From: Flavobacteriales bacterium
GTDB lineage: Bacteria > Bacteroidota > Bacteroidia > Flavobacteriales_F > PHOS-HE28
NCBI GenBank assembly: GCA_020635675.1
Contig: JACJZJ010000005.1
Span: forward strand, 147,633-211,632
Direction of reading: 5' to 3'
Length of the DNA: 64,000 nucleotides
Shown: positions 1 through 64,000 of the stretch, piece after piece
How the letters are laid out: each line of letters opens with the position of its first letter
Numbering within the stretch: position 1 is the stretch's first letter
Made by a program: the position numbers and the translations under genes
Notes under the pieces: model-generated
Database searches by the model: none
What the model was told of the DNA's origin: nothing
What the model saw: the letters and a program-made list of their open reading frames with translations, nothing else

Positions 1-1
1 C

Positions 2-568
2 AGCCATCGCTTCGAGGGATTCCTCCTCCTGGACCGACGGAAGGGTCCCTTGCTGATCGAATTGACCGATCGGACCAAAGCGATCGGTCCTCCAGAGAAC
101 GTGGAGTTGGAGCCGGACCACTGGTACGGTGCGATCTACTATGGCGTTGTACCGCAGAAGCGTGGGGGGAAGACCTACTACACACTGCTCGGCTGGAAGG
201 GCTACAGCAAGGTCGAGACGCGAAAGGTGATCGACGTTCTGCGCTTCCGTGGGGACGCGCCCCGCTTCGGCGCGCCCCTGTTCGATGAGGGTGGGGTGAA
301 AAAGCAGAGACGGGTGTTCGCCTATTCGTTCCAGGCCAGCATGAGCCTGCGCTATGACCCCAACACGCAGAGGATCGTGTTCGACCACCTGAGCCCTGTG
401 CGTGCCGACATGGAGGGTCAACCGTCATTCTACGGTCCGGACCTGAGCTATGACGCCTACTTCTGGGACAAGGGGACCTGGACGTATCAGCGCGATGTGG
501 ATGCCAGGGGGAACGAGGGTGAAAAACGTCCCTGGAACGCGCCGCCAAAAGGCGGGCGCCAGCGTTAA
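2..568 (+). CDS. hypothetical protein (5'-partial, runs off window start)
   Basis: Open reading frame with no upstream stop back to position 2. Coding-like GC3 bias. No family recognised. Confidence 0.4.
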   Translation, partial: SHRFEGFLLLDRRKGPLLIELTDRTKAIGPPENVELEPDHWYGAIYYGVVPQKRGGKTYYTLLGWKGYSKVETRKVIDVLRFRGDAPRFGAPLFDEGGVKKQRRVFAYSFQASMSLRYDPNTQRIVFDHLSPVRADMEGQPSFYGPDLSYDAYFWDKGTWTYQRDVDARGNEGEKRPWNAPPKGGRQR

Positions 569-596
569 CGGCCTGCGATACCGTCACCAAGGGTCC

Positions 597-604
597 TAAC
601 TTTG
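597..604 (+). promoter_or_regulatory. candidate -7 element TAACTTTG upstream of serC
   Basis: Exact TAnnTTTG match 25 nt before the ATG at 629. Confidence 0.3.
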
Positions 605-628
605 GCGGCCGCAAGAAGTCCTCAACCC

Positions 629-1717
629 ATGCAAGTCGCCACGAAGAAGAAGGTCCACAACTACAGCGCAGGTCCCTGCATCCTGCCCCAGGAAGTGTTC
701 GAACAGGCCGCCCAGGGCGTGCTCGACCTGGACGGGTCAGGCCTTTCGATCCTGGAGATCAGCCACCGCAGCAAGCCATTCGAAGCGGTTATGGACAAAG
801 CCCAGGCCTTGGTGCGGGAACTGCTCGGTGTGCCGGAAGGATACTCTGTTCTCTTTCTGCAGGGTGGTGCGAGCCTCGCCTTCCACATTACCGCGCTCAA
901 TTTCCTGCGGCCCAGCGGCAAGGCGGCGTATGCGAACACAGGTGAATGGGCGGGGCGCGCCATAAAGGATGCGCAGCTCGAAGGCACCGTGGAAGTGGTG
1001 GCCAGCAGCGAGGACAAGAATTTCAGCTACATCCCGAAGGGGTTCACCATCCCATCCGACGCGGACTACTTCCACTTCACCAGCAACAACACCATTTTCG
1101 GCACCCAGTTCAAGGCGTTCCCGGAAAGCCCCGTGCCGCTGGTATGCGACATGAGCAGCGACATCTTCAGCAGGCCGGTGAACGTGGCGGATTTCGCGAT
1201 GATCTATGCCGGTGCACAGAAGAACATGGGGCCCGCCGGCACCACGGTCTACATCGTGCGCAACGACGCATTGGGGCGGTCCGGCCGGAAGCTGAGCAAG
1301 ATCCTCGACCTGAAGAACCACGCGGACAAAGGCAGCATGTACAACACGCCACCGGTCTTCGCGGTGTACGTGAGCATGCTGACGCTTGATTGGATGAAGC
1401 GGATGGGCGGTGTGGCGGAGATGGAGAAGCGCAACAACGCCAAAGCGGAACTGCTCTATGGCGCGGTCGACCGCCTGCCGCTGTTCAGGGGTACCACGGC
1501 TGCGGAGGACCGCTCACCGATGAACGCCACGTTCGTTCTGACGGACAGCACTCTGGAACCTTCCTTCGACGCCATGTGGAAGGAGGCCGGGATCAACGGC
1601 CTGCGCGGGCATCGGAGCGTGGGCGGTTATCGGGCCAGCATGTACAACGCCCTTCCCATCGAAAGCGTCCAGGTGCTCGTGAACGTGATGGAGGAATTCG
1701 CCAAAAAGCACGGTTGA
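629..1717 (+). CDS. serC: phosphoserine aminotransferase
   Basis: Translation begins MQVATKKKVHNYSAGPCILPQEV, the typical SerC N-terminus with a PLP-fold class V signature. The track M at 602 is a TTG; the first ATG is at 629. Confidence 0.9.
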   Translation: MQVATKKKVHNYSAGPCILPQEVFEQAAQGVLDLDGSGLSILEISHRSKPFEAVMDKAQALVRELLGVPEGYSVLFLQGGASLAFHITALNFLRPSGKAAYANTGEWAGRAIKDAQLEGTVEVVASSEDKNFSYIPKGFTIPSDADYFHFTSNNTIFGTQFKAFPESPVPLVCDMSSDIFSRPVNVADFAMIYAGAQKNMGPAGTTVYIVRNDALGRSGRKLSKILDLKNHADKGSMYNTPPVFAVYVSMLTLDWMKRMGGVAEMEKRNNAKAELLYGAVDRLPLFRGTTAAEDRSPMNATFVLTDSTLEPSFDAMWKEAGINGLRGHRSVGGYRASMYNALPIESVQVLVNVMEEFAKKHG

Positions 1718-1719
1718 TC

Positions 1720-2691
1720 ATGCGGATCCACGCCAACGACGGTATCTCGGCCAACGGCAAGGCCAGCCTGGAGAATGCCGGTTTCATTGTTTCGACGAAC
1801 AGTGTTCCACAGGAAGGATTGATCACTTTCCTGACCAAGGAGAACGTGGATGTCCTATTGGTCCGCAGCGCCACCAAAGTGCCCAAGGAATTGATCGATG
1901 CCTGCCCGAACGTGCGTCTGATCGGCCGTGGCGGGGTGGGTTTGGACAACATCGACGTGGCCCATGCCAAGAGCAGGGGGATCCCCGTGATCAACACACC
2001 GGGAGCCTCATCGATCTCCGTGGCGGAAATGGTCCTGGCCCACCTGAGCGGACTGATGCGCGGCCTGCACCAGAGCAATCGCCTGATGCCCACGAACGGT
2101 GCTACTGGGTTCAAGGACCTCAAGAAGCGCTTCGGAAAGGGGCGCGAGCTACGTGGCAGTACGCTGGGGATCATCGGATTTGGGCGCATCGGTCAATGGA
2201 CCGCGCGCTATGCGCTTGGATGCGGCATGGAAGTGATCTATGCGGACCACAGCTGCGCCATCGATTCCATCGAAATGCCGTTGGGTGGCTCCACGGTTAC
2301 CGCGTCTGTCGAGCGGGTAGCAGTGGACGAACTCCTCGCACGTGCTGACGCCATCAGTTTGCATGTTCCGAAGCAGCCCGACGGAGCACCCGTGCTCGGT
2401 AGGGCCGAGTTGGCCAAGGTCAAGCCAGGTGCCTTCATCATCAATACAGCCCGCGGTGGCAGTGTGGACGAGGATGCCCTGCTTGCCGCTCTCGCGGCTG
2501 GCCGTATCGCCGGAGCCGCATTGGACGTGTTCGTGGGCGAGCCCGAACCCCGCACCGATGTACTGGCCGCGGAGGGTCTGTCCCTCAGTCCGCATATCGG
2601 AGCGGCCACGGTCGAGGCCCAGGCACGCATCGGCGACGAATTGGCCGAGCAGATCATCGCCTGGAGCAAGGCCAGCGTCTCCCAGGGATGA
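1720..2691 (+). CDS. serA: D-3-phosphoglycerate dehydrogenase, short form without ACT domain (2-hydroxyacid dehydrogenase family)
   Basis: Internal ATG 3 nt after the serC stop. NAD-binding GxGxxG motif (GIIGFGRIGQ) and a catalytic-domain pattern are present. Adjacent to serC. Confidence 0.8.
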   Translation: MRIHANDGISANGKASLENAGFIVSTNSVPQEGLITFLTKENVDVLLVRSATKVPKELIDACPNVRLIGRGGVGLDNIDVAHAKSRGIPVINTPGASSISVAEMVLAHLSGLMRGLHQSNRLMPTNGATGFKDLKKRFGKGRELRGSTLGIIGFGRIGQWTARYALGCGMEVIYADHSCAIDSIEMPLGGSTVTASVERVAVDELLARADAISLHVPKQPDGAPVLGRAELAKVKPGAFIINTARGGSVDEDALLAALAAGRIAGAALDVFVGEPEPRTDVLAAEGLSLSPHIGAATVEAQARIGDELAEQIIAWSKASVSQG

Positions 2692-3905
2692 TCACCATAC
2701 GTCCGTTCCGGGCCTGGCGCCCTGCTCCCGACAAGGCGCACCTGGTCGGGTCCAGGAGCTTCGTGAGCTATACGGACGACCAGCTGCGGGAGAAGCTCGC
2801 CGGCAACCCCTACAGCTTCCTGCATGTGATCCACCCGGACCTTGATGCTCCTCCACCCATGGACCGCCATGAACGTTTCCATCGGGTCCGGATGCGTTTC
2901 AAAGCGTTCTGCGACGAAGGGACCCTGCTGCGCGATGAGGCGCCATGCATCTACCTCTACGAGCAATGGTCACGGGGAGAGATCTCAAGGGGGATCATCA
3001 CCGCCATAAGCATCGCGGACTACCGCGAAGGGCGGGTGAAGGTGCATGAGCAGACCCTGACCGCTCGTGAAGAGCTTTTCGCGGAATATCTGGAGGCCAC
3101 GGCCATCAATGCGGAACCCGTGCTCCTGGCCACCCCGGAAGGACATGCCTGGGAGGCACTGCTAGACCCCTGGTTGGCCGTGCGGCCCGACTTCGACTTC
3201 AGCACCACGGACCGCGTTCGGCACCGCTTGTGGGCGATCGCGGATGTGCGGGTCCGCGAAGACCTGCAGCGGGCATTTGCCGAGATACCCGCGATCTACA
3301 TCGCCGATGGGCATCACCGCATGGCCAGCAGTGCGCGATTGGCAGGAGAGCATGGGACCACGGACGTGGATCCGGACGCCTGGTGCCTTGCTTTCATTGT
3401 GCCCAGGTCACACCTCCGCATCGTCAACTACGACAGGGCGGTCACCACGTTGAACGGTCTTGACGAGACCACTTTTCTGAAGGCACTGCAGGAGATCGGG
3501 CCTGTGGTGCCACTGCAGGCCCCCTGGTCGTCCCCTGGCCACGTTGCCGTTCGGACGGAGAGCGGCTGGCACCAGCTGGACCTTACCGAGGCACGACCCG
3601 AAGCCGACCCGGCGGGCGACCTGGACGCCGCAGTGCTCAGTGATCGTGTGCTGGGGCCGGTCCTGGGCATCACCGATCTGCGCACCGACCCGCGTGTGCT
3701 GTTCGTGCCGGGGACCCATGGGGTCGGCGAACTGGAAAGATCGGTCGACAGCGGCACGGCCAAGGCAGCTTTCCACCTCCATCCGGTGAGCTTCTCCGAC
3801 CTCAAGGCGGTATCGGACAGCGGAGGCAGCATGCCTCCAAAAAGCACCTACATCGAGCCCAAATTGCGCAGCGGACTCACCATCTACTCGCTCGAGGACG
3901 TCTGA
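2688..3905 (+). CDS. DUF1015 domain-containing protein
   Basis: ATGA overlap with the serA stop. The sequence resembles the DUF1015 family that commonly follows serC-serA in Bacteroidota. Confidence 0.75.
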   Translation: MITIRPFRAWRPAPDKAHLVGSRSFVSYTDDQLREKLAGNPYSFLHVIHPDLDAPPPMDRHERFHRVRMRFKAFCDEGTLLRDEAPCIYLYEQWSRGEISRGIITAISIADYREGRVKVHEQTLTAREELFAEYLEATAINAEPVLLATPEGHAWEALLDPWLAVRPDFDFSTTDRVRHRLWAIADVRVREDLQRAFAEIPAIYIADGHHRMASSARLAGEHGTTDVDPDAWCLAFIVPRSHLRIVNYDRAVTTLNGLDETTFLKALQEIGPVVPLQAPWSSPGHVAVRTESGWHQLDLTEARPEADPAGDLDAAVLSDRVLGPVLGITDLRTDPRVLFVPGTHGVGELERSVDSGTAKAAFHLHPVSFSDLKAVSDSGGSMPPKSTYIEPKLRSGLTIYSLEDV

Positions 3906-3928
3906 TCCCTCCACCACGCGGGGGCATC

Positions 3929-3936
3929 TACCTTTG
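3929..3936 (+). promoter_or_regulatory. candidate Bacteroidota sigmaA -7 element TACCTTTG immediately upstream of the yggS ATG (possible leaderless mRNA)
   Basis: Exact TAnnTTTG match 6 nt before the ATG at 3943. Confidence 0.3.
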
Positions 3937-3942
3937 CCATCC

Positions 3943-4620
3943 ATGGACCGCGAAGCGTTGGCGCAGCGGTATGCTGCGGTGAAGGCGGGCATTCCCGACG
4001 GGGTGCTTCTGGTGGCCGTGAGCAAGTTGCGGAGCGCGGAGGAGGTCCAGGCACTCTACGACCTTGGGCATAGGGACTTCGGAGAGAACTACCCCCAGGA
4101 GCTTCGTGAAAAGCAAGCGGTGCTGCCAGAGGATATCCGCTGGCACTTCATCGGACACCTGCAGCGGAACAAGGTGAAGTATCTGGCACCTTTCGTTCAT
4201 CTGATCCATGGTGTGGACAGCGAGAAAGCGCTGGACGAGATCGACAAGAGGGCCGCCCAGAACGATCGGACCATCGACGCATTGCTGCAGGTCCATATTG
4301 CTCGCGAGGAGACCAAACATGGGCTTTCCGACCGGGAATTGAACGACCTAATGGCCGCATGGACCGAAACCCGCTGGCCCAACGTGCGGGTGCGAGGACT
4401 GATGGGCATGGCAAGCCTGACCAAGGACGGATCCGTCATCAGGAACGAGTTCGACGGTCTCGCCGGGCGCTTTTCGGACCTCCAGGAACGGATGGCCTTT
4501 GGCGGAGAAGTTTTCGACATCCTTTCGATGGGGATGAGCGGCGACATGGACCTTGCGATCGCCGCGGGCTCGAACCTGGTGCGCATCGGTACGGCCATTT
4601 TCGGTGAACGGCCCGGATAG
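3943..4620 (+). CDS. yggS: YggS family pyridoxal phosphate homeostasis protein
   Basis: Contains LLVAVSKLRSAEEVQALYDLGHRDFGENYPQEL and an alanine-racemase N-terminal-like fold, with the size expected for YggS. The track start at 3934 is a TTG inside the promoter motif. Confidence 0.85.
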   Translation: MDREALAQRYAAVKAGIPDGVLLVAVSKLRSAEEVQALYDLGHRDFGENYPQELREKQAVLPEDIRWHFIGHLQRNKVKYLAPFVHLIHGVDSEKALDEIDKRAAQNDRTIDALLQVHIAREETKHGLSDRELNDLMAAWTETRWPNVRVRGLMGMASLTKDGSVIRNEFDGLAGRFSDLQERMAFGGEVFDILSMGMSGDMDLAIAAGSNLVRIGTAIFGERPG

Positions 4621-4706
4621 GTTTTCAACCACCGCATCCGATCACAGGCAACCCATACCCCGGTCCACGTCTTTGGGATGTAGCTTCCCTAATCGAATCC
4701 GACCCC

Positions 4707-5720
4707 ATGATCAGGACCCTTACCCTCCTTTCCCTGTCCTGTCTTCTTGTGGCTCCGCTCTCCGCCCAACGTACCATGGAAGTGGGCGTATCCTCGGGAG
4801 TGACGCACTACTACGGCGACCTCGGCAACGTGGACGGCCCCGTGCAGTGGAACAGCATGCGACCCGGCATGGCCATCACCGTGCGGGACTTCCTGAACAA
4901 CAAGAAGCGCTATGTGACACGGGCGCTCAACGTCGAGGGGCGGTTCAGTTGGCATCGGATCGGCTACAACGAAGTGGACCCGGTCATGGACATGGAAGGT
5001 CTGGAACTCAAGCACTGGAAGCGTGGTCTGAACTTTCGGAACGATCTCTTCGGCCTGAGCACCCATTTGGTGCTCAATGCTTACCGGGAACCGTACCAAC
5101 CTCTCTTCAAACAGAAGTTCTTCGCCTACTTCTACATCGGGGTGGGGCTGTTCTACGGCCGGCCGAAGGCCGATCTGTTCCATGGTGGACAGGACCTGGC
5201 GAACGCCTACTATTATTGGGAGGACGGCACCATCCGTGATGCCCCGCGGGGCACGCCGGATGCACACATCATCGAGCAGGATGGCACCTACGAGACGGAC
5301 CTTTACAGCTGGGTGACGGAGGGCAGCACCGCCGGTGGAGAAGGTTCGACCCTGGAACGGACATCGCCCTGGCACATCGGCATACCGATGGGCATGGGAC
5401 TGCGGTACATGGTCACCCGGAAGATCTCCGTCGGCATGGAATTCAGCTATTACGCTTTCTTCACAGACAAGCTCGATGACGTCAGCGACCGCTATGCCAC
5501 CTATGATGAGATCGCCGAAACCTACCCCAGTGATCCGGAGCAGCAGATGATCGCCCGCTACGTCAGCGATCCAACCGGTTTCGGTTCGGACGGCACCACG
5601 GGCTATCGGACCAGCAAACGGGGCAATCCCGAACTGCCTGACGCCCTCAGCTACCTGAACCTGGAGATCAGCTACAAGTTCAAGCGCCGTCCTGGTCGTC
5701 GCAGCTTCGTGAGCCTCTGA
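4707..5720 (+). CDS. outer membrane beta-barrel protein (DUF6089-like)
   Basis: Signal peptide MIRTLTLLSLSCLLVAPLSAQ. Aromatic-rich alternating strands. C-terminus ends ISYKF. Confidence 0.5.
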   Translation: MIRTLTLLSLSCLLVAPLSAQRTMEVGVSSGVTHYYGDLGNVDGPVQWNSMRPGMAITVRDFLNNKKRYVTRALNVEGRFSWHRIGYNEVDPVMDMEGLELKHWKRGLNFRNDLFGLSTHLVLNAYREPYQPLFKQKFFAYFYIGVGLFYGRPKADLFHGGQDLANAYYYWEDGTIRDAPRGTPDAHIIEQDGTYETDLYSWVTEGSTAGGEGSTLERTSPWHIGIPMGMGLRYMVTRKISVGMEFSYYAFFTDKLDDVSDRYATYDEIAETYPSDPEQQMIARYVSDPTGFGSDGTTGYRTSKRGNPELPDALSYLNLEISYKFKRRPGRRSFVSL

Positions 5721-5766
5721 CACGATCCGGCTTTCATGTTCGGCGCATTCCGCCGATCTTGGGGGC

Positions 5767-6840
5767 ATGATCGCATTGGGCCCGATCACCGATCCGACCT
5801 ATATCCGTCCCGACCATCTCGGCCGGACCGATCGGGCGTTCCTTCGCCTCATTCGGGACGAGCGCGACCTCCCCTTCATCCACCTTTCGCTTCGCATCAG
5901 CCTCACCCTGGTGCCGCTCGGTGTCCTGTTGTACCTGCCTTTCGTGCAGGGATGGTGGTGGGCCCTGGGTGCAGTGGTCTATCAATATCTCAACAACGTG
6001 GTCTACAAGGGGCCGTTCGGTCTGATGCTGCATTGCACCAGCCATCGGAAACTGTTCCGCAAGGAATATGACCTCCTGAACCACTACATCCCCTGGGTGC
6101 TGGCACCGTTCTTCGGTCACTCGCCCGAGACCTATTACGCCCACCACATCGGCATGCACCATGCGGAGAACAATCTGGAGGACGACGACAGCACGACAAT
6201 GCCCTATCAACGGGACTCGCTCCGCGGTTTCGCGCACTACTTCGGACGTTTCCTTTTCGCCGGGATCTATCATCTGGCCGCCTACTTCTTCATGAAGAAG
6301 CGGAAACGGCTGCTCTACCGCAGCGTTCGTGGCGAGCTGCTGTTCATCGCCTTCTGCACGGTGATGTGCCTGGTGGACTGGCCGGCGACCTTGGTGGTGT
6401 TCATCATTCCTTTCGTGCTCTTCCGCCTGGTGGCCATGATGGGCAATTGGGCGCAGCACGCGTTCCTGCACGAGGCGGACCCGGCGAACAGCTATTGGAA
6501 CAGCATCACCTGCATCAACACGCCATACAATCACAAGTGCTGGAACGATGGCTACCATATCAGCCATCATATCCGGCCGGCGATGCACTGGACCGAGCAT
6601 CCCACCTATTTCCAAAGGACCCTTGACGATTACGTTCGCCACGATGCGATCGTTTTCGACGGGATCCATTTCCTTCATGTGTTCCTCTATCTCATGCGGA
6701 AACGGTACGACCTTCTCGCCCGGCATTTCGTACAGCTTGGAACCTCGCAGCGAACAGAGGAGGAGGTGATACGGATGTTGCGCGACCGTACACGACCCCT
6801 GCCCTTTCCCGACCGTGGAAAGGTGATGCAGGCCGCCTGA
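5767..6840 (+). CDS. fatty acid desaturase family protein
   Basis: Three histidine boxes are present (HCTSHRK, HHIGMHH, HISHHIRP), together with multiple TM segments. Confidence 0.8.
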   Translation: MIALGPITDPTYIRPDHLGRTDRAFLRLIRDERDLPFIHLSLRISLTLVPLGVLLYLPFVQGWWWALGAVVYQYLNNVVYKGPFGLMLHCTSHRKLFRKEYDLLNHYIPWVLAPFFGHSPETYYAHHIGMHHAENNLEDDDSTTMPYQRDSLRGFAHYFGRFLFAGIYHLAAYFFMKKRKRLLYRSVRGELLFIAFCTVMCLVDWPATLVVFIIPFVLFRLVAMMGNWAQHAFLHEADPANSYWNSITCINTPYNHKCWNDGYHISHHIRPAMHWTEHPTYFQRTLDDYVRHDAIVFDGIHFLHVFLYLMRKRYDLLARHFVQLGTSQRTEEEVIRMLRDRTRPLPFPDRGKVMQAA

Positions 6841-6860
6841 AAGGGCGATACATTCGGACC

Positions 6861-7382
6861 ATGGCCGAGAAGGTGAAAATGGACGAGGTGTACGCCCGCC
6901 TCTTGAGCGCCGACGACAGGGTGGTGCTGGATGCGCTGGCAACGGTACAAGCCCAGGGGGATGCGCGTGCCATTCGTCCGATGCTGCACGCGCTCGCGGG
7001 CGCTCCCGACCGCAACGTGGAGCAACGCATCGTGTCCATGTTGAACGAGATCAAAGTGCCCGAGGCCGTACCCGTCCTGGTCGAGGCCTTGGCAGAGCCC
7101 GCGTTGCGGAGCGTTCGTCGGACCATCCTCGCGGCCTTCTGGAGCGCCGGGCTGGATGTCCGCGACCATCTGGAATTGCTGATCGCCTGCGCAATAGAAG
7201 GCAATGCCGCGGAATGCCTGGAATGCCATACGGTGATCGCCAATCAGGAGTTCTGGCCGGAAAGGACCGCCCGCAATGCCATGAAGCTTGCTTCCGAAGC
7301 CGCGGAGGCGGAGGCAGATACGTATAAAGCCTCCCTGCTGCGCGATATCGGGGAAGAAATGGCGGTTCGGCTCGGGGCCTGA
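6861..7382 (+). CDS. hypothetical protein, HEAT/armadillo-like helical repeats
   Basis: 173-aa ORF 20 nt after the desaturase. Coding GC3 bias. Helical repeat character only. Confidence 0.45.
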   Translation: MAEKVKMDEVYARLLSADDRVVLDALATVQAQGDARAIRPMLHALAGAPDRNVEQRIVSMLNEIKVPEAVPVLVEALAEPALRSVRRTILAAFWSAGLDVRDHLELLIACAIEGNAAECLECHTVIANQEFWPERTARNAMKLASEAAEAEADTYKASLLRDIGEEMAVRLGA

Positions 7383-7440
7383 AAGCCGGCTTGTTCTTGT
7401 ACACGGTACTTCGCAACTTTCCCGTTCCTACGACACAACG

Positions 7441-8496
7441 ATGAGAACGATCACCGCACTGGCCATCCTCACACTTTGGATCCCCGCCACGTCCCAGGCG
7501 CAAACCCTATTGGCACAGGCCAAGCCTGCCGGATCCGACCTATGGGGTTACATCAATGAGAAAGGCGATCAGGTCATCCCGCCCGCGTTCAAGAGCTGCT
7601 TTCGATTCACGGAAAGCGGATATGCAGCGGTCAGTGATCCCGATACGAAGGAGGACTATTTCATCGACACCAAGGGGCAGCGGCTGAAAACGGAGGTATC
7701 CGGGTTCGAGCATATGAGCGGACTGGGAGGTGGTGATCAGCAGGGTTTCCACTTCGGTCTCGCAGCGGTGCGTGTCGGTAAGAAATGGGGCTTCATGGAC
7801 ATGACCGGCAAAATGGTCATCCCTGCGAAGTACGACAAGGTGGACGCGTTCGAGGGCCCGTTCACCATGGTCGGTGTAGGAAAACAACTGTTGATCCTGG
7901 GTACCGATGGCACGGAGACACCCATGAAGGATCCCAAAGTGGTGGATGTGCGCAGTTTCCATGAAGGCCTGGCGCCGTTCAAGACGAGCGACAAGATGAT
8001 GGGCTTCATGGACGGTCAGCAGAAGGTCGTCATCCCCGCACAGTTCAAGTCGGTCGGCTATTTCAGCGACGGACTGGCCTGGGCCAAGAACGCGAGCGAC
8101 GCCGTCGGCTACATCGACAAGAAGGGGGAATGGGTGATCCCGGCGAAGTACGACGCGGGTGGCGAGTTCGACGCGGAAAGCGGCCTGGCACGCGTGAAGA
8201 GCGGCGATGTCTGGATGTATGTGGACAGAACAGGCAAGGAACTGAAGGTCAGTGCCGATAGCTATGGCCAGTTCAGCGAAGGGCTATGTGATGGCAAGAA
8301 GGGCGGCATGGTCGGTTTCTTCGATCGGACAGGTCAATGGGTGATCGAGCCGAAGTTCGAAGCCGTACGTGACTTCAAGAACGGCATGGCGGCGGCCCGC
8401 CAGAGCGGCATGTGGGGCTTCATCGACAGGACGGGCAAATGGGTGATCGAACCGAAGTTCGAAGCGGTGAAGGACCTCGCACGCACCGCCAAGTGA
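7441..8496 (+). CDS. WG repeat-containing secreted protein
   Basis: Signal peptide MRTITALAILTLWIPATSQA. Repeated KWGFMD/KKGEWVIPAKYD/TGKWVIEPKFEAV modules match the WG-containing repeat family. Confidence 0.75.
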   Translation: MRTITALAILTLWIPATSQAQTLLAQAKPAGSDLWGYINEKGDQVIPPAFKSCFRFTESGYAAVSDPDTKEDYFIDTKGQRLKTEVSGFEHMSGLGGGDQQGFHFGLAAVRVGKKWGFMDMTGKMVIPAKYDKVDAFEGPFTMVGVGKQLLILGTDGTETPMKDPKVVDVRSFHEGLAPFKTSDKMMGFMDGQQKVVIPAQFKSVGYFSDGLAWAKNASDAVGYIDKKGEWVIPAKYDAGGEFDAESGLARVKSGDVWMYVDRTGKELKVSADSYGQFSEGLCDGKKGGMVGFFDRTGQWVIEPKFEAVRDFKNGMAAARQSGMWGFIDRTGKWVIEPKFEAVKDLARTAK

Positions 8497-8502
8497 TCGG
8501 GC

Positions 8503-9930
8503 TCAGCGGATCCGATAGAGACACCAGCCGTCCGGTCGGCATTCCATACATTCCATTCCCTGCGCGGCCGCACGGCGGTAATTGATCCAAGGGGCAGTGC
8601 GGGACCACTGCTGCTCCAACACCACCGGCCTGACCACGAGCAGGGCGCCCGTGGTGAAACGGTCCTCCACCCCGTTCCATAGCTCGGTCACGGGAGTCCC
8701 CGGACAGAGGTCCCGGAGGGAGGCCCCCATCCCGTGCGTATAGACAGCGGGCGGATGCAAGGCGTTCACCCGGTCGGCGAGTTGCCGTTCCTTCCGCGCC
8801 TGTTGCATGAACGGGTGCATCGCGCGCGTGAACAACAGCAGTTGCGACAGCGCCAGGGTCCCGGCCACCAATACAGCCCCAGGACGCGCGCCCGCGAGCC
8901 GTTCCCAGGCACGAACAAAGGCCGGGGTGAAAAGCACCACCACAAAAGGCTGGGCCATCAGCAGCACGCGGTCGTTCTGGTAGGGCATGCCGCCGATGAA
9001 CAGGAGATAGACCACCAGCAGGCCCAGCGCCAGCTTCGCGTGTGGCGGGCGGAGGTCCTCCCGGCGGAAGAGGAACAGTAGCAGCAATCCGACCGGCACG
9101 AACCCCGGATGGACGACCACTTTCAGCAGGTAGATGATGTTGGGCAGGGTATAGCGCAACAGGCCATCATCCGAACGGTGTGTCCGCAGAAGCAATGCCA
9201 AGGGTGACCAATCGCCGACCAGATGACGGAGGGGTGTGTTGTGCAGCCTGGGCCAGTTCATCCACGCCACAACACCCAGGGCGACCGCAAGGACGGCCAG
9301 TCCGAACAGCAGCCCCCTCGCCTTCCCGTTGCGGATACGCAGCAGCAGCACACCCACCATCAACGTGCCGAGCAGTGGCGCGACCGCGAACCGCACGGCC
9401 ACGGCCAGCAGCGCGAACAACGCGGCCAGGACGAGCAATCTTCCGCGCTCTTCGACCAGCCAGCGCGCACTGAACACGAACGCGCCAAAGACCAACGCGA
9501 TCGCCGGGACGTCGCTCATCACCGTCATGCTGTAGCGCAACAGGAAGGGCACCGTGCCGACCATCGTCAACACGAAGGCCGTGGTCATGCGCCGGTCGGG
9601 TCGGCCCCTCCTTGTCAAGTGCGTCATCAGCGCGACCAGGAGCAACAGGGAGAACGCGGAGACCAGGCGCAGCGCCAACAAGGTGTTCCCCAACAATTCG
9701 CCCAGCGCGGCCCCGGCGATCGGATAGCCATGTGGATGCTCGACCATCACCGGTCGTGCGCCGTGCCCCCCCATCCACGCCGCGTAGCCCTTGGCGATCA
9801 GGTGATAGTCGTGTGCATCCTGGCCGTTGAGACCTTGATAATCCTGCATGGCTGCCCAGATCCAGGCGAACGCCAGCGGTATGGCGCAGAGAAGGACCGT
9901 TCGCCACAAAGCGCTTTGGCGGAAGGGCAT
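8503..9930 (-). CDS. glycosyltransferase family 39 / ArnT-like membrane protein
   Basis: 475-aa polytopic membrane protein with an N-terminal loop and multiple TM helices, typical of the PMT/ArnT superfamily. Confidence 0.55.
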   Translation of the reverse strand: MPFRQSALWRTVLLCAIPLAFAWIWAAMQDYQGLNGQDAHDYHLIAKGYAAWMGGHGARPVMVEHPHGYPIAGAALGELLGNTLLALRLVSAFSLLLLVALMTHLTRRGRPDRRMTTAFVLTMVGTVPFLLRYSMTVMSDVPAIALVFGAFVFSARWLVEERGRLLVLAALFALLAVAVRFAVAPLLGTLMVGVLLLRIRNGKARGLLFGLAVLAVALGVVAWMNWPRLHNTPLRHLVGDWSPLALLLRTHRSDDGLLRYTLPNIIYLLKVVVHPGFVPVGLLLLFLFRREDLRPPHAKLALGLLVVYLLFIGGMPYQNDRVLLMAQPFVVVLFTPAFVRAWERLAGARPGAVLVAGTLALSQLLLFTRAMHPFMQQARKERQLADRVNALHPPAVYTHGMGASLRDLCPGTPVTELWNGVEDRFTTGALLVVRPVVLEQQWSRTAPWINYRRAAAQGMECMECRPDGWCLYRIR

Positions 9931-10012
9931 GCGGTGAAGGTAGGTGGAGGACCCTGACGAGGTTCCAACACCGGGAATGGTGTTTCGCTACATCGGATGC
10001 GCCACCGAGGGA

Positions 10013-10957
10013 TCAGGTCAGGTGGTCGGACACCGCCTTCTGCACCCTTCCCTCGATATCGGTGGTGTCCGTGGGTTGAAAGGCCTGTCCGGTGATGGTC
10101 TCGTACAGCTCGATGTAGCGGTCGCTCACGCTCTGCACGAACGCGTCGTCCATTGCGGGCACCTGCTGGCCTTCCTTGCCCATAAAATCGTGGGCGATCA
10201 GCCATTCGCGCACGAACTCCTTGCTCAATTGCTTCTGCCGTTCGCCCCGCGCCTGTCTTTCGGCATAGCCTTCCAGATGGAAATAGCGTGAGCTGTCCGG
10301 TGTATGGATCTCGTCGATCAGCAGGATCCTGCCATCGGCATCCCTTCCGAACTCGTATTTAGTGTCCACCAGGATGAGTCCGCGGGACCGCGCGATCTCC
10401 TGACCCCTGGCATAGAGCGCGAGGGCGTAATTCGCCATGGTGTCCCATTCCGTCCGCTTGCAGAGGCCGCGTTCCAGGACCTCCGCGGGGGTGATGTCCT
10501 CGTCGTGGCCCTCATCGGCCTTCGTGCTGGGGGTGATGATCGGCGCAGGGAAGGCATCGCTCTCGCGCATGCCGTCGGGCATTGGTGCGCCACAAAGCAC
10601 GCGCTGACCGCTGCGATAGGAGCGCCAGGCGTGGCCACTGAGATAGCCGCGCACGACCATCTCCACCTTTACGGGCTCGCAGGCCCTACCGATGATCACC
10701 TGCGGATCGGGCATGGCATCGGCCCAGTTCGGTGCCACATCGGCGGTGGCCTGCAGCATGTGCCAGCTGAGCTGCGTGAGCACCTGGCCCTTGTGCGGAA
10801 TACCGCGCGGCAGGATCACATCGAACGCGCTGATGCGGTCGGTGGCTACGAGGATCAACCGGCCATCGCTCAACCGGTACACATCGCGGACCTTGCCGTG
10901 ATGGACGGTGGTGCCTTCGGGAAGGCGAAGTGCAGTGTGAGTGAGGGTATTGGGCAT
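10013..10957 (-). CDS. purC: phosphoribosylaminoimidazole-succinocarboxamide synthase (long form)
   Basis: Contains VATDRISAFD and LILVDTKYEFG SAICAR-synthetase motifs. Starts at the internal ATG MPNTLTH. Confidence 0.9.
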   Translation of the reverse strand: MPNTLTHTALRLPEGTTVHHGKVRDVYRLSDGRLILVATDRISAFDVILPRGIPHKGQVLTQLSWHMLQATADVAPNWADAMPDPQVIIGRACEPVKVEMVVRGYLSGHAWRSYRSGQRVLCGAPMPDGMRESDAFPAPIITPSTKADEGHDEDITPAEVLERGLCKRTEWDTMANYALALYARGQEIARSRGLILVDTKYEFGRDADGRILLIDEIHTPDSSRYFHLEGYAERQARGERQKQLSKEFVREWLIAHDFMGKEGQQVPAMDDAFVQSVSDRYIELYETITGQAFQPTDTTDIEGRVQKAVSDHLT

Positions 10958-11006
10958 TCGATCGTGCGGAAGTCGGGAGTTCTGGGGCGGGGCGGTAACG
11001 GCCACT

Positions 11007-11972
11007 TCAACTTGCCTCCACGTTCCCCTCTCCCTCCTCCATTTCACGGAAGGCGACCAGCACGCGCGTTACGAGTTCATGCCGGATCACATCCTTCTCA
11101 TCCAGTTCGATCACTGCGATCCCATCCACGCTGTGCAGCATGGCGATCGCCTTTTGCAATCCGGAGGGCAGGTGGCGCGGAAGGTCCACTTGTGTAAGAT
11201 CCCCGGTGATGACGAATTTGGCGGAACGACCCATCCGGGTGAGGAACATCTTGAGCTGACCGAGCGTGGCGTTCTGGGCTTCGTCCAGGATCACGAAGGC
11301 ATGGTCCAATGTGCGCCCGCGCATGAAGGCGAGCGGCGCGATCTGGATGACCCCCGTCTCCAAGTGCTCGGCAAGACGGCCGGCCGGTATCATGTCCTTG
11401 AGCGCATCATAGAGCGGCTGGAGATAGGGATCGAGCTTCTCGCGCAGGTCGCCGGGCAGGAAGCCAAGGTTCTCCCCGGCTTCCACCGCGGGTCGTGTCA
11501 GGATGATGCGCCGCACCTGTTTCTCCTTCAACGCTCGAACGGCCAACGCCACGGCGGTGTAGGTCTTGCCGGTACCGGCCGGTCCCACGGCGAAGACCAT
11601 GTCATGGGTACCGACAGCCTCCACCAGCCGCTGCTGGTTGCGCGTACGCGCCTTGACACGAAGGCCGGCGTTGCCGTGCACGAGCACATCGGCCTCATCG
11701 GGCAGGCCCCCACCATCGGGCGCACCACCCATGATGTCGTCCAGCACCTTGCGAGGTAGTTCATTGTAGCGAAGGACGTGTTGGATGAGCTGCTCGAACC
11801 GTTCCGCAAAGAGGTCGATATCCTCTTCCTTGCCGATCACCCGGACCGTATCGCCCCGGGCAATGATGTTCAACCCCGGAAAGAACCCGCGGATGCTCCG
11901 GAGGTTCTGATCGTTCGCACCGAGCACTTCGACAGGCTCCACGGCCGTGACCTGTATCGTTCGTTCACTCAC
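11007..11972 (-). CDS. phoH: PhoH family ATPase
   Basis: Walker A GPAGTGKTY, and the PhoH signature FVITGDLTQVDLP. Confidence 0.9.
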   Translation of the reverse strand: MSERTIQVTAVEPVEVLGANDQNLRSIRGFFPGLNIIARGDTVRVIGKEEDIDLFAERFEQLIQHVLRYNELPRKVLDDIMGGAPDGGGLPDEADVLVHGNAGLRVKARTRNQQRLVEAVGTHDMVFAVGPAGTGKTYTAVALAVRALKEKQVRRIILTRPAVEAGENLGFLPGDLREKLDPYLQPLYDALKDMIPAGRLAEHLETGVIQIAPLAFMRGRTLDHAFVILDEAQNATLGQLKMFLTRMGRSAKFVITGDLTQVDLPRHLPSGLQKAIAMLHSVDGIAVIELDEKDVIRHELVTRVLVAFREMEEGEGNVEAS

Positions 11973-12022
11973 CCCCGTTGATGTCTTTATGGAATGGTCC
12001 GATCACCCTCCCGTACCGCCCT

Positions 12023-12030
12023 TATTTTTG
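12023..12030 (+). promoter_or_regulatory. candidate -7 element TATTTTTG upstream of the SAM-hydrolase gene
   Basis: Exact TAnnTTTG match 38 nt before the ATG at 12068. Confidence 0.3.
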
Positions 12031-12067
12031 ATCGCCCGAAGGTAGACGATCACCCCTTCCACCAACG

Positions 12068-12895
12068 ATGTCCATCATCACGCTCACCACCGACATGGGT
12101 ACCCGCGATCACTACGTGGCAGCGGTCAAGGGGCGCATCCTGGGGCTGCTGCCCGGGTCATCCATCGTGGATGTGACCCACGAGGTGAAGCCGTTCGACA
12201 ATGCCCATACGGCCTTCGTGGTGCGAAACGCCTGGCCGAACTTCCCGGAAGGCACCGTGCATGTGATCGGCGTGAACCCCGAGGCGGACGCACATACCCC
12301 GCATCTGGCCGTGAAGCATGCCGGGCATTGGTTCATCGGGGCGGACAACGGCATCTTCTCCCTCATCTTCGAGGGGCGCCCGGAAGCGGTGTTCACGCTG
12401 AACCCCACCGATGACCAGGATGCGATGACCTTCCCGACCAAATGCATCTTCGCGCCGGCGGCCTGCCATCTGGCGCGTGGCGGGGCGGTCGAAGAGATCG
12501 CATCACCGGCGAGCGGCATCCGTCAGATGATCGGATTCACGCCTGCGACCGACCAGGAGAGCATCCGTGGCGCCGTCATCCACATCGACATCTACGGGAA
12601 CGCGGTGACGAACATCCATCGCGACCTTTTCGTTCGGGTGGTGAAGGACCGTTCCTTTCGGATCGCCTTCGGTCGATCACAGAACGACATCACCACGATC
12701 CATAGGACCTACAGCGAAGTACCCCAGGGCGAGCGCGTGGCCTTCTTCGGTGCGAGCGGTCTGCTGGAGATCGCCGTGAACAAGGGGGCTGAGGGTTCGG
12801 GAGGGGGCGCGGCCCGTCTCTTCGGCCTTCACGTGCAGGATCCGGTGCGCATCGAAATGCAGGACATCCTACCCCAACGCGCCTACGCTTCATGA
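12068..12895 (+). CDS. S-adenosyl-L-methionine hydroxide adenosyltransferase (SAM hydrolase, DUF62)
   Basis: N-terminus MSIITLTTDMGTRDHYVAAVKG and an overall DUF62/fluorinase-like pattern. Confidence 0.8.
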   Translation: MSIITLTTDMGTRDHYVAAVKGRILGLLPGSSIVDVTHEVKPFDNAHTAFVVRNAWPNFPEGTVHVIGVNPEADAHTPHLAVKHAGHWFIGADNGIFSLIFEGRPEAVFTLNPTDDQDAMTFPTKCIFAPAACHLARGGAVEEIASPASGIRQMIGFTPATDQESIRGAVIHIDIYGNAVTNIHRDLFVRVVKDRSFRIAFGRSQNDITTIHRTYSEVPQGERVAFFGASGLLEIAVNKGAEGSGGGAARLFGLHVQDPVRIEMQDILPQRAYAS

Positions 12896-13200
12896 TCGTA
12901 CGCCTGGTGCGCATGACCTTTCGCGCGGATGGCGTCGACCGCTTCCTGCAGATCTTCGAGGACCTGCGACACAGGATCATCGCCATGCCGGGATGTCAAC
13001 ACCTTGAGCTGCTGCAGGACCTCGACGATCCACGCGTTCTCACCACCTACAGCCATTGGCGCAGCCCTGAGGACCTTGAGCGCTACCGGGGATCGGACCT
13101 GTTCGCATCGGAATGGCCGGCGGTGAAAGCCCTTTTCGAGTTCCCCGCGGAGGCATGGTCCAACTCCTCGCTCCACCGCATGCTACCGCAGGCCTCCTGA
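12892..13200 (+). CDS. antibiotic biosynthesis monooxygenase (ABM) family protein
   Basis: 102-aa ferredoxin-like ABM fold. ATGA overlap with the upstream gene. Confidence 0.55.
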   Translation: MIVRLVRMTFRADGVDRFLQIFEDLRHRIIAMPGCQHLELLQDLDDPRVLTTYSHWRSPEDLERYRGSDLFASEWPAVKALFEFPAEAWSNSSLHRMLPQAS

Positions 13201-13204
13201 ACCG

Positions 13205-14095
13205 ATGACCAAGGAACGCATCCGCATTTTGATCGCCGCGATCGCCACTGGTGGACTGACCCAGGCCCAGCAGACCACCGACACGGTGCTGCATCAGCTG
13301 CAGCAGCTCATCGATGCCGGCCGCTTCGAGTCCGCGCTGGTCGTCGCCGATACCGCGGTCGCACGGTACGCCACATCCGCGCTCGCCTATAAGTTGCGTG
13401 GCGATGTACATCAGCACCTTCAGGAATACGACCAGGCGCTCCGGGATTACCGGTCATCGCAGGAACTGGACGACCAGGACCCCCGGCTTTACGTCAGCCG
13501 ATCGGCGCTGCGCATCACCGAGGGCAATCTCAAAGGTGCCATGCGTGATCTGGACAAGGCGATCGAACTGGACCCGGACGATCCGGACATCTGGTACAAT
13601 CGGGCGTGCGCGAACTACCTCGGCCAGGACAACAACAAAGCCCTGCGGGATGCGGAACGCGCCCTCAAATTGCGCGAAGACCATGCCGACGCCCTTTTCC
13701 TGACCGGCGTCGTGAAAGGGGAACTCTACCGGGAAGCGGACGGGCTGGACGACATCCGGAAAGCGCTGGCATTGAAGCCCGACATACCTGGTGGCCGAAT
13801 GAGCGCCGCGATCCTCCTACACGACCTGGAACGCTGGAGGGAGGCCATCGATGCCTTCACCGTTGTGATCCAGGCCAACGGCGACGAGGAGGAGGTGCGT
13901 GATGCCTATTACTACCGGGGTGACTGCTTCTACAACATGGACCAGAAGGAGCAGGCCTGTGAGAACTGGCGGACCTCCGCGCGAATGGGCGACAATGATT
14001 CGATCTTCATCGTGAAGAACTATTGCGAAACGGACGAAAAGAAGATACCGAAGAAACCCGTCCGCCGGCGTCGCAAGACCGTGATCCAATTCTAG
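13205..14095 (+). CDS. tetratricopeptide repeat protein
   Basis: Multiple TPR units (AYKLRGDVHQ..., NRACANYLGQDNNKALRDAERALKL) and an N-terminal hydrophobic segment. Confidence 0.65.
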   Translation: MTKERIRILIAAIATGGLTQAQQTTDTVLHQLQQLIDAGRFESALVVADTAVARYATSALAYKLRGDVHQHLQEYDQALRDYRSSQELDDQDPRLYVSRSALRITEGNLKGAMRDLDKAIELDPDDPDIWYNRACANYLGQDNNKALRDAERALKLREDHADALFLTGVVKGELYREADGLDDIRKALALKPDIPGGRMSAAILLHDLERWREAIDAFTVVIQANGDEEEVRDAYYYRGDCFYNMDQKEQACENWRTSARMGDNDSIFIVKNYCETDEKKIPKKPVRRRRKTVIQF

Positions 14096-14219
14096 TGTTC
14101 AGCGCCCGGACGCGTATATCGGCCCGATCGCAGAGCTTTGCTCACGGGACCAAGGTGGTATCTTGGCCGGCTGCGCGCCGGTCCAAGGACCGGGAGTGCG
14201 CCACTGCCTGAATGGAGGA

Positions 14220-14945
14220 ATGCGAGCGCTCGTCATCAAGGAGGTCCGCGGCTTCATCGGTTCGCTGATCGGCCAGATCGTGATCGTGATCTTCCTGCTC
14301 GTCACCGGCCTCCTGCTGTGGGTGTTCCCGGACAATCTGCTGGACCTTGGCTATGCCGACCTCGCCCCCTTGTTCATGGTGGCGCCCTGGGTCTTCCTCT
14401 TCCTGGTGCCCGCGGTCACCATGCGGAGCTTCAGCGAGGAAAAGCGCACGGGCACGATCGAACTGCTCCTGACGCGGCCCTTGAGCGAATGGAGCATCGT
14501 GCTCGGGAAATACATCGCGGCCGTGGCATTGATCGTTCTCGCGTTGGTTCCCACCTTGATCTACGTCTGGAGCATCGCCGACCTGGCCATACCGCAGGGC
14601 AACATCGACACGGGTGGCACCTGGGGCAGCTACCTGGGATTGTTCTTCCTGGGAAGCTGTTTCGCTGCGGTGGGTCTGTTCGCCTCAGCGCTCACGGAAA
14701 GTCAGATCGTGGCCTTCCTGATCGCGGTGTTCCTGAGCTTCCTGCTCTACCTGGGCTTCGATCAACTGGCCAGCTTCGACCTTCTAGGGGCACTGGAGGG
14801 GCCCATCAAGAACATCGGCATCCAGGCGCACTATACCTCCATCAGCCGCGGCGTCGTGGACCTGCGTGACGTGCTCTACTTCACCGGGTTGATCGCGATC
14901 TTCCTAATGGCCACCCGCCTCGTGCTCCAAAGCCGGAAATGGTAG
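14220..14945 (+). CDS. gldF: gliding motility-associated ABC transporter permease GldF
   Basis: ABC-2 type permease with 6 TM. Immediately followed by gldG. Confidence 0.8.
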   Translation: MRALVIKEVRGFIGSLIGQIVIVIFLLVTGLLLWVFPDNLLDLGYADLAPLFMVAPWVFLFLVPAVTMRSFSEEKRTGTIELLLTRPLSEWSIVLGKYIAAVALIVLALVPTLIYVWSIADLAIPQGNIDTGGTWGSYLGLFFLGSCFAAVGLFASALTESQIVAFLIAVFLSFLLYLGFDQLASFDLLGALEGPIKNIGIQAHYTSISRGVVDLRDVLYFTGLIAIFLMATRLVLQSRKW

Positions 14946-14946
14946 C

Positions 14947-16683
14947 ATGAAGAACGCGATGGGCTTGCGGTTGCGGGACCTCACCGAGCTATTGGCCGGG
15001 ATGGGCATCGTGGTGCTGGTCCTGTTCATCGGCTCATTCACGCATCTGCGTGCCGACCTGACCAGCGAAAAGCGCTTCACCCTCACCCCCGCCACGCATC
15101 AATTGGTGGACAGCCTGAAGGATGTGGTGTTCGTGAAAGTGTTCCTTGAAGGCGACCTGCCCGCCGATCTGCATCGGTTGTCGTTGGCCACACGCGAACT
15201 ATTGGACGAGATGCGCGTGGATGCCCCGGACAAGCTGGAATACGCCTTTGAGGACCCCAGTGATCACCCGGACGAGAAGACACGCAATGAGGTGTTCGCC
15301 GAACTGGAAAAGCAGGGCCTGCAGTACACCAGCATCCGGATCCGGGAGAAGAGCGGTTTCTCCGAGCGGATCGTGTTCCCGGGCGCGCTCATCACGTATC
15401 GCGGCAAGACCATTCCGGTACAACTGCTCAAAACCCAGTTGAGGCAACCGGACGCGGACATGGTGAACCGCTCCATCAACAACCTGGAATACGAGGTTGC
15501 GGGGGCCATCCGCCAGCTCACGCGGATCGAGAAACCCCGCGTGGCCTTCCTGGAAGGACAAGGGGAACTGGCTCCCATGGAAGTGCAGGACATCACCAAG
15601 GCGCTCGGCGAGAACTACGACGTCACACGCGTTCGGATCGATGGACACATCAACTCCCTGAGCGACCACGTGAAAGGGGCGCGCTACCGTTTGAACAAGT
15701 ACGATGCACTGATCGTGGCCAAGCCGGACAGCACGTTCTCGAAAAAGGACCAGTACATCCTGGACCAGTTCATCATGAACGGAGGCAAGGTGCTCTGGCT
15801 CCTGGATATGATGAACGCGCATCTGGACAGTCTGCGGAGCAGGCAGTTCAGCATCGCGACCCCGCTCGACCTCGACCTCGACGAAATGCTCTTCGCCTAT
15901 GGCGTGCGGATCAACAAGGACCTGCTCCTGGACGCCAGTTGCGCGCCGATCGAGATCTACACCACACCATATGGCAACCAAAGGAAACTGGAGCGATTCC
16001 CCTGGTATTTCGAGCCGGTGCTGATCCCGCACAGCGACCATCCCATCGTTACCAATATCGATCCCGTGCATACGGCCTTCGTCAGCAGCATGGACACCAT
16101 CGCCGTGGACAGCATCCGAAAGACCCTCCTGCTGACCACTTCCCCCTACAACCGGGTTCTGAAGAACCCGGTGCGCATCAGCCTTGCCATCGTGGACCTG
16201 GACCTGGGGCTGGACAAGAAGGGCGGTTCACCGGCCCCGGTCGGGGTATTGCTCGAGGGAAGGTTCCATTCCGCGTTCACGGACCGGCTGCCGCCGAAAT
16301 TCCTGGAACAGGAGGAGATCGCCTTTCGCGAACGAGGGCGCCGCACGGCCCAGATCGTGATCAGCGATGGCGATGTGATAGCGAACCGTGTGGATCCCGA
16401 CAAAGGGATGTACTACATGCTGGGATACGACCGGTACGCAGGTCGAAAGATCTATGGCAACCGCGAGCTGATCATCAACGCGATGAATTATCTGCTGGAT
16501 GACAAGAGCCTGATCAGCCTTCGGTCCAGGACGATCACCCTGCGCCAGTTGGATCCCGAGCGGATCGTGGACGAACGCAGCAAGTGGCAGATGATCGCCG
16601 TGGGTGCTCCCGTGCTTCTGACCCTGCTCGCAGGGCTGGCCTTCCAATATATCCGCAGACGTCGTTATTCCCGCACCGCATGA
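14947..16683 (+). CDS. gldG: gliding motility-associated ABC transporter substrate-binding protein GldG
   Basis: 578 aa with N- and C-terminal TM anchors flanking a large periplasmic domain. Conserved pairing with gldF. Confidence 0.8.
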   Translation: MKNAMGLRLRDLTELLAGMGIVVLVLFIGSFTHLRADLTSEKRFTLTPATHQLVDSLKDVVFVKVFLEGDLPADLHRLSLATRELLDEMRVDAPDKLEYAFEDPSDHPDEKTRNEVFAELEKQGLQYTSIRIREKSGFSERIVFPGALITYRGKTIPVQLLKTQLRQPDADMVNRSINNLEYEVAGAIRQLTRIEKPRVAFLEGQGELAPMEVQDITKALGENYDVTRVRIDGHINSLSDHVKGARYRLNKYDALIVAKPDSTFSKKDQYILDQFIMNGGKVLWLLDMMNAHLDSLRSRQFSIATPLDLDLDEMLFAYGVRINKDLLLDASCAPIEIYTTPYGNQRKLERFPWYFEPVLIPHSDHPIVTNIDPVHTAFVSSMDTIAVDSIRKTLLLTTSPYNRVLKNPVRISLAIVDLDLGLDKKGGSPAPVGVLLEGRFHSAFTDRLPPKFLEQEEIAFRERGRRTAQIVISDGDVIANRVDPDKGMYYMLGYDRYAGRKIYGNRELIINAMNYLLDDKSLISLRSRTITLRQLDPERIVDERSKWQMIAVGAPVLLTLLAGLAFQYIRRRRYSRTA

Positions 16684-17696
16684 AGAGGCCCCTGGTCATG
16701 GTCATCGTACTCGCCGTGCTGGGCGCACTGGCGTTGTGGCTGAGCGCCCGTGACCGGGGCACCACGCTCAGCGGGCCGCTAACGGATTTCGCCATTGCGG
16801 ACACCAGCTCCGTGGACCGCATCTTCATCGCGCAGAAGGACGGCCGGAGCGTGGACCTGCGGCGGCAGGACGACGGTACCTGGACGGTGAACGACATCTA
16901 CCGGGCCAACCCGATCCCGGTGCGTCTGTTGCTGAAGACCTTTCTGCGGGTGGAGGTGCGTGCACCGGTGCCGAAGAGCGCGGAAGCGAACGTTCTGCGC
17001 GTGATGGGCGGAGCGGCCCGGAAGGTGGAGATCTACCAAGGCGGTGACACCCCGACCAAGGTCTGGTATGTCGGGCATGCCACCCCCGACCACAACGGCA
17101 CCTACATGGTGCTTGAAAAGCCCGGCAAAGGTCGGTCCGATGTCCCCTTCATCATGGGGATGAGCGGCTTCAGTGGCTTTCTGACCACTCGCTTCCATGC
17201 CAAGCTGGATGAATGGCGGAACAGCGAGGTGTTCGCCTACCCGGACCTGGAACGGATCAGCGTGGTGCTCGTCCAGCACCCGGAGGCCCCCGCCACGGGA
17301 TTCTTCATTTCGCTCGGGGAGGACGGGACACCTCGCCTGATGGACGAGGGTATGCGCCCGGTGCAGGTGGACACCGCCGCGGCGCAGGACTTCCTGCTCC
17401 AATTCAGGTCGTTGCATTTCGAGTACATCGAGCGGAACCTCAGCCGTTCTCAATGCGATTCAGTGCGGAACAGCCCACCGTGGCATGTGGTGACGGTGAC
17501 CGACCGCGACGGGGCCGAGCGCCGTATCCCCTTCTTCCACAAGGAACCCTATCAGGGCCAATTGGATATGGAAGGCGACCGGATGACCCAGGACGTCGAC
17601 CGGATGTACGCCACGGTGGATGACAGCGTCCTGGTGGTCGTGCAACGGCTTTTGTTCGACCGGATCACGCCGTCGATAACCACCCTCGAACGCTAG
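16680..17696 (+). CDS. DUF4340 domain-containing protein
   Basis: ATGA overlap with the gldG stop. Signal/TM MKRPLVMVIVLAVLGALALWL. This family typically follows gldG. Confidence 0.6.
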   Translation: MKRPLVMVIVLAVLGALALWLSARDRGTTLSGPLTDFAIADTSSVDRIFIAQKDGRSVDLRRQDDGTWTVNDIYRANPIPVRLLLKTFLRVEVRAPVPKSAEANVLRVMGGAARKVEIYQGGDTPTKVWYVGHATPDHNGTYMVLEKPGKGRSDVPFIMGMSGFSGFLTTRFHAKLDEWRNSEVFAYPDLERISVVLVQHPEAPATGFFISLGEDGTPRLMDEGMRPVQVDTAAAQDFLLQFRSLHFEYIERNLSRSQCDSVRNSPPWHVVTVTDRDGAERRIPFFHKEPYQGQLDMEGDRMTQDVDRMYATVDDSVLVVVQRLLFDRITPSITTLER

Positions 17697-17763
17697 GGTC
17701 CTGGCTGTGGAAAAAGGCGCTCCGGTGTTGATAAAACACCCCGGACGCGCGGAGTGCCCCGGC

Positions 17764-17771
17764 TATCTTTG
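17764..17771 (+). promoter_or_regulatory. candidate -7 element TATCTTTG upstream of dnaN
   Basis: Exact TAnnTTTG match, 70 nt upstream of the alternative ATG at 17841 and 130 nt upstream of 17901. Confidence 0.25.
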
Positions 17772-17900
17772 CCGCTCCTGTCGGGCGTTTCATCCTCAAC
17801 GGGCAAGTCCGACAGGTCACACCGATCATACGATCACATCATGTCAGAGGTCAGTACTACTCCGGAGACCACCACCAAGTCATCCTCATCCAAAAGCGCG

Positions 17901-19022
17901 ATGAAGTTCATTGTGTCCAGCACCGCTCTGCTCAAGCAGCTCCAAATGCTCCAGGGCGTACTCGCCAGCAGCAACACCCTGCCCATCCTCGACAATTTCC
18001 TGTTCGAGGTGGACGGCAAGCAGCTGACACTGACCGCATCGGACCTGGAGACCACGATGACCAGCACCATGCCCGTGGAAGCGAAGGACAAGGGCAGCGT
18101 GGCGATCCCTGCACGCCTTCTGCTCGACACCTTGAAGGCATTTCCAGAGCAACCCCTCACCTTCACCATCGACGGAAAGCACCATGGGGTGGAGATCAGC
18201 AGCGACCAGGGCAAGTACAAGATGACCGGTTTCAGCGGGTCCGAATTCCCGAAGAGCCCCGTGCTGGAGGACCCCTCGCGTTTCACGCTACCCGCAGGCA
18301 CCCTGGCCACGGCCATCAACAAGAGCATCTTCGCCACAGGCAATGACGACCTGCGCCCGGTGATGAGCGGGATCTTCTTCGAGCTGGCCGATGATGCCGT
18401 GCGCTTCGTGGCCACGGACGCGCACAAGCTGGTCCGCTACATGCGTACCGACGTCAAGGCCGACAGGGCCGCGAGCTTCATCGTCCCGAAGAAGCCCTTG
18501 AACCTGCTGAAGAACATCCTGGCGTCCACCAGTGCAGAGGTCGCCGTGAGCTACAACGAGAACAACGCCTCGTTCGCCTTCGACAACATCATGCTGGTGT
18601 GCCGCCTGATCGACGGGAAATACCCGAACTACGAGGCGGTGATCCCAAAAAAGAACCCCAACAAGCTCACGATCGACCGGGCCACTTTCCTGAGCTCGAT
18701 CCGCCGGGTGAGCATCTTCAGCAACAAGACCACGCACCAGGTGCGCCTGAGCATCACCGGGAGCCAATTGACCATCAGTGCCGAGGACCTCGATTTCGCC
18801 AACGAGGCCAATGAGGTGCTCACCTGCAGCTATGAAGGGGACGACATGACCATCGGCTTCAACTCCAGGTTCCTGATGGACATGCTGAACAATCTGGAGA
18901 GCGAGCACGTGGTGCTGGAAATGAGCGCACCGAACCGTGCCGGTATCCTGCTCCCGGGCGGGTCTGCTGAGGTGGGCGAGGACATCCTCATGCTCGTGAT
19001 GCCCGTGATGCTGAACAATTGA
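17901..19022 (+). CDS. dnaN: DNA polymerase III subunit beta
   Basis: Begins MKFIVSSTALLKQLQMLQGV... and shows a three-domain sliding-clamp pattern. A possible longer N-terminus could start at the ATG at 17841. Confidence 0.9.
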   Translation: MKFIVSSTALLKQLQMLQGVLASSNTLPILDNFLFEVDGKQLTLTASDLETTMTSTMPVEAKDKGSVAIPARLLLDTLKAFPEQPLTFTIDGKHHGVEISSDQGKYKMTGFSGSEFPKSPVLEDPSRFTLPAGTLATAINKSIFATGNDDLRPVMSGIFFELADDAVRFVATDAHKLVRYMRTDVKADRAASFIVPKKPLNLLKNILASTSAEVAVSYNENNASFAFDNIMLVCRLIDGKYPNYEAVIPKKNPNKLTIDRATFLSSIRRVSIFSNKTTHQVRLSITGSQLTISAEDLDFANEANEVLTCSYEGDDMTIGFNSRFLMDMLNNLESEHVVLEMSAPNRAGILLPGGSAEVGEDILMLVMPVMLNN

Positions 19023-19066
19023 GGATCGGAACGGTCCTTGCCCTCCATCGACCAAACACCGTGAAG

Positions 19067-19504
19067 ATGAAGCGCTTGTTGATGTTCTCCGCGCTGGCAC
19101 TCGTGCTGAGCGCGAACAAATGCTCCGAGAAGAAGATGGGGGGCGATGTGTCGACCGATCTCACCTCCCTCGCCGGAGGCCAATGGATGCTGGCCACGCT
19201 GAACGGCAAGCCGATCGAACTGCCTGAGGGTGCAAAGACCCCCTGGGTGAAGCTCGAACAGGAAGGCGCTCGATTAAGCGGATACGGTGGCTGCAACCAA
19301 CTCATGGGCAGCTACAAGCTGGAGGGTGACCACATCAGTTTTCCGGGCTTGGGCTCCACCAAGATGATGTGCCCGGCCGCCTCCGATCTGGAAAGCAAGT
19401 TCATGAACGCATTGCGTCTCACGGACGGCTTCAAGATGGACGGGGACGTGCTGCGCTTGTTCCAGGGTACCGCGGAACTGGCCACCCTGCGCTCGGCCAC
19501 CTGA
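19067..19504 (+). CDS. META domain lipoprotein (HslJ-like)
   Basis: Signal peptide MKRLLMFSALALVLSANKC. Contains GGCNQLMGSYKLEGDHISF, a META domain signature. Confidence 0.7.
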   Translation: MKRLLMFSALALVLSANKCSEKKMGGDVSTDLTSLAGGQWMLATLNGKPIELPEGAKTPWVKLEQEGARLSGYGGCNQLMGSYKLEGDHISFPGLGSTKMMCPAASDLESKFMNALRLTDGFKMDGDVLRLFQGTAELATLRSAT

Positions 19505-19509
19505 GCGGA

Positions 19510-20187
19510 TCATCGGGTCCGATCCGGTCGGAAGTGGTCCCCATCGCCGGTATGGCTGGTGGTTTGGGGGTCGTACCACAGGGGAAGATCATCCACGCGG
19601 TCGGGTGGTGCGTGTTCCGCCGGACCTGGACCCCCTGTATCGTCATGTTGTTCAGCGGCGATCTGCTCATCCACCACGATATAGGCCGGTGGCACCTTGC
19701 GGTAGACGACAGCCATGGCCAAGCCGGACAATCCACCCCAGAGGTGGCTCTCCCAACTAACGTGGGGGAAAATGGGCAGCACACCCCAGACCATGCCGCC
19801 GTACAGGAAAACGACCAATAGCGAGATCGCCATCAGGGCACGGTTGCGGCGGATCAGGCCACTGAAGAAAAGGAAGGCGGCCATTCCGTAGACCACACCG
19901 CTGGCCCCGATATGGTGGTCTGCCCTGGCGCTGATCCATACCCAGATGCCCGTGAGCAGCCAGATGGCCGCCAACACGCGCCAAGCCACGCGCGGGTAGA
20001 AATAGACCAGACACCAGCCCAGGACAAGGATAGGTATACTGTTGTTGAACAAGTGACCATAGTCCCCGTGGACGAGCGGTGCTGTTATGATCCCCAACAG
20101 GCCCTCGGCGTGGCGCGGATAGACCCCGAGCCGCCAGATCGGCCACCCGAATGCCTCCGCGAGCATTTGGAACGCCCAGAGGAACAT
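19510..20187 (-). CDS. rhomboid family intramembrane serine protease
   Basis: GASGVVYG (GxSG) and HLWGGLSGL (TM6 His) motifs, with 6 TM. Starts at an internal Met; the upstream part of the long ORF is antisense to the cytochrome gene. Confidence 0.8.
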   Translation of the reverse strand: MFLWAFQMLAEAFGWPIWRLGVYPRHAEGLLGIITAPLVHGDYGHLFNNSIPILVLGWCLVYFYPRVAWRVLAAIWLLTGIWVWISARADHHIGASGVVYGMAAFLFFSGLIRRNRALMAISLLVVFLYGGMVWGVLPIFPHVSWESHLWGGLSGLAMAVVYRKVPPAYIVVDEQIAAEQHDDTGGPGPAEHAPPDRVDDLPLWYDPQTTSHTGDGDHFRPDRTR

Positions 20188-20314
20188 GACGACCACCACG
20201 GGGAAGAAGGCCGCCGTCCACACGCGATGGCGGGCAATGGAGGAGGGCGCTGGTGGAGGCGATATCGGAAACAAGGAAAGCTGCGGAACTTCCGGTCCCG
20301 CTATTTTCGCGGTG

Positions 20315-20773
20315 ATGAACAAAGATCGTGTCGTTCGCCGGCATGCTGTCGTTCTGGCAGCGATGGGCTTCCTGGTCCTATCCGCTTTCATCGGACTTCC
20401 CACGAAGGAGCAACAACCCCAGGACCCCGACCTGAAGCCACCGAGCGAACTGGCCCTGTTGATGCGGCATATGACCAGTTGGACCGACAGCACGAAGCAG
20501 CGCTTGGGGAAGAAAGGGGAACTGCCACCATTCCCGAAGGAGTTCGCGAAGATCCTTACGGCCATGCCGACCGATGGCAAGCTGGACATCGAGCGCAGCC
20601 ATTTCGACGCATTCGCCCATTACTACCTCGACCAATTGAAAGGGCTCTATGCCGCGACACCGGAGGATCGACCCCGGATCTTCAATGCCACGGTGAACGG
20701 TTGCGCCACCTGTCACGGCTCCGCCTGCCCCGGCCCACTGGTGAAGATCCGGAAGCTGTACGTGCCGCTCTGA
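20315..20773 (+). CDS. small c-type cytochrome family protein
   Basis: N-terminal TM/signal segment and a C-terminal CATCH heme-binding motif (CxxCH). Confidence 0.55.
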   Translation: MNKDRVVRRHAVVLAAMGFLVLSAFIGLPTKEQQPQDPDLKPPSELALLMRHMTSWTDSTKQRLGKKGELPPFPKEFAKILTAMPTDGKLDIERSHFDAFAHYYLDQLKGLYAATPEDRPRIFNATVNGCATCHGSACPGPLVKIRKLYVPL

Positions 20774-20834
20774 GCTGGTGCGGATCAAACCCCGGGACCA
20801 GCGTCCCGTCCTACCCACCAGACCTTTCACTTTC

Positions 20835-22367
20835 ATGCGACGCGAGCTGTTCCTATCCCTCCTGGCCCTGCCCTTCCTGGCCACCGCCCAGACCGAGGGC
20901 GACGGCCTGTTCGACACCGACCAGGTGATCACCGTGGAACTGACCTTCAGCCAGCCCGACTTCTGGGACAGCCTGGTGGCCAACTACGCCACGGAGACCT
21001 ACATGTGGGCGGGTGTCACCTTCACCGACAACAGCGGGACCTACGCCTACGACAGCATCGGCGTGCGGTTGAAAGGCAACAGCAGCTACGGTCATCCGGG
21101 CAACAAGAAGTCGATGAAGCTGGACATCAACCGCTATGTGCCCGGGCAGAACTACCACGAAGAGAAGAAGTTGAACCTGAACAACGGCTTCAAGGACCCC
21201 ACCTTTCTGCGGGAAAAGATGTTCATGGACTTCTGCCGGGACCGGGGCGTGCTCGCGCCACGGGTCAACTTCGCCAACGTATACATGAACGGCCAGCTCT
21301 GGGGGTTCTACACCGCGGTGGAGCAGATCGACGACCAGTTCCTCGACCGTTGGATCGCGGATGACGACGGGAACCTGTTCAACGCTGGCGACAACTTCGG
21401 CGGAGGCGGCGGCGGCAACAGCAACGAGGCCGATCTGAAATGGTACGGCAGCGACCAGACACTCTACTACGATCGCTACGAGCTGAAGAACAACGAGGAC
21501 GTGAACGACTGGAGCGACCTCCTGGACCTGATCGACCTGATCGACAGCTCCGCCGACGGCGTGCTGACGACCCAATTGCCCCAACGCTGGGATTGGGAGA
21601 CCCTTTGCCGCTCCTTCGCGCTCGACAACCTGTTCGCCAACCTGGACAGCTACATCAATTCCTCGCGCAACTACTACATCTACCACAACGCCACCACGGA
21701 TCGCTGGCAGTGGATCAAATGGGATGCGAACGAGGCGTTCGGGCAGTACACCGGTGGGCAGCAGAACCTGGAGCAACTCTCCCCCACCTACGCCGCGATC
21801 AACCGTCCGCTGGCGCAACGGATCATGAACATCGTACTGCTACGCTCGGACTATCTCGTGCAATACTGCGACGTCCTGGACCATTTCACGAACGCCGAGC
21901 TCGATCCGAAGATCGACGCGTTGAAGAGCCTGATCCAGGCCAGCGTGTATGCCGACCCGAACAAAATGTACACCAACGCGTTGTTCGATCAGAACATCGA
22001 ACAGGACGTGACCCTCGGCGGCGGAATGGGCGGCGGACCGTGTTACGGGCTCAAGTCGTTCATCACCGCGCGCGGTCAATACCTGGCGGGTGCGATCGAC
22101 TGTACGCTGTACACGGGCGTTGCTGGCGATGAGGTCCTGGATGCGGAATTCAATGTGTTCCCGAACCCGACGAACGGTACGGTGCTGATCAATGGACCGA
22201 CCCTCAGTGCGGCTGCCACGATCCAGGTGATCGACGCCACCGGCCGGCGGTTGCTCGACCGCGCGTTCGATCCGGTGCTCGATCTGTCGGGTCTTGCACC
22301 AGGGACCTATCTACTTCGGGTCATGAACGGCGAGGACGTCCGCCAGCAGCGGATCGTCAAGCAGTGA
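20835..22367 (+). CDS. CotH kinase family protein with T9SS type A C-terminal sorting domain
   Basis: Signal peptide MRRELFLSLLALPFLATAQT. The central region is CotH-like. The C-terminus NVFPNPTNGTVLI...LRVMNGEDVRQQRIVKQ is a typical Por secretion tail. Confidence 0.75.
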   Translation: MRRELFLSLLALPFLATAQTEGDGLFDTDQVITVELTFSQPDFWDSLVANYATETYMWAGVTFTDNSGTYAYDSIGVRLKGNSSYGHPGNKKSMKLDINRYVPGQNYHEEKKLNLNNGFKDPTFLREKMFMDFCRDRGVLAPRVNFANVYMNGQLWGFYTAVEQIDDQFLDRWIADDDGNLFNAGDNFGGGGGGNSNEADLKWYGSDQTLYYDRYELKNNEDVNDWSDLLDLIDLIDSSADGVLTTQLPQRWDWETLCRSFALDNLFANLDSYINSSRNYYIYHNATTDRWQWIKWDANEAFGQYTGGQQNLEQLSPTYAAINRPLAQRIMNIVLLRSDYLVQYCDVLDHFTNAELDPKIDALKSLIQASVYADPNKMYTNALFDQNIEQDVTLGGGMGGGPCYGLKSFITARGQYLAGAIDCTLYTGVAGDEVLDAEFNVFPNPTNGTVLINGPTLSAAATIQVIDATGRRLLDRAFDPVLDLSGLAPGTYLLRVMNGEDVRQQRIVKQ

Positions 22368-23261
22368 TCAAAGCTTCACGACCTCGGCATCGGCCAGGGC
22401 GTGATACAGCTCCTTGGCGGTGGCCTCGCTCACGGGGACGAGCGGCAGACGCAGGGTATTGTCACAGATGCCGAGCACCTTCAGCACTTCCTTGACACCA
22501 CCGGGATTGCCTTCCACGAAGATCAGGTCGATCAATTCCAGCAGGCGGCAGTGCTCCGCGCGGGCGGTGTCCAGGTCGCCCTTCAGTGCGGCATGCACCA
22601 GTCGGCCGAACTCCCCTGGAAGGGCGTTGCCCACGACGCTGATCACCCCATCGCCGCCCAGCGCGATGATCGGCAGGGTGAGCGCGTCATCGCCGCTGAT
22701 CACCAGGAAATCCTTGGGACGGTGTTTCAGGATGGTGGCGATCTGGCCCAGGTCGCCGCTGGCCTCCTTGATGGCGACGATGTTCTTGAGGTCGCGGGCC
22801 AGGCGGAGCGTGGTCTCGGCCTTGATGTTGCTGGCCGTGCGACCGGGCACATTGTACAGGATGATCGGCAGCAGGCTGGCCTGGGCGATCGCCTTGTAGT
22901 GCTGGTAGATGCCCTCCTGGGTCGGCTTGTTGTAGTAGGGGCTCACGCTCAGGATGCCGTCCACGTCGCTCAGGTCGAAATGGCGCAGAGCCTCGACCAC
23001 CTCGGCGGTGTTGTTGCCACCAACGCCGAGCACGATGGGCACGCGGTGTCGCACGATCTCAATGGTCTGCCCGAGCAGTTGGGTCTTCTCCTGCGCGGTC
23101 AGGGTGGCGCTTTCCCCCGTGGTCCCCATGCTCACCACGTAGTCCACCCCGAGCGTGATCTGGTGTTCGATCAGGCGTTCGAGCGCGGCGTGATCGATGT
23201 TGCCTTTCGGCGCGAAGGGCGTGACCAGGGCGACCCCGAGGCCGCGGAAACGATCGTCCAT
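22368..23261 (-). CDS. dapA: 4-hydroxy-tetrahydrodipicolinate synthase
   Basis: Contains GVALVTPF, GTTGES, the active-site Lys region AIKEASGD, and the DapA/NAL pattern. Confidence 0.92.
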   Translation of the reverse strand: MDDRFRGLGVALVTPFAPKGNIDHAALERLIEHQITLGVDYVVSMGTTGESATLTAQEKTQLLGQTIEIVRHRVPIVLGVGGNNTAEVVEALRHFDLSDVDGILSVSPYYNKPTQEGIYQHYKAIAQASLLPIILYNVPGRTASNIKAETTLRLARDLKNIVAIKEASGDLGQIATILKHRPKDFLVISGDDALTLPIIALGGDGVISVVGNALPGEFGRLVHAALKGDLDTARAEHCRLLELIDLIFVEGNPGGVKEVLKVLGICDNTLRLPLVPVSEATAKELYHALADAEVVKL

Positions 23262-23271
23262 GGATGGTGGG

Positions 23272-26728
<3,457 letters not shown>

Positions 26729-26811
26729 GACCCGGCAAAATTAGCGGGAGCGTCCCGCCGGATGCGACCCACGGCCGATCTTTGCGGCGCGTGGAGGATC
26801 CGGACCGTTTC

Positions 26812-27852
26812 ATGGCGCGCGCAATTCAACTGGCGCGGAACGCGACGGGTACCGCGGCCCCGAACCCCATGGTCGGCGCGGTGCTGGTGCAGGGTGATCG
26901 CATCCTGGCCGAGGGTTGGCACAAGCAGGCCGGCGGACCGCATGCGGAGGTGGAATGCCTGCGCGCGTTCGGTGATGGACCTGTTCCGGAAGACGCGGTG
27001 ATGGTGCTGAACCTGGAGCCTTGCAGCCATCATGGGCGCACGCCGCCCTGCGCGGACATGCTGGTGGAAAGAGGTGTGAAGCATGTGGTGGTCGCCCATG
27101 CCGACCCGTTCCCGGAGGTCGCCGGAAAGGGGATCGCGCGCCTGCGCGGAGCGGGCGTGCGGGTGGACGTCGGGGTGCGCGAAGCGGAAGCCCGCTGGAT
27201 GAACCGTCGCTTCCTCACCTCGGTGAACGAAGGGCGCCCTTATGTGATCCTCAAATGGGCGCGATCGGCGGACGGTCGGCTTGACGCGGGACCACGCACG
27301 GAACGCGTTGTCCAGCGCATCACAGGAGCGGATAGCCATACGCTCGTACATCGCTGGCGTTCGGAGGAACAGGCGATCCTCGTCGGGAGCCGCACGGTGA
27401 TCAACGACGATCCGGAATTGACCGTGCGCCTGGTCGCCGGACGATCGCCGCTCCGCGTGGTGCTTGATCGGGATGAGCGCACACCCGCCGGATCAAGGGT
27501 GTATGGGGGTGGATCACCTGCGCTGTTGTTCACCGGAAGGTCCCGCGCGGACCTGGCGGTGGACCAGGTCATCGTGCCCAAGGACGCGGACCCGATCTCC
27601 ACCATGTTCAACGAACTGCATCATCGGCAGGTCAGGTCGTTACTGGTCGAAGGCGGTGCGATGTTGTTGCAGCACTTCATCGAACGCGACCTGTGGGACG
27701 AGGCGCGTGTGTTCACCGGACCGCCGCATTTCGGAAAGGGCACGCCAGCGCCCGATCTGCCGCATGCGCCTTTCCGTACCGAGTACATTGGAGAGGACCT
27801 TCTCCATCGCTTTCACCGCACCCAGCACCCGGCCGACGCATGGTGCTGGTGA
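26812..27852 (+). CDS. ribD: bifunctional diaminohydroxyphosphoribosylaminopyrimidine deaminase / 5-amino-6-(5-phosphoribosylamino)uracil reductase
   Basis: Contains the HAEVECL and PCSHHGRTPPC deaminase zinc motifs and a C-terminal reductase domain. The track start at 26782 is a TTG. Confidence 0.9.
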   Translation: MARAIQLARNATGTAAPNPMVGAVLVQGDRILAEGWHKQAGGPHAEVECLRAFGDGPVPEDAVMVLNLEPCSHHGRTPPCADMLVERGVKHVVVAHADPFPEVAGKGIARLRGAGVRVDVGVREAEARWMNRRFLTSVNEGRPYVILKWARSADGRLDAGPRTERVVQRITGADSHTLVHRWRSEEQAILVGSRTVINDDPELTVRLVAGRSPLRVVLDRDERTPAGSRVYGGGSPALLFTGRSRADLAVDQVIVPKDADPISTMFNELHHRQVRSLLVEGGAMLLQHFIERDLWDEARVFTGPPHFGKGTPAPDLPHAPFRTEYIGEDLLHRFHRTQHPADAWCW

Positions 27853-28694
27853 TCATGGCCGCGGCCACCGCAGCGGGGATGTTCCTCGTGCTGAAAGGGT
27901 TCCAGCGCTGGAAGGTGGATACGCGTGGCGGCATCGTGGTCAACTACCTGACGGCCGCCGCCCTGGCCTGGTGGTCGGGCGACGTTCCACCGATCGAAAG
28001 GACCTCCGTGGTGTTGCCTTATGCGACCGTGATCGGCGTTGCGTTCATCGTGGTATTCTTCGTAGCGGCCATCAGCACCCAGCATGCCGGCGTGCAGGCC
28101 ACGACGGTCGCCAGCAAAATGTCGCTGATCATACCGGTGCTGGCGGCCGTGATGTGGCACGGCGACCGGCCCGGTGTCCTGGGTTGGTCGGGGATCGCGC
28201 TCGCACTGGTCGGCGTGGTGCTGGCCACCTGGTCGCGCACAGGCGTCGTGGACCCTGCCGCACGCTGGCTTCCTCTGGTCCTCTTCTTCGCTTTCGGAAC
28301 GATCGACGCCGGGGTGAGCGCGATCCAACATACCCTTCTCCACCCGGGCGAGGAGAACTTTTTCGCCTTGTTGACCTTCAGCACGTCGGCGATCTGCGGC
28401 CTGCTCTGGGCGGCGGTGGCCTCCTTTCGACGATCCCTTGGATCTTGGAGGACCTGGGGGGGAGGCATACTGCTCGGCACGGTGAACTTTCTCGCCCTGT
28501 GGACGCTCCTGCTCGCATTGGGGAAAGGCCAACTCGGGGCCAGCTTCCTCTTCCCGCTGGTGAACATCGGTGTCGTCCTGTTCTCCGTGATCGGCGCCGT
28601 GCTTCTTTTCCAGGAGCGCCCTGCGATCGTTCAGCGTATCGGCATCGGTGTATCGGTCCTGGCACTCGTTCTCATTCTCTGGTCGGCACGATGA
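27840..28694 (+). CDS. DMT (EamA-like) family transporter
   Basis: About 10 TM helices with two EamA-like halves. Start chosen at the ATG overlapping the ribD end. Confidence 0.65.
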   Translation: MVLVIMAAATAAGMFLVLKGFQRWKVDTRGGIVVNYLTAAALAWWSGDVPPIERTSVVLPYATVIGVAFIVVFFVAAISTQHAGVQATTVASKMSLIIPVLAAVMWHGDRPGVLGWSGIALALVGVVLATWSRTGVVDPAARWLPLVLFFAFGTIDAGVSAIQHTLLHPGEENFFALLTFSTSAICGLLWAAVASFRRSLGSWRTWGGGILLGTVNFLALWTLLLALGKGQLGASFLFPLVNIGVVLFSVIGAVLLFQERPAIVQRIGIGVSVLALVLILWSAR

Positions 28695-29290
28695 GCGATG
28701 ATCGCTTCCTGACATTGGCGGGAACGAGCGAGGCCCAGGTCCGCGAGAAGGCCAGCCGGTTCATCGGATTCGCATTCCCCGTGGGAACGGAGGAGGGGAT
28801 GAAGGACCGACTGATGGGGATCGCGAAAGCACATCATGCCGCGCGCCACCATTGCTATGCCTATGTGATCGATGGCCGCGAGCGCGCGAACGATGCCGGT
28901 GAACCTTCCGGGACCGCGGGCCGACCGATCCTTCGACAGCTTCAGGCGAACGGATTGAACAATGCCGCGATCATCGTCGTGCGCTATTTCGGCGGAACAT
29001 TGCTCGGTCGTGGTGGGCTCGTCCGCGCATACGGTGACGCGGCGCGCGAAGCGATCGGCGCGAACACGATCATCGAGGCCGTCCGTCGCGTACCCGTGCG
29101 GATCGACATGCCCTATGACCGTCTGGAACCGATGCGCCAGGCGGTGATCACTGCAGAGGGCACGATCGAACGGACCGAATATGGTGCGCACTGTTCCATG
29201 CAGGCCGCGGTACCAAGCAGCCGGGTCGATGCCTTCATACAGGAACACGCAGCGGGAACGGTGCGGATCGTCCGTCTTCAGTTGAAATAG
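28691..29290 (+). CDS. yigZ: YigZ / IMPACT family protein
   Basis: Contains FIGFAFPVGTEEGMKDRL...HHCYAYVI, as in UPF0029. ATGA overlap with the transporter stop. Confidence 0.8.
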   Translation: MSDDRFLTLAGTSEAQVREKASRFIGFAFPVGTEEGMKDRLMGIAKAHHAARHHCYAYVIDGRERANDAGEPSGTAGRPILRQLQANGLNNAAIIVVRYFGGTLLGRGGLVRAYGDAAREAIGANTIIEAVRRVPVRIDMPYDRLEPMRQAVITAEGTIERTEYGAHCSMQAAVPSSRVDAFIQEHAAGTVRIVRLQLK

Positions 29291-29685
29291 CCACCCAGGG
29301 CACGCACCAGATCATCCGGTGCACGGCAGGGTCGACCGGTCGAGCGGTCGACGAAGACCAATATCGTCCGGGCTTCGGTGAGCAGTTCGTCCAGCTCGTT
29401 CCGCACCTCGTAGCGGAAGTCGATCCGCACGGCAGGCACCTTTTCGATGATCGTGCGAATGGTCAGCCGATCGTCGTACAGCGCGGGCCGATGATAGGTG
29501 ACCTGAAGTTCATGAACGGGCAGCATTACTCCTTCCTCCTCGAGCCGCTTGTATGGGAAGCCCAGTGCACGAAGGGCTTCCACGCGGCCCACTTCGAAGT
29601 ACTCCGCATAGTCGCCATAGTACACGTAGCCCATCCGGTCGGTCTCGCCGTAGCGCACCCTCAGGATGGTATCGTGGGTGAACAT
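29278..29685 (-). CDS. acyl-CoA thioesterase (4HBT/YbgC-like)
   Basis: Contains MFTHDTILRVRYGETDRMGYVYYGDYAEYFE, a hotdog-fold thioesterase signature. Confidence 0.8.
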   Translation of the reverse strand: MFTHDTILRVRYGETDRMGYVYYGDYAEYFEVGRVEALRALGFPYKRLEEEGVMLPVHELQVTYHRPALYDDRLTIRTIIEKVPAVRIDFRYEVRNELDELLTEARTILVFVDRSTGRPCRAPDDLVRALGGYFN

Positions 29686-30094
29686 GGTGGCAAGGTAGCT
29701 GCGTTCCGTGAGGAGTGGCTTGCATGGCGATGCGGATGGGACCTACCTTTAGGGAGACCGATCAGCCGCTCCTTCCCGCATGTACTTGGTCCCCGCTCCC
29801 ACCGTTCACCCTCAGTTCGTCACTGGACCGAATTCGCTTCAGCCGAGTTCCTGCAAGCACGCGGCACAGGGGATGCACATGCGCGCAATCCCTTGTCAGG
29901 AGCGGGTTGCAGCGTACAATGGTGCATGTGACCTGCAAGTAAAATTTTCTTTGCCATCAAGTTCGACCCTTCTTTTTTTTTTCACTTTCTTCGATCCATA
30001 TTTGTCGCCCGATTCTTTAGGAACCCTTGACCAGCAACGGTTCCAGAACGATCGGACCGAACCACCACCGCAACCATAACACGTGACACCGCCC

Positions 30095-31525
30095 ATGAAG
30101 AGAGACCACGAGAAGGCCTGGGAACGGTGCCTCGCAGTGATCAAGGACAACGTCAGTCCGCAGAGCTTCAAGACCTGGTTCGAACCGATCAAGGCCTTGC
30201 GACTCCAGGACAACGTTCTCACGATCCAGGTACCGAGCCAGTTCTTCTATGAGTGGCTTGAAGAGCACTACATCGGGCTGTTGAAGAAGATCATCAAAAA
30301 GGAATTGGGGAGCGAAGGGCGTCTGGAGTATTCCATCATCATGGAGAACGGCTATCAGAGCGCCCACCCATACACCGTCAAGGTGCCCACCAGCAATGCG
30401 CGTGAGGTGAAGAATCCCGCCGTGCAGCTGCCGATCGATATCGCCAACAGCCCGATCAAGAATCCCTTCATCATTCCCGGCCTTCGCAAGATCAAGGTCG
30501 AGAGCCACCTCAACCAACATTACTCCTTCGAGAATTTCATCGAAGGGGACTGCAATCGACTGGCCCGCAGTGCGGGCTTCGCCGTCGCTCAGAAGCCCGG
30601 CGGGACGGCCTTCAATCCACTGTTGATCTATGGCGGTGTGGGCCTCGGAAAAACGCATCTGGCCCACGCCATCGGCATCGAGATCAAGCGGCACCATGCC
30701 GACCGGACGGTATTGTACGTACCTGCCGAGAAGTTCACCCAGCAGTTCATCGAAGCGGTGAAGAACAACACGGTAGGCGACTTCAGCCAGTTCTACCAGA
30801 TGATGGACGTCCTGATCATCGACGACGTCCAGTTCCTGGCGGGCAAAGAGAAGACGCAGGATGTGTTCTTCCACATCTTCAATCACCTTCATCAAAGCGG
30901 CAAGCAACTGGTGATCACCAGTGACAAGGCTCCGGTGGAGATGCAGGGCATGGAACAGCGCCTGCTCTCGCGGTTCAAATGGGGTTTGAGCGCCGACCTA
31001 CAGACCCCCGGACTGGAGACACGGATCGCCATCCTGCAGAAGAAGATGTATGCGGAAGGGATCGACCTGCCCAAGGAGGTGGTCGAATACCTCGCCTACA
31101 GCATCACCACCAACATCCGTGAACTGGAAGGGGCGATGATCAGCCTGATCGCCCAGAGCTCGCTGAACAAGAAGGCGGTGACCCTGGACCTGGCCAAGCA
31201 GATGATCGACAAGTTCGTGAAGAACACCGCGCGGGAGGTGTCGATCGATTACATCCAGAAAGTGGTGTGCGACTACTTCGACCTGCCGATCGAACTGCTC
31301 AAGAGCAAGACACGGAAGCGCGAAGTGGTGCAGGCCAGACAGATCGCGATGTACTTCGCCAAGAAGATGACCAAGAGTTCGCTGGCCAGCATCGGCGCCC
31401 ATTGCGGAGGCAAGGACCACGCCACCGTGCTGCACGCCTGCCGCACTGTGAACAATCTCCAGGAGACCGACAAACAGTTCCGCGGCTACCTGGAGGACCT
31501 GGAGAAGAAACTGAGCATCCATTAG
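30095..31525 (+). CDS. dnaA: chromosomal replication initiator protein DnaA
   Basis: AAA+ Walker A GGVGLGKTHL, the DnaA signature, and a C-terminal DNA-binding HTH (VVQARQIAMYFAKKMT). The track start at 30083 is a GTG; the ATG is at 30095. Confidence 0.93.
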   Translation: MKRDHEKAWERCLAVIKDNVSPQSFKTWFEPIKALRLQDNVLTIQVPSQFFYEWLEEHYIGLLKKIIKKELGSEGRLEYSIIMENGYQSAHPYTVKVPTSNAREVKNPAVQLPIDIANSPIKNPFIIPGLRKIKVESHLNQHYSFENFIEGDCNRLARSAGFAVAQKPGGTAFNPLLIYGGVGLGKTHLAHAIGIEIKRHHADRTVLYVPAEKFTQQFIEAVKNNTVGDFSQFYQMMDVLIIDDVQFLAGKEKTQDVFFHIFNHLHQSGKQLVITSDKAPVEMQGMEQRLLSRFKWGLSADLQTPGLETRIAILQKKMYAEGIDLPKEVVEYLAYSITTNIRELEGAMISLIAQSSLNKKAVTLDLAKQMIDKFVKNTAREVSIDYIQKVVCDYFDLPIELLKSKTRKREVVQARQIAMYFAKKMTKSSLASIGAHCGGKDHATVLHACRTVNNLQETDKQFRGYLEDLEKKLSIH

Positions 31526-31543
31526 ATCGCTCATCATGCGCCA

Positions 31544-31579
31544 GCGAAAGGACCGCAGCTGCGGTCCTTTCGCTTTTCC
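31544..31579 (+). terminator. rho-independent terminator after dnaA
   Basis: Perfect 30-bp palindrome GCGAAAGGACCGCAG/CTGCGGTCCTTTCGC followed by TTTTCC. Confidence 0.6.
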
Positions 31580-31588
31580 GACATTCGC

Positions 31589-32080
31589 ATGCCACCCCCG
31601 GTGAAGAAGAAGAACATGAAGGTCCTGATGGTCTGCCTGGGCAACATCTGTCGGTCCCCAATGGCCGAGGGCATACTCCGTAACAAGGTGCAGGGGCTTG
31701 GTATGGAGGTCATGACCGATTCCGCCGGAACAAGTGACTACCATGTCGGCGAACCGCCCGACCGCAGGGCCACCGCGACGATGGCCGGTCATGGGATCGA
31801 CATCAGCGACCTGCGAGCCCGGCGCTTCACCTCGGCCGACTTCCAACGCTTCGACCAACTGTTCGCGATGGATGCCGACAACCTGCGCGACATGTTGCGC
31901 ATGGCCCCCGATCCAGCTGCCGCCCGCAAGGCCCGGTCGATCCTGGACCTCGTGCCCGCCTATCCCCTGCGCTCCGTTCCCGACCCCTACTATGGAGGTG
32001 AGGAAGGGTTCGAAGAGGTGTACCGGATGTTGGACCAGGCTTGCGACGCCTTCATCACCACGATCCGTGGGCCGCATTGA
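31589..32080 (+). CDS. low molecular weight protein-tyrosine-phosphatase
   Basis: P-loop CLGNICRSPMAEG (CX5R) and DPYY motif. An alternative start exists at the ATG at 31616. Confidence 0.85.
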   Translation: MPPPVKKKNMKVLMVCLGNICRSPMAEGILRNKVQGLGMEVMTDSAGTSDYHVGEPPDRRATATMAGHGIDISDLRARRFTSADFQRFDQLFAMDADNLRDMLRMAPDPAAARKARSILDLVPAYPLRSVPDPYYGGEEGFEEVYRMLDQACDAFITTIRGPH

Positions 32081-32783
32081 CGCGCGCCTTCATCTAGTGC
32101 CGGTCTGGCTCGGCGAAGCAGGCGGCATCGAGGGAATGGCTCCGAACGTCGTGGAGACCATACGCCATATCCGACATTTCTTCGTGGAACATGAACGCAC
32201 GGCTCGGCGCACGTTGCGACGGATGGACCCGGAGTTCGACCTGGACCGTGTGCATCTGTACAGGCTGGACAAGGATTCCACCGAGGAGGACCTGGACGCG
32301 TTATTGCGCATCGCGCTGGAGCACGGCAACACTGCGATCTTGAGCGAGGCCGGCATGCCGGCGATCGCCGATCCGGGCGCCCGACTGGTCGCTCGCGCCC
32401 ATGTGGCAGGCGTCCGGGTGGTCCCGCTCGCCGGGCCTTCCTCGTTCCCGCTCGCCCTGGCCGCCAGCGGGCTGAACGGACAACAGTTCTGTTTCCATGG
32501 CTACCTGCCGAGAGATAGACATGAAAGGCGCCAGGCCCTCCAGCGTATCGAGCGGGAAATGAAGCGCACCGGGGCGACCCAAATGTTCATGGAGACCCCA
32601 TATCGCAACCGGGCACTTCTCGATGAACTGCTGCGCGCGCTATCACCAGGTACGCTGCTCTGCGTGGCGCTGGACCTTACCCAGCCGGGTGAGCAGATCG
32701 TGACCCGTACAGTGGCCGAATGGCGTAGTTCGCAGGTCGAACTTCCGGAAGCCCCGGCCCTGTTCCTGATCGGCCGGACCTGA
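32067..32783 (+). CDS. SAM-dependent methyltransferase, tetrapyrrole-methylase fold (RsmI/YraL-like)
   Basis: The C-terminal 238 aa of track ORF 31734..32783. The N-terminal part of that ORF is the LMW-PTP gene in another frame. Probable GTG start overlapping the phosphatase stop. Confidence 0.6.
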   Translation: MGRIDARLHLVPVWLGEAGGIEGMAPNVVETIRHIRHFFVEHERTARRTLRRMDPEFDLDRVHLYRLDKDSTEEDLDALLRIALEHGNTAILSEAGMPAIADPGARLVARAHVAGVRVVPLAGPSSFPLALAASGLNGQQFCFHGYLPRDRHERRQALQRIEREMKRTGATQMFMETPYRNRALLDELLRALSPGTLLCVALDLTQPGEQIVTRTVAEWRSSQVELPEAPALFLIGRT

Positions 32784-32788
32784 TGGAG

Positions 32789-34234
32789 CTAGCCGGGGAT
32801 AAGACAAGGCAGGGCTTCGGTGCTGCCGGGCCGTGCCTGCTTGCGTCCCTTTCGTTTCCCACGACAATAGGGACTCCTGAAAATGGTCCAACGCAGGGCC
32901 AAATAGATATCCGCGCCACGCACATCGCGCCTTGTGAAGAACGGTAGGACGTTGTCGGAGCCGATCAACAGGTCGTTCATACGAAGCATGAGCCCCACGC
33001 TGGGGTGCCTTGCATCATAGTCCGTCAGCACCACCGGTACCGCCAGAGCAAATCGCTTCATCTCAACGCGCGGCACCAACGCGATGCTGTTCGGCCTTCG
33101 CAGTCTTGTACCATTGGACCCACTGATCTGCTGGACCGCGTCCAGTGCGACATAGACCTTGTCCACGAGGCGTAGATCGGCCTGCAACGATATAGCGGTC
33201 GGTGTTCCGATCCGGAACTCCCGTTGATCCGTCCATCGGTCCAATGCGCTGCTGAACAGACTGTCCGCGGTGCGCGCATCCCCGATGTTCACGGCGGTAT
33301 AATCCGGGAACGTGGCTTCCGCTCCGGAGAACGACCCCGCGATCGCGTCCCCATACTTGATCCGTCCAAGGTCGAGCAGGGCAAACCCTATGCGGTAGCG
33401 ATAGCCCATGGGTTCGCAGCCCGTGGACGCCCCATGGGGCAGGTAGCGATCGCATTCCTCCAGTGTCCGTTCATACACGACACCGAGGTCAGCCCCCCAA
33501 CCCTGTCCCGCGCCAAGCCCGGGTGTGGCATAGCCATAGCTTCCGGTCGCCTCATGGACCTGGGCACGCATGGAATCGATCACGGTATATTCCAGAACGT
33601 CGAACTGAACTCCGGCACCGTAGATCCCCTGCAGGTAGCGGGCGGTCGCCCCGACGCTCCACATGCTGAAACCGGCCGCATGCAGGATCCGTGCATAGCT
33701 CAGGTCGATCTGCGCCCAACCCGCGCTCAAAGCCTTCACCCCCTGATCGCGGTACCGGATGCCGAGCTGTGGTCCGTAGTTCAGTCCCTCATAGATGAAG
33801 CGTCCCAGATGAGTGGGGACACCACTGATGCTCGTGAACGAACGAGCTCGGATGCCAGCAGCGATGGTACCCATACCCAGTGCACATGAAACCGCAGGGC
33901 CGTTGAGGTCTCCCTGCACGAACCCTTCCTTGTCGTCCGGGAAAAAAGCCCCCCGGACGCCCAATCCCACGCTGGGGGAGCCTTTGACACCGGCCTGGAT
34001 CTCACCTGTCAATGTGTGTTCCGAACCGGTCATCGCCACCAGGTCGTTCCAGACGTACGAATGGGCACCCAGGATGCGGACCTGGGCATACGGCCATTGG
34101 CCTGCGATCCGAGCGGGATTCAGCATCACCGCATCCGTGGGGTCATAGTTGCCGTTCACCACACCGAACTGTTCCTGTGCACGCAGGGCAAAGGGCAGGA
34201 CGCATGCGGCGGCCAATGGGAGGAGCCGGGACAT
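32789..34234 (-). CDS. outer membrane transport protein, OmpP1/FadL/TodX-like
   Basis: Signal peptide plus an N-terminal hatch with NPA motif (AVMLNPARIAG), as in FadL. About 450-aa barrel-like alternating pattern. The C-terminus shows ALRWTIF followed by a 29-aa basic extension. Confidence 0.5.
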   Translation of the reverse strand: MSRLLPLAAACVLPFALRAQEQFGVVNGNYDPTDAVMLNPARIAGQWPYAQVRILGAHSYVWNDLVAMTGSEHTLTGEIQAGVKGSPSVGLGVRGAFFPDDKEGFVQGDLNGPAVSCALGMGTIAAGIRARSFTSISGVPTHLGRFIYEGLNYGPQLGIRYRDQGVKALSAGWAQIDLSYARILHAAGFSMWSVGATARYLQGIYGAGVQFDVLEYTVIDSMRAQVHEATGSYGYATPGLGAGQGWGADLGVVYERTLEECDRYLPHGASTGCEPMGYRYRIGFALLDLGRIKYGDAIAGSFSGAEATFPDYTAVNIGDARTADSLFSSALDRWTDQREFRIGTPTAISLQADLRLVDKVYVALDAVQQISGSNGTRLRRPNSIALVPRVEMKRFALAVPVVLTDYDARHPSVGLMLRMNDLLIGSDNVLPFFTRRDVRGADIYLALRWTIFRSPYCRGKRKGRKQARPGSTEALPCLIPG

Positions 34235-34267
34235 GACGCCGTTGATACGGCATTCACAGGCAAGGGT

Positions 34268-35164
34268 TCAGTTCCCGACCTGTGGCGAGTGTTCGAGGTC
34301 CAACAGCTCGATCTCGTAGACGACGGTGGTGAAGGGCGGAACGATACCCAAGGCCGATCCCTTGTGACCAAAGGCCAGTGCTGAGGGCACGATGAGCGTG
34401 CCGCGCCCGCCCTTTCCGAGGGCATAGAGTCCCATTTCCAGGCCGCGGATCACCTGGTCGGGATCACCCAATCTGAAGTGCAGAGGACCATCGGGGCCAT
34501 GGTTGTCGTCGAACACACGTCCATCGAGGAAGCGTCCCACGTAGGCCACCGTGACCGCATCCCCTGACCGCGCATGGGGGCCGACGCCACTGTCCGCGAC
34601 CTGCACGTACATGCCGCTCCCCCAATAGGAGATCGTGTCGATCTCGTGTTCACCGAGGTAGGCGAGCAGTACCCGCCGTTCATCCGCCTCTTGGTCCGCC
34701 TTCCAACCTTGAAAGCGGCTCTCCTCCGCCCGCACTTGCGCCGGATCCCGGATCGAACGTACCCGAATATGGACATCGATCAGGAGCGTGTCGGACACCG
34801 GTCGCAGATGGGTAAGATCCAGTCCACTCCAGGGAAGATCACGGCACAGGCCCAGGATGCTCGCACTGTCCCCCATGTGCAGCTGCGCGACCGCATTTCC
34901 AAGGCCAGTGCCGGCGATATCGCTCAGGACCAACCCACGATCACCGCTGAACACCGACCCCGCGCCACCATTCACCGGTCCGATCCGGAGCGCCAGCGTT
35001 ATCCTGTCGCTGTCCGAGGGAACACGCTCACCGTCACCCAGTGCGAGCAGACGCAGGTAGGTCCCCTTGCCGAGGTCCCTGTATCCGGGATGTGGATCGG
35101 ACGTGCAGGAGCCGAGGAGCAGGAGCATGATCGCCCATGCAGGAAGGGTGCGCGAATGTCTCAC
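34268..35164 (-). CDS. FKBP-type peptidyl-prolyl cis-trans isomerase lipoprotein
   Basis: Lipobox LLLLGSC. C-terminal FKBP domain (VTVAYVGRFLDGRVFDDN...GLEMGLYALGKGGRGTLIVPSALAFG). Confidence 0.8.
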   Translation of the reverse strand: MRHSRTLPAWAIMLLLLGSCTSDPHPGYRDLGKGTYLRLLALGDGERVPSDSDRITLALRIGPVNGGAGSVFSGDRGLVLSDIAGTGLGNAVAQLHMGDSASILGLCRDLPWSGLDLTHLRPVSDTLLIDVHIRVRSIRDPAQVRAEESRFQGWKADQEADERRVLLAYLGEHEIDTISYWGSGMYVQVADSGVGPHARSGDAVTVAYVGRFLDGRVFDDNHGPDGPLHFRLGDPDQVIRGLEMGLYALGKGGRGTLIVPSALAFGHKGSALGIVPPFTTVVYEIELLDLEHSPQVGN

Positions 35165-35688
35165 GGCTTGTCGGAAACGGAAAGCAGGCCGATGTGATAC
35201 ACCACGGAACTCCGCATCGGAACCTTGTCAAGGTCCCCGATGAGCCCGTGTGCGCGATAGGACGGTAGGATGAACACGGCGGAATCACCTGGTGAGAGAT
35301 GTTGAATGGCTTCATGCAGACCGCTCTCCACGTCGTCCATGGCCACTTGAAAGGCCACCGGGTCATCCGGGTCGGAGGAGTAGCAGACCGTTCCATCGAG
35401 CAGTTCGATGCGAAAATCGACATGCGCCCATTGCTCCGGCCGGGCCGTGTCACCGGGAACATCCCGCAGAAGTTGCCAGAATATCCCCGTGCCACTGGTA
35501 TGCCCGGAGAGGCCATGCCTGCGGACGTAGTTCCGGATATCGCCCGCCTCGATCCGCTCAGCGCGTTTGTTCGCCTCGATGAGACCCTGTCGTTGATCGT
35601 CATGCACGGACCGAGCGGCGGAGGGTGCATCGCCTCCCTGCCGGCATCCCACCATCACCACGGCCAGGAACAAGGGCCATCTGCTCAT
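35161..35688 (-). CDS. FKBP-type peptidyl-prolyl cis-trans isomerase lipoprotein (GldI-like size)
   Basis: Lipobox VVMVGC. Contains a FKBP domain. 175 aa. Confidence 0.75.
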   Translation of the reverse strand: MSRWPLFLAVVMVGCRQGGDAPSAARSVHDDQRQGLIEANKRAERIEAGDIRNYVRRHGLSGHTSGTGIFWQLLRDVPGDTARPEQWAHVDFRIELLDGTVCYSSDPDDPVAFQVAMDDVESGLHEAIQHLSPGDSAVFILPSYRAHGLIGDLDKVPMRSSVVYHIGLLSVSDKP

Positions 35689-36710
35689 GCCGGGTGGGCC
35701 TCGAGAAAGGTCGGCAGCACCTGCATGAACCGATCGATGGTGCTCCGCAGGTCCGTCAAGCTCTGACCACCCGCGGCATTGATGTGCCCACCCCCATCAA
35801 AATGCTCGGCCAACAGCTCGTTCACGGGCAGATCGCCCACGGACCTCAGGCTGATCTTGATCCGGTCACCCCGCTCCATGAAGAACGCGGAAAGCCGAAC
35901 ACCACGAATGGAAAGGCCGTAGTTGACGAACCCCTCCGTGTCGCCCGGATGGAAATGATGCCGGTCCAGGTCCTGTCGGCTCAGTGCGATGACCGCCGTA
36001 CCCAGGTCCTCGTGGACCGTGAGCCGTTCGGAGAGCATGAATCCGAGCAGTTTGACCCTGTGCATCGTGTTCTCGTCCATCACGGCGGCATGGATCTCAT
36101 GCGGTCGTGCGCCCATCTCCAACAAACGCGCTGCCACGCGATGGGTGTGTGGCGTGGTCGCCGGGAAACGAAAGGACCCCGTGTCCGTCATGATCCCGGT
36201 GTACAAACATGTCGCTGCGTCCGGTCCGATGCGGCCCGCCTGGCCGAGCGCATCGATGATATCAAAGACCATCTGCGAGGTGGAGCTCGATCCCGTGTCG
36301 GAAAATCCGACCGCCACATCGATGTCGGGATGTTGGTGATGATCGATCAACACACGACAACGTACCAGGGAGAGCTGTTCTGCAAGGGGCCCGACGCGAT
36401 CCACCCGATTGAAATCCAGGCAGAGGACAACATCCGCCTCACGCAGCAGTTGCTCCGCCCTGTCCCTTGAACGATCGGCGCACACCACGTCCGGATATCC
36501 GGGCATCCATTGCAGGAAGGCAGGAGGCGTATTGGGCATCAGCACATCCACGGTGCGCCCCATGGCACGAAGGGCATGGCCCATTCCCAGCGCGGAGCCC
36601 ATGGCATCGCCATCCGGATTGTAGTGGCCGATGATCGCGAGACGATGGGGCGCCCCGATCAGGTCGCGAAAAGTGGCAATGGACGGGTGAGCAGGCGCTA
36701 TGAACGACAT
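35685..36710 (-). CDS. nrnA: DHH/DHHA1 bifunctional oligoribonuclease and PAP phosphatase NrnA
   Basis: Contains IIGHYNPDGDAMGSALG, the DHH motif LIDHHQ, and a DHHA1 C-terminus GGGHINAAG. Confidence 0.85.
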   Translation of the reverse strand: MSFIAPAHPSIATFRDLIGAPHRLAIIGHYNPDGDAMGSALGMGHALRAMGRTVDVLMPNTPPAFLQWMPGYPDVVCADRSRDRAEQLLREADVVLCLDFNRVDRVGPLAEQLSLVRCRVLIDHHQHPDIDVAVGFSDTGSSSTSQMVFDIIDALGQAGRIGPDAATCLYTGIMTDTGSFRFPATTPHTHRVAARLLEMGARPHEIHAAVMDENTMHRVKLLGFMLSERLTVHEDLGTAVIALSRQDLDRHHFHPGDTEGFVNYGLSIRGVRLSAFFMERGDRIKISLRSVGDLPVNELLAEHFDGGGHINAAGGQSLTDLRSTIDRFMQVLPTFLEAHPA

Positions 36711-36754
36711 CGGGCGGCCAAAGTTAGCCGCCCGTGCCGTGCGATCGATAGGGT

Positions 36755-37360
36755 TCAGAAGCCCAGTTGCGGCGTCGGCATATGCTCGATCAGAATGCCC
36801 ACGCAGCCGATATCCATGTCCTTGGTCCTGCCCTTCGGCTGGTCGACACCCGGAGCCACCACCTCCACCACCAGCCGCTTGGTGGATGTACAGGTGAACT
36901 CTACGGTCTGGGCCATTTCATGCTCCGTGTTGTCCCACAGCACCTTGCGGTCATCGGCGAACTCGGTCTTGGTCTCCGTTCGTTTCACCTGACGGATCTC
37001 GCCGGTGGGCTCGCCATTATCGTCGAACACCTGAACGGTGTCCACGGCATCCATGGTGACCTGATGAGGGACGCGCACTTTCTCCACCAAACGCGCGACC
37101 ACGTGATCTCCGATGATGCGTTCATCGAAACAGAAGGAGATCCGGTAGTCCTGACCGCGATAGACGATGATGTTCAGCTCCGTGGGGACTCCGACCTGGA
37201 CGCTGGCGCTCTTGCTTTGTCCATTGACCGAAAATCGCGGGTCCGTGGAGCGGTCGCAATTGAACTTGTGGTAATCGGAACAATCGTACTGTGCCGTTGC
37301 GGTTTGCAGGCAGGTCAGGGCCAGGCAGGCCGGGATGATCGATCTGTACAGGGGTCGCAT
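36755..37360 (-). CDS. hypothetical secreted Cys-containing protein
   Basis: Signal peptide MRPLYRSIIPACLALTCLQTATAQ. 201 aa. No family recognised. Confidence 0.5.
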   Translation of the reverse strand: MRPLYRSIIPACLALTCLQTATAQYDCSDYHKFNCDRSTDPRFSVNGQSKSASVQVGVPTELNIIVYRGQDYRISFCFDERIIGDHVVARLVEKVRVPHQVTMDAVDTVQVFDDNGEPTGEIRQVKRTETKTEFADDRKVLWDNTEHEMAQTVEFTCTSTKRLVVEVVAPGVDQPKGRTKDMDIGCVGILIEHMPTPQLGF

Positions 37361-37365
37361 AGCTG

Positions 37366-38277
37366 TCAGGCGTTCGTTTTCACCTTCACCACGTCCTCGG
37401 GCCGGATCAGTTCCTCCCGCAGGGCCTCGATCTTCTTCTCGAGCTCATCGTACTGGTCGGACGTCATACGGACGCTTACGTCATCACCGAGCACCATGCG
37501 GCCGGAGCTGCTCGTGCCGACATGCGACGTTCGCCTTTCCTGAAGCTGGTCGTATATGTTCCGGATGTCGACCAGTTCCTTCCGTACAGGGCCGACATTG
37601 GGGTCGTCCTTGTATTGCCGCAACATATCGAGGAGGTGCTCCAGGCTCACCTTCTGTTCGGCGACGCGGGCCACCAGGGGATCATCGGGATCGAACATCG
37701 TGATCTGGCGCATGACCAGATGCATGCTTTCCACCCAGCCACCCACCAATACCAACCCGAGGGTGGGCCCCATTCTTTCGTCCTGCATCTTCTCGTACGC
37801 GCGGTAGTACGCCTCGTTGCTGATGACCTCCAGGGAATCACCATGGGACAGATTGGACTCCAGCCGCGCGAAGTCCTGATCGGTGAACACGGCGGCGAGA
37901 CCGAGCTCATCCCCGAGCTTCTTGACAGTGAGGTAGTAGCGGACCACCTCCACGTTCAACTTGAAATAGCTGGCGTAGACCAGGTCGGTGGCGTAGATGC
38001 CGAAATTGCAAGCCCGACCTGCAAGGCTGACGAAGCGATCGGCGTTGTTCGCCGGGTTCATCATGCGCTTCTGCCCTTCGCCGGCCATTTCCCGTACGAT
38101 GGAGAATAGTTCGTTGGGCGTTGGCATCTGGTAGAGGCTGACGGCGTCGGCACCGCCATCATCGCTGATCACAAGCCTCTCCGTTGCCTGCTGGTCGCCG
38201 TGCTCCTCCGCGCCGCCGCCACAGGAGGAGGCCAGCAGCACGAGGCCGATGGTGAGGAAATGCGCTTTCATATTCAT
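37366..38277 (-). CDS. hypothetical lipoprotein
   Basis: Lipobox [10 protein letters not shown] at the internal Met MNMKAHF. 304 aa. No family recognised. Confidence 0.5.
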
Positions 38278-38364
38278 GGTGGGCCACCGCGATGGCAGCC
38301 CACTGGTTTTGGTCCTTCGGCGAAGGAAGCATGATCCGGGGGCGGCCCCGATCACCTGGGGATC

Positions 38365-38372
38365 TATTTTTG
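38365..38372 (+). promoter_or_regulatory. candidate -7 element TATTTTTG upstream of ndk
   Basis: Exact TAnnTTTG match 21 nt before the ATG at 38393. Confidence 0.3.
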
Positions 38373-38392
38373 CGCGGCTTTTTCAACAACCC

Positions 38393-38812
38393 ATGGCAGG
38401 AGACCGCACCTTCACGATGATCAAGCCCGAGGCCGTGGCCGCCGGGCACGCCGGCAAGATCATCGATATGATCACTTCCAACGGCTTCCGCATCATCGCG
38501 ATGCGGTACACCCGGCTCTCTCATCACGAGGCCGGTACGTTCTACGCCGTCCACAAGGATCGTCCTTTCTATGGGGAGCTGGTCGATTACATGGCCAGCG
38601 GGCCCATTTTCGCGGCGATCCTGGAAAAGGACAATGCCGTGGAGGACTTTCGCAAATTGATCGGGGCCACGGACCCTGCCCAGGCCGAGGAGGGCACGAT
38701 ACGGAAGCGTTTCGCAGAGAGCAAGGCGAAGAACGCGGTGCACGGCAGTGACAGTGATGCCAATGCCGCGATCGAAGGGGCCTACTTCTTCAGCAGCCGC
38801 GACTGTTTTTGA
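38393..38812 (+). CDS. ndk: nucleoside-diphosphate kinase
   Basis: Contains [10 protein letters not shown] and an active-site His region NAVHGSDS. 139 aa from the internal ATG. Confidence 0.92.
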
Positions 38813-38819
38813 CCACGGC

Positions 38820-39128
38820 TCAGACGAGCACCACTTCACGCACGACCTCACGGCCGAACCGCTCGTTCAGCCGGTCGATCAGTTGTTCCTTCAGATAGCT
38901 CAGTTCCTGTCGCAGCGGTGCACTGTCCACGGTGACCGTCAAGCGTCCACGCTTGAGCGAAAGGTCCTTGGTGTGCCGTGCCACCATGCCGCCCGCCACC
39001 TCGTCCCAAATGCTGGCCACCTCCTGTTCATCGAGCTTTTCGCGCAGCCCGAAAGAATCGACCATGTCACCAAGGGCCTCACCCAACGACCGTTCGTTCG
39101 AGGGTCTCCATCTGTATGGCTTCGTCAT
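38820..39128 (-). CDS. DUF721 domain-containing protein
   Basis: About 100-aa protein immediately downstream of recF and overlapping it, as is typical for DUF721. Confidence 0.7.
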   Translation of the reverse strand: MTKPYRWRPSNERSLGEALGDMVDSFGLREKLDEQEVASIWDEVAGGMVARHTKDLSLKRGRLTVTVDSAPLRQELSYLKEQLIDRLNERFGREVVREVVLV

Positions 39129-40212
39129 GGGCAAGGTGGAAAAAGCGGACGTCCAGGTCGAGCCCGTCCAGGGCCCGGTGCAGCCGTTGGGCATCGGTGT
39201 CCGTGATCAGGACCTGACCGAAGCGATGCCCGCCCAGGAGTTGCAGAAGGTGTCGCATCCGTTGCGGATCGATCTTGTCGAATATATCGTCCAGCATCAG
39301 CAGGGGCTTTCCCCCTGAGCGTTCCCGGGTCAGATCGAACTGGGCCAGCTTCAATGCGATGAGAAAGGTCTTCTGCTGGCCCTGCGAGCCGAAACGTTTC
39401 ATGGGGCGACCATCGATGAGGAACACCAGGTCGTCCTTGTGGACGCCTGCCGTGGTATGGAGCGCGGCGCGGTCCCGCTCCCAAGAGCGGTGCAGCAACT
39501 CCGCCATCGGGGTCGATCCGAGTTCCGTGCGGTACTCCAGCGCGATCTGCTCGGGACCCGCGCTGATCCCTTGATAGTGTTGCACGACCAAGGGGACCAG
39601 CTCGTTCAGGAACGCCCTTCGCCCCGCATGCACCACCGTGCCATGGGCGATCAGCTGGTCGTCCCACGGCTCCAGATCGGCCGCTGCTCCCCCACCCTGT
39701 TCCGCCATGCGTTTCAGCATCACATTGCGCTGCGCCAATGCACGGTTGTAGCGCACCAGGGCGTTCAAATAAGCCCGGTCGAACTGGGCGATCAGCCCAT
39801 CGAGGAACTTGCGACGGAGCTCCGATCCCTCGAGCACCAGTTGCCCGTCGTAGGGTGTGATCATCACGCAGGGATAGCGCCCCACATGGTCGGCCAGACG
39901 CTCGTATTCCTTTTTGTTGCGCAGGAAGACCTTTCGCTGCCCACGTCGCACGCTGCAGCTCAGTTCATCATCGTCCTCTCCGGCCACCACTCCCTTTACC
40001 AGAAAGACGTCCTCGCCATGCCGGATGTTGTTCTGATCGATCGGATCGAAATAGCTCTTGCACAGAGAGAGATAGTGCACGGCGTCGAGCAGGTTGGTCT
40101 TCCCCACCCCGTTCGGACCGATGAAGCAGTTCACCTGGGGGCCCAGCTGCAGGTCGGCTTCCACATGGTTGCGGAAGTGCATCAGGGAAAGGCGCCTTAG
40201 CTGGACATGCAT
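39079..40212 (-). CDS. recF: DNA replication and repair protein RecF
   Basis: Walker A GPNGVGKTNLLDA, an SMC-like signature, and a C-terminal LLMLDDIFDKID. Starts at the internal ATG MHVQLRRL. Confidence 0.9.
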   Translation of the reverse strand: MHVQLRRLSLMHFRNHVEADLQLGPQVNCFIGPNGVGKTNLLDAVHYLSLCKSYFDPIDQNNIRHGEDVFLVKGVVAGEDDDELSCSVRRGQRKVFLRNKKEYERLADHVGRYPCVMITPYDGQLVLEGSELRRKFLDGLIAQFDRAYLNALVRYNRALAQRNVMLKRMAEQGGGAAADLEPWDDQLIAHGTVVHAGRRAFLNELVPLVVQHYQGISAGPEQIALEYRTELGSTPMAELLHRSWERDRAALHTTAGVHKDDLVFLIDGRPMKRFGSQGQQKTFLIALKLAQFDLTRERSGGKPLLMLDDIFDKIDPQRMRHLLQLLGGHRFGQVLITDTDAQRLHRALDGLDLDVRFFHLAHDEAIQMETLERTVVG

Positions 40213-40320
40213 TGCCGGCCAAAGATAGACCGGGTGGGTGCGGGACGGTCGTCGGGCACCGTCGCCGGCACCCGACGACCGACGGCTCCACGTCCCCCTT
40301 TCGCTTTCAGGGTGAACAGC

Positions 40321-40328
40321 TACCTTTG
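40321..40328 (+). promoter_or_regulatory. candidate -7 element TACCTTTG upstream of the TPR/ribH operon
   Basis: Exact TAnnTTTG match 25 nt before the ATG at 40353. Confidence 0.3.
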
Positions 40329-40352
40329 CGCCTCTTTCCACAGAACGCCCCC

Positions 40353-41042
40353 ATGGCCAGCAAGCACGATCGGAAGGACGAACAGCACGACCTGGACCTC
40401 GGTGAGGTATACAGCCGGACCGAGCTTTTCCTGGAAAAGAACAAGCGCGCCGTGAGCATGGCCGTCACCGGGATCCTGGTGGTGGTCGCGGCCGTGCTCG
40501 GATACAAGCGGTTCTATGCCGAGCCGCGTGCCAAGGAAGCCGCCGACCTGATCTGGAAGGCCCAATACTACTTCGAGATCGATTCACTGGACCTGGCCAT
40601 CAACGGTGACGGCAATTACTTCGGTTTCCAGTACATCGCCGACGAGTACGGAAGCACCCCGAGCGGCGAGCTGGCCAAATACTACCTCGGCAACTGCTAC
40701 CTCCAAAAGGGGGATTTCGGGACCGCGATCGACTATTTCAAGAAGGCGGACCTCGACGACGACATCCTGAGCGTGATGGCCGTCGGCTGCATTGGTGACG
40801 CCTACGTGCAACTGGACCAACCCAAGGAGGCCATCGACCAGTTCGAGAAAGCGGCGAACATGCGCACCAACGACATGACCACGCCGATGTACCTGATGAA
40901 GGCCGGGATCCTCTACCAGCAGAACGGGGACTGGGCGAAAGCCGCGAAGGCCTTCCGCCGTGTCGCCAAGGACTTCCCCGCTTCACCGGACGCCAACCAG
41001 GCGAAGAAGTACGCCGCCCGCGCCGAGGCGATGGCCGGGTGA
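40353..41042 (+). CDS. tetratricopeptide repeat membrane-anchored protein
   Basis: Single TM followed by TPR units. Sits directly upstream of ribH with a 4-nt gap. Confidence 0.6.
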   Translation: MASKHDRKDEQHDLDLGEVYSRTELFLEKNKRAVSMAVTGILVVVAAVLGYKRFYAEPRAKEAADLIWKAQYYFEIDSLDLAINGDGNYFGFQYIADEYGSTPSGELAKYYLGNCYLQKGDFGTAIDYFKKADLDDDILSVMAVGCIGDAYVQLDQPKEAIDQFEKAANMRTNDMTTPMYLMKAGILYQQNGDWAKAAKAFRRVAKDFPASPDANQAKKYAARAEAMAG

Positions 41043-41046
41043 TCCC

Positions 41047-41541
41047 ATGGCCACTGCCGAACATCCCCTCTCCAACTACGACCCGACCAGCGTCCCCAGT
41101 GGCGCTGGTCGTCGTTTCGGCCTGGTGGTGAGCGAATGGAACCGGGAGATCACCGAGGCGCTGCACCAGGGCGCAAGGCGGACCCTGATGGAACATGGTG
41201 CGGCCGAAGCCGACCTGCTGGAGGTGTGGGTGCCCGGCAGCTTTGAGCTCGCGGTCGGTGCACAGATCCTGATCGAAGCCAATGCCCTACATGGCGTGAT
41301 CTGCCTGGGCAGCATCGTTCGTGGTGAGACCCCGCATTTCGACTACGTGTGCCAGGCCACGGCCAAGGGCATCATGGATGTGGGTCTGAAACACGGGGTA
41401 CCCGTGATCTTCGGCGTGCTCACGGACGACAACATGGACCAGGCCCGTGCACGCTCCGGCGGCAGGTATGGCAACAAGGGTGTGGACTGCGCCGTGGCCG
41501 CACTGAAGATGGCAGAGTTGCGCAACCGGTCCAAGGCATAG
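41047..41541 (+). CDS. ribH: 6,7-dimethyl-8-ribityllumazine synthase
   Basis: Contains FGLVVSEWNREITEAL...WVPGSFELAV...GETPHFDYV, lumazine synthase motifs. Confidence 0.9.
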   Translation: MATAEHPLSNYDPTSVPSGAGRRFGLVVSEWNREITEALHQGARRTLMEHGAAEADLLEVWVPGSFELAVGAQILIEANALHGVICLGSIVRGETPHFDYVCQATAKGIMDVGLKHGVPVIFGVLTDDNMDQARARSGGRYGNKGVDCAVAALKMAELRNRSKA

Positions 41542-41617
41542 TTCCGGGTCCGACACAGGGATGGTCCCCCGACCTCGGGCGAACTGCCAACTTCCAGCCG
41601 ACGTTAACTTGCCTGGC

Positions 41618-43522
<1,905 letters not shown>

Positions 43523-43535
43523 CGACCTTCATGGC

Positions 43536-43976
43536 ATGGACGATCACCTCAAGGACAGCTTCTCCGAAGGCAGACGCATCAGTCCCAAGCTGGCCGAAGG
43601 GAAGAAGAACTTCCTGATCGACATCGACGGGACGATCTGCGAGGACATCCCCAACGAGGAGCCGGAACGCATGGCCACTGCCAAGCTCTTCGACGGTGCG
43701 CTGGAGACCTGCAACAAATGGTACGCGGAAGGACACATCATCACCTTCTTCACTTCACGCACCGAGGAGCACCGCGCGGTGACCACCGACTGGCTGGACC
43801 GGCACGGCTTCAAGTACCACGGCATCGTCTTCGGCAAGCCGCGCGGCGGCAACTACCACTGGATCGACAACCACATCGTGCGCGCCACGCGCTACAACGG
43901 GCGGTTCACGGACCTGGTGAAAAAGGAGGCGACGATCGAGGTGTTCCAGGAGGATCGACCGAACACCGGTCCTTGA
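43536..43976 (+). CDS. HAD superfamily hydrolase
   Basis: Motif I FLIDIDGTI. 146 aa. Confidence 0.55.
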   Translation: MDDHLKDSFSEGRRISPKLAEGKKNFLIDIDGTICEDIPNEEPERMATAKLFDGALETCNKWYAEGHIITFFTSRTEEHRAVTTDWLDRHGFKYHGIVFGKPRGGNYHWIDNHIVRATRYNGRFTDLVKKEATIEVFQEDRPNTGP

Positions 43977-43987
43977 TCCTCAGGCCC

Positions 43988-44563
43988 CTACCGTTCCCAT
44001 CTGATGGACCATAGTCCGCGCAGATCGCCCATGCCATAGCCGGTGGCGGCATCGCCTGGATAGCGCTGCTGGATGGCCGCCAGCGTGGTGCTGTCGATGT
44101 CCCTTCCCGGAACGCCATGGCACCTGAGACAGGCCGGCATGTTGATCAGGATGGGCTGGTAGTAGGCCACACTATCGCCGAGGAGTACGACCTGTGAGGT
44201 GATCCGCATACCAGGCGTACCCTTGGCCAGCAGGTCCAGCACCTCGCCCAACCGGCGCTGCTCGTCCGCATCCGGGGCATCGTGCGGTGCGCGGATCTTG
44301 TCGCTGGTGCGCCTGATCCGCAAACCCTTTGCGGAGGACAATGAGTCCAGCAGGGGGAGCGCGGCGAGGGAACAGTATTCCACGGCGTGGGCCGGTCCAC
44401 CCGCCTGCATCGCATCCTGCAAACGGCCCGATAACTGCTGGAAAGCGGCAAGTGCGATCCCGCCACCGTGTTCCAGAGCGGCCTGCTCATCGAAGGGGGC
44501 CTGCCGCTCCTCGCAGGAAGCCATCAGGACGATCGCAGCAAGTATGCAAGACCCTTGGCGCAT
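43988..44563 (-). CDS. DUF3365 domain-containing heme-binding lipoprotein
   Basis: Lipobox IVLMASC and a CLRCHG (CxxCH) motif near the C-terminus, typical of DUF3365. Confidence 0.6.
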   Translation of the reverse strand: MRQGSCILAAIVLMASCEERQAPFDEQAALEHGGGIALAAFQQLSGRLQDAMQAGGPAHAVEYCSLAALPLLDSLSSAKGLRIRRTSDKIRAPHDAPDADEQRRLGEVLDLLAKGTPGMRITSQVVLLGDSVAYYQPILINMPACLRCHGVPGRDIDSTTLAAIQQRYPGDAATGYGMGDLRGLWSIRWER

Positions 44564-44603
44564 GATGCGAAGCTGATGCTTCTGAGCGGGCGGTCGCACT
44601 TCG

Positions 44604-45491
44604 CTACCCCTTCGCCGCCTTCAGTGTGTTCAGCAGTAAACTGGTGATGGTCATGGGCCCCACGCCGCCGGGCACGGGACTGATCCAGGAGCACTTCGGC
44701 GCGACCTCGTCGAACTTCACGTCGCCGACCAGACGGAAGCCGCTCTTCTTCGAGGCGTCGGGTATGCGGTGGATGCCCACATCGACCACCACGGCCCCTT
44801 CCTTCACCATGTCGGCCGTGACGAACTCCGGCCTGCCGATGGCCGGCACCAGGATGTCGGCCTGGCGGGTGATGGCGGCGAGGTCCTTCGTGCGGCTGTG
44901 CGTGAGCGTCACCGTGCAGTTGCCCGGATAGCTGTTCCGGCTCATGAGGATGCTCATCGGCGTGCCCACGATATGGCTGCGGCCGATCACCACGCAGTGT
45001 TTGCCCGCGGTCTCGATGCTGTAGTGGCGGAACAGTTCCACGATGCCGGCCGGGGTGGCGGGCAGGAAGCCCGGCAGGCCCAGCACCATGCGGCCGATGT
45101 TGTCCGGATGGAAGCCATCGACATCCTTCCGCGGGTCGATCGCCAGGGTCACGCGTTCCTCGTCGATGTGCGACGGCAGGGGCAGTTGCACGATGAAACC
45201 ATCCAGTTCGGGGTCGTGGTTCAGCGCGCGGACCAGGTCCAGCAGTTCCTCCTCGGAGGTGGATACCGGTCGCGCGATCAGTGTGCTGCGGAAGCCCACC
45301 TCCTCGCAGGCCTTCACCTTGCTGGCCACATAGGTCCTGCTGGCCCCGTCGTCACCCACCAGCACAGCCGCCAGATGGGGCGGTCGTCCGTACCTCCCTT
45401 TCACCTGCTGCACCTCCCCCGCGATCTGTTCGCGGATGGCCTTCGAGGCGCGCTTGCCGTCCAGGAGCTGATACGTGGTGGTCACGTCCAT
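44604..45491 (-). CDS. folD: bifunctional methylenetetrahydrofolate dehydrogenase / methenyltetrahydrofolate cyclohydrolase
   Basis: Contains GFIVQLPLP and [13 protein letters not shown], FolD signatures. Confidence 0.92.
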
Positions 45492-45519
45492 ACAGGGGTA
45501 TGAAGGTAGCCGATCGGCC

Positions 45520-46860
45520 TCAACGCTTCATGCCCTGCATCGCCTGCATCTGCCGCATCATGTTCTGCATCTTGCTCTTGTCGCCCATCACCTTCATCAT
45601 CTTGCGGGTCTCCTCGAACTGTTTCATCAGCTTGTTCACCTCCTCGATGCCTCGACCGCTGCCTTTTGCCAGGCGCTGACGGCGGCTGCCATTGATCACG
45701 CTCGGGCTGCGGCGCTCCTCCGGCGTCATGCTGTGGATGATGGCCTCGATGCCCTTGAACGCATCATCGGGGACGTCCAGGTCCTTCATCGCCTTGCCCA
45801 TGCCGGGCAGCATGCCCAGCAGGTCCTTCATGTTGCCCATCTTCTTGATCTGGGCGATCTGGTCCAGGAAATCGTCGAAGCCGAACTGGTCCTTCGCGAT
45901 CTTCTTGTGCAGCTTGCGCGCCTCCTCCTCGTCGAACTGTTCCTGGGCGCGTTCCACCAGGCTCACCACATCGCCCATGCCCAGGATGCGGCCGGCCATG
46001 CGGTCGGGGTGGAACTCGTCCAGCGCCTCCATCTTCTCACCCGTGCCGATGAACTTGATCGGCTTGTCCACCACGCTGCGGATGCTCAGCGCCGCGCCAC
46101 CGCGGGCGTCGCCGTCCAACTTGGTCAGCACCACCCCGTCGATGTCCAGCCGGTCGTTGAACGCCTTGGCGGTGTTCACCGCGTCCTGGCCGGTCATCGC
46201 GTCCACCACGAAGAGCGTCTCCTGCGGCTGGACCGCCTTCTTGATCCGCGCGATCTCGTCCATCATCTGCTCGTCGATCGCCAGACGACCGGCGGTGTCG
46301 ATGATCACGGCAGTGTGGCCGTGGTCCTTCGCGTGCTTGATGCCCGCCTTGGCGATGGCCACGGCATCCTTGTTCTCGCGTTCGCTGTACACGTCGATCC
46401 CCAGCTGCGTGCCCAGCGTCTCCAACTGGTCGATGGCCGCGGGGCGGTAGATGTCGCACGCCACCAGCAGCGGCTTGCGGCCCTTCTTGCGCAGGTGGTT
46501 GGCCAGCTTCCCGCTGAAGGTCGTCTTCCCCGAGCCCTGCAGGCCGCTCATCAGCACCACGGTGGGGTTGCCACCCAGGTCGATCCCCTTGTTCCGGCCG
46601 CCCATCAGCTCGGCCAGCTCGTCGTGGGTGATCTTCACCAGCAGCTGCTGCGGGCTCACCGCGTTGATCACGTTCTGGCCCAGGGCCTTCTCCTTCACGC
46701 GATCGGTGAAGTCCTTGGCGGTCTTGAAGTTCACGTCGGCGTCCAGCAGCGCACGGCGAATCTCCTTCATGGTCTCCGCCACGTTGATCTCCGTGATCTT
46801 GCCCTGGCCCTTCAGCACCTTGAAGGCGCGCTCCAGCTTGTCGCTCAGGTTCTCGAACAT
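45520..46860 (-). CDS. ffh: signal recognition particle protein
   Basis: NG domain [15 protein letters not shown], and a Met-rich M domain at the C-terminus. Confidence 0.93.
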
Positions 46861-47199
46861 GTCTATCGGAAAGGGTCACAAAAGTAGCGTCCGCGCGCGG
46901 CCCTGCGGGTGAACACGGTGGACGGGGTGCGCCACCGTGTCCACCTGAGCGAATGCAGGTCGGGTTCTTTGCTGCGGGTGTTTTGGGCGTGCCCCTCTCC
47001 CACCCACAAAGCCACCACACGGGTCGGGTGCTCCGCTACAGCCTGCTTGCCGTGTACGGCGGTCGCGGCACTGCGGTGGCTTCCTTTGGTCGCCTCCTCG
47101 TTGCACGCGCCCGCAAGGCCATGTCGGCGCGGGGCTGCCGCTTCGCCCCCTCACGCGAAATGCACATCCCAACATGATCCACAGTCCCGACCTTTCGCC

Positions 47200-47676
47200 A
47201 TGCGTTCCATCCAAGCTGTTCTGAGCGTGGCTATTCTCTCCGCCTGCACCCATCGACCTGCGCTTTCAACCCCAACGCCCGCCACGCCCAACATCCTCAC
47301 CTCCACCATCGCCGCCCTCGATAGCGCCCTCTTCGCCGCTTTCAACGCGCAGGACACGGCGGCGCTCGGCACCTGGTTCACACCCGACCTGGAGTTCTAC
47401 CACGACAAGAGCGGCCTCGCCGACCACGACGGCACCATGGCGGGTTTCCAGCACCTCTTCACCCAGCCCACCACGGCGGACATGCACCGCACGCTGGTGC
47501 CCGGCACCATGGAGGTGTATCCCCTCGGCGACTTTGGCGCCCTGGAGGTGTGCCAACACCGCTTCACACATACCGAGGATGGCCAAGTGGTGAGCGGCGT
47601 GTTCAAGAACATCATGATCTGGCGGAAGGACAGCACGGGCTACAGGGTGAGTCGCGTGATCAGCTACGATCATTGA
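47200..47676 (+). CDS. nuclear transport factor 2 / SnoaL-like (DUF4440-like) lipoprotein
   Basis: Lipobox AILSAC. 158 aa with an alpha+beta cone-fold pattern. Confidence 0.55.
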   Translation: MRSIQAVLSVAILSACTHRPALSTPTPATPNILTSTIAALDSALFAAFNAQDTAALGTWFTPDLEFYHDKSGLADHDGTMAGFQHLFTQPTTADMHRTLVPGTMEVYPLGDFGALEVCQHRFTHTEDGQVVSGVFKNIMIWRKDSTGYRVSRVISYDH

Positions 47677-47753
47677 AGGAGCTTGCCTGTTGACGACCTT
47701 CGGTCCTGCTCACTGCGGATCAGGTAACGAACCTTGCCCCATACCTTCCTTTC

Positions 47754-48281
47754 ATGAACAGCGAAGACCTCCGCGCCCTGCAGGCGCCCTTGAAGGAGCG
47801 CTACCGGAACGAACCGGGTGCCGCCCGGATCACCCTGAAGGCCGAGGGCCTTGTGGGCGAGAACGTGTCGTGCAGCGTGGAGACCGGCCGTGCGCTGGTG
47901 GCCGCCGGGCTGCATCCCGCCACCGGTGGTGATGGCCTGCACGTGTGCAGCGGCGACATGTTGTTGCAGTCGCTCGTGGCCTGTGCGGGCGTGACGATGA
48001 ACGCGGTCGCCACGTCGCTGAAGATCCCCATCGATGAGGCCACGGTCCGTGCGGAGGGCGAGCTCGATTTTCGCGGCACGCTGGGTGTCGACAAGACCGC
48101 TTCCGTGGGATTCGACACCATCCGGCTGACCTTCGCCATCCGTTCCAACGCCAGCGAAGAACAACTGGCCACGTTGCAGAAGCTCACCGAACGGTATTGC
48201 GTGGTTTACCAGACCTTGCGGAACGCACCGGCGATCGAGGTGCAGGTGCGACCCGCCGACCCCAACGACCCCGTTCCTTAG
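47754..48281 (+). CDS. OsmC/Ohr family protein
   Basis: 175 aa with conserved Cys pair region (CSGDMLLQSLVACAG). Confidence 0.8.
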   Translation: MNSEDLRALQAPLKERYRNEPGAARITLKAEGLVGENVSCSVETGRALVAAGLHPATGGDGLHVCSGDMLLQSLVACAGVTMNAVATSLKIPIDEATVRAEGELDFRGTLGVDKTASVGFDTIRLTFAIRSNASEEQLATLQKLTERYCVVYQTLRNAPAIEVQVRPADPNDPVP

Positions 48282-48292
48282 ACTGCCGTCCG

Positions 48293-49105
48293 TTATCGGA
48301 TCCTTCCGCCCCGCAGGCGCTGCGGTGCCGTCGTCGGCCTCTTGTCCCGCAGGAACACCCATTCGTCCGCACTGCTATCCGTGGCTGCGAAACGATAGCC
48401 ATCGCCATCGTACTTCTTGATCTTCTCGACATCCAGGATGCGATGCCGGATGATATGTCGAGCCAGGGCTCCGCGTTGGTACTTGGCATAAGCCATCAGC
48501 ATTCGATAGCCTCCGGGCGTGCGGTCCTTGAACACGGGAGTGACCACGCGCACACCGATCTTCTCCGGATTCACGCTCTTGAAGTATTCCGAGGATGCGA
48601 GATTGATGATCGGTCCACCCCCTTCCGACTTGAGGTCCTCCGCCAGCAGGTCCGTGATGCGGTCGCCCCAGAAAGCGTAGAGGTCCTTCGCGCGCCCGAT
48701 CGAAAGCCGCGTGCCCATCATCAGGCGGTAGTCCTGGATCAGGTCCAGCGGCCGCAGCACGCCATAGAGTCCGCTCAGGATACGCAGATGGTGTTGGGCG
48801 AAGCGGAGATCGTCGGCATCCAACGTGCGCGGATCCAGACCACGATACACTTCGCCGTTGAAGACGAAGACAGCGGGGCGCGCGTTACCGGGCGTGAACG
48901 GTGGCCCCCAGCGTTCGTAGCGTTCGCGGTTGAGTTCGCCCAGCTTCGGGCTCAGGTCCATCAATGCCGCCAGCTTCGAGGCGCTGAATTTCTTCAGCTT
49001 TTCCGCGATCGGCAGGCTGTCCGCAAGCATGCGCGGCCGTGTGGCATTCTTCAGTGTTGGGGTTTCCAGGGCGAGGTCCTTGGCGGGCGAGAGAAGGAGG
49101 AGCAT
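48293..49105 (-). CDS. yaaA: peroxide stress protein YaaA (UPF0246/DUF328)
   Basis: Begins MLLLLSPAKDL... and matches the YaaA family pattern. Confidence 0.85.
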   Translation of the reverse strand: MLLLLSPAKDLALETPTLKNATRPRMLADSLPIAEKLKKFSASKLAALMDLSPKLGELNRERYERWGPPFTPGNARPAVFVFNGEVYRGLDPRTLDADDLRFAQHHLRILSGLYGVLRPLDLIQDYRLMMGTRLSIGRAKDLYAFWGDRITDLLAEDLKSEGGGPIINLASSEYFKSVNPEKIGVRVVTPVFKDRTPGGYRMLMAYAKYQRGALARHIIRHRILDVEKIKKYDGDGYRFAATDSSADEWVFLRDKRPTTAPQRLRGGRIR

Positions 49106-49216
49106 GGAGGGAAGGAGGAATCTGGAAACCGGTAACCGGGAGCGTGAAAGTTAGTTCGGGGATCGGGCCGGGTCGCCGGGACGGAGGTCGAACGCGGGAG
49201 CAAGCTATCCCGACGA

Positions 49217-49798
49217 TCACGGAAGACCCTGCTCCCGCCCCCACTGCCGCGCCATGTCCGTCGCCACATCCACGTTGCTCTCCTCCATGCGGGCCTCGTC
49301 GTTGGGACGCATGAGCCAGAGGGTCTTCGAAGCAACCAGGTCCGCTGCTTGACCTTGGACCAGCTCCTCGAAAACATGCTGTGCATCCTCCGTGGAACCG
49401 GAACCCAGCGTGATGGCGAACACGGGCCGATGGCCCAGGTCCCCGAGATCCTTGACGTAGTGCTGGATCGCCCGGTCCGGCCGCCAATTGTAGGTGTTCG
49501 CGCAAAGTACCAGCAGGTCGAAGGTGGTGGCGTCGAATCTCCTTGCCGCTGCGACGGTGGCCACGGTCGCGTTGTAGCCGTTGGTCACCAGTCCTTCGGC
49601 AAAGGCATGGCACACCTGCGCATCCAGGTCGTAGATCGGATCGGGGTCGTAGACCACCAGGGCATGCCGGGGCGCGTTCGCCGGACCGAGCTCTTCCTCA
49701 TTCGCCGGGCCTTCGGCCTCCACCCAGACCGTCAGAGCGGTCCACATCACGGCAATGCCAAGCAGCGTGAACAACAGGCGACGCATCCATTTGCGCAT
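49217..49798 (-). CDS. hypothetical membrane-anchored protein (flavodoxin-like alpha/beta pattern)
   Basis: 193 aa from the internal ATG MRKWMRRLLF, with an N-terminal TM. No family recognised. Confidence 0.45.
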   Translation of the reverse strand: MRKWMRRLLFTLLGIAVMWTALTVWVEAEGPANEEELGPANAPRHALVVYDPDPIYDLDAQVCHAFAEGLVTNGYNATVATVAAARRFDATTFDLLVLCANTYNWRPDRAIQHYVKDLGDLGHRPVFAITLGSGSTEDAQHVFEELVQGQAADLVASKTLWLMRPNDEARMEESNVDVATDMARQWGREQGLP

Positions 49799-49899
49799 GA
49801 TGCCGTGAAGTTGCCTTTCCCCTGGGGCGATGCCTATGACTTTCGACAGCCAAGCAGCGGTTTGGACAAGGAGTACAGGACGAACCGCGTTCTCCGGAT

Positions 49900-50022
49900 A
49901 TGAGGCTCTTCTTCCTTCTCCTGACCTTTCTGATCCTGCTGGCGTCCTGCACGTCGCCCCGATACACGGTCCGGAAATGCGACGGAAGCCGTGGGGAACG
50001 CGTACCCATGGGCGTCCTCTGA
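49900..50022 (+). CDS. candidate small lipoprotein ORF (40 aa), absent from the ORF track
   Basis: ATG followed by MRLFFLLLTFLILLASC (signal peptide plus lipobox) then a 23-aa tail with two Cys. Sits in the 300-bp gap between two annotated genes. Confidence 0.25.
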   Translation: MRLFFLLLTFLILLASCTSPRYTVRKCDGSRGERVPMGVL

Positions 50023-50097
50023 CGCAGCGAACATCCACCGAACTCCGGTCCATACTTCCAACGCACATGCCTAGCTTCACCGGACCACGACATTCCC

Positions 50098-50571
50098 GTG
50101 GCACCCTTCGTCATGCGATGCACCATGCTTCTTGCCGGTATCCTGCTGCACGGCGCCATGCTGCCGCTCACCTCCATCGCCCAGGAGGACCTCCCCTGGC
50201 CCGAGCACCTCACCGGACATTGGGAGGGTGAGTTCGGTGGTATGCGCTATGCGGAGGATTGGAATAAGACCGGGGACTCCATGTACAGTGGGACCTCCAC
50301 CACCTGGCGCAACGACGATATCGTCGGCACGGAACGGCTCTGCATCCTGAGGTTCTCCGGCCAATGGCTCTACCTGGCCGACCCGAAAGGGGACCAGATC
50401 ACCTGTTTCGTCCGGGCCGAAGCGGAGGGGCCGGTCTGGGTGTTCGCGAACATGGAACATGACTTTCCAAAACGCGTGGGCTATCGCATCGAAGGCGACT
50501 CACTCAGCGGCTGGATCGCCGGTGCAACGGACGATGATGCACGCATGGAATTCCACCTCGTCCGTCGCTGA
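50098..50571 (+). CDS. DUF6265-like secreted protein
   Basis: Signal peptide. The HDFPKRVGY motif resembles DUF6265. 157 aa. Confidence 0.45.
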   Translation: MAPFVMRCTMLLAGILLHGAMLPLTSIAQEDLPWPEHLTGHWEGEFGGMRYAEDWNKTGDSMYSGTSTTWRNDDIVGTERLCILRFSGQWLYLADPKGDQITCFVRAEAEGPVWVFANMEHDFPKRVGYRIEGDSLSGWIAGATDDDARMEFHLVRR

Positions 50572-50610
50572 GCGGAGCAGAACGGTCGGTATGCGCTACC
50601 AGAAATGACG

Positions 50611-50642
50611 AAGGCCCGTCGAACGACGGGCCTTCTCTTTGA
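50611..50642. terminator. bidirectional rho-independent terminator between convergent genes
   Basis: 11-bp perfect stem AAGGCCCGTCG / CGACGGGCCTT with an AAC loop, followed by CTCTTTG. Confidence 0.55.
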
Positions 50643-50654
50643 TCGGGCAGACGG

Positions 50655-51521
50655 TCAACGCAGTGCGATGTAGGTGGTACCCAGTCGACGGTCCCCTTTG
50701 ACCACTTCGATCTTGTAGAGTCCGGGCTTCAGTTTCTCCTTCGGATCGTAGACCAACTTCACGCGGTCGTTGCCCGTCGGTGCGGCCTCTCCACCAGCCA
50801 GTAGCGGACCTGGTTCGGCAAAGGTGATGACGCTCACCGCAGGGTCATCTCCATTGATGGTCCGCCCGGCGGGATCGGTGATCCGATAATCCACCTGTCC
50901 GGCCAGGCCGGGCGGCAGCATCATGGTGAGTTGGACCTTCCTGGTCCTTCGGGCCACCACGGTCATCCGTTCCTTCCGGCCCTGGAACGCCTGCAAAAGG
51001 CTCTGGTCGATGGTGGCCTGGTCGGCGGCGAGTTGGTCGATCTGCTGCTTCAGGGCAAGGTTGCGCGCTTCCAATGCGAGCTTCTCCCCGTTCATACGGT
51101 CCAGACCGGAACGTGCCTCCATGAGCTGCTGTTCCAGGACGGCCTTGGCCTGTTGCAGACCTTCCGCATCCTTCTTCCAGCGACCAGCCTCTGCTGCGGC
51201 CCCCTGGAGCCGGTCGATTCGCATGCGCAACCCGGCGACCTCATCCTGTGCGCGGTGGCGTTCGGCTTCCAGTTCAGCCGCGTGCTCTTCCTGTCGGGAG
51301 AGTTCCGTTCTCGCCAGGACCAGGTCCTGCTGCGCGTCCCGTTGTTCGCGCACCATGCGCACATTCTCATTGCGCTGCAGGTCGAGGTCATCGGCCAGGT
51401 CGTGGTTCATGCCCTGTTGATGGAGGTTCCAGCCCAGGGAAAGCGCCAGTAGGATGATCGCGGCGCCGGCGATGAGCTTGGACCTATCGGTCCGGAGGGC
51501 TCGAAGCATGTGATGTTCCAT
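50655..51521 (-). CDS. membrane-anchored coiled-coil protein with C-terminal beta-rich domain
   Basis: Starts at the internal ATG MEHHMLRALR. Has a TM anchor, about 170 aa of Q/E/A/L/R heptad-like sequence, and a 100-aa C-terminal domain. The upstream part of track ORF 50655..52250 is antisense to the adhesin gene. Confidence 0.55.
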   Translation of the reverse strand: MEHHMLRALRTDRSKLIAGAAIILLALSLGWNLHQQGMNHDLADDLDLQRNENVRMVREQRDAQQDLVLARTELSRQEEHAAELEAERHRAQDEVAGLRMRIDRLQGAAAEAGRWKKDAEGLQQAKAVLEQQLMEARSGLDRMNGEKLALEARNLALKQQIDQLAADQATIDQSLLQAFQGRKERMTVVARRTRKVQLTMMLPPGLAGQVDYRITDPAGRTINGDDPAVSVITFAEPGPLLAGGEAAPTGNDRVKLVYDPKEKLKPGLYKIEVVKGDRRLGTTYIALR

Positions 51522-51764
51522 GGCGGTTACAACGGCGGAACGCATAGGTGGATGCGGGAAACCGATGAAGCTTCGGTGAAAGTTCGATGAGACGACGATG
51601 GATCCGGTCGGTGATCGGCCGTGCGGACCAGGTGTGGCCAGGGCACGCCGGCCCGTGTGCGCACGGCGTATTGTCCCGTTCCGTCGACGAATAGTCCAGG
51701 TCCGTCTAATAGCCGGAACCCGTGCGCGGGAGGGGGCGTAGCACCGAGCGAAGACCCCTACACC

Positions 51765-54700
51765 GTGCCCTTCCCCCCGTTCGCCAAAGCACCCCGCTCT
51801 TCCTTCCGACCGCGAACACTGTTCGCCCTGCTTGCGACGCTCAACGTTCTCCTGATCCCCTTTACCGCCCGTGGCACGCACATGTCGGGAGGAGAGATCT
51901 ATTGGAACTGCCTGGGGAACGACCAGTACGAGATCACCCTGGTCGTGTACCGCGACTGCGCCGGGATCGCACTGGACCCTGCCTATGACCTCGACATCAG
52001 CAGTCCCTGTGGCAACATGACCCTGCACGTGACCACACCCGGAGGCGTGGAACTCTCGCAGTTGTGCGACCAGGAGCTTCCCAACAGCACGTGCAACGGA
52101 GGTACACTTCCGGGGATCCAGCAATACATCTACACGGGCACCATCACCCTCCCTCCGTGTGACTCCTGGACCATTTCCTGGACGGAGATCTACCGGAACA
52201 ATGCCATCGTGAACCTGCAGAACCCGGGGCAGCAGGAGATGTACATCCAAGCCACGCTGAACAACACGGTCGCGGCCTGTGATGACTCACCGCAGTTCTC
52301 CAACATCGCGATCCCGTACGTCTGCACCGGCTACCCCGTGAGCTATAGCTACGGTGCCTTCGATCCGGAGGGCGATTCCCTCTCTTACCAGTTGATCAGC
52401 GCATGCGTGGGTGGTGCCACCCCGATCCCGTACGTGACGCCATATTCCCCCACACAACCCATCCCGGGCATCACCCTCGATCCGGTGACCGGTCTTGTGA
52501 CCTTCACGCTCAACACCGCCGGGAACTGGGTGGTGGTGGTGCAGGTGAACGTGTACGACGACCAGGGGAACCTGATCGGCACGGTGATGCGCGACATGCA
52601 ATTCATCGCATACCCGTGCTCCAACCAGCCTCCCGACCCTACAACGGGCACCGTGGCCAACATGCAGGGGGCCGCGACACAGACCGGTCCCTACGCCGTG
52701 GAGGTCTGCGAATCGGGCGACTTCTGCTTCGACATGGTGATCAGCGACCCGAACTCGGCGAACATCCTGAGCGCGACCACCAATGTGCAGCAGAACCTGC
52801 CAGGAGCCACGTTCAGCTATTCGGGAAGCAATCCGATCACCTGCACGGTCTGCTGGACGGCGCAACCCGGATCGTCCGGCTTCTTTCCCTTCATCGTCAC
52901 GGTGAGCGACGGGGCATGCCCGATACAGGCCTTCCAGACCTATGTGTACCAGGTGCACGTGCGTGAGGGGCTCTTCATCGATGCCACCGCCGTGGACGAG
53001 AGTTGCCTCGGGGCTGGCGATGGAAGTGCCAGTGTGAACGTGTTGGCGGGCACACCACCGTACCAGATCACCTGGAGCACGGGAGCCACGGGCACGAGCA
53101 TCACGGCCGGTTCGGGGACCTACACGGTGACGATGGTGGATGCGAACGCCTGCGGACCGACAACGGACACCGTCACCATCGGCGCCGCCTCCCTGCCCGG
53201 CGTCGCCAACGCGGGTCCCGATCTGGTGGGATGTCCGAACGGCCTGCCGATCGACCTGCAAGGCAGCGTATCGAACGCCACCAGCGGTCAGTGGTCGGGA
53301 GGGCTGGGGACGTTCCTCGGGAACGGTCCGAACGTGCAATACATGCCCACTCCGAGCGAGATGGCGTCCGGCGGTATCGACCTGGTGCTCACCACCACGG
53401 GCAATGGAAGCTGCTCCCCGGACGCGGATACGGTCCATGTCACCCTTTCCAATGCGCTGATGAACGCTGCAGTAAGCGCAACGGACGCACTGTGCACGGC
53501 AACAGCCTCGGGCAGCGCCAGCTTCATGCCGAACACACCCACGCTCAACTACCTGTGGAGCGACCCGAACGGGCAGACCACCGCCACGGCCAGCAATCTC
53601 ATGCCGGGCAATTACTCCGTGCAGGTCACCGACGGGCTTGGTTGCGATACCATCATGGCGGTGACGATCAACGCGCCCGCACCTCTTGCGATCGCGCAGG
53701 TGGAGGTGGTGGATGAACCCTGCGCCGGTGCGGGTGGTGGCAGCGTGAGCGTGACCGCCACGGGCGGCACCCCGCCGTACCAATTCACCTGGAGCAACGG
53801 GATGACCGGAGCTGCCATCACGGTGGGTGCAGGGACCTATACCGTATCGGTCACCGACGCGAACGGCTGCGCACCCGCGACCGCAACGGCCACCGTGAAC
53901 GCCACGAGCCAGCCGCCCACGGCCAACGCAGGTCCGGACCTGATCGGTTGCATGGATGCATTGCCTGTTGCGCTTCAAGGCATTGTGACCAATGCGGCGA
54001 GCGGCATCTGGTCGGGCGGAACGGGCTCCTTCACGGGCACCGGGCTGAACGTGCAATACATGCCTTCCAATGCCGAGATCGCCGCAGGGCAGGTCGTCTT
54101 GACCCTGACCACCACCGGTACCACCGGATGCCCAGCGGCAAGCGACCAGGTGATCGTGCAACTGCCCAACAGTTTCCAGAACGCCCAGGTCCAGTCCACC
54201 CCGGCCGCGTGCGCGGCCTCGGCCAATGGCACGGCCACATTCACCCCACAAGGTGCCGGATTCAGCTACAACTGGAACGATCCCGCCGGTCAAACGACCC
54301 CGACCGCGATCGGGCTCCCGGCGGGGAACTACAATGTGCAGGTCACGGATGTCTTCGGATGCGGAACCCTGCTTTCCGTGACCATCGCGGAACCTCCGGC
54401 ATTGCAATTGAGCGGTCCCACGGGAACGAACCCCACTTGCGCCGGTTCGACCAACGGCGCGGCCACGGTCGGAGCTACGGGCGGCACGCCGGGCTATACC
54501 TACCAATGGAGCGCCAATACGGGCGGACAAACGCTTCCGACCGCGACCGCTCTCGGTGCCGGCACCTACGTGGTGGTCGTCACCGATGCGAACGGATGCA
54601 TGGCGCAGGGTTCCACGGCCCTTGCGGCACCTCCCCCTGTCACACTTTCCGCTCAGGTGCCCGCCACGGTCTGTGTGAACGCCCCGGTGCAATTGACGGC

Positions 54701-55907
54701 ACAAGCTGGCGGTGGCCAGGGTGGGTATGTCATCCACTGGGCCAACATCGGCTATGGAAGCCCGATCACCTACTCCTTCCCTTCCACCCAGACCGTGAGC
54801 GTGAGCGTGACCGATGCTGCCGGATGTACCGGTCCCACGCTCACGTTCCCGGTGGACGTGCTCGACCTATCGCTCGCCACGCTCCAGACCTATGGGGACA
54901 CCGTGGTCTGCCCGGGCGGTTCCGCGGAGATCGGCGGTCAGGTGACCAACTATGCGGGCACGGTCCAGCTGTATTGGCCCGGCCTGGGCGTGAACGGCAA
55001 TGGCCCGTTCACGCTGCCCGTGACAGGCGACCAGTCCTATGCGGTGATCGCGACGGACGGCTGTGGCAACACGTTGAACGGCGAGGTGCTGGTGGAACTT
55101 GACACACCTCCCGACGTGGTACTCCCACCCGTGATCGCCGAGGGATGCGCACCGTTGGACGTGGACTTCCCCAACAACATCGTGACCGGTACGTTGAGCT
55201 ATCTCTGGCACTTCGGTGACGGCCAGACATCCACCGCACCCGCACCGTCGCATACGTATCCTGCCGGTACGTTCCCGGTCACCTTGACGGTGACCACACC
55301 GAACGGCTGTTCCTCCACCAGCGCCCAGCCCGGGCTCGTCCTGGCCTACGCCCCGCCGACCGCTGAATTCGACGCCGATCCGTGGACCACGGACTCCGAT
55401 GCCCCGACGATCACGTTCACCAACGCCTCATCGGGCAGCATCGTGAACAACAGCTGGTCCTTCGGGGATGGCGGTACGAGCAATGACATCGACCCGAGCC
55501 ACACGTATCAGAACGCGGGGACGTTCACTGTGCAGCTTGTGGTGGAGGACACCCATGGCTGCACCTCGTCCGCAATGCATGCGGTGACCATCTCACCGGT
55601 ATATGACGTGGTGATCCCCACGGGCTTCACGCCGGACCCCAATGGTGGGAACGGCGGCACCTACGGCGCGAACGACCTATCCAACAACGTCTTCTATCCG
55701 TTCGTGGACGATGTGAAGGACTTCGACCTCCGGATCTACAACCGCTGGGGCGAGCTCGTGTTCGAATCGAAGGATGTGCACATCGGCTGGGACGGCTACT
55801 ACCGAGGCCAGCTCAGTCCGCAGGACGTATACATGGTTCAGCTCTGGGTGAAGTTCGTGGACGACCGCGAACTGACCCGGTACAGCGACCTCACCCTTTT
55901 CCGATAG
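51765..55907 (+). CDS. SprB-like gliding motility adhesin: cadherin-like N-terminus, five SprB repeats, two PKD domains, type B gliding-associated C-terminal domain
   Basis: Signal peptide RPRTLFALLATLNVLLIPFTARG. A DxxDxD cadherin-like motif FDPEGDSLSY. Repeats of GGTPPYxFxWSNGxTGxxITxGAGTYTVxVTDANGC (SprB repeat). PKD motifs WHFGDGQTS and WSFGDGGTS. The C-terminal YNRWGELVFESKD...SDLTLFR is a type B CTD. No in-frame ATG precedes the signal peptide; the start is probably GTG at 51765 (track start 51621 is also a GTG). Confidence 0.85.
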   Translation: MPFPPFAKAPRSSFRPRTLFALLATLNVLLIPFTARGTHMSGGEIYWNCLGNDQYEITLVVYRDCAGIALDPAYDLDISSPCGNMTLHVTTPGGVELSQLCDQELPNSTCNGGTLPGIQQYIYTGTITLPPCDSWTISWTEIYRNNAIVNLQNPGQQEMYIQATLNNTVAACDDSPQFSNIAIPYVCTGYPVSYSYGAFDPEGDSLSYQLISACVGGATPIPYVTPYSPTQPIPGITLDPVTGLVTFTLNTAGNWVVVVQVNVYDDQGNLIGTVMRDMQFIAYPCSNQPPDPTTGTVANMQGAATQTGPYAVEVCESGDFCFDMVISDPNSANILSATTNVQQNLPGATFSYSGSNPITCTVCWTAQPGSSGFFPFIVTVSDGACPIQAFQTYVYQVHVREGLFIDATAVDESCLGAGDGSASVNVLAGTPPYQITWSTGATGTSITAGSGTYTVTMVDANACGPTTDTVTIGAASLPGVANAGPDLVGCPNGLPIDLQGSVSNATSGQWSGGLGTFLGNGPNVQYMPTPSEMASGGIDLVLTTTGNGSCSPDADTVHVTLSNALMNAAVSATDALCTATASGSASFMPNTPTLNYLWSDPNGQTTATASNLMPGNYSVQVTDGLGCDTIMAVTINAPAPLAIAQVEVVDEPCAGAGGGSVSVTATGGTPPYQFTWSNGMTGAAITVGAGTYTVSVTDANGCAPATATATVNATSQPPTANAGPDLIGCMDALPVALQGIVTNAASGIWSGGTGSFTGTGLNVQYMPSNAEIAAGQVVLTLTTTGTTGCPAASDQVIVQLPNSFQNAQVQSTPAACAASANGTATFTPQGAGFSYNWNDPAGQTTPTAIGLPAGNYNVQVTDVFGCGTLLSVTIAEPPALQLSGPTGTNPTCAGSTNGAATVGATGGTPGYTYQWSANTGGQTLPTATALGAGTYVVVVTDANGCMAQGSTALAAPPPVTLSAQVPATVCVNAPVQLTAQAGGGQGGYVIHWANIGYGSPITYSFPSTQTVSVSVTDAAGCTGPTLTFPVDVLDLSLATLQTYGDTVVCPGGSAEIGGQVTNYAGTVQLYWPGLGVNGNGPFTLPVTGDQSYAVIATDGCGNTLNGEVLVELDTPPDVVLPPVIAEGCAPLDVDFPNNIVTGTLSYLWHFGDGQTSTAPAPSHTYPAGTFPVTLTVTTPNGCSSTSAQPGLVLAYAPPTAEFDADPWTTDSDAPTITFTNASSGSIVNNSWSFGDGGTSNDIDPSHTYQNAGTFTVQLVVEDTHGCTSSAMHAVTISPVYDVVIPTGFTPDPNGGNGGTYGANDLSNNVFYPFVDDVKDFDLRIYNRWGELVFESKDVHIGWDGYYRGQLSPQDVYMVQLWVKFVDDRELTRYSDLTLFR
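52985..54640 (+). repeat. intragenic tandem supra-repeat region: two ~705-nt units (52985-53700, 53701-54405) plus a partial third, each unit carrying two SprB repeats
   Basis: The translated units align with each other along their length (ANAGPDLxGC...NVQYMP...LTTTG...C modules). Confidence 0.6.
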
Positions 55908-55911
55908 GCGC

Positions 55912-56913
55912 ATGGGAACACGGCGACCCCTCCTCTTCCTGCTTCTCGCTGCGCCCTGGTCCGGAGCCTTGGCCCAGGACCCCCAGTTCACGCAGAACTT
56001 CGCTGCGCCGCTGTATCTGAACCCGGCGTTGACCGGCAACACCTACCAGGACCGGCTCATCCTGAACTATCGCAAACAATGGCCGGGCATCGCTCCGGGC
56101 TATGATACGTATGCGGTGAGCTACGACCACCGCGCGAGCACGCTGAACAGCGGTTTCGGGGTGATGGCGATGCGCGACGTGGCGGGCAGCAACAGTCTGG
56201 CGTTCACCATGCTCGCAGCGAACTACAGCTACGAGGCGCACATCGACCGGAAGCACGGGATCCGCGGCGGGCTGCGGTTCGCATACACGCGACGGGAGTT
56301 CGATCCATCGAACGTGCTGTTCGCCGACCAGGTGATCCGGGACAATGCGCCCACCTCCATCGAGCCACCGATGATCGAACGCGTACAGTATTTCGATGCC
56401 GCGGTGGGTCTGGTCTACTTCGGCGAGCGCGCCTGGGTGGGTACCTCCTTCAACCACATCAACCGCCCCCAACAAACGCTGCTGAACGGAGGCAACACCC
56501 GGCTGGCGATACGGAGCAGCGTGCATGGCGGCTACCGGTTCCCGCTCGATGGACTGACGATGCGGAAGAGCCGGACGATCCTGACCGCGGCCGCGCATTA
56601 CAAGGCCCAGGACAAATGGGACCAGTTCGACGTGGGTGCGTACATCGAGCACAGGCAGCTCACGGGAGGCATCTGGTACCGCGGCCTGCCGGCCTTGAAA
56701 GCCTACAAACGTGGCTATGCGAACAACGATGCCGTGGCGGTGATGATCGGGTACGAGACCGTCAACCAGTTCACTTTCGTTTACAGCTACGACGTCACGG
56801 TGAGCACGCTGACCATGGCCAGCGCGGGAGCGCACGAGATCAGCATCACCTATGAGTGGCCGGTACGCAAGAAGGCCCGCCGGTATCGCGTGGTCCCTTG
56901 TCCGAAGTTCTGA
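55912..56913 (+). CDS. type IX secretion system membrane protein PorP/SprF family
   Basis: Signal peptide then DPQFTQNFAAPLYLNPALTGN, the hallmark PorP/SprF N-terminus. 4 nt downstream of the type-B-CTD adhesin. Confidence 0.85.
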   Translation: MGTRRPLLFLLLAAPWSGALAQDPQFTQNFAAPLYLNPALTGNTYQDRLILNYRKQWPGIAPGYDTYAVSYDHRASTLNSGFGVMAMRDVAGSNSLAFTMLAANYSYEAHIDRKHGIRGGLRFAYTRREFDPSNVLFADQVIRDNAPTSIEPPMIERVQYFDAAVGLVYFGERAWVGTSFNHINRPQQTLLNGGNTRLAIRSSVHGGYRFPLDGLTMRKSRTILTAAAHYKAQDKWDQFDVGAYIEHRQLTGGIWYRGLPALKAYKRGYANNDAVAVMIGYETVNQFTFVYSYDVTVSTLTMASAGAHEISITYEWPVRKKARRYRVVPCPKF

Positions 56914-58710
56914 TCACATCCGGTCCGGCACCGCGATCCCCAGGCACCACATCACCTTCCGGGTGGTGTTGGCTACGGCTTCACTGATCCTCAAGCGCCG
57001 ATCGCGCCTGGCCGGATCCTCCTCCTTCAATACCGGAACGCTCTGGTAGAAGCTGTTGTACGCCTTCACCACCTCATAGGCGTGATTGGCCAGCCTGCTC
57101 GGATCATAGTGACGGGCGGCATCGTCCAGCACGGCGGGGGAACGGTGGAGCAGCTTGATGATCTCGCGCTCCTCGGGTAGAAGAGGCAAAGTTCCATCCT
57201 TCGAATGGGACCACGCCCCCCTTCCCTCCGCCTTGTTCAACAAGGAGCGGATCCGGGCGTGCGTGTATTGGATGAACGGACCCGTGTGGCCCTGCAGGTC
57301 GATACTGGCCACGGGGTCGAACAGCATCCGCTTCTTTGGATCGACCTTGAGCAGGAAGTATTTCAACGCGGCCAGACCGATCATCTCGAAGAGCGTCGCC
57401 TTCTCCTCCGCCGCGAAATCGTCCAGTTTTCCGAGCTGTTCCCCCGTGGCGCGCGCCTCCCGCACCATTTCCTCCATCAGGTCGTCGGCGTCCACCACCG
57501 TGCCTTCACGGCTCTTCATCCTTCCGCTGGGCAGGTCCACCATGCCATAGCTCAAGTGGTACAGGCCATCCGCCCAGGGAAAACCCATCTTCTTCAGGAT
57601 GGCGAACAGCGTCTTGAAGTGGTAGTCCTGTTCGTTGCCCACCACGTAGATCATGCGCGACAGGCCGGGATGGTCCTTGAACCGTTGGATCGCGGTACCG
57701 ATGTCCTGTGTCATGTACACGCTGGTTCCGTCGCGGCGCAGGAGCACCTTCTCGTCCAGGCCTTCCGCGGTATTGTCGACCCACACGCTGCCGTCCTCCT
57801 TGCGGTAGAACGTTCCCTTGTCGAGGCCTTCGAGCACATCCTGCTTGCCCAGCACATAGGTCTCGCTCTCATAGTAGAGCTTGTCGAACTCCACGCCCAT
57901 GCGGGTGTACGTGGCGCTGAACCCATCGTACACCCAACCGTTCATCTTCTCCCAAAGCGCGCGCACTTCGAGGTCACCTTCCTCCCATTTTCGAAGCATT
58001 TCCTGGGCCTCCAGCAGGATCGGCGCCTCCTTCTCCGCAGCATCCTGGGCGCGGCCTTTTGCCATGAGTTCCTCCACCTCCCGCTTGTAGGCCTGGTCGA
58101 ACTGCACGTAGTACTTCCCCACCAGCTTGTCACCCTTCAACCCACTGCTCTCCGGTGTTTCCCCGCTGCCGAATTTCCGCCAGGCGAGCATGCTCTTGCA
58201 GATGTGGATGCCGCGGTCGTTGATCACCTGGACCCGGACCACCTTGTTGCCCGCGGCCTGGAGGATCCGACCCACGCTATGGCCGAGAAAATTGTTCCGC
58301 AGATGCCCCAGGTGCAGCGGTTTGTTGGTGTTCGGCGAGGAGTATTCCACCATCACCTCCCGGCCGGTCGCTGGAAAGGCAAGGATGTCGTGCTCGAGCG
58401 CTTCACCGAGGAAGCCGTTCCAATAGGCATCGGCGATCACCAGGTTCAGGAAGCCCTTCACCACGTTGAAGCGCTCGACGATATCCACGTGCGCCTGCAG
58501 GTGGGCACCAACGGCCTCGGCGGTCCGCTCGGGTCCCTGACCGCTGAGCTTCAGGAAGGGAAAGACATTGATCGTGACGTCACCCTCGAACTCCGGACGT
58601 GTCGGCTGGAGGACGATCTGTTCAACCACCGGCACCTCCGACCCGAACAACGAACCGAACGCTTCAACGATGGCCGGAACGAGCCGGGCCTGCAGCCTGT
58701 CCTGATGCAT
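56914..58710 (-). CDS. argS: arginine--tRNA ligase
   Basis: HIGH-type motif PNTNKPLHLGHLRN. Class I aaRS. Anticodon-binding DALR domain at the C-terminus. Confidence 0.93.
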   Translation of the reverse strand: MHQDRLQARLVPAIVEAFGSLFGSEVPVVEQIVLQPTRPEFEGDVTINVFPFLKLSGQGPERTAEAVGAHLQAHVDIVERFNVVKGFLNLVIADAYWNGFLGEALEHDILAFPATGREVMVEYSSPNTNKPLHLGHLRNNFLGHSVGRILQAAGNKVVRVQVINDRGIHICKSMLAWRKFGSGETPESSGLKGDKLVGKYYVQFDQAYKREVEELMAKGRAQDAAEKEAPILLEAQEMLRKWEEGDLEVRALWEKMNGWVYDGFSATYTRMGVEFDKLYYESETYVLGKQDVLEGLDKGTFYRKEDGSVWVDNTAEGLDEKVLLRRDGTSVYMTQDIGTAIQRFKDHPGLSRMIYVVGNEQDYHFKTLFAILKKMGFPWADGLYHLSYGMVDLPSGRMKSREGTVVDADDLMEEMVREARATGEQLGKLDDFAAEEKATLFEMIGLAALKYFLLKVDPKKRMLFDPVASIDLQGHTGPFIQYTHARIRSLLNKAEGRGAWSHSKDGTLPLLPEEREIIKLLHRSPAVLDDAARHYDPSRLANHAYEVVKAYNSFYQSVPVLKEEDPARRDRRLRISEAVANTTRKVMWCLGIAVPDRM

Positions 58711-58788
58711 GGGCGCAAAGGTGAAGGTGAAAGCCCAAAGTGGAAAGCCGATGGCGAAAGTCGGAGAGCGGATTTCGGAGGAGCGTCG

Positions 58789-59772
58789 TTACTGGAGGTC
58801 GTGTGAAAGGCAGCTGGGAGCAGGACTTTCCTTCCGCTCCAGGAAGTTCTCGGCCAACATGCATCGCACGCTTCCGCCTCCGACGCGTTCGATGGTGGGA
58901 ATGGGCACGGGCACCAATCGACCGTGGGACCGGAGCGCCATGCGCTGGGTCGGCGTCAGGGCCCGGAACGCAGCTTCCGAAAGAAAGATGTACGACCCAC
59001 CATCACGGGCACTCCGCAATTGCAGCATGTTGCCCACGAACTGCTGCATCTGTTCCAGGGTTATCGGCACGACCGTTCGGCCCGAGCGTTCCAGTTCGGA
59101 GGTGACATCCTCGCGGTCCACGGGATAGGGGATCGCGTCGAGGCAGATCACCGCGAAACCCTCCCCCAGGGCCATCACCACGTTGGTGTGGTAGATCGGC
59201 TGTCCACCCAATGTACCATCGAGGGTGGCGAGGAACGGGACCTGCCCACCCTGCATCACGCCGCACCACGCGTTCAGGGTGCGCTCGGATGTACGGGGAG
59301 AAAGTGCCGCGAAGGCGATGTTCCGTTCCCTGTCCAGCACAAGGCTTCCGGTCCCCTCCAAGAAACGATCATCGCGTTCGAAGGCGCTCAGGTCGACAAG
59401 CTTTCGGACCACGAAACCCTCGCACTCCAGTCGGATATCCATCTCCCTGTCGCGTTCGCTCCTTCGACTTGGTGCGCACATCGGATAGAGCACCACCGTA
59501 CCGTCCCGGTGCGTACTGAACCAATTATTGGGGAAAACGGCGTTCGGTGCCCTAGGGTCCACAGGGTCGAGCACGGTCACGTCGATCCCGCAGCGGTCCA
59601 AGGCCTCCAGAAGCCCGTCGAACTCCTCGAACACCCTGGGCAACAGTTCCGGATCGTGCAAATCGCGCTGGAACGCATTGGTCGGCGCAGTGAGCGGATC
59701 GAAACCGAACCCCGTAGGACGCACCAGGATGACAGAGGAGGCGGACGGATGCACTGGTGCTCGCTCAGCCAT
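58789..59772 (-). CDS. amidinotransferase-superfamily hydrolase (arginine deiminase / DDAH / CtlX-like)
   Basis: Pentein-fold pattern with a C-terminal catalytic Cys region GGGSVRCML. Starts at the internal ATG MAERAPV. Confidence 0.65.
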   Translation of the reverse strand: MAERAPVHPSASSVILVRPTGFGFDPLTAPTNAFQRDLHDPELLPRVFEEFDGLLEALDRCGIDVTVLDPVDPRAPNAVFPNNWFSTHRDGTVVLYPMCAPSRRSERDREMDIRLECEGFVVRKLVDLSAFERDDRFLEGTGSLVLDRERNIAFAALSPRTSERTLNAWCGVMQGGQVPFLATLDGTLGGQPIYHTNVVMALGEGFAVICLDAIPYPVDREDVTSELERSGRTVVPITLEQMQQFVGNMLQLRSARDGGSYIFLSEAAFRALTPTQRMALRSHGRLVPVPIPTIERVGGGSVRCMLAENFLERKESPAPSCLSHDLQ

Positions 59773-59808
59773 GTGTCCCATCATATGGCCCGGCACGACC
59801 GCGGGTAT

Positions 59809-60753
59809 TCACCGCGCCCGCAGGATCGGATAGAGAGGTTCCAGGACACCAAGGGTCGCCTCGGCCATGGCATTGTTGGCATCGAGGGCCGGATTGATCT
59901 CCACGACGTCCAGCGTGGAGGTCTTCGGGTCGGCGCAGAAACCGGTGAGCAGGTCGCGAGCCTCGTCCGTGGTGATGCCGTCCGGCACCGGCGTGCCCGT
60001 GCCCATGGAGATGCTCGGGTCCATGCTGTCCACATCGAAGGAAACATGGAGGTGCACGCAATCCGCGAGGTACGCCAGCGTTTCGGCCACGACCGCCTGT
60101 GCGCCCCGTTCCCGCAGGTCGGCCACGGTGACCACTTTGATCTGGAACTCCTCGATCAATGCCTTTTCCTCCGGCTCGAGATCACGGAGGCCGATGAACA
60201 CCAGGTCACGCGGCTGGAGCTTGGGGCCTTTGGTCCCGATCTTCTTCAAGCGGTCCCACGTGTCCATGGTGTAGATCTTCGGCCGGTTCTTCCTGCGCTT
60301 CGGGTTCTCGATATCCATGAGAAGGGCCAGGGGCATCCCGTGCACGTTCCCGCTGGGCGTGGTCAGTGGGGTGTGGAGGTCCGCATGCGCATCGATCCAC
60401 ACCACGCCCAGGCGGGCGTCGGGGTCGGCCATGCGGGTGCCGGACACACTGCCGATCGCGATCGAATGATCACCTCCGACAACAATAGGAAATACATTGT
60501 TCCTCAGGTACTTGTACACTTCATATGCCAGGTCGCTTTCGAACCGGATGAGACCGTCGATATGATGTGCGTTGGGGCTGTTGTCATCCTCATAGAGCAC
60601 ATCGTTCTCATCGCGCAGGATGCTCTCCTCCGCATGTCCGAACAACTCACTTCCGAGCTTCCATGCGGCCACGCGCAGGGCAGCCATGCCCATGCTGGCC
60701 CCCCGTTTCCCGGCCCCGATCTCCGAAGCGGCCTCGATCAAGCGAACTTCCAT
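59809..60753 (-). CDS. rocF: arginase family protein (arginase/agmatinase/formiminoglutamase)
   Basis: Mn-binding motifs GGDHSIAIG, DAHADL and SFDVDSMDP. Starts at the internal ATG MEVRLIE. Confidence 0.85.
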   Translation of the reverse strand: MEVRLIEAASEIGAGKRGASMGMAALRVAAWKLGSELFGHAEESILRDENDVLYEDDNSPNAHHIDGLIRFESDLAYEVYKYLRNNVFPIVVGGDHSIAIGSVSGTRMADPDARLGVVWIDAHADLHTPLTTPSGNVHGMPLALLMDIENPKRRKNRPKIYTMDTWDRLKKIGTKGPKLQPRDLVFIGLRDLEPEEKALIEEFQIKVVTVADLRERGAQAVVAETLAYLADCVHLHVSFDVDSMDPSISMGTGTPVPDGITTDEARDLLTGFCADPKTSTLDVVEINPALDANNAMAEATLGVLEPLYPILRAR

Positions 60754-60865
60754 ACCAAGTGGTGATGGTCCCGCCCCAAAGGTAACCGGGGCGTACAAGG
60801 GACACCGCAACCCTGCACGGGCATGGGTCGTAAGAGGGGCACCTGTCATTTCTTCGGACGACCTC

Positions 60866-61573
60866 ATGGACAAAAAGGACATTCCTTACCTGGCCGCGCT
60901 GCTGGCCGTTGCCCTGCTGGGCAACGGCTGCAGCCAGGGCCTGCTCCAGGAGCAGACCCGGGAGGGCGTCATCGAATATGCGCTCACCTTTCCGGACTAC
61001 GACCCCAACGGATTGATGGCGGGCATGCTCCCCGAGCGCACCACCCTCACCTTCAGCCATGGGCGTGAACTGGCCGAACTGAGCGCTGGGATGGGCGTGT
61101 TCCGCACAAGCATCATCACGGACAACGACCGCAAGGAGATGCGGTACCACCTGAGCGTGCTGAACAAGAAGATCGTGTCGCATCTTGAACGGCGCGACAT
61201 GCCTGCATTGAACAAGGAAGAGCCCGCCCTGACGATCCTGAACACGAACGAGATGGATACCATCGCCGGCTATCCGTGCAGGAAGGCGATCGCGATCTAT
61301 GGGTCGATCGATATGCCGGAGATCGAACTGTACTATACCGATCGCATCGGACTGAACGACCCGAACTGGTACGGCCCGTTCAACGCGATCCCCGGTGTGC
61401 TGCTGCGCTATGAGATGGTGCAGTACGGCATGCGCATGCGACTGGAAGCCGTGGCCGTCCGGCCCGGTCCGGTGGACGAAGCGAAATTCGCGGACAAAGG
61501 GGGCTATGCCCGGGTATCGCCCGAGGCACTGCACACCGAACTGGAACAGGTACTGAGCACCTTCAGCCTCTGA
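60866..61573 (+). CDS. hypothetical lipoprotein
   Basis: Lipobox ALLGNGCSQG. 235 aa. No family recognised. Confidence 0.5.
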   Translation: MDKKDIPYLAALLAVALLGNGCSQGLLQEQTREGVIEYALTFPDYDPNGLMAGMLPERTTLTFSHGRELAELSAGMGVFRTSIITDNDRKEMRYHLSVLNKKIVSHLERRDMPALNKEEPALTILNTNEMDTIAGYPCRKAIAIYGSIDMPEIELYYTDRIGLNDPNWYGPFNAIPGVLLRYEMVQYGMRMRLEAVAVRPGPVDEAKFADKGGYARVSPEALHTELEQVLSTFSL

Positions 61574-61634
61574 CGCCTGTTTTCACGGACCGGCTGTTGA
61601 TAATAGCCACGCCGTTCCGACCGTTCATCCTTCC

Positions 61635-61642
61635 ACACCCCG
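61635..61642 (+). promoter_or_regulatory. candidate -7 element TACTTTTG upstream of ftsK
   Basis: Exact TAnnTTTG match about 44 nt before the proposed GTG start. Confidence 0.25.
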
Positions 61643-61685
61643 GTACTTTTGAGCGTTCCCGCGCGCCAGCGTGGGATGATCCATC

Positions 61686-64000
61686 GTGGCGAACACGCGC
61701 AGGAACAAGGTCCGGGACGACGACGAGGAAGTGTCGGCCCCCAAGCGGAAACGGAACAAGCCCAAGAAGAGCGGCAGTGGCCTGACGGATCGGGTGCGCA
61801 CGTTCCTGTCCGACCGCAGAACGCACAAGGTGGTAGGGCTGGCCCTCATGGTGGGCGCGGCCTATCTGCTTGTGGCCTTCATCTCCTATCTCTTCACCTG
61901 GAAGGAAGACCAGGACCTGATGAACCGGTCGTGGCGGATATTCCTGGATCCGAGCGTGCGGGTGGAGAACTGGCTCGGCAAGCTCGGTGCCCTGCTCGCG
62001 TACCGTTTCATCGCGCAATGGTTCGGCATCGCCGCCTTCGGCCTCGTATTGTGGAGCTTTCTTACCGGCGCGCGCATCCTCCTGCGCACGTGGCTGTTGC
62101 CTGTGAAGCGCACCTTGGCGTGGACCGCCCTGGCCATGGTGTGGGTGCCTGCCCTGCTCGGCTTCATGTTCCGCACGGGTGACGCTGCGTTCCTCGGCGG
62201 TGGACTGGGGCTCACCATCAATGCGCACCTCACGAGCATGATCGGCAATTTCGGCACGGGCACCCTCCTGCTGTTCACCCTCGGCGGTTTCCTTGTCTAC
62301 ACGTTCGATCCGTCCTTCCATTGGATCATGGGGCTGTTCCAACGAAAAGAGGAAATGACCGAGCAAGCACCGACCGACGCGGATGGCTGGGACGTGGTGA
62401 AAGGCAATCGCATCCGTGAGGAGGAAGCCGCCGAAGCCCCTGCCACGGAGCTCAGCACCGAGGAGGTTCCGGAAGCATCCGCTGCCTTGGAATTGGAAAT
62501 GGCCGACCCGGAGCCGGAGCCCTTGGTCGAGGCCACGACGGAAGAGCCCGACCCATCCCTCTCCGATCTGAACAGCAGCGACGAGGAGTTCAGCGTTCAG
62601 GTGGCGGAGAGCGATGAACAGACTTTGAGCGAGGACGAGTTGGAGAAGCGTCTGCAGGAGTTCGGCGAATACGACCCCAAACTGGACCTCAGCAGCTACG
62701 AGCTGCCCCCGATCGACCTGTTGGTGGACCACGGCACGGGCGAGCTTACCGTGACCAAGGAGGAATTGGAAGCCAACAAGGACAACATCGTCCGGACGCT
62801 GGGCCACTACAACATCGGCATCGAGCGGATCAAGGCCACCATCGGACCCACGGTCACGCTGTACGAGATCATTCCGCAGGCCGGGGTGCGCATCAGCAAG
62901 ATCAAGAACCTGGAGGACGACATCGCGCTGAGCCTGGCCGCCCTGGGCATCCGCATCATCGCACCGATCCCCGGCAAGGGCACCATCGGCATCGAGGTGC
63001 CCAACAGCAAGCCGCAGGTGGTGGGCATGCGCGCCGTGGTGGCCAGTGACAAGTTCCAGAACAGTACGGCCGACCTGCCGATCGTGCTGGGCAAGACGAT
63101 CAGCAACGAGACCTTCGTCACGGACCTGGCCCGGATGCCCCACCTACTGATGGCCGGTGCCACGGGCCAGGGCAAGTCGGTGGGACTGAACGCGATCCTG
63201 GTCAGCCTGCTATACAAGAAACACCCCAGCCAGATCAAGTTCGTGCTGGTGGACCCGAAGAAGGTCGAGCTCACCCTCTTCAACAAGATCGAGCGGCATT
63301 TTCTGGCGAAGCTTCCCGGCAGCGAGGAGGCGATCATCACCGACACCAAGAAGGTGGTGGCCACGCTCAACAGCCTGTGCATCGAGATGGACGAGCGCTA
63401 CGAACTGCTGAAGCAGGCCGGCGTCCGCAACATCAAGGAGTACAACACCAAGTTCATCAAACGCCGACTGAACCCGGAGAACGGGCACCGCTACCTCCCC
63501 TACATCGTGTTGGTGGTGGACGAGTTCGCCGACCTGATCATGACGGCGGGCCGCGAAGTGGAAACGCCGATCGCACGCCTGGCACAGCTGGCCCGCGCCA
63601 TCGGCATCCACCTGATCATCGCCACGCAGCGACCGAGCGTCAACATCATCACCGGCACGATCAAGGCCAATTTCCCGGCGCGCATCGCCTTCCGCGTCAC
63701 CAGCAAGGTGGACAGCCGCACGATCCTGGACAGCGGCGGCGCCGACCAGTTGATCGGTCGCGGGGACATGCTGCTGAGCACGGGCAACGACCTGATCCGG
63801 ATCCAATGCGCCTTCGTGGACACCCCGGAAGTGGAACAGATCACCGAGTTCATCGGCGGCCAGCGCGGGTATCCGGAGGCCCTCATCCTGCCTGAAGTAC
63901 CCACGGAAGAAGGCGACGGCGCGGGTCTGGACGACGGCGAACGCGACAGCATGTTCGAGGAGGCCGCCCGTCTGGTGGTGCAGACGCAGCAGGGCAGCAC
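61686..64000 (+). CDS. ftsK: DNA translocase FtsK/SpoIIIE (3'-partial, continues past window end)
   Basis: Basic N-terminus, 4 TM helices, an acidic linker, then a motor domain with Walker A GATGQGKSV, VDEFADLIM and QRPSVNIITG. An in-frame TGA immediately upstream forces a non-ATG (GTG) start or a later Met. Confidence 0.85.
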   Translation, partial: MANTRRNKVRDDDEEVSAPKRKRNKPKKSGSGLTDRVRTFLSDRRTHKVVGLALMVGAAYLLVAFISYLFTWKEDQDLMNRSWRIFLDPSVRVENWLGKLGALLAYRFIAQWFGIAAFGLVLWSFLTGARILLRTWLLPVKRTLAWTALAMVWVPALLGFMFRTGDAAFLGGGLGLTINAHLTSMIGNFGTGTLLLFTLGGFLVYTFDPSFHWIMGLFQRKEEMTEQAPTDADGWDVVKGNRIREEEAAEAPATELSTEEVPEASAALELEMADPEPEPLVEATTEEPDPSLSDLNSSDEEFSVQVAESDEQTLSEDELEKRLQEFGEYDPKLDLSSYELPPIDLLVDHGTGELTVTKEELEANKDNIVRTLGHYNIGIERIKATIGPTVTLYEIIPQAGVRISKIKNLEDDIALSLAALGIRIIAPIPGKGTIGIEVPNSKPQVVGMRAVVASDKFQNSTADLPIVLGKTISNETFVTDLARMPHLLMAGATGQGKSVGLNAILVSLLYKKHPSQIKFVLVDPKKVELTLFNKIERHFLAKLPGSEEAIITDTKKVVATLNSLCIEMDERYELLKQAGVRNIKEYNTKFIKRRLNPENGHRYLPYIVLVVDEFADLIMTAGREVETPIARLAQLARAIGIHLIIATQRPSVNIITGTIKANFPARIAFRVTSKVDSRTILDSGGADQLIGRGDMLLSTGNDLIRIQCAFVDTPEVEQITEFIGGQRGYPEALILPEVPTEEGDGAGLDDGERDSMFEEAARLVVQTQQGS

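Follow-up and report, generated by a model that had tools for sequence, protein, structure and literature searches.

Does a secreted repeat protein whose gene lies immediately before a gene of the PorP/SprF family form, with its neighbor, a T9SS cargo and dedicated carrier, and, if so, is the cargo a gliding adhesin that moves along the cell or one that stays in place? We examined this question for a gene pair in a 64,000-nucleotide stretch of DNA (the window) from an uncultured sewage-sludge Flavobacteriales bacterium. The adhesin gene (51765-55907, plus strand), which we interpret as encoding T9SS type-B cargo from its open reading frame, start codon and Pfam and NCBIfam matches, specifies 1380 amino acids and ends with a TAG stop codon (55905-55907). 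The open reading frame in full spans 51621-55907 (+), and GTG at 51765 is the sole in-frame start compatible with both a signal peptide and the family alignment. An independent public gene call (GCA_020437955.1, JAGQVO010000059.1) has the same products of 1380 and 333 amino acids for the pair. A preliminary description of this DNA had counted 1381 residues and spoken of a giant adhesin; the GTG start corrects the count by one residue, and for a protein of 1380 residues the label is an overstatement.

By inspection, the protein appears to begin with the N-terminal Sec signal peptide expected of T9SS type-B cargo (aa 1-36; 51765-51872, +). It has a basic n-region, a 15-residue hydrophobic core (LFALLATLNVLLIPF) and an A-x-G motif at -3/-1, in this case A-R-G before TH, and the family consensus of the cleavage region is AxA-TH. 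The AlphaFold2 (AF2) model places a helix at aa 16-34. The signal peptide is followed by a cysteine-rich head (51873-52973, +) of three predicted beta-sandwich domains (aa ~40-165, ~180-283 and ~297-400) for which Pfam has no family. This N-terminal region had been called cadherin-like, which applies at most to a generic beta-sandwich fold. A Pfam search of aa 1-452 at E ≤ 10 yielded no cadherin family, its sole matches being SprB repeat 1 and a chance one to dCache; a cadherin identity by sequence was therefore rejected, whereas the AF2 model of the head consists of three generic Ig/cadherin-like sandwiches and lacks an enzyme-like fold. Some of the top structural matches of the head (e.g., 6dlh, 6dms and 8p4l) are enzyme chains, presumably reflecting Ig-like accessory domains of those chains. 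The head family is restricted to one lineage and was seen solely in uncultured Flavobacteriales/Bacteroidota.

Behind the head lies a stalk of repeats. Since a BLASTP self-comparison of the adhesin gave zero off-diagonal matches, the repeats were defined by Smith-Waterman alignment and by HMMs built and iterated within the protein. This yielded five canonical SprB repeats with two Ig-like units, which we refer to as 'ANAGPD' units, placed between them, all on the plus strand: SprB repeat 1 (aa 414-467; 53004-53165; 71 bits with the in-protein HMM, Pfam SprB match at 408-442), 'ANAGPD' unit 1 (aa 477-568; 53193-53468; an internal repeat, as is unit 2), SprB repeat 2 (aa 577-631; 53493-53657; 78 bits), SprB repeat 3 (aa 653-706; 53721-53882; best Pfam SprB stretch at 647-681), 'ANAGPD' unit 2 (aa 717-807; 53913-54185), SprB repeat 4 (aa 816-868; 54210-54368) and SprB repeat 5 (aa 892-948; 54438-54608), the last three SprB repeats also being delimited by the in-protein HMM. 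With the Pfam SprB model, three stretches pass independently (82.3 bits). An Ig/PKD-like region without a family (aa ~960-1100; 54642-55064, +), in which the in-protein HMM gave a drifted match at 977-1025 only, leads to PKD domain 1 (aa ~1105-1190, approximate bounds; 55077-55334, +; Pfam PKD_4 and PKD, PDB PKD matches at 1087-1188) and PKD domain 2 (aa 1196-1275; 55350-55589, +; best Pfam PKD_4 stretch, matches to the ColH PKD). PKD_4 is found in two stretches (96.5 bits) and Pfam PKD likewise in two. Both the five SprB repeats and the two PKD domains had been proposed before and were recovered here. In a sequence comparison with solved structures the clear matches were the PKD domains, and the weakest match was a decoration protein (E 0.006, aa 879-954). 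Among species the length of the adhesin varies, with one to five super-repeats of ~240 aa.

The C-terminal ~95 residues (aa ~1286-1380; 55620-55904, +), which end in DLTLFR, are assigned as a type-B sorting domain (CTD) from CHU_C, TIGR04131, homologs and alignment motifs. The CHU_C model (PF13585) scores 31.7 bits against a Pfam cutoff of 27, whereas with NCBIfam TIGR04131 the domain reaches 27.2 bits (E 3e-6), short of the curated cutoff of 35; the type-B CTD previously proposed for this protein thus passes one of the two models. The TIGR04131 match is partial (profile positions 23-69), probably because of an insertion of ~10 residues in the first motif loop that is visible in the alignment. 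Of 74 proteins homologous to the last 105 aa, 72 carry PF13585, and many are named in their source records as gliding-motility-associated C-terminal domain proteins. Conserved motifs A-E have been described in the last ~100 aa of type-B cargo (Paillat 2025, PMC12618676). Our alignment contains the type-B hallmarks PxxF(T/S)P, IFNRWGELVFES, GWDG and TLxR; in detail, it shows (I/V)(F/Y)NRWGE(L/M)(V/I)F and a stretch, GQLSPQDVY, that is conserved, and the sequences close with TL(F/L/I)R.

The second gene of the pair (55912-56913, +; 333 aa plus stop) scores 187.2 bits with PF11751 (Pfam cutoff 22.3) and 220.3 bits with TIGR03519 (cutoff 90.55), the latter profile being covered almost entirely. 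These scores above curated thresholds place its predicted product in the PorP/SprF family, as had been suggested before. The AF2 model of this carrier has 14 strands (pLDDT 84.3), and in Foldseek it matched best, with TM-scores of 0.61 and 0.59, chain F in two entries of the T9SS translocon (8gl6 and 6h3i), a chain which we take to be PorV; FadL-type barrels were matched as well. No relative of the carrier was found among solved structures by sequence. A barrel of 14 strands is the topology described for the PorP family (PMC9143113), and the model predicts such an outer-membrane beta-barrel. After the last predicted strand (aa 307-316) follows a basic C-terminal tail (aa 317-333; 56860-56910, +), ending in VVPCPKF, that is probably periplasmic. 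The tail, ...RRYRVVPCPKF, has a single cysteine, Cys330 (codon TGT, 56899-56901). The sequence [VI]PCPKF is present in 61 of 62 carrier orthologs, and the linker that precedes it is variable. A Cys-x-Cys tail is absent from the carrier and from all of its 150 nearest family representatives (0/150), and ~122 of these 150 (~80%) have a single-cysteine PCPxF tail, which may therefore be a general feature of the PorP family rather than a marker of mobility.

The two genes are tightly linked. The gap between the adhesin stop and the ATG of the carrier (55912), recomputed here, is the 4 nt given in the preliminary description. A genome collection was scanned with search patterns from a 14-sequence alignment, one of 54 sequences having been too divergent. 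The PorP gene begins between -4 and +95 nt from the adhesin stop in every one of the 63 species-representative genomes whose adhesin is complete at its 3' end and has a recognizable type-B CTD, and between -4 and +9 nt in 59 of the 63. All relatives of the pair are uncultured metagenome-assembled genomes (MAGs), mostly from activated sludge and wastewater according to their record titles. The next gene is a convergent argS abutting the PorP stop; 45 of 66 loci likewise have an argS of opposite orientation downstream. Inserted genes in other loci are on the minus strand and resemble TonB-dependent receptor genes, or are unrelated, as judged by eye from their sequences. A PorE-like gene (OmpA_C, peptidoglycan-binding) is not linked to the pair in the window, nor, judged by eye, in the orthologous loci. 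The upstream neighbor of the adhesin gene is a divergent coiled-coil gene (50655-51509, minus strand), and no co-oriented gene precedes the adhesin.

Elsewhere in the window gldF (14163-14945; TIGR03518, 324 bits) and gldG (14947-16683; TIGR03521, 564 bits) exceed their equivalog cutoffs of 288.5 and 390, in agreement with their earlier annotation. The GldI-like FKBPs reported alongside them found no support. A single FKBP was present among the open reading frames scanned (34268-35164, minus strand); it matched generic FKBP models only, with no GldI-named model at E ≤ 0.001, and the GldI identity was rejected. A PorG candidate (4707-5720) was also rejected, as it scored 57 bits against an NCBIfam PorG cutoff of 130, matched DUF6089 and lacked the tail cysteine. 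The window also encodes a CotH protein with a type-A CTD.

Family matches and the 63/63 adjacency thus agree with the proposal that type-B cargo is encoded directly upstream of its cognate PorP/SprF protein, and the reading of the pair as cargo and dedicated carrier is well supported. This arrangement has already been described (Gorasia 2022; Paillat 2025, PMC12618676) and experiments have shown that export by the T9SS and anchoring at the surface depend on it (PMC9143113, PMC12618676): PorP-like proteins bind type-B cargo, which results in surface anchorage (PMC9143113), and secretion needs the cognate PorP/SprF shuttles, which also set the final location of the cargo (PMC12618676). Homology with these systems is our basis for proposing how the adhesin would be secreted and bound by its carrier, and how it would act in adhesion and be coupled to the track, as follows. 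Sec would take both proteins across the inner membrane, and in the outer membrane the carrier would fold as a FadL/PorV-like barrel of 14 strands. The ~95-residue type-B CTD would direct the adhesin to the SprA translocon, from which the cognate carrier would pull it out. The CTD would remain uncleaved and keep the adhesin bound to the carrier, so that the stalk, made up of SprB repeats, Ig-like units and PKD domains, would extend from the cell together with the three-domain, cysteine-rich head. Finally, Cys330 of the carrier tail might be joined to GldK by a disulfide with its conserved cysteine, by which the complex of carrier and adhesin would be dragged along the gliding track. We regard this pathway as a whole as likely; its last step is more tentative, with the chances for and against it about balanced.

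That the adhesin is a mobile part of the gliding apparatus, which the preliminary description held to be most likely, is only partly supported. Type-B cargo includes mobile proteins (SprB, Fjoh_4750 and part of Fjoh_1123) as well as a static one, Fjoh_3952 (Paillat 2025, PMC12618676), and gene architecture alone therefore cannot decide mobility. The adhesin might instead be secreted and anchored with its carrier uncoupled from the moving track, and serve cell-cell or cell-surface attachment, e.g., in flocs or biofilms of activated sludge, rather than gliding. The existence of non-mobile type-B cargo, the lack of the SprF twin-cysteine motif in the carrier and the mainly activated-sludge and wastewater origin of the relatives are in line with such a static adhesin, to which we assign a substantial probability, somewhat short of even. 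Against it, the operon has no gene for a PorE-like peptidoglycan anchor. In both F. johnsoniae and P. gingivalis such a gene is associated with complexes that are static, and in F. johnsoniae mobile type-B cargo is without a PorE partner and static cargo has one (PMC12618676, PMC9143113). It is also not obvious what a conserved periplasmic tail cysteine would do in a carrier that is purely static. In F. johnsoniae, Cys326 of SprF and Cys343 of GldK form a disulfide, SprF C324A was still bonded to GldK, and P. gingivalis PorG, with a single cysteine, bonds to PorK; a single tail cysteine can thus suffice (PMC12635249). By analogy, the one tail cysteine of the carrier could bond to GldK as Cys326 of SprF does. 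The lack of a linked PorE-like gene and the conserved [VI]PCPKF tail favor track coupling, and a mobile adhesin, although the protein is smaller than SprB, has no co-oriented upstream gene and is paired with a carrier without Cys-x-Cys. Two carriers without the cysteine (P0230 and P0223) have no PorE-like gene nearby, and one of them is an orphan carrier; loss of the tail cysteine showed no correlation with a PorE neighbor in this sample of two, which is too small.

Two further readings concern what the adhesin is rather than whether it moves. It might be the true SprB and thereby the organism's main gliding adhesin, accompanied by its SprF. The SprB repeats, the type-B CTD, the PorP/SprF gene downstream and the presence of gldF and gldG in the window would fit, but SprB is a very large repeat protein of ~6500 aa, of which the adhesin has about one fifth the length, and its gene lies in a sprC-sprD-sprB-sprF operon in F. 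johnsoniae. With the coiled-coil gene divergent and no gene before the adhesin on its strand, there is no such operon here. The lineage-restricted head and the single tail cysteine, where close SprF homologs have an invariant Cys-x-Cys in the periplasmic C-tail (PMC12635249), argue further against orthology, which we consider very unlikely. The absence of a family assignment for the head (aa 37-403) would also leave room for a released binding protein or for an enzyme with the head as its catalytic domain. As the modeled head contains only Ig/cadherin-like sandwiches and characterized type-B cargo remains bound to its carrier (PMC9143113, PMC12635249), a non-adhesin cargo seems very improbable.

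To a T9SS specialist the gene pair as such is unsurprising. It is a clear example of the rule that type-B cargo has a dedicated carrier, kept in at least 63 species of a lineage of uncultured Flavobacteriales common in wastewater, and it is useful for annotation because the head and the 'ANAGPD' Ig unit are without family models. The pair also offers a test case for two findings of 2025, the tethering of carriers to the track by tail disulfides and the split of type-B cargo into mobile and static proteins. As the carrier lacks a PorE partner and has one invariant cysteine in its tail, it raises the questions whether coupling can do with a single cysteine and whether mobility can be predicted from PCPxF. 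A bolder and rather doubtful proposal is that the PCPxF tail is the general covalent handle by which most PorP-family carriers, beyond the twin-cysteine SprF, attach to the GldK/PorK track, and that the adhesin is driven by that track. If this were true, disulfide propulsion would span much of the type-B cargo repertoire, and the protein would be a gliding adhesin, moved by the track, in a high-GC lineage of uncultured Flavobacteriales from activated sludge.

Compared with SprB and SprF of F. johnsoniae, the pair shares the SprB repeats, the type-B CTD, a carrier gene immediately after that of the cargo and a periplasmic carrier tail that contains cysteine. It differs in adhesin length and operon structure and in the tail motif, which is Cys324-x-Cys326 in SprF and PCPKF with a single cysteine in the carrier, and with Cys-x-Cys in none of its 150 nearest representatives the carrier does not belong to the close SprF homologs. 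The two proteins are therefore very probably not a SprB/SprF ortholog pair. The PG1035-PorP-PorE system of Porphyromonas gingivalis and Fjoh_3952/3951/3950 resemble the pair in that a PorP-family barrel of 14 strands keeps type-B cargo at the cell surface, but these are static complexes with a PorE-like peptidoglycan-binding partner encoded alongside. The class of Fjoh_4750, whose cargo was seen moving helically (PMC12618676), has a cognate PorP/SprF-like shuttle and no PorE; the adhesin differs from it in the lineage-restricted head family and in the insertion in the first motif loop of the CTD. With PorV, the carrier of type-A CTD proteins, the carrier is predicted to have the FadL-like 14-strand barrel fold in common, whereas PorV is a general and recycled shuttle and PorP-family carriers are cargo-specific and retain their cargo (PMC12618676).

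The adhesin is encoded within a long open reading frame (51621-55907, + strand) of the window, which has a G+C content of ~62%. Of the four possible in-frame start codons, GTG 51765 is the one whose 1380-aa product opens with a signal peptide: its n-region is basic, RTLFALLATLNVLLIPF forms the hydrophobic core, and the A-R-G of a cleavage-type site directly precedes THxSGGEIYW, the conserved N-terminus of the mature protein. The reading frame ends with ...DLTLFR-TAG (stop codon 55905-55907). As noted in the preliminary description, the gene of the PorP/SprF-family outer-membrane protein (the carrier) starts 4 nt past this stop; the spacer is GCGC, the start codon is ATG 55912, and the gene ends with ...VPCPKF-TGA (stop codon 56911-56913, +). 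Products of 1380 and then 333 aa are also found in an independent public gene call (GCA_020437955.1, JAGQVO010000059.1). Convergent argS has its stop codon (56914-56916, - strand) immediately next to the TGA of the carrier gene, leaving no room for an intergenic terminator. Upstream of the pair, a divergent gene (50655-51509, -) encodes a product of ~284 aa with an N-terminal hydrophobic segment and a long coiled coil; it matched no Pfam or NCBIfam family, and no homolog was detected in the orthologous loci at E ≤ 1e-10.

Scanning a single genome for each species identified 320 stretches encoding relatives of the head, the N-terminal cysteine-rich region of the adhesin (aa 37-403, window 51873-52973). 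The best 80 of these 320 loci (L001-L080, 58-87% identity) are all from Flavobacteriales or Bacteroidota MAGs, many of which, judged from their titles, originate from activated sludge. Counts were based on the 63 loci whose adhesin ORF is complete at its 3' end and encodes a detectable type-B C-terminal sorting domain (CTD); the rest consist of contigs cut short or ORFs that are split, with PorP further downstream in several of the latter. All 63 loci have a PorP-family ORF on the strand of the adhesin, with its start between -4 and +95 nt relative to the adhesin stop codon. The distance is -4 to +9 nt in 59/63, and the two genes overlap by 4 nt in 34/63. In 45 of 66 loci, a convergent argS follows downstream. 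The pairing in every counted locus and the recurrence of argS indicate that adhesin and carrier are a stable, vertically inherited chromosomal unit. In four loci (L012, L046, L056, and L076) the adhesin ORF breaks into two frames among the repeats, and PorP still follows it; a frameshift or an assembly error there is a more probable cause than a genuine pseudogene.

The predicted stalk of the adhesin consists of SprB, Ig-like and PKD units. The two PKD domains described previously were recovered with Pfam PKD_4 (96.5 bits, best stretch aa 1196-1275). The Pfam search detected SprB with 82.3 bits, three stretches passing individually, and local alignment combined with in-protein iterated HMMs yielded all five of the expected SprB repeats (aa 414-467, 577-631, 653-706, 816-868, and 892-948). 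The same approach located two Ig-like 'ANAGPD' units (aa 477-568 and 717-807), so that the region reads as two tandem copies of a ~240-aa super-repeat, [SprB - Ig-like 'ANAGPD' unit - SprB], with the fifth SprB repeat after them. The orthologous adhesins fall into length classes of ~1160, 1380, 1620, 1850, and 2100 aa, which mostly match one to five 'ANAGPD' units or super-repeats, and the window adhesin belongs to the two-unit class. There are a few outliers, such as an ORF of 2173 aa with two 'ANAGPD' units. Stalk length thus differs between species by whole units.

No Pfam family matched aa 1-403 of the adhesin, even at E ≤ 10. With aa 1-452 as query, 131 relatives were retrieved, the best being 75% identical, and those with a named source are all from uncultured Flavobacteriales or Bacteroidota. 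An AlphaFold2 model of the head built on 54 relatives (pLDDT 88.9, pTM 0.81) shows three beta-sandwich domains (aa ~40-165, 180-283, and 297-400), and close relatives share 12 invariant cysteines. In a Foldseek search against the PDB, EC pairs of cadherin-23 and protocadherin-15 ranked at the top (E 2e-6), with TM-scores of just 0.16-0.36. Given these low scores and the lack of Pfam matches, the term 'cadherin-like' used for this region holds only in the sense of a generic adhesin-type sandwich fold. A few enzyme chains appear among the best structural matches, presumably via their Ig-like accessory domains; nothing enzyme-like was seen in the model itself. The head is modular, as homologous heads occur on other proteins, shorter paralogs among them, whose sorting domain is of type A (PF18962) or type B (PF13585) or which lack a recognised CTD (P0019, P0036, P0046, and others). 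No PorP gene was found near P0019, a type-A paralog, and P0036, a type-B paralog, is an orphan without an adjacent PorP gene.

At the C-terminus, the type IX sorting domain CHU_C was detected at aa 1307-1358 with 31.7 bits, above the Pfam gathering score of 27. The NCBIfam type-B model TIGR04131 scored 27.2 bits (E 3e-6), below its curated cutoff of 35, and matched only over profile positions 23-69. An alignment of the last 105 residues with their homologs showed the conserved motifs PxxF(T/S)P, IFNRWGELVFES, GWDG, GQLSPQDVY, and a terminal TLxR. It also showed an insertion of ~10 residues (NGxxGGxYxxxDLSND) in the adhesin family in place of the canonical NGDGLND of distant members, which probably accounts for the TIGR04131 shortfall. 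PF13585 was found in 72 of 74 homologs of this region, many of which are named gliding-motility-associated C-terminal domain proteins in their source records.

The assignment of the partner to the PorP/SprF family was confirmed by TIGR03519 (220 bits, cutoff 90.55) and PF11751 (187 bits), each over nearly the full profile. The 333-aa carrier has a signal peptide ending in ...SGALA before QDPQF. A sequence search for a PorP-family structure found none; Foldseek with an AlphaFold2 model (pLDDT 84.3) matched barrels of the FadL type, with the highest TM-scores for chain F of two T9SS translocon entries, 8gl6 and 6h3i (0.61 and 0.59); we take this chain to be PorV, the type-A carrier. The model contains 14 strands and ends in a basic, unstructured tail (aa 317-333) that follows the last strand (aa 307-316). 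The number of strands agrees with the topology stated for PorP (PMC9143113).

Elsewhere in the window, a CotH kinase-family protein with a type-A sorting domain (20778-22367, +; PF08757 199 bits, TIGR04183 44.6 bits) indicates that the organism uses the T9SS. The reported gldF and gldG genes (14163-14945 and 14947-16683, +) scored above their equivalog cutoffs; they are followed, up to 17696, by an overlapping ORF of 370 aa whose match to DUF4340 is only faint. No gene for an ABC ATPase (gldA) adjoins them, and the upstream neighbour encodes a TPR protein. The GldI-like FKBPs mentioned earlier could not be substantiated: a single FKBP was present among the ORFs scanned (34268-35164, -), matching generic FKBP models below cutoffs and no model named GldI at E ≤ 0.001. 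An outer-membrane barrel protein with DUF6089 (4707-5720, +) reached 57 bits with the T9SS PorG model (cutoff 130); its C-terminal tail contains no cysteine and it is therefore unlikely to be a GldK-bonding PorG. The dnaN and dnaA genes (17754-19022 and 30083-31525, +) lie ~11 kb apart with dnaN upstream, unlike the usual dnaA-dnaN order, and the cumulative GC skew of the window has no clear turning point.

PorP-like barrels bind type-B cargo for surface anchorage, as in PG1035-PorP-PorE and SprB-SprF (PMC9143113). Each type-B cargo needs its cognate PorP/SprF shuttle for secretion, the CTD-shuttle pair sets its final place (PMC12618676), and the dedicated carrier keeps its substrate bound (PMC12635249). 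By homology, adhesin and carrier would both be exported by Sec, the CTD would be recognised at the SprA translocon, the cognate carrier would pull the adhesin from the translocon, and stalk and head would be displayed permanently on it.

That the adhesin is a mobile part of the gliding apparatus, as proposed in the preliminary description, does not follow from its architecture alone, since type-B cargo includes static proteins. In F. johnsoniae, helical movement was observed for SprB, Fjoh_4750 and part of Fjoh_1123, and Fjoh_3952, with a gene in its operon like that for PorE, the peptidoglycan-binding partner of static complexes, is static (PMC12618676); the same split was proposed by Gorasia et al. 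(PMC9143113). No PorE-like gene is linked to our pair, as argS abuts the carrier gene, and where orthologous loci have genes inserted after the carrier, these are encoded on the minus strand and, by eye, are TonB-dependent receptor-like or unrelated. By analogy, the absence of a linked PorE favours the mobile class.

The tail of the carrier also bears on this question. In SprF, a disulfide joining tail Cys326 to GldK Cys343 provides the link to the gliding track, Cys324 makes bond formation more efficient, and close SprF homologs carry an invariant Cys-x-Cys motif (PMC12635249). The window carrier ends in ...RRYRVVPCPKF, with a single cysteine, beyond the Pfam and TIGR matches, which stop at about residue 315. 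The ending [VI]PCPKF is kept in 61/62 complete orthologs, preceded by a variable basic linker. Of the 150 nearest family representatives (P0121-P0270; 33-61% identity, out of 6903 hits), about 122 carry one cysteine within their final 12 residues, usually in the form PCPxF, and a minority keep the motif with the cysteine replaced (LPTPEF, LPSPEF, VPLPKF, IPNPKF). Cys-x-Cys occurs in none of the 150, and with its one tail cysteine the carrier was rejected as an SprF in the strict sense. One cysteine can work, as SprF C324A still bonds to GldK and the single cysteine of P. gingivalis PorG bonds to PorK (PMC12635249). From its sequence, the carrier thus has a conserved, predicted periplasmic cysteine in the right place for track bonding. 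The PCPxF tail is, however, so common that it may fail to tell the mobile and static classes apart; a PorE neighbour was absent also at the two Cys-less carriers examined. We consider the chances that the carrier is coupled to the track to be roughly even. The single-cysteine PCPxF tail is the most useful lead, as a possible general handle for track coupling.

The sprC-sprD-sprB-sprF locus was rejected as a counterpart on the basis of size, no gene preceding the adhesin on its strand and no twin cysteines. The closest analogues are the F. johnsoniae pairs of type-B cargo and shuttle without a PorE partner, and the adhesin represents a lineage-specific family in an already established cargo-carrier arrangement.
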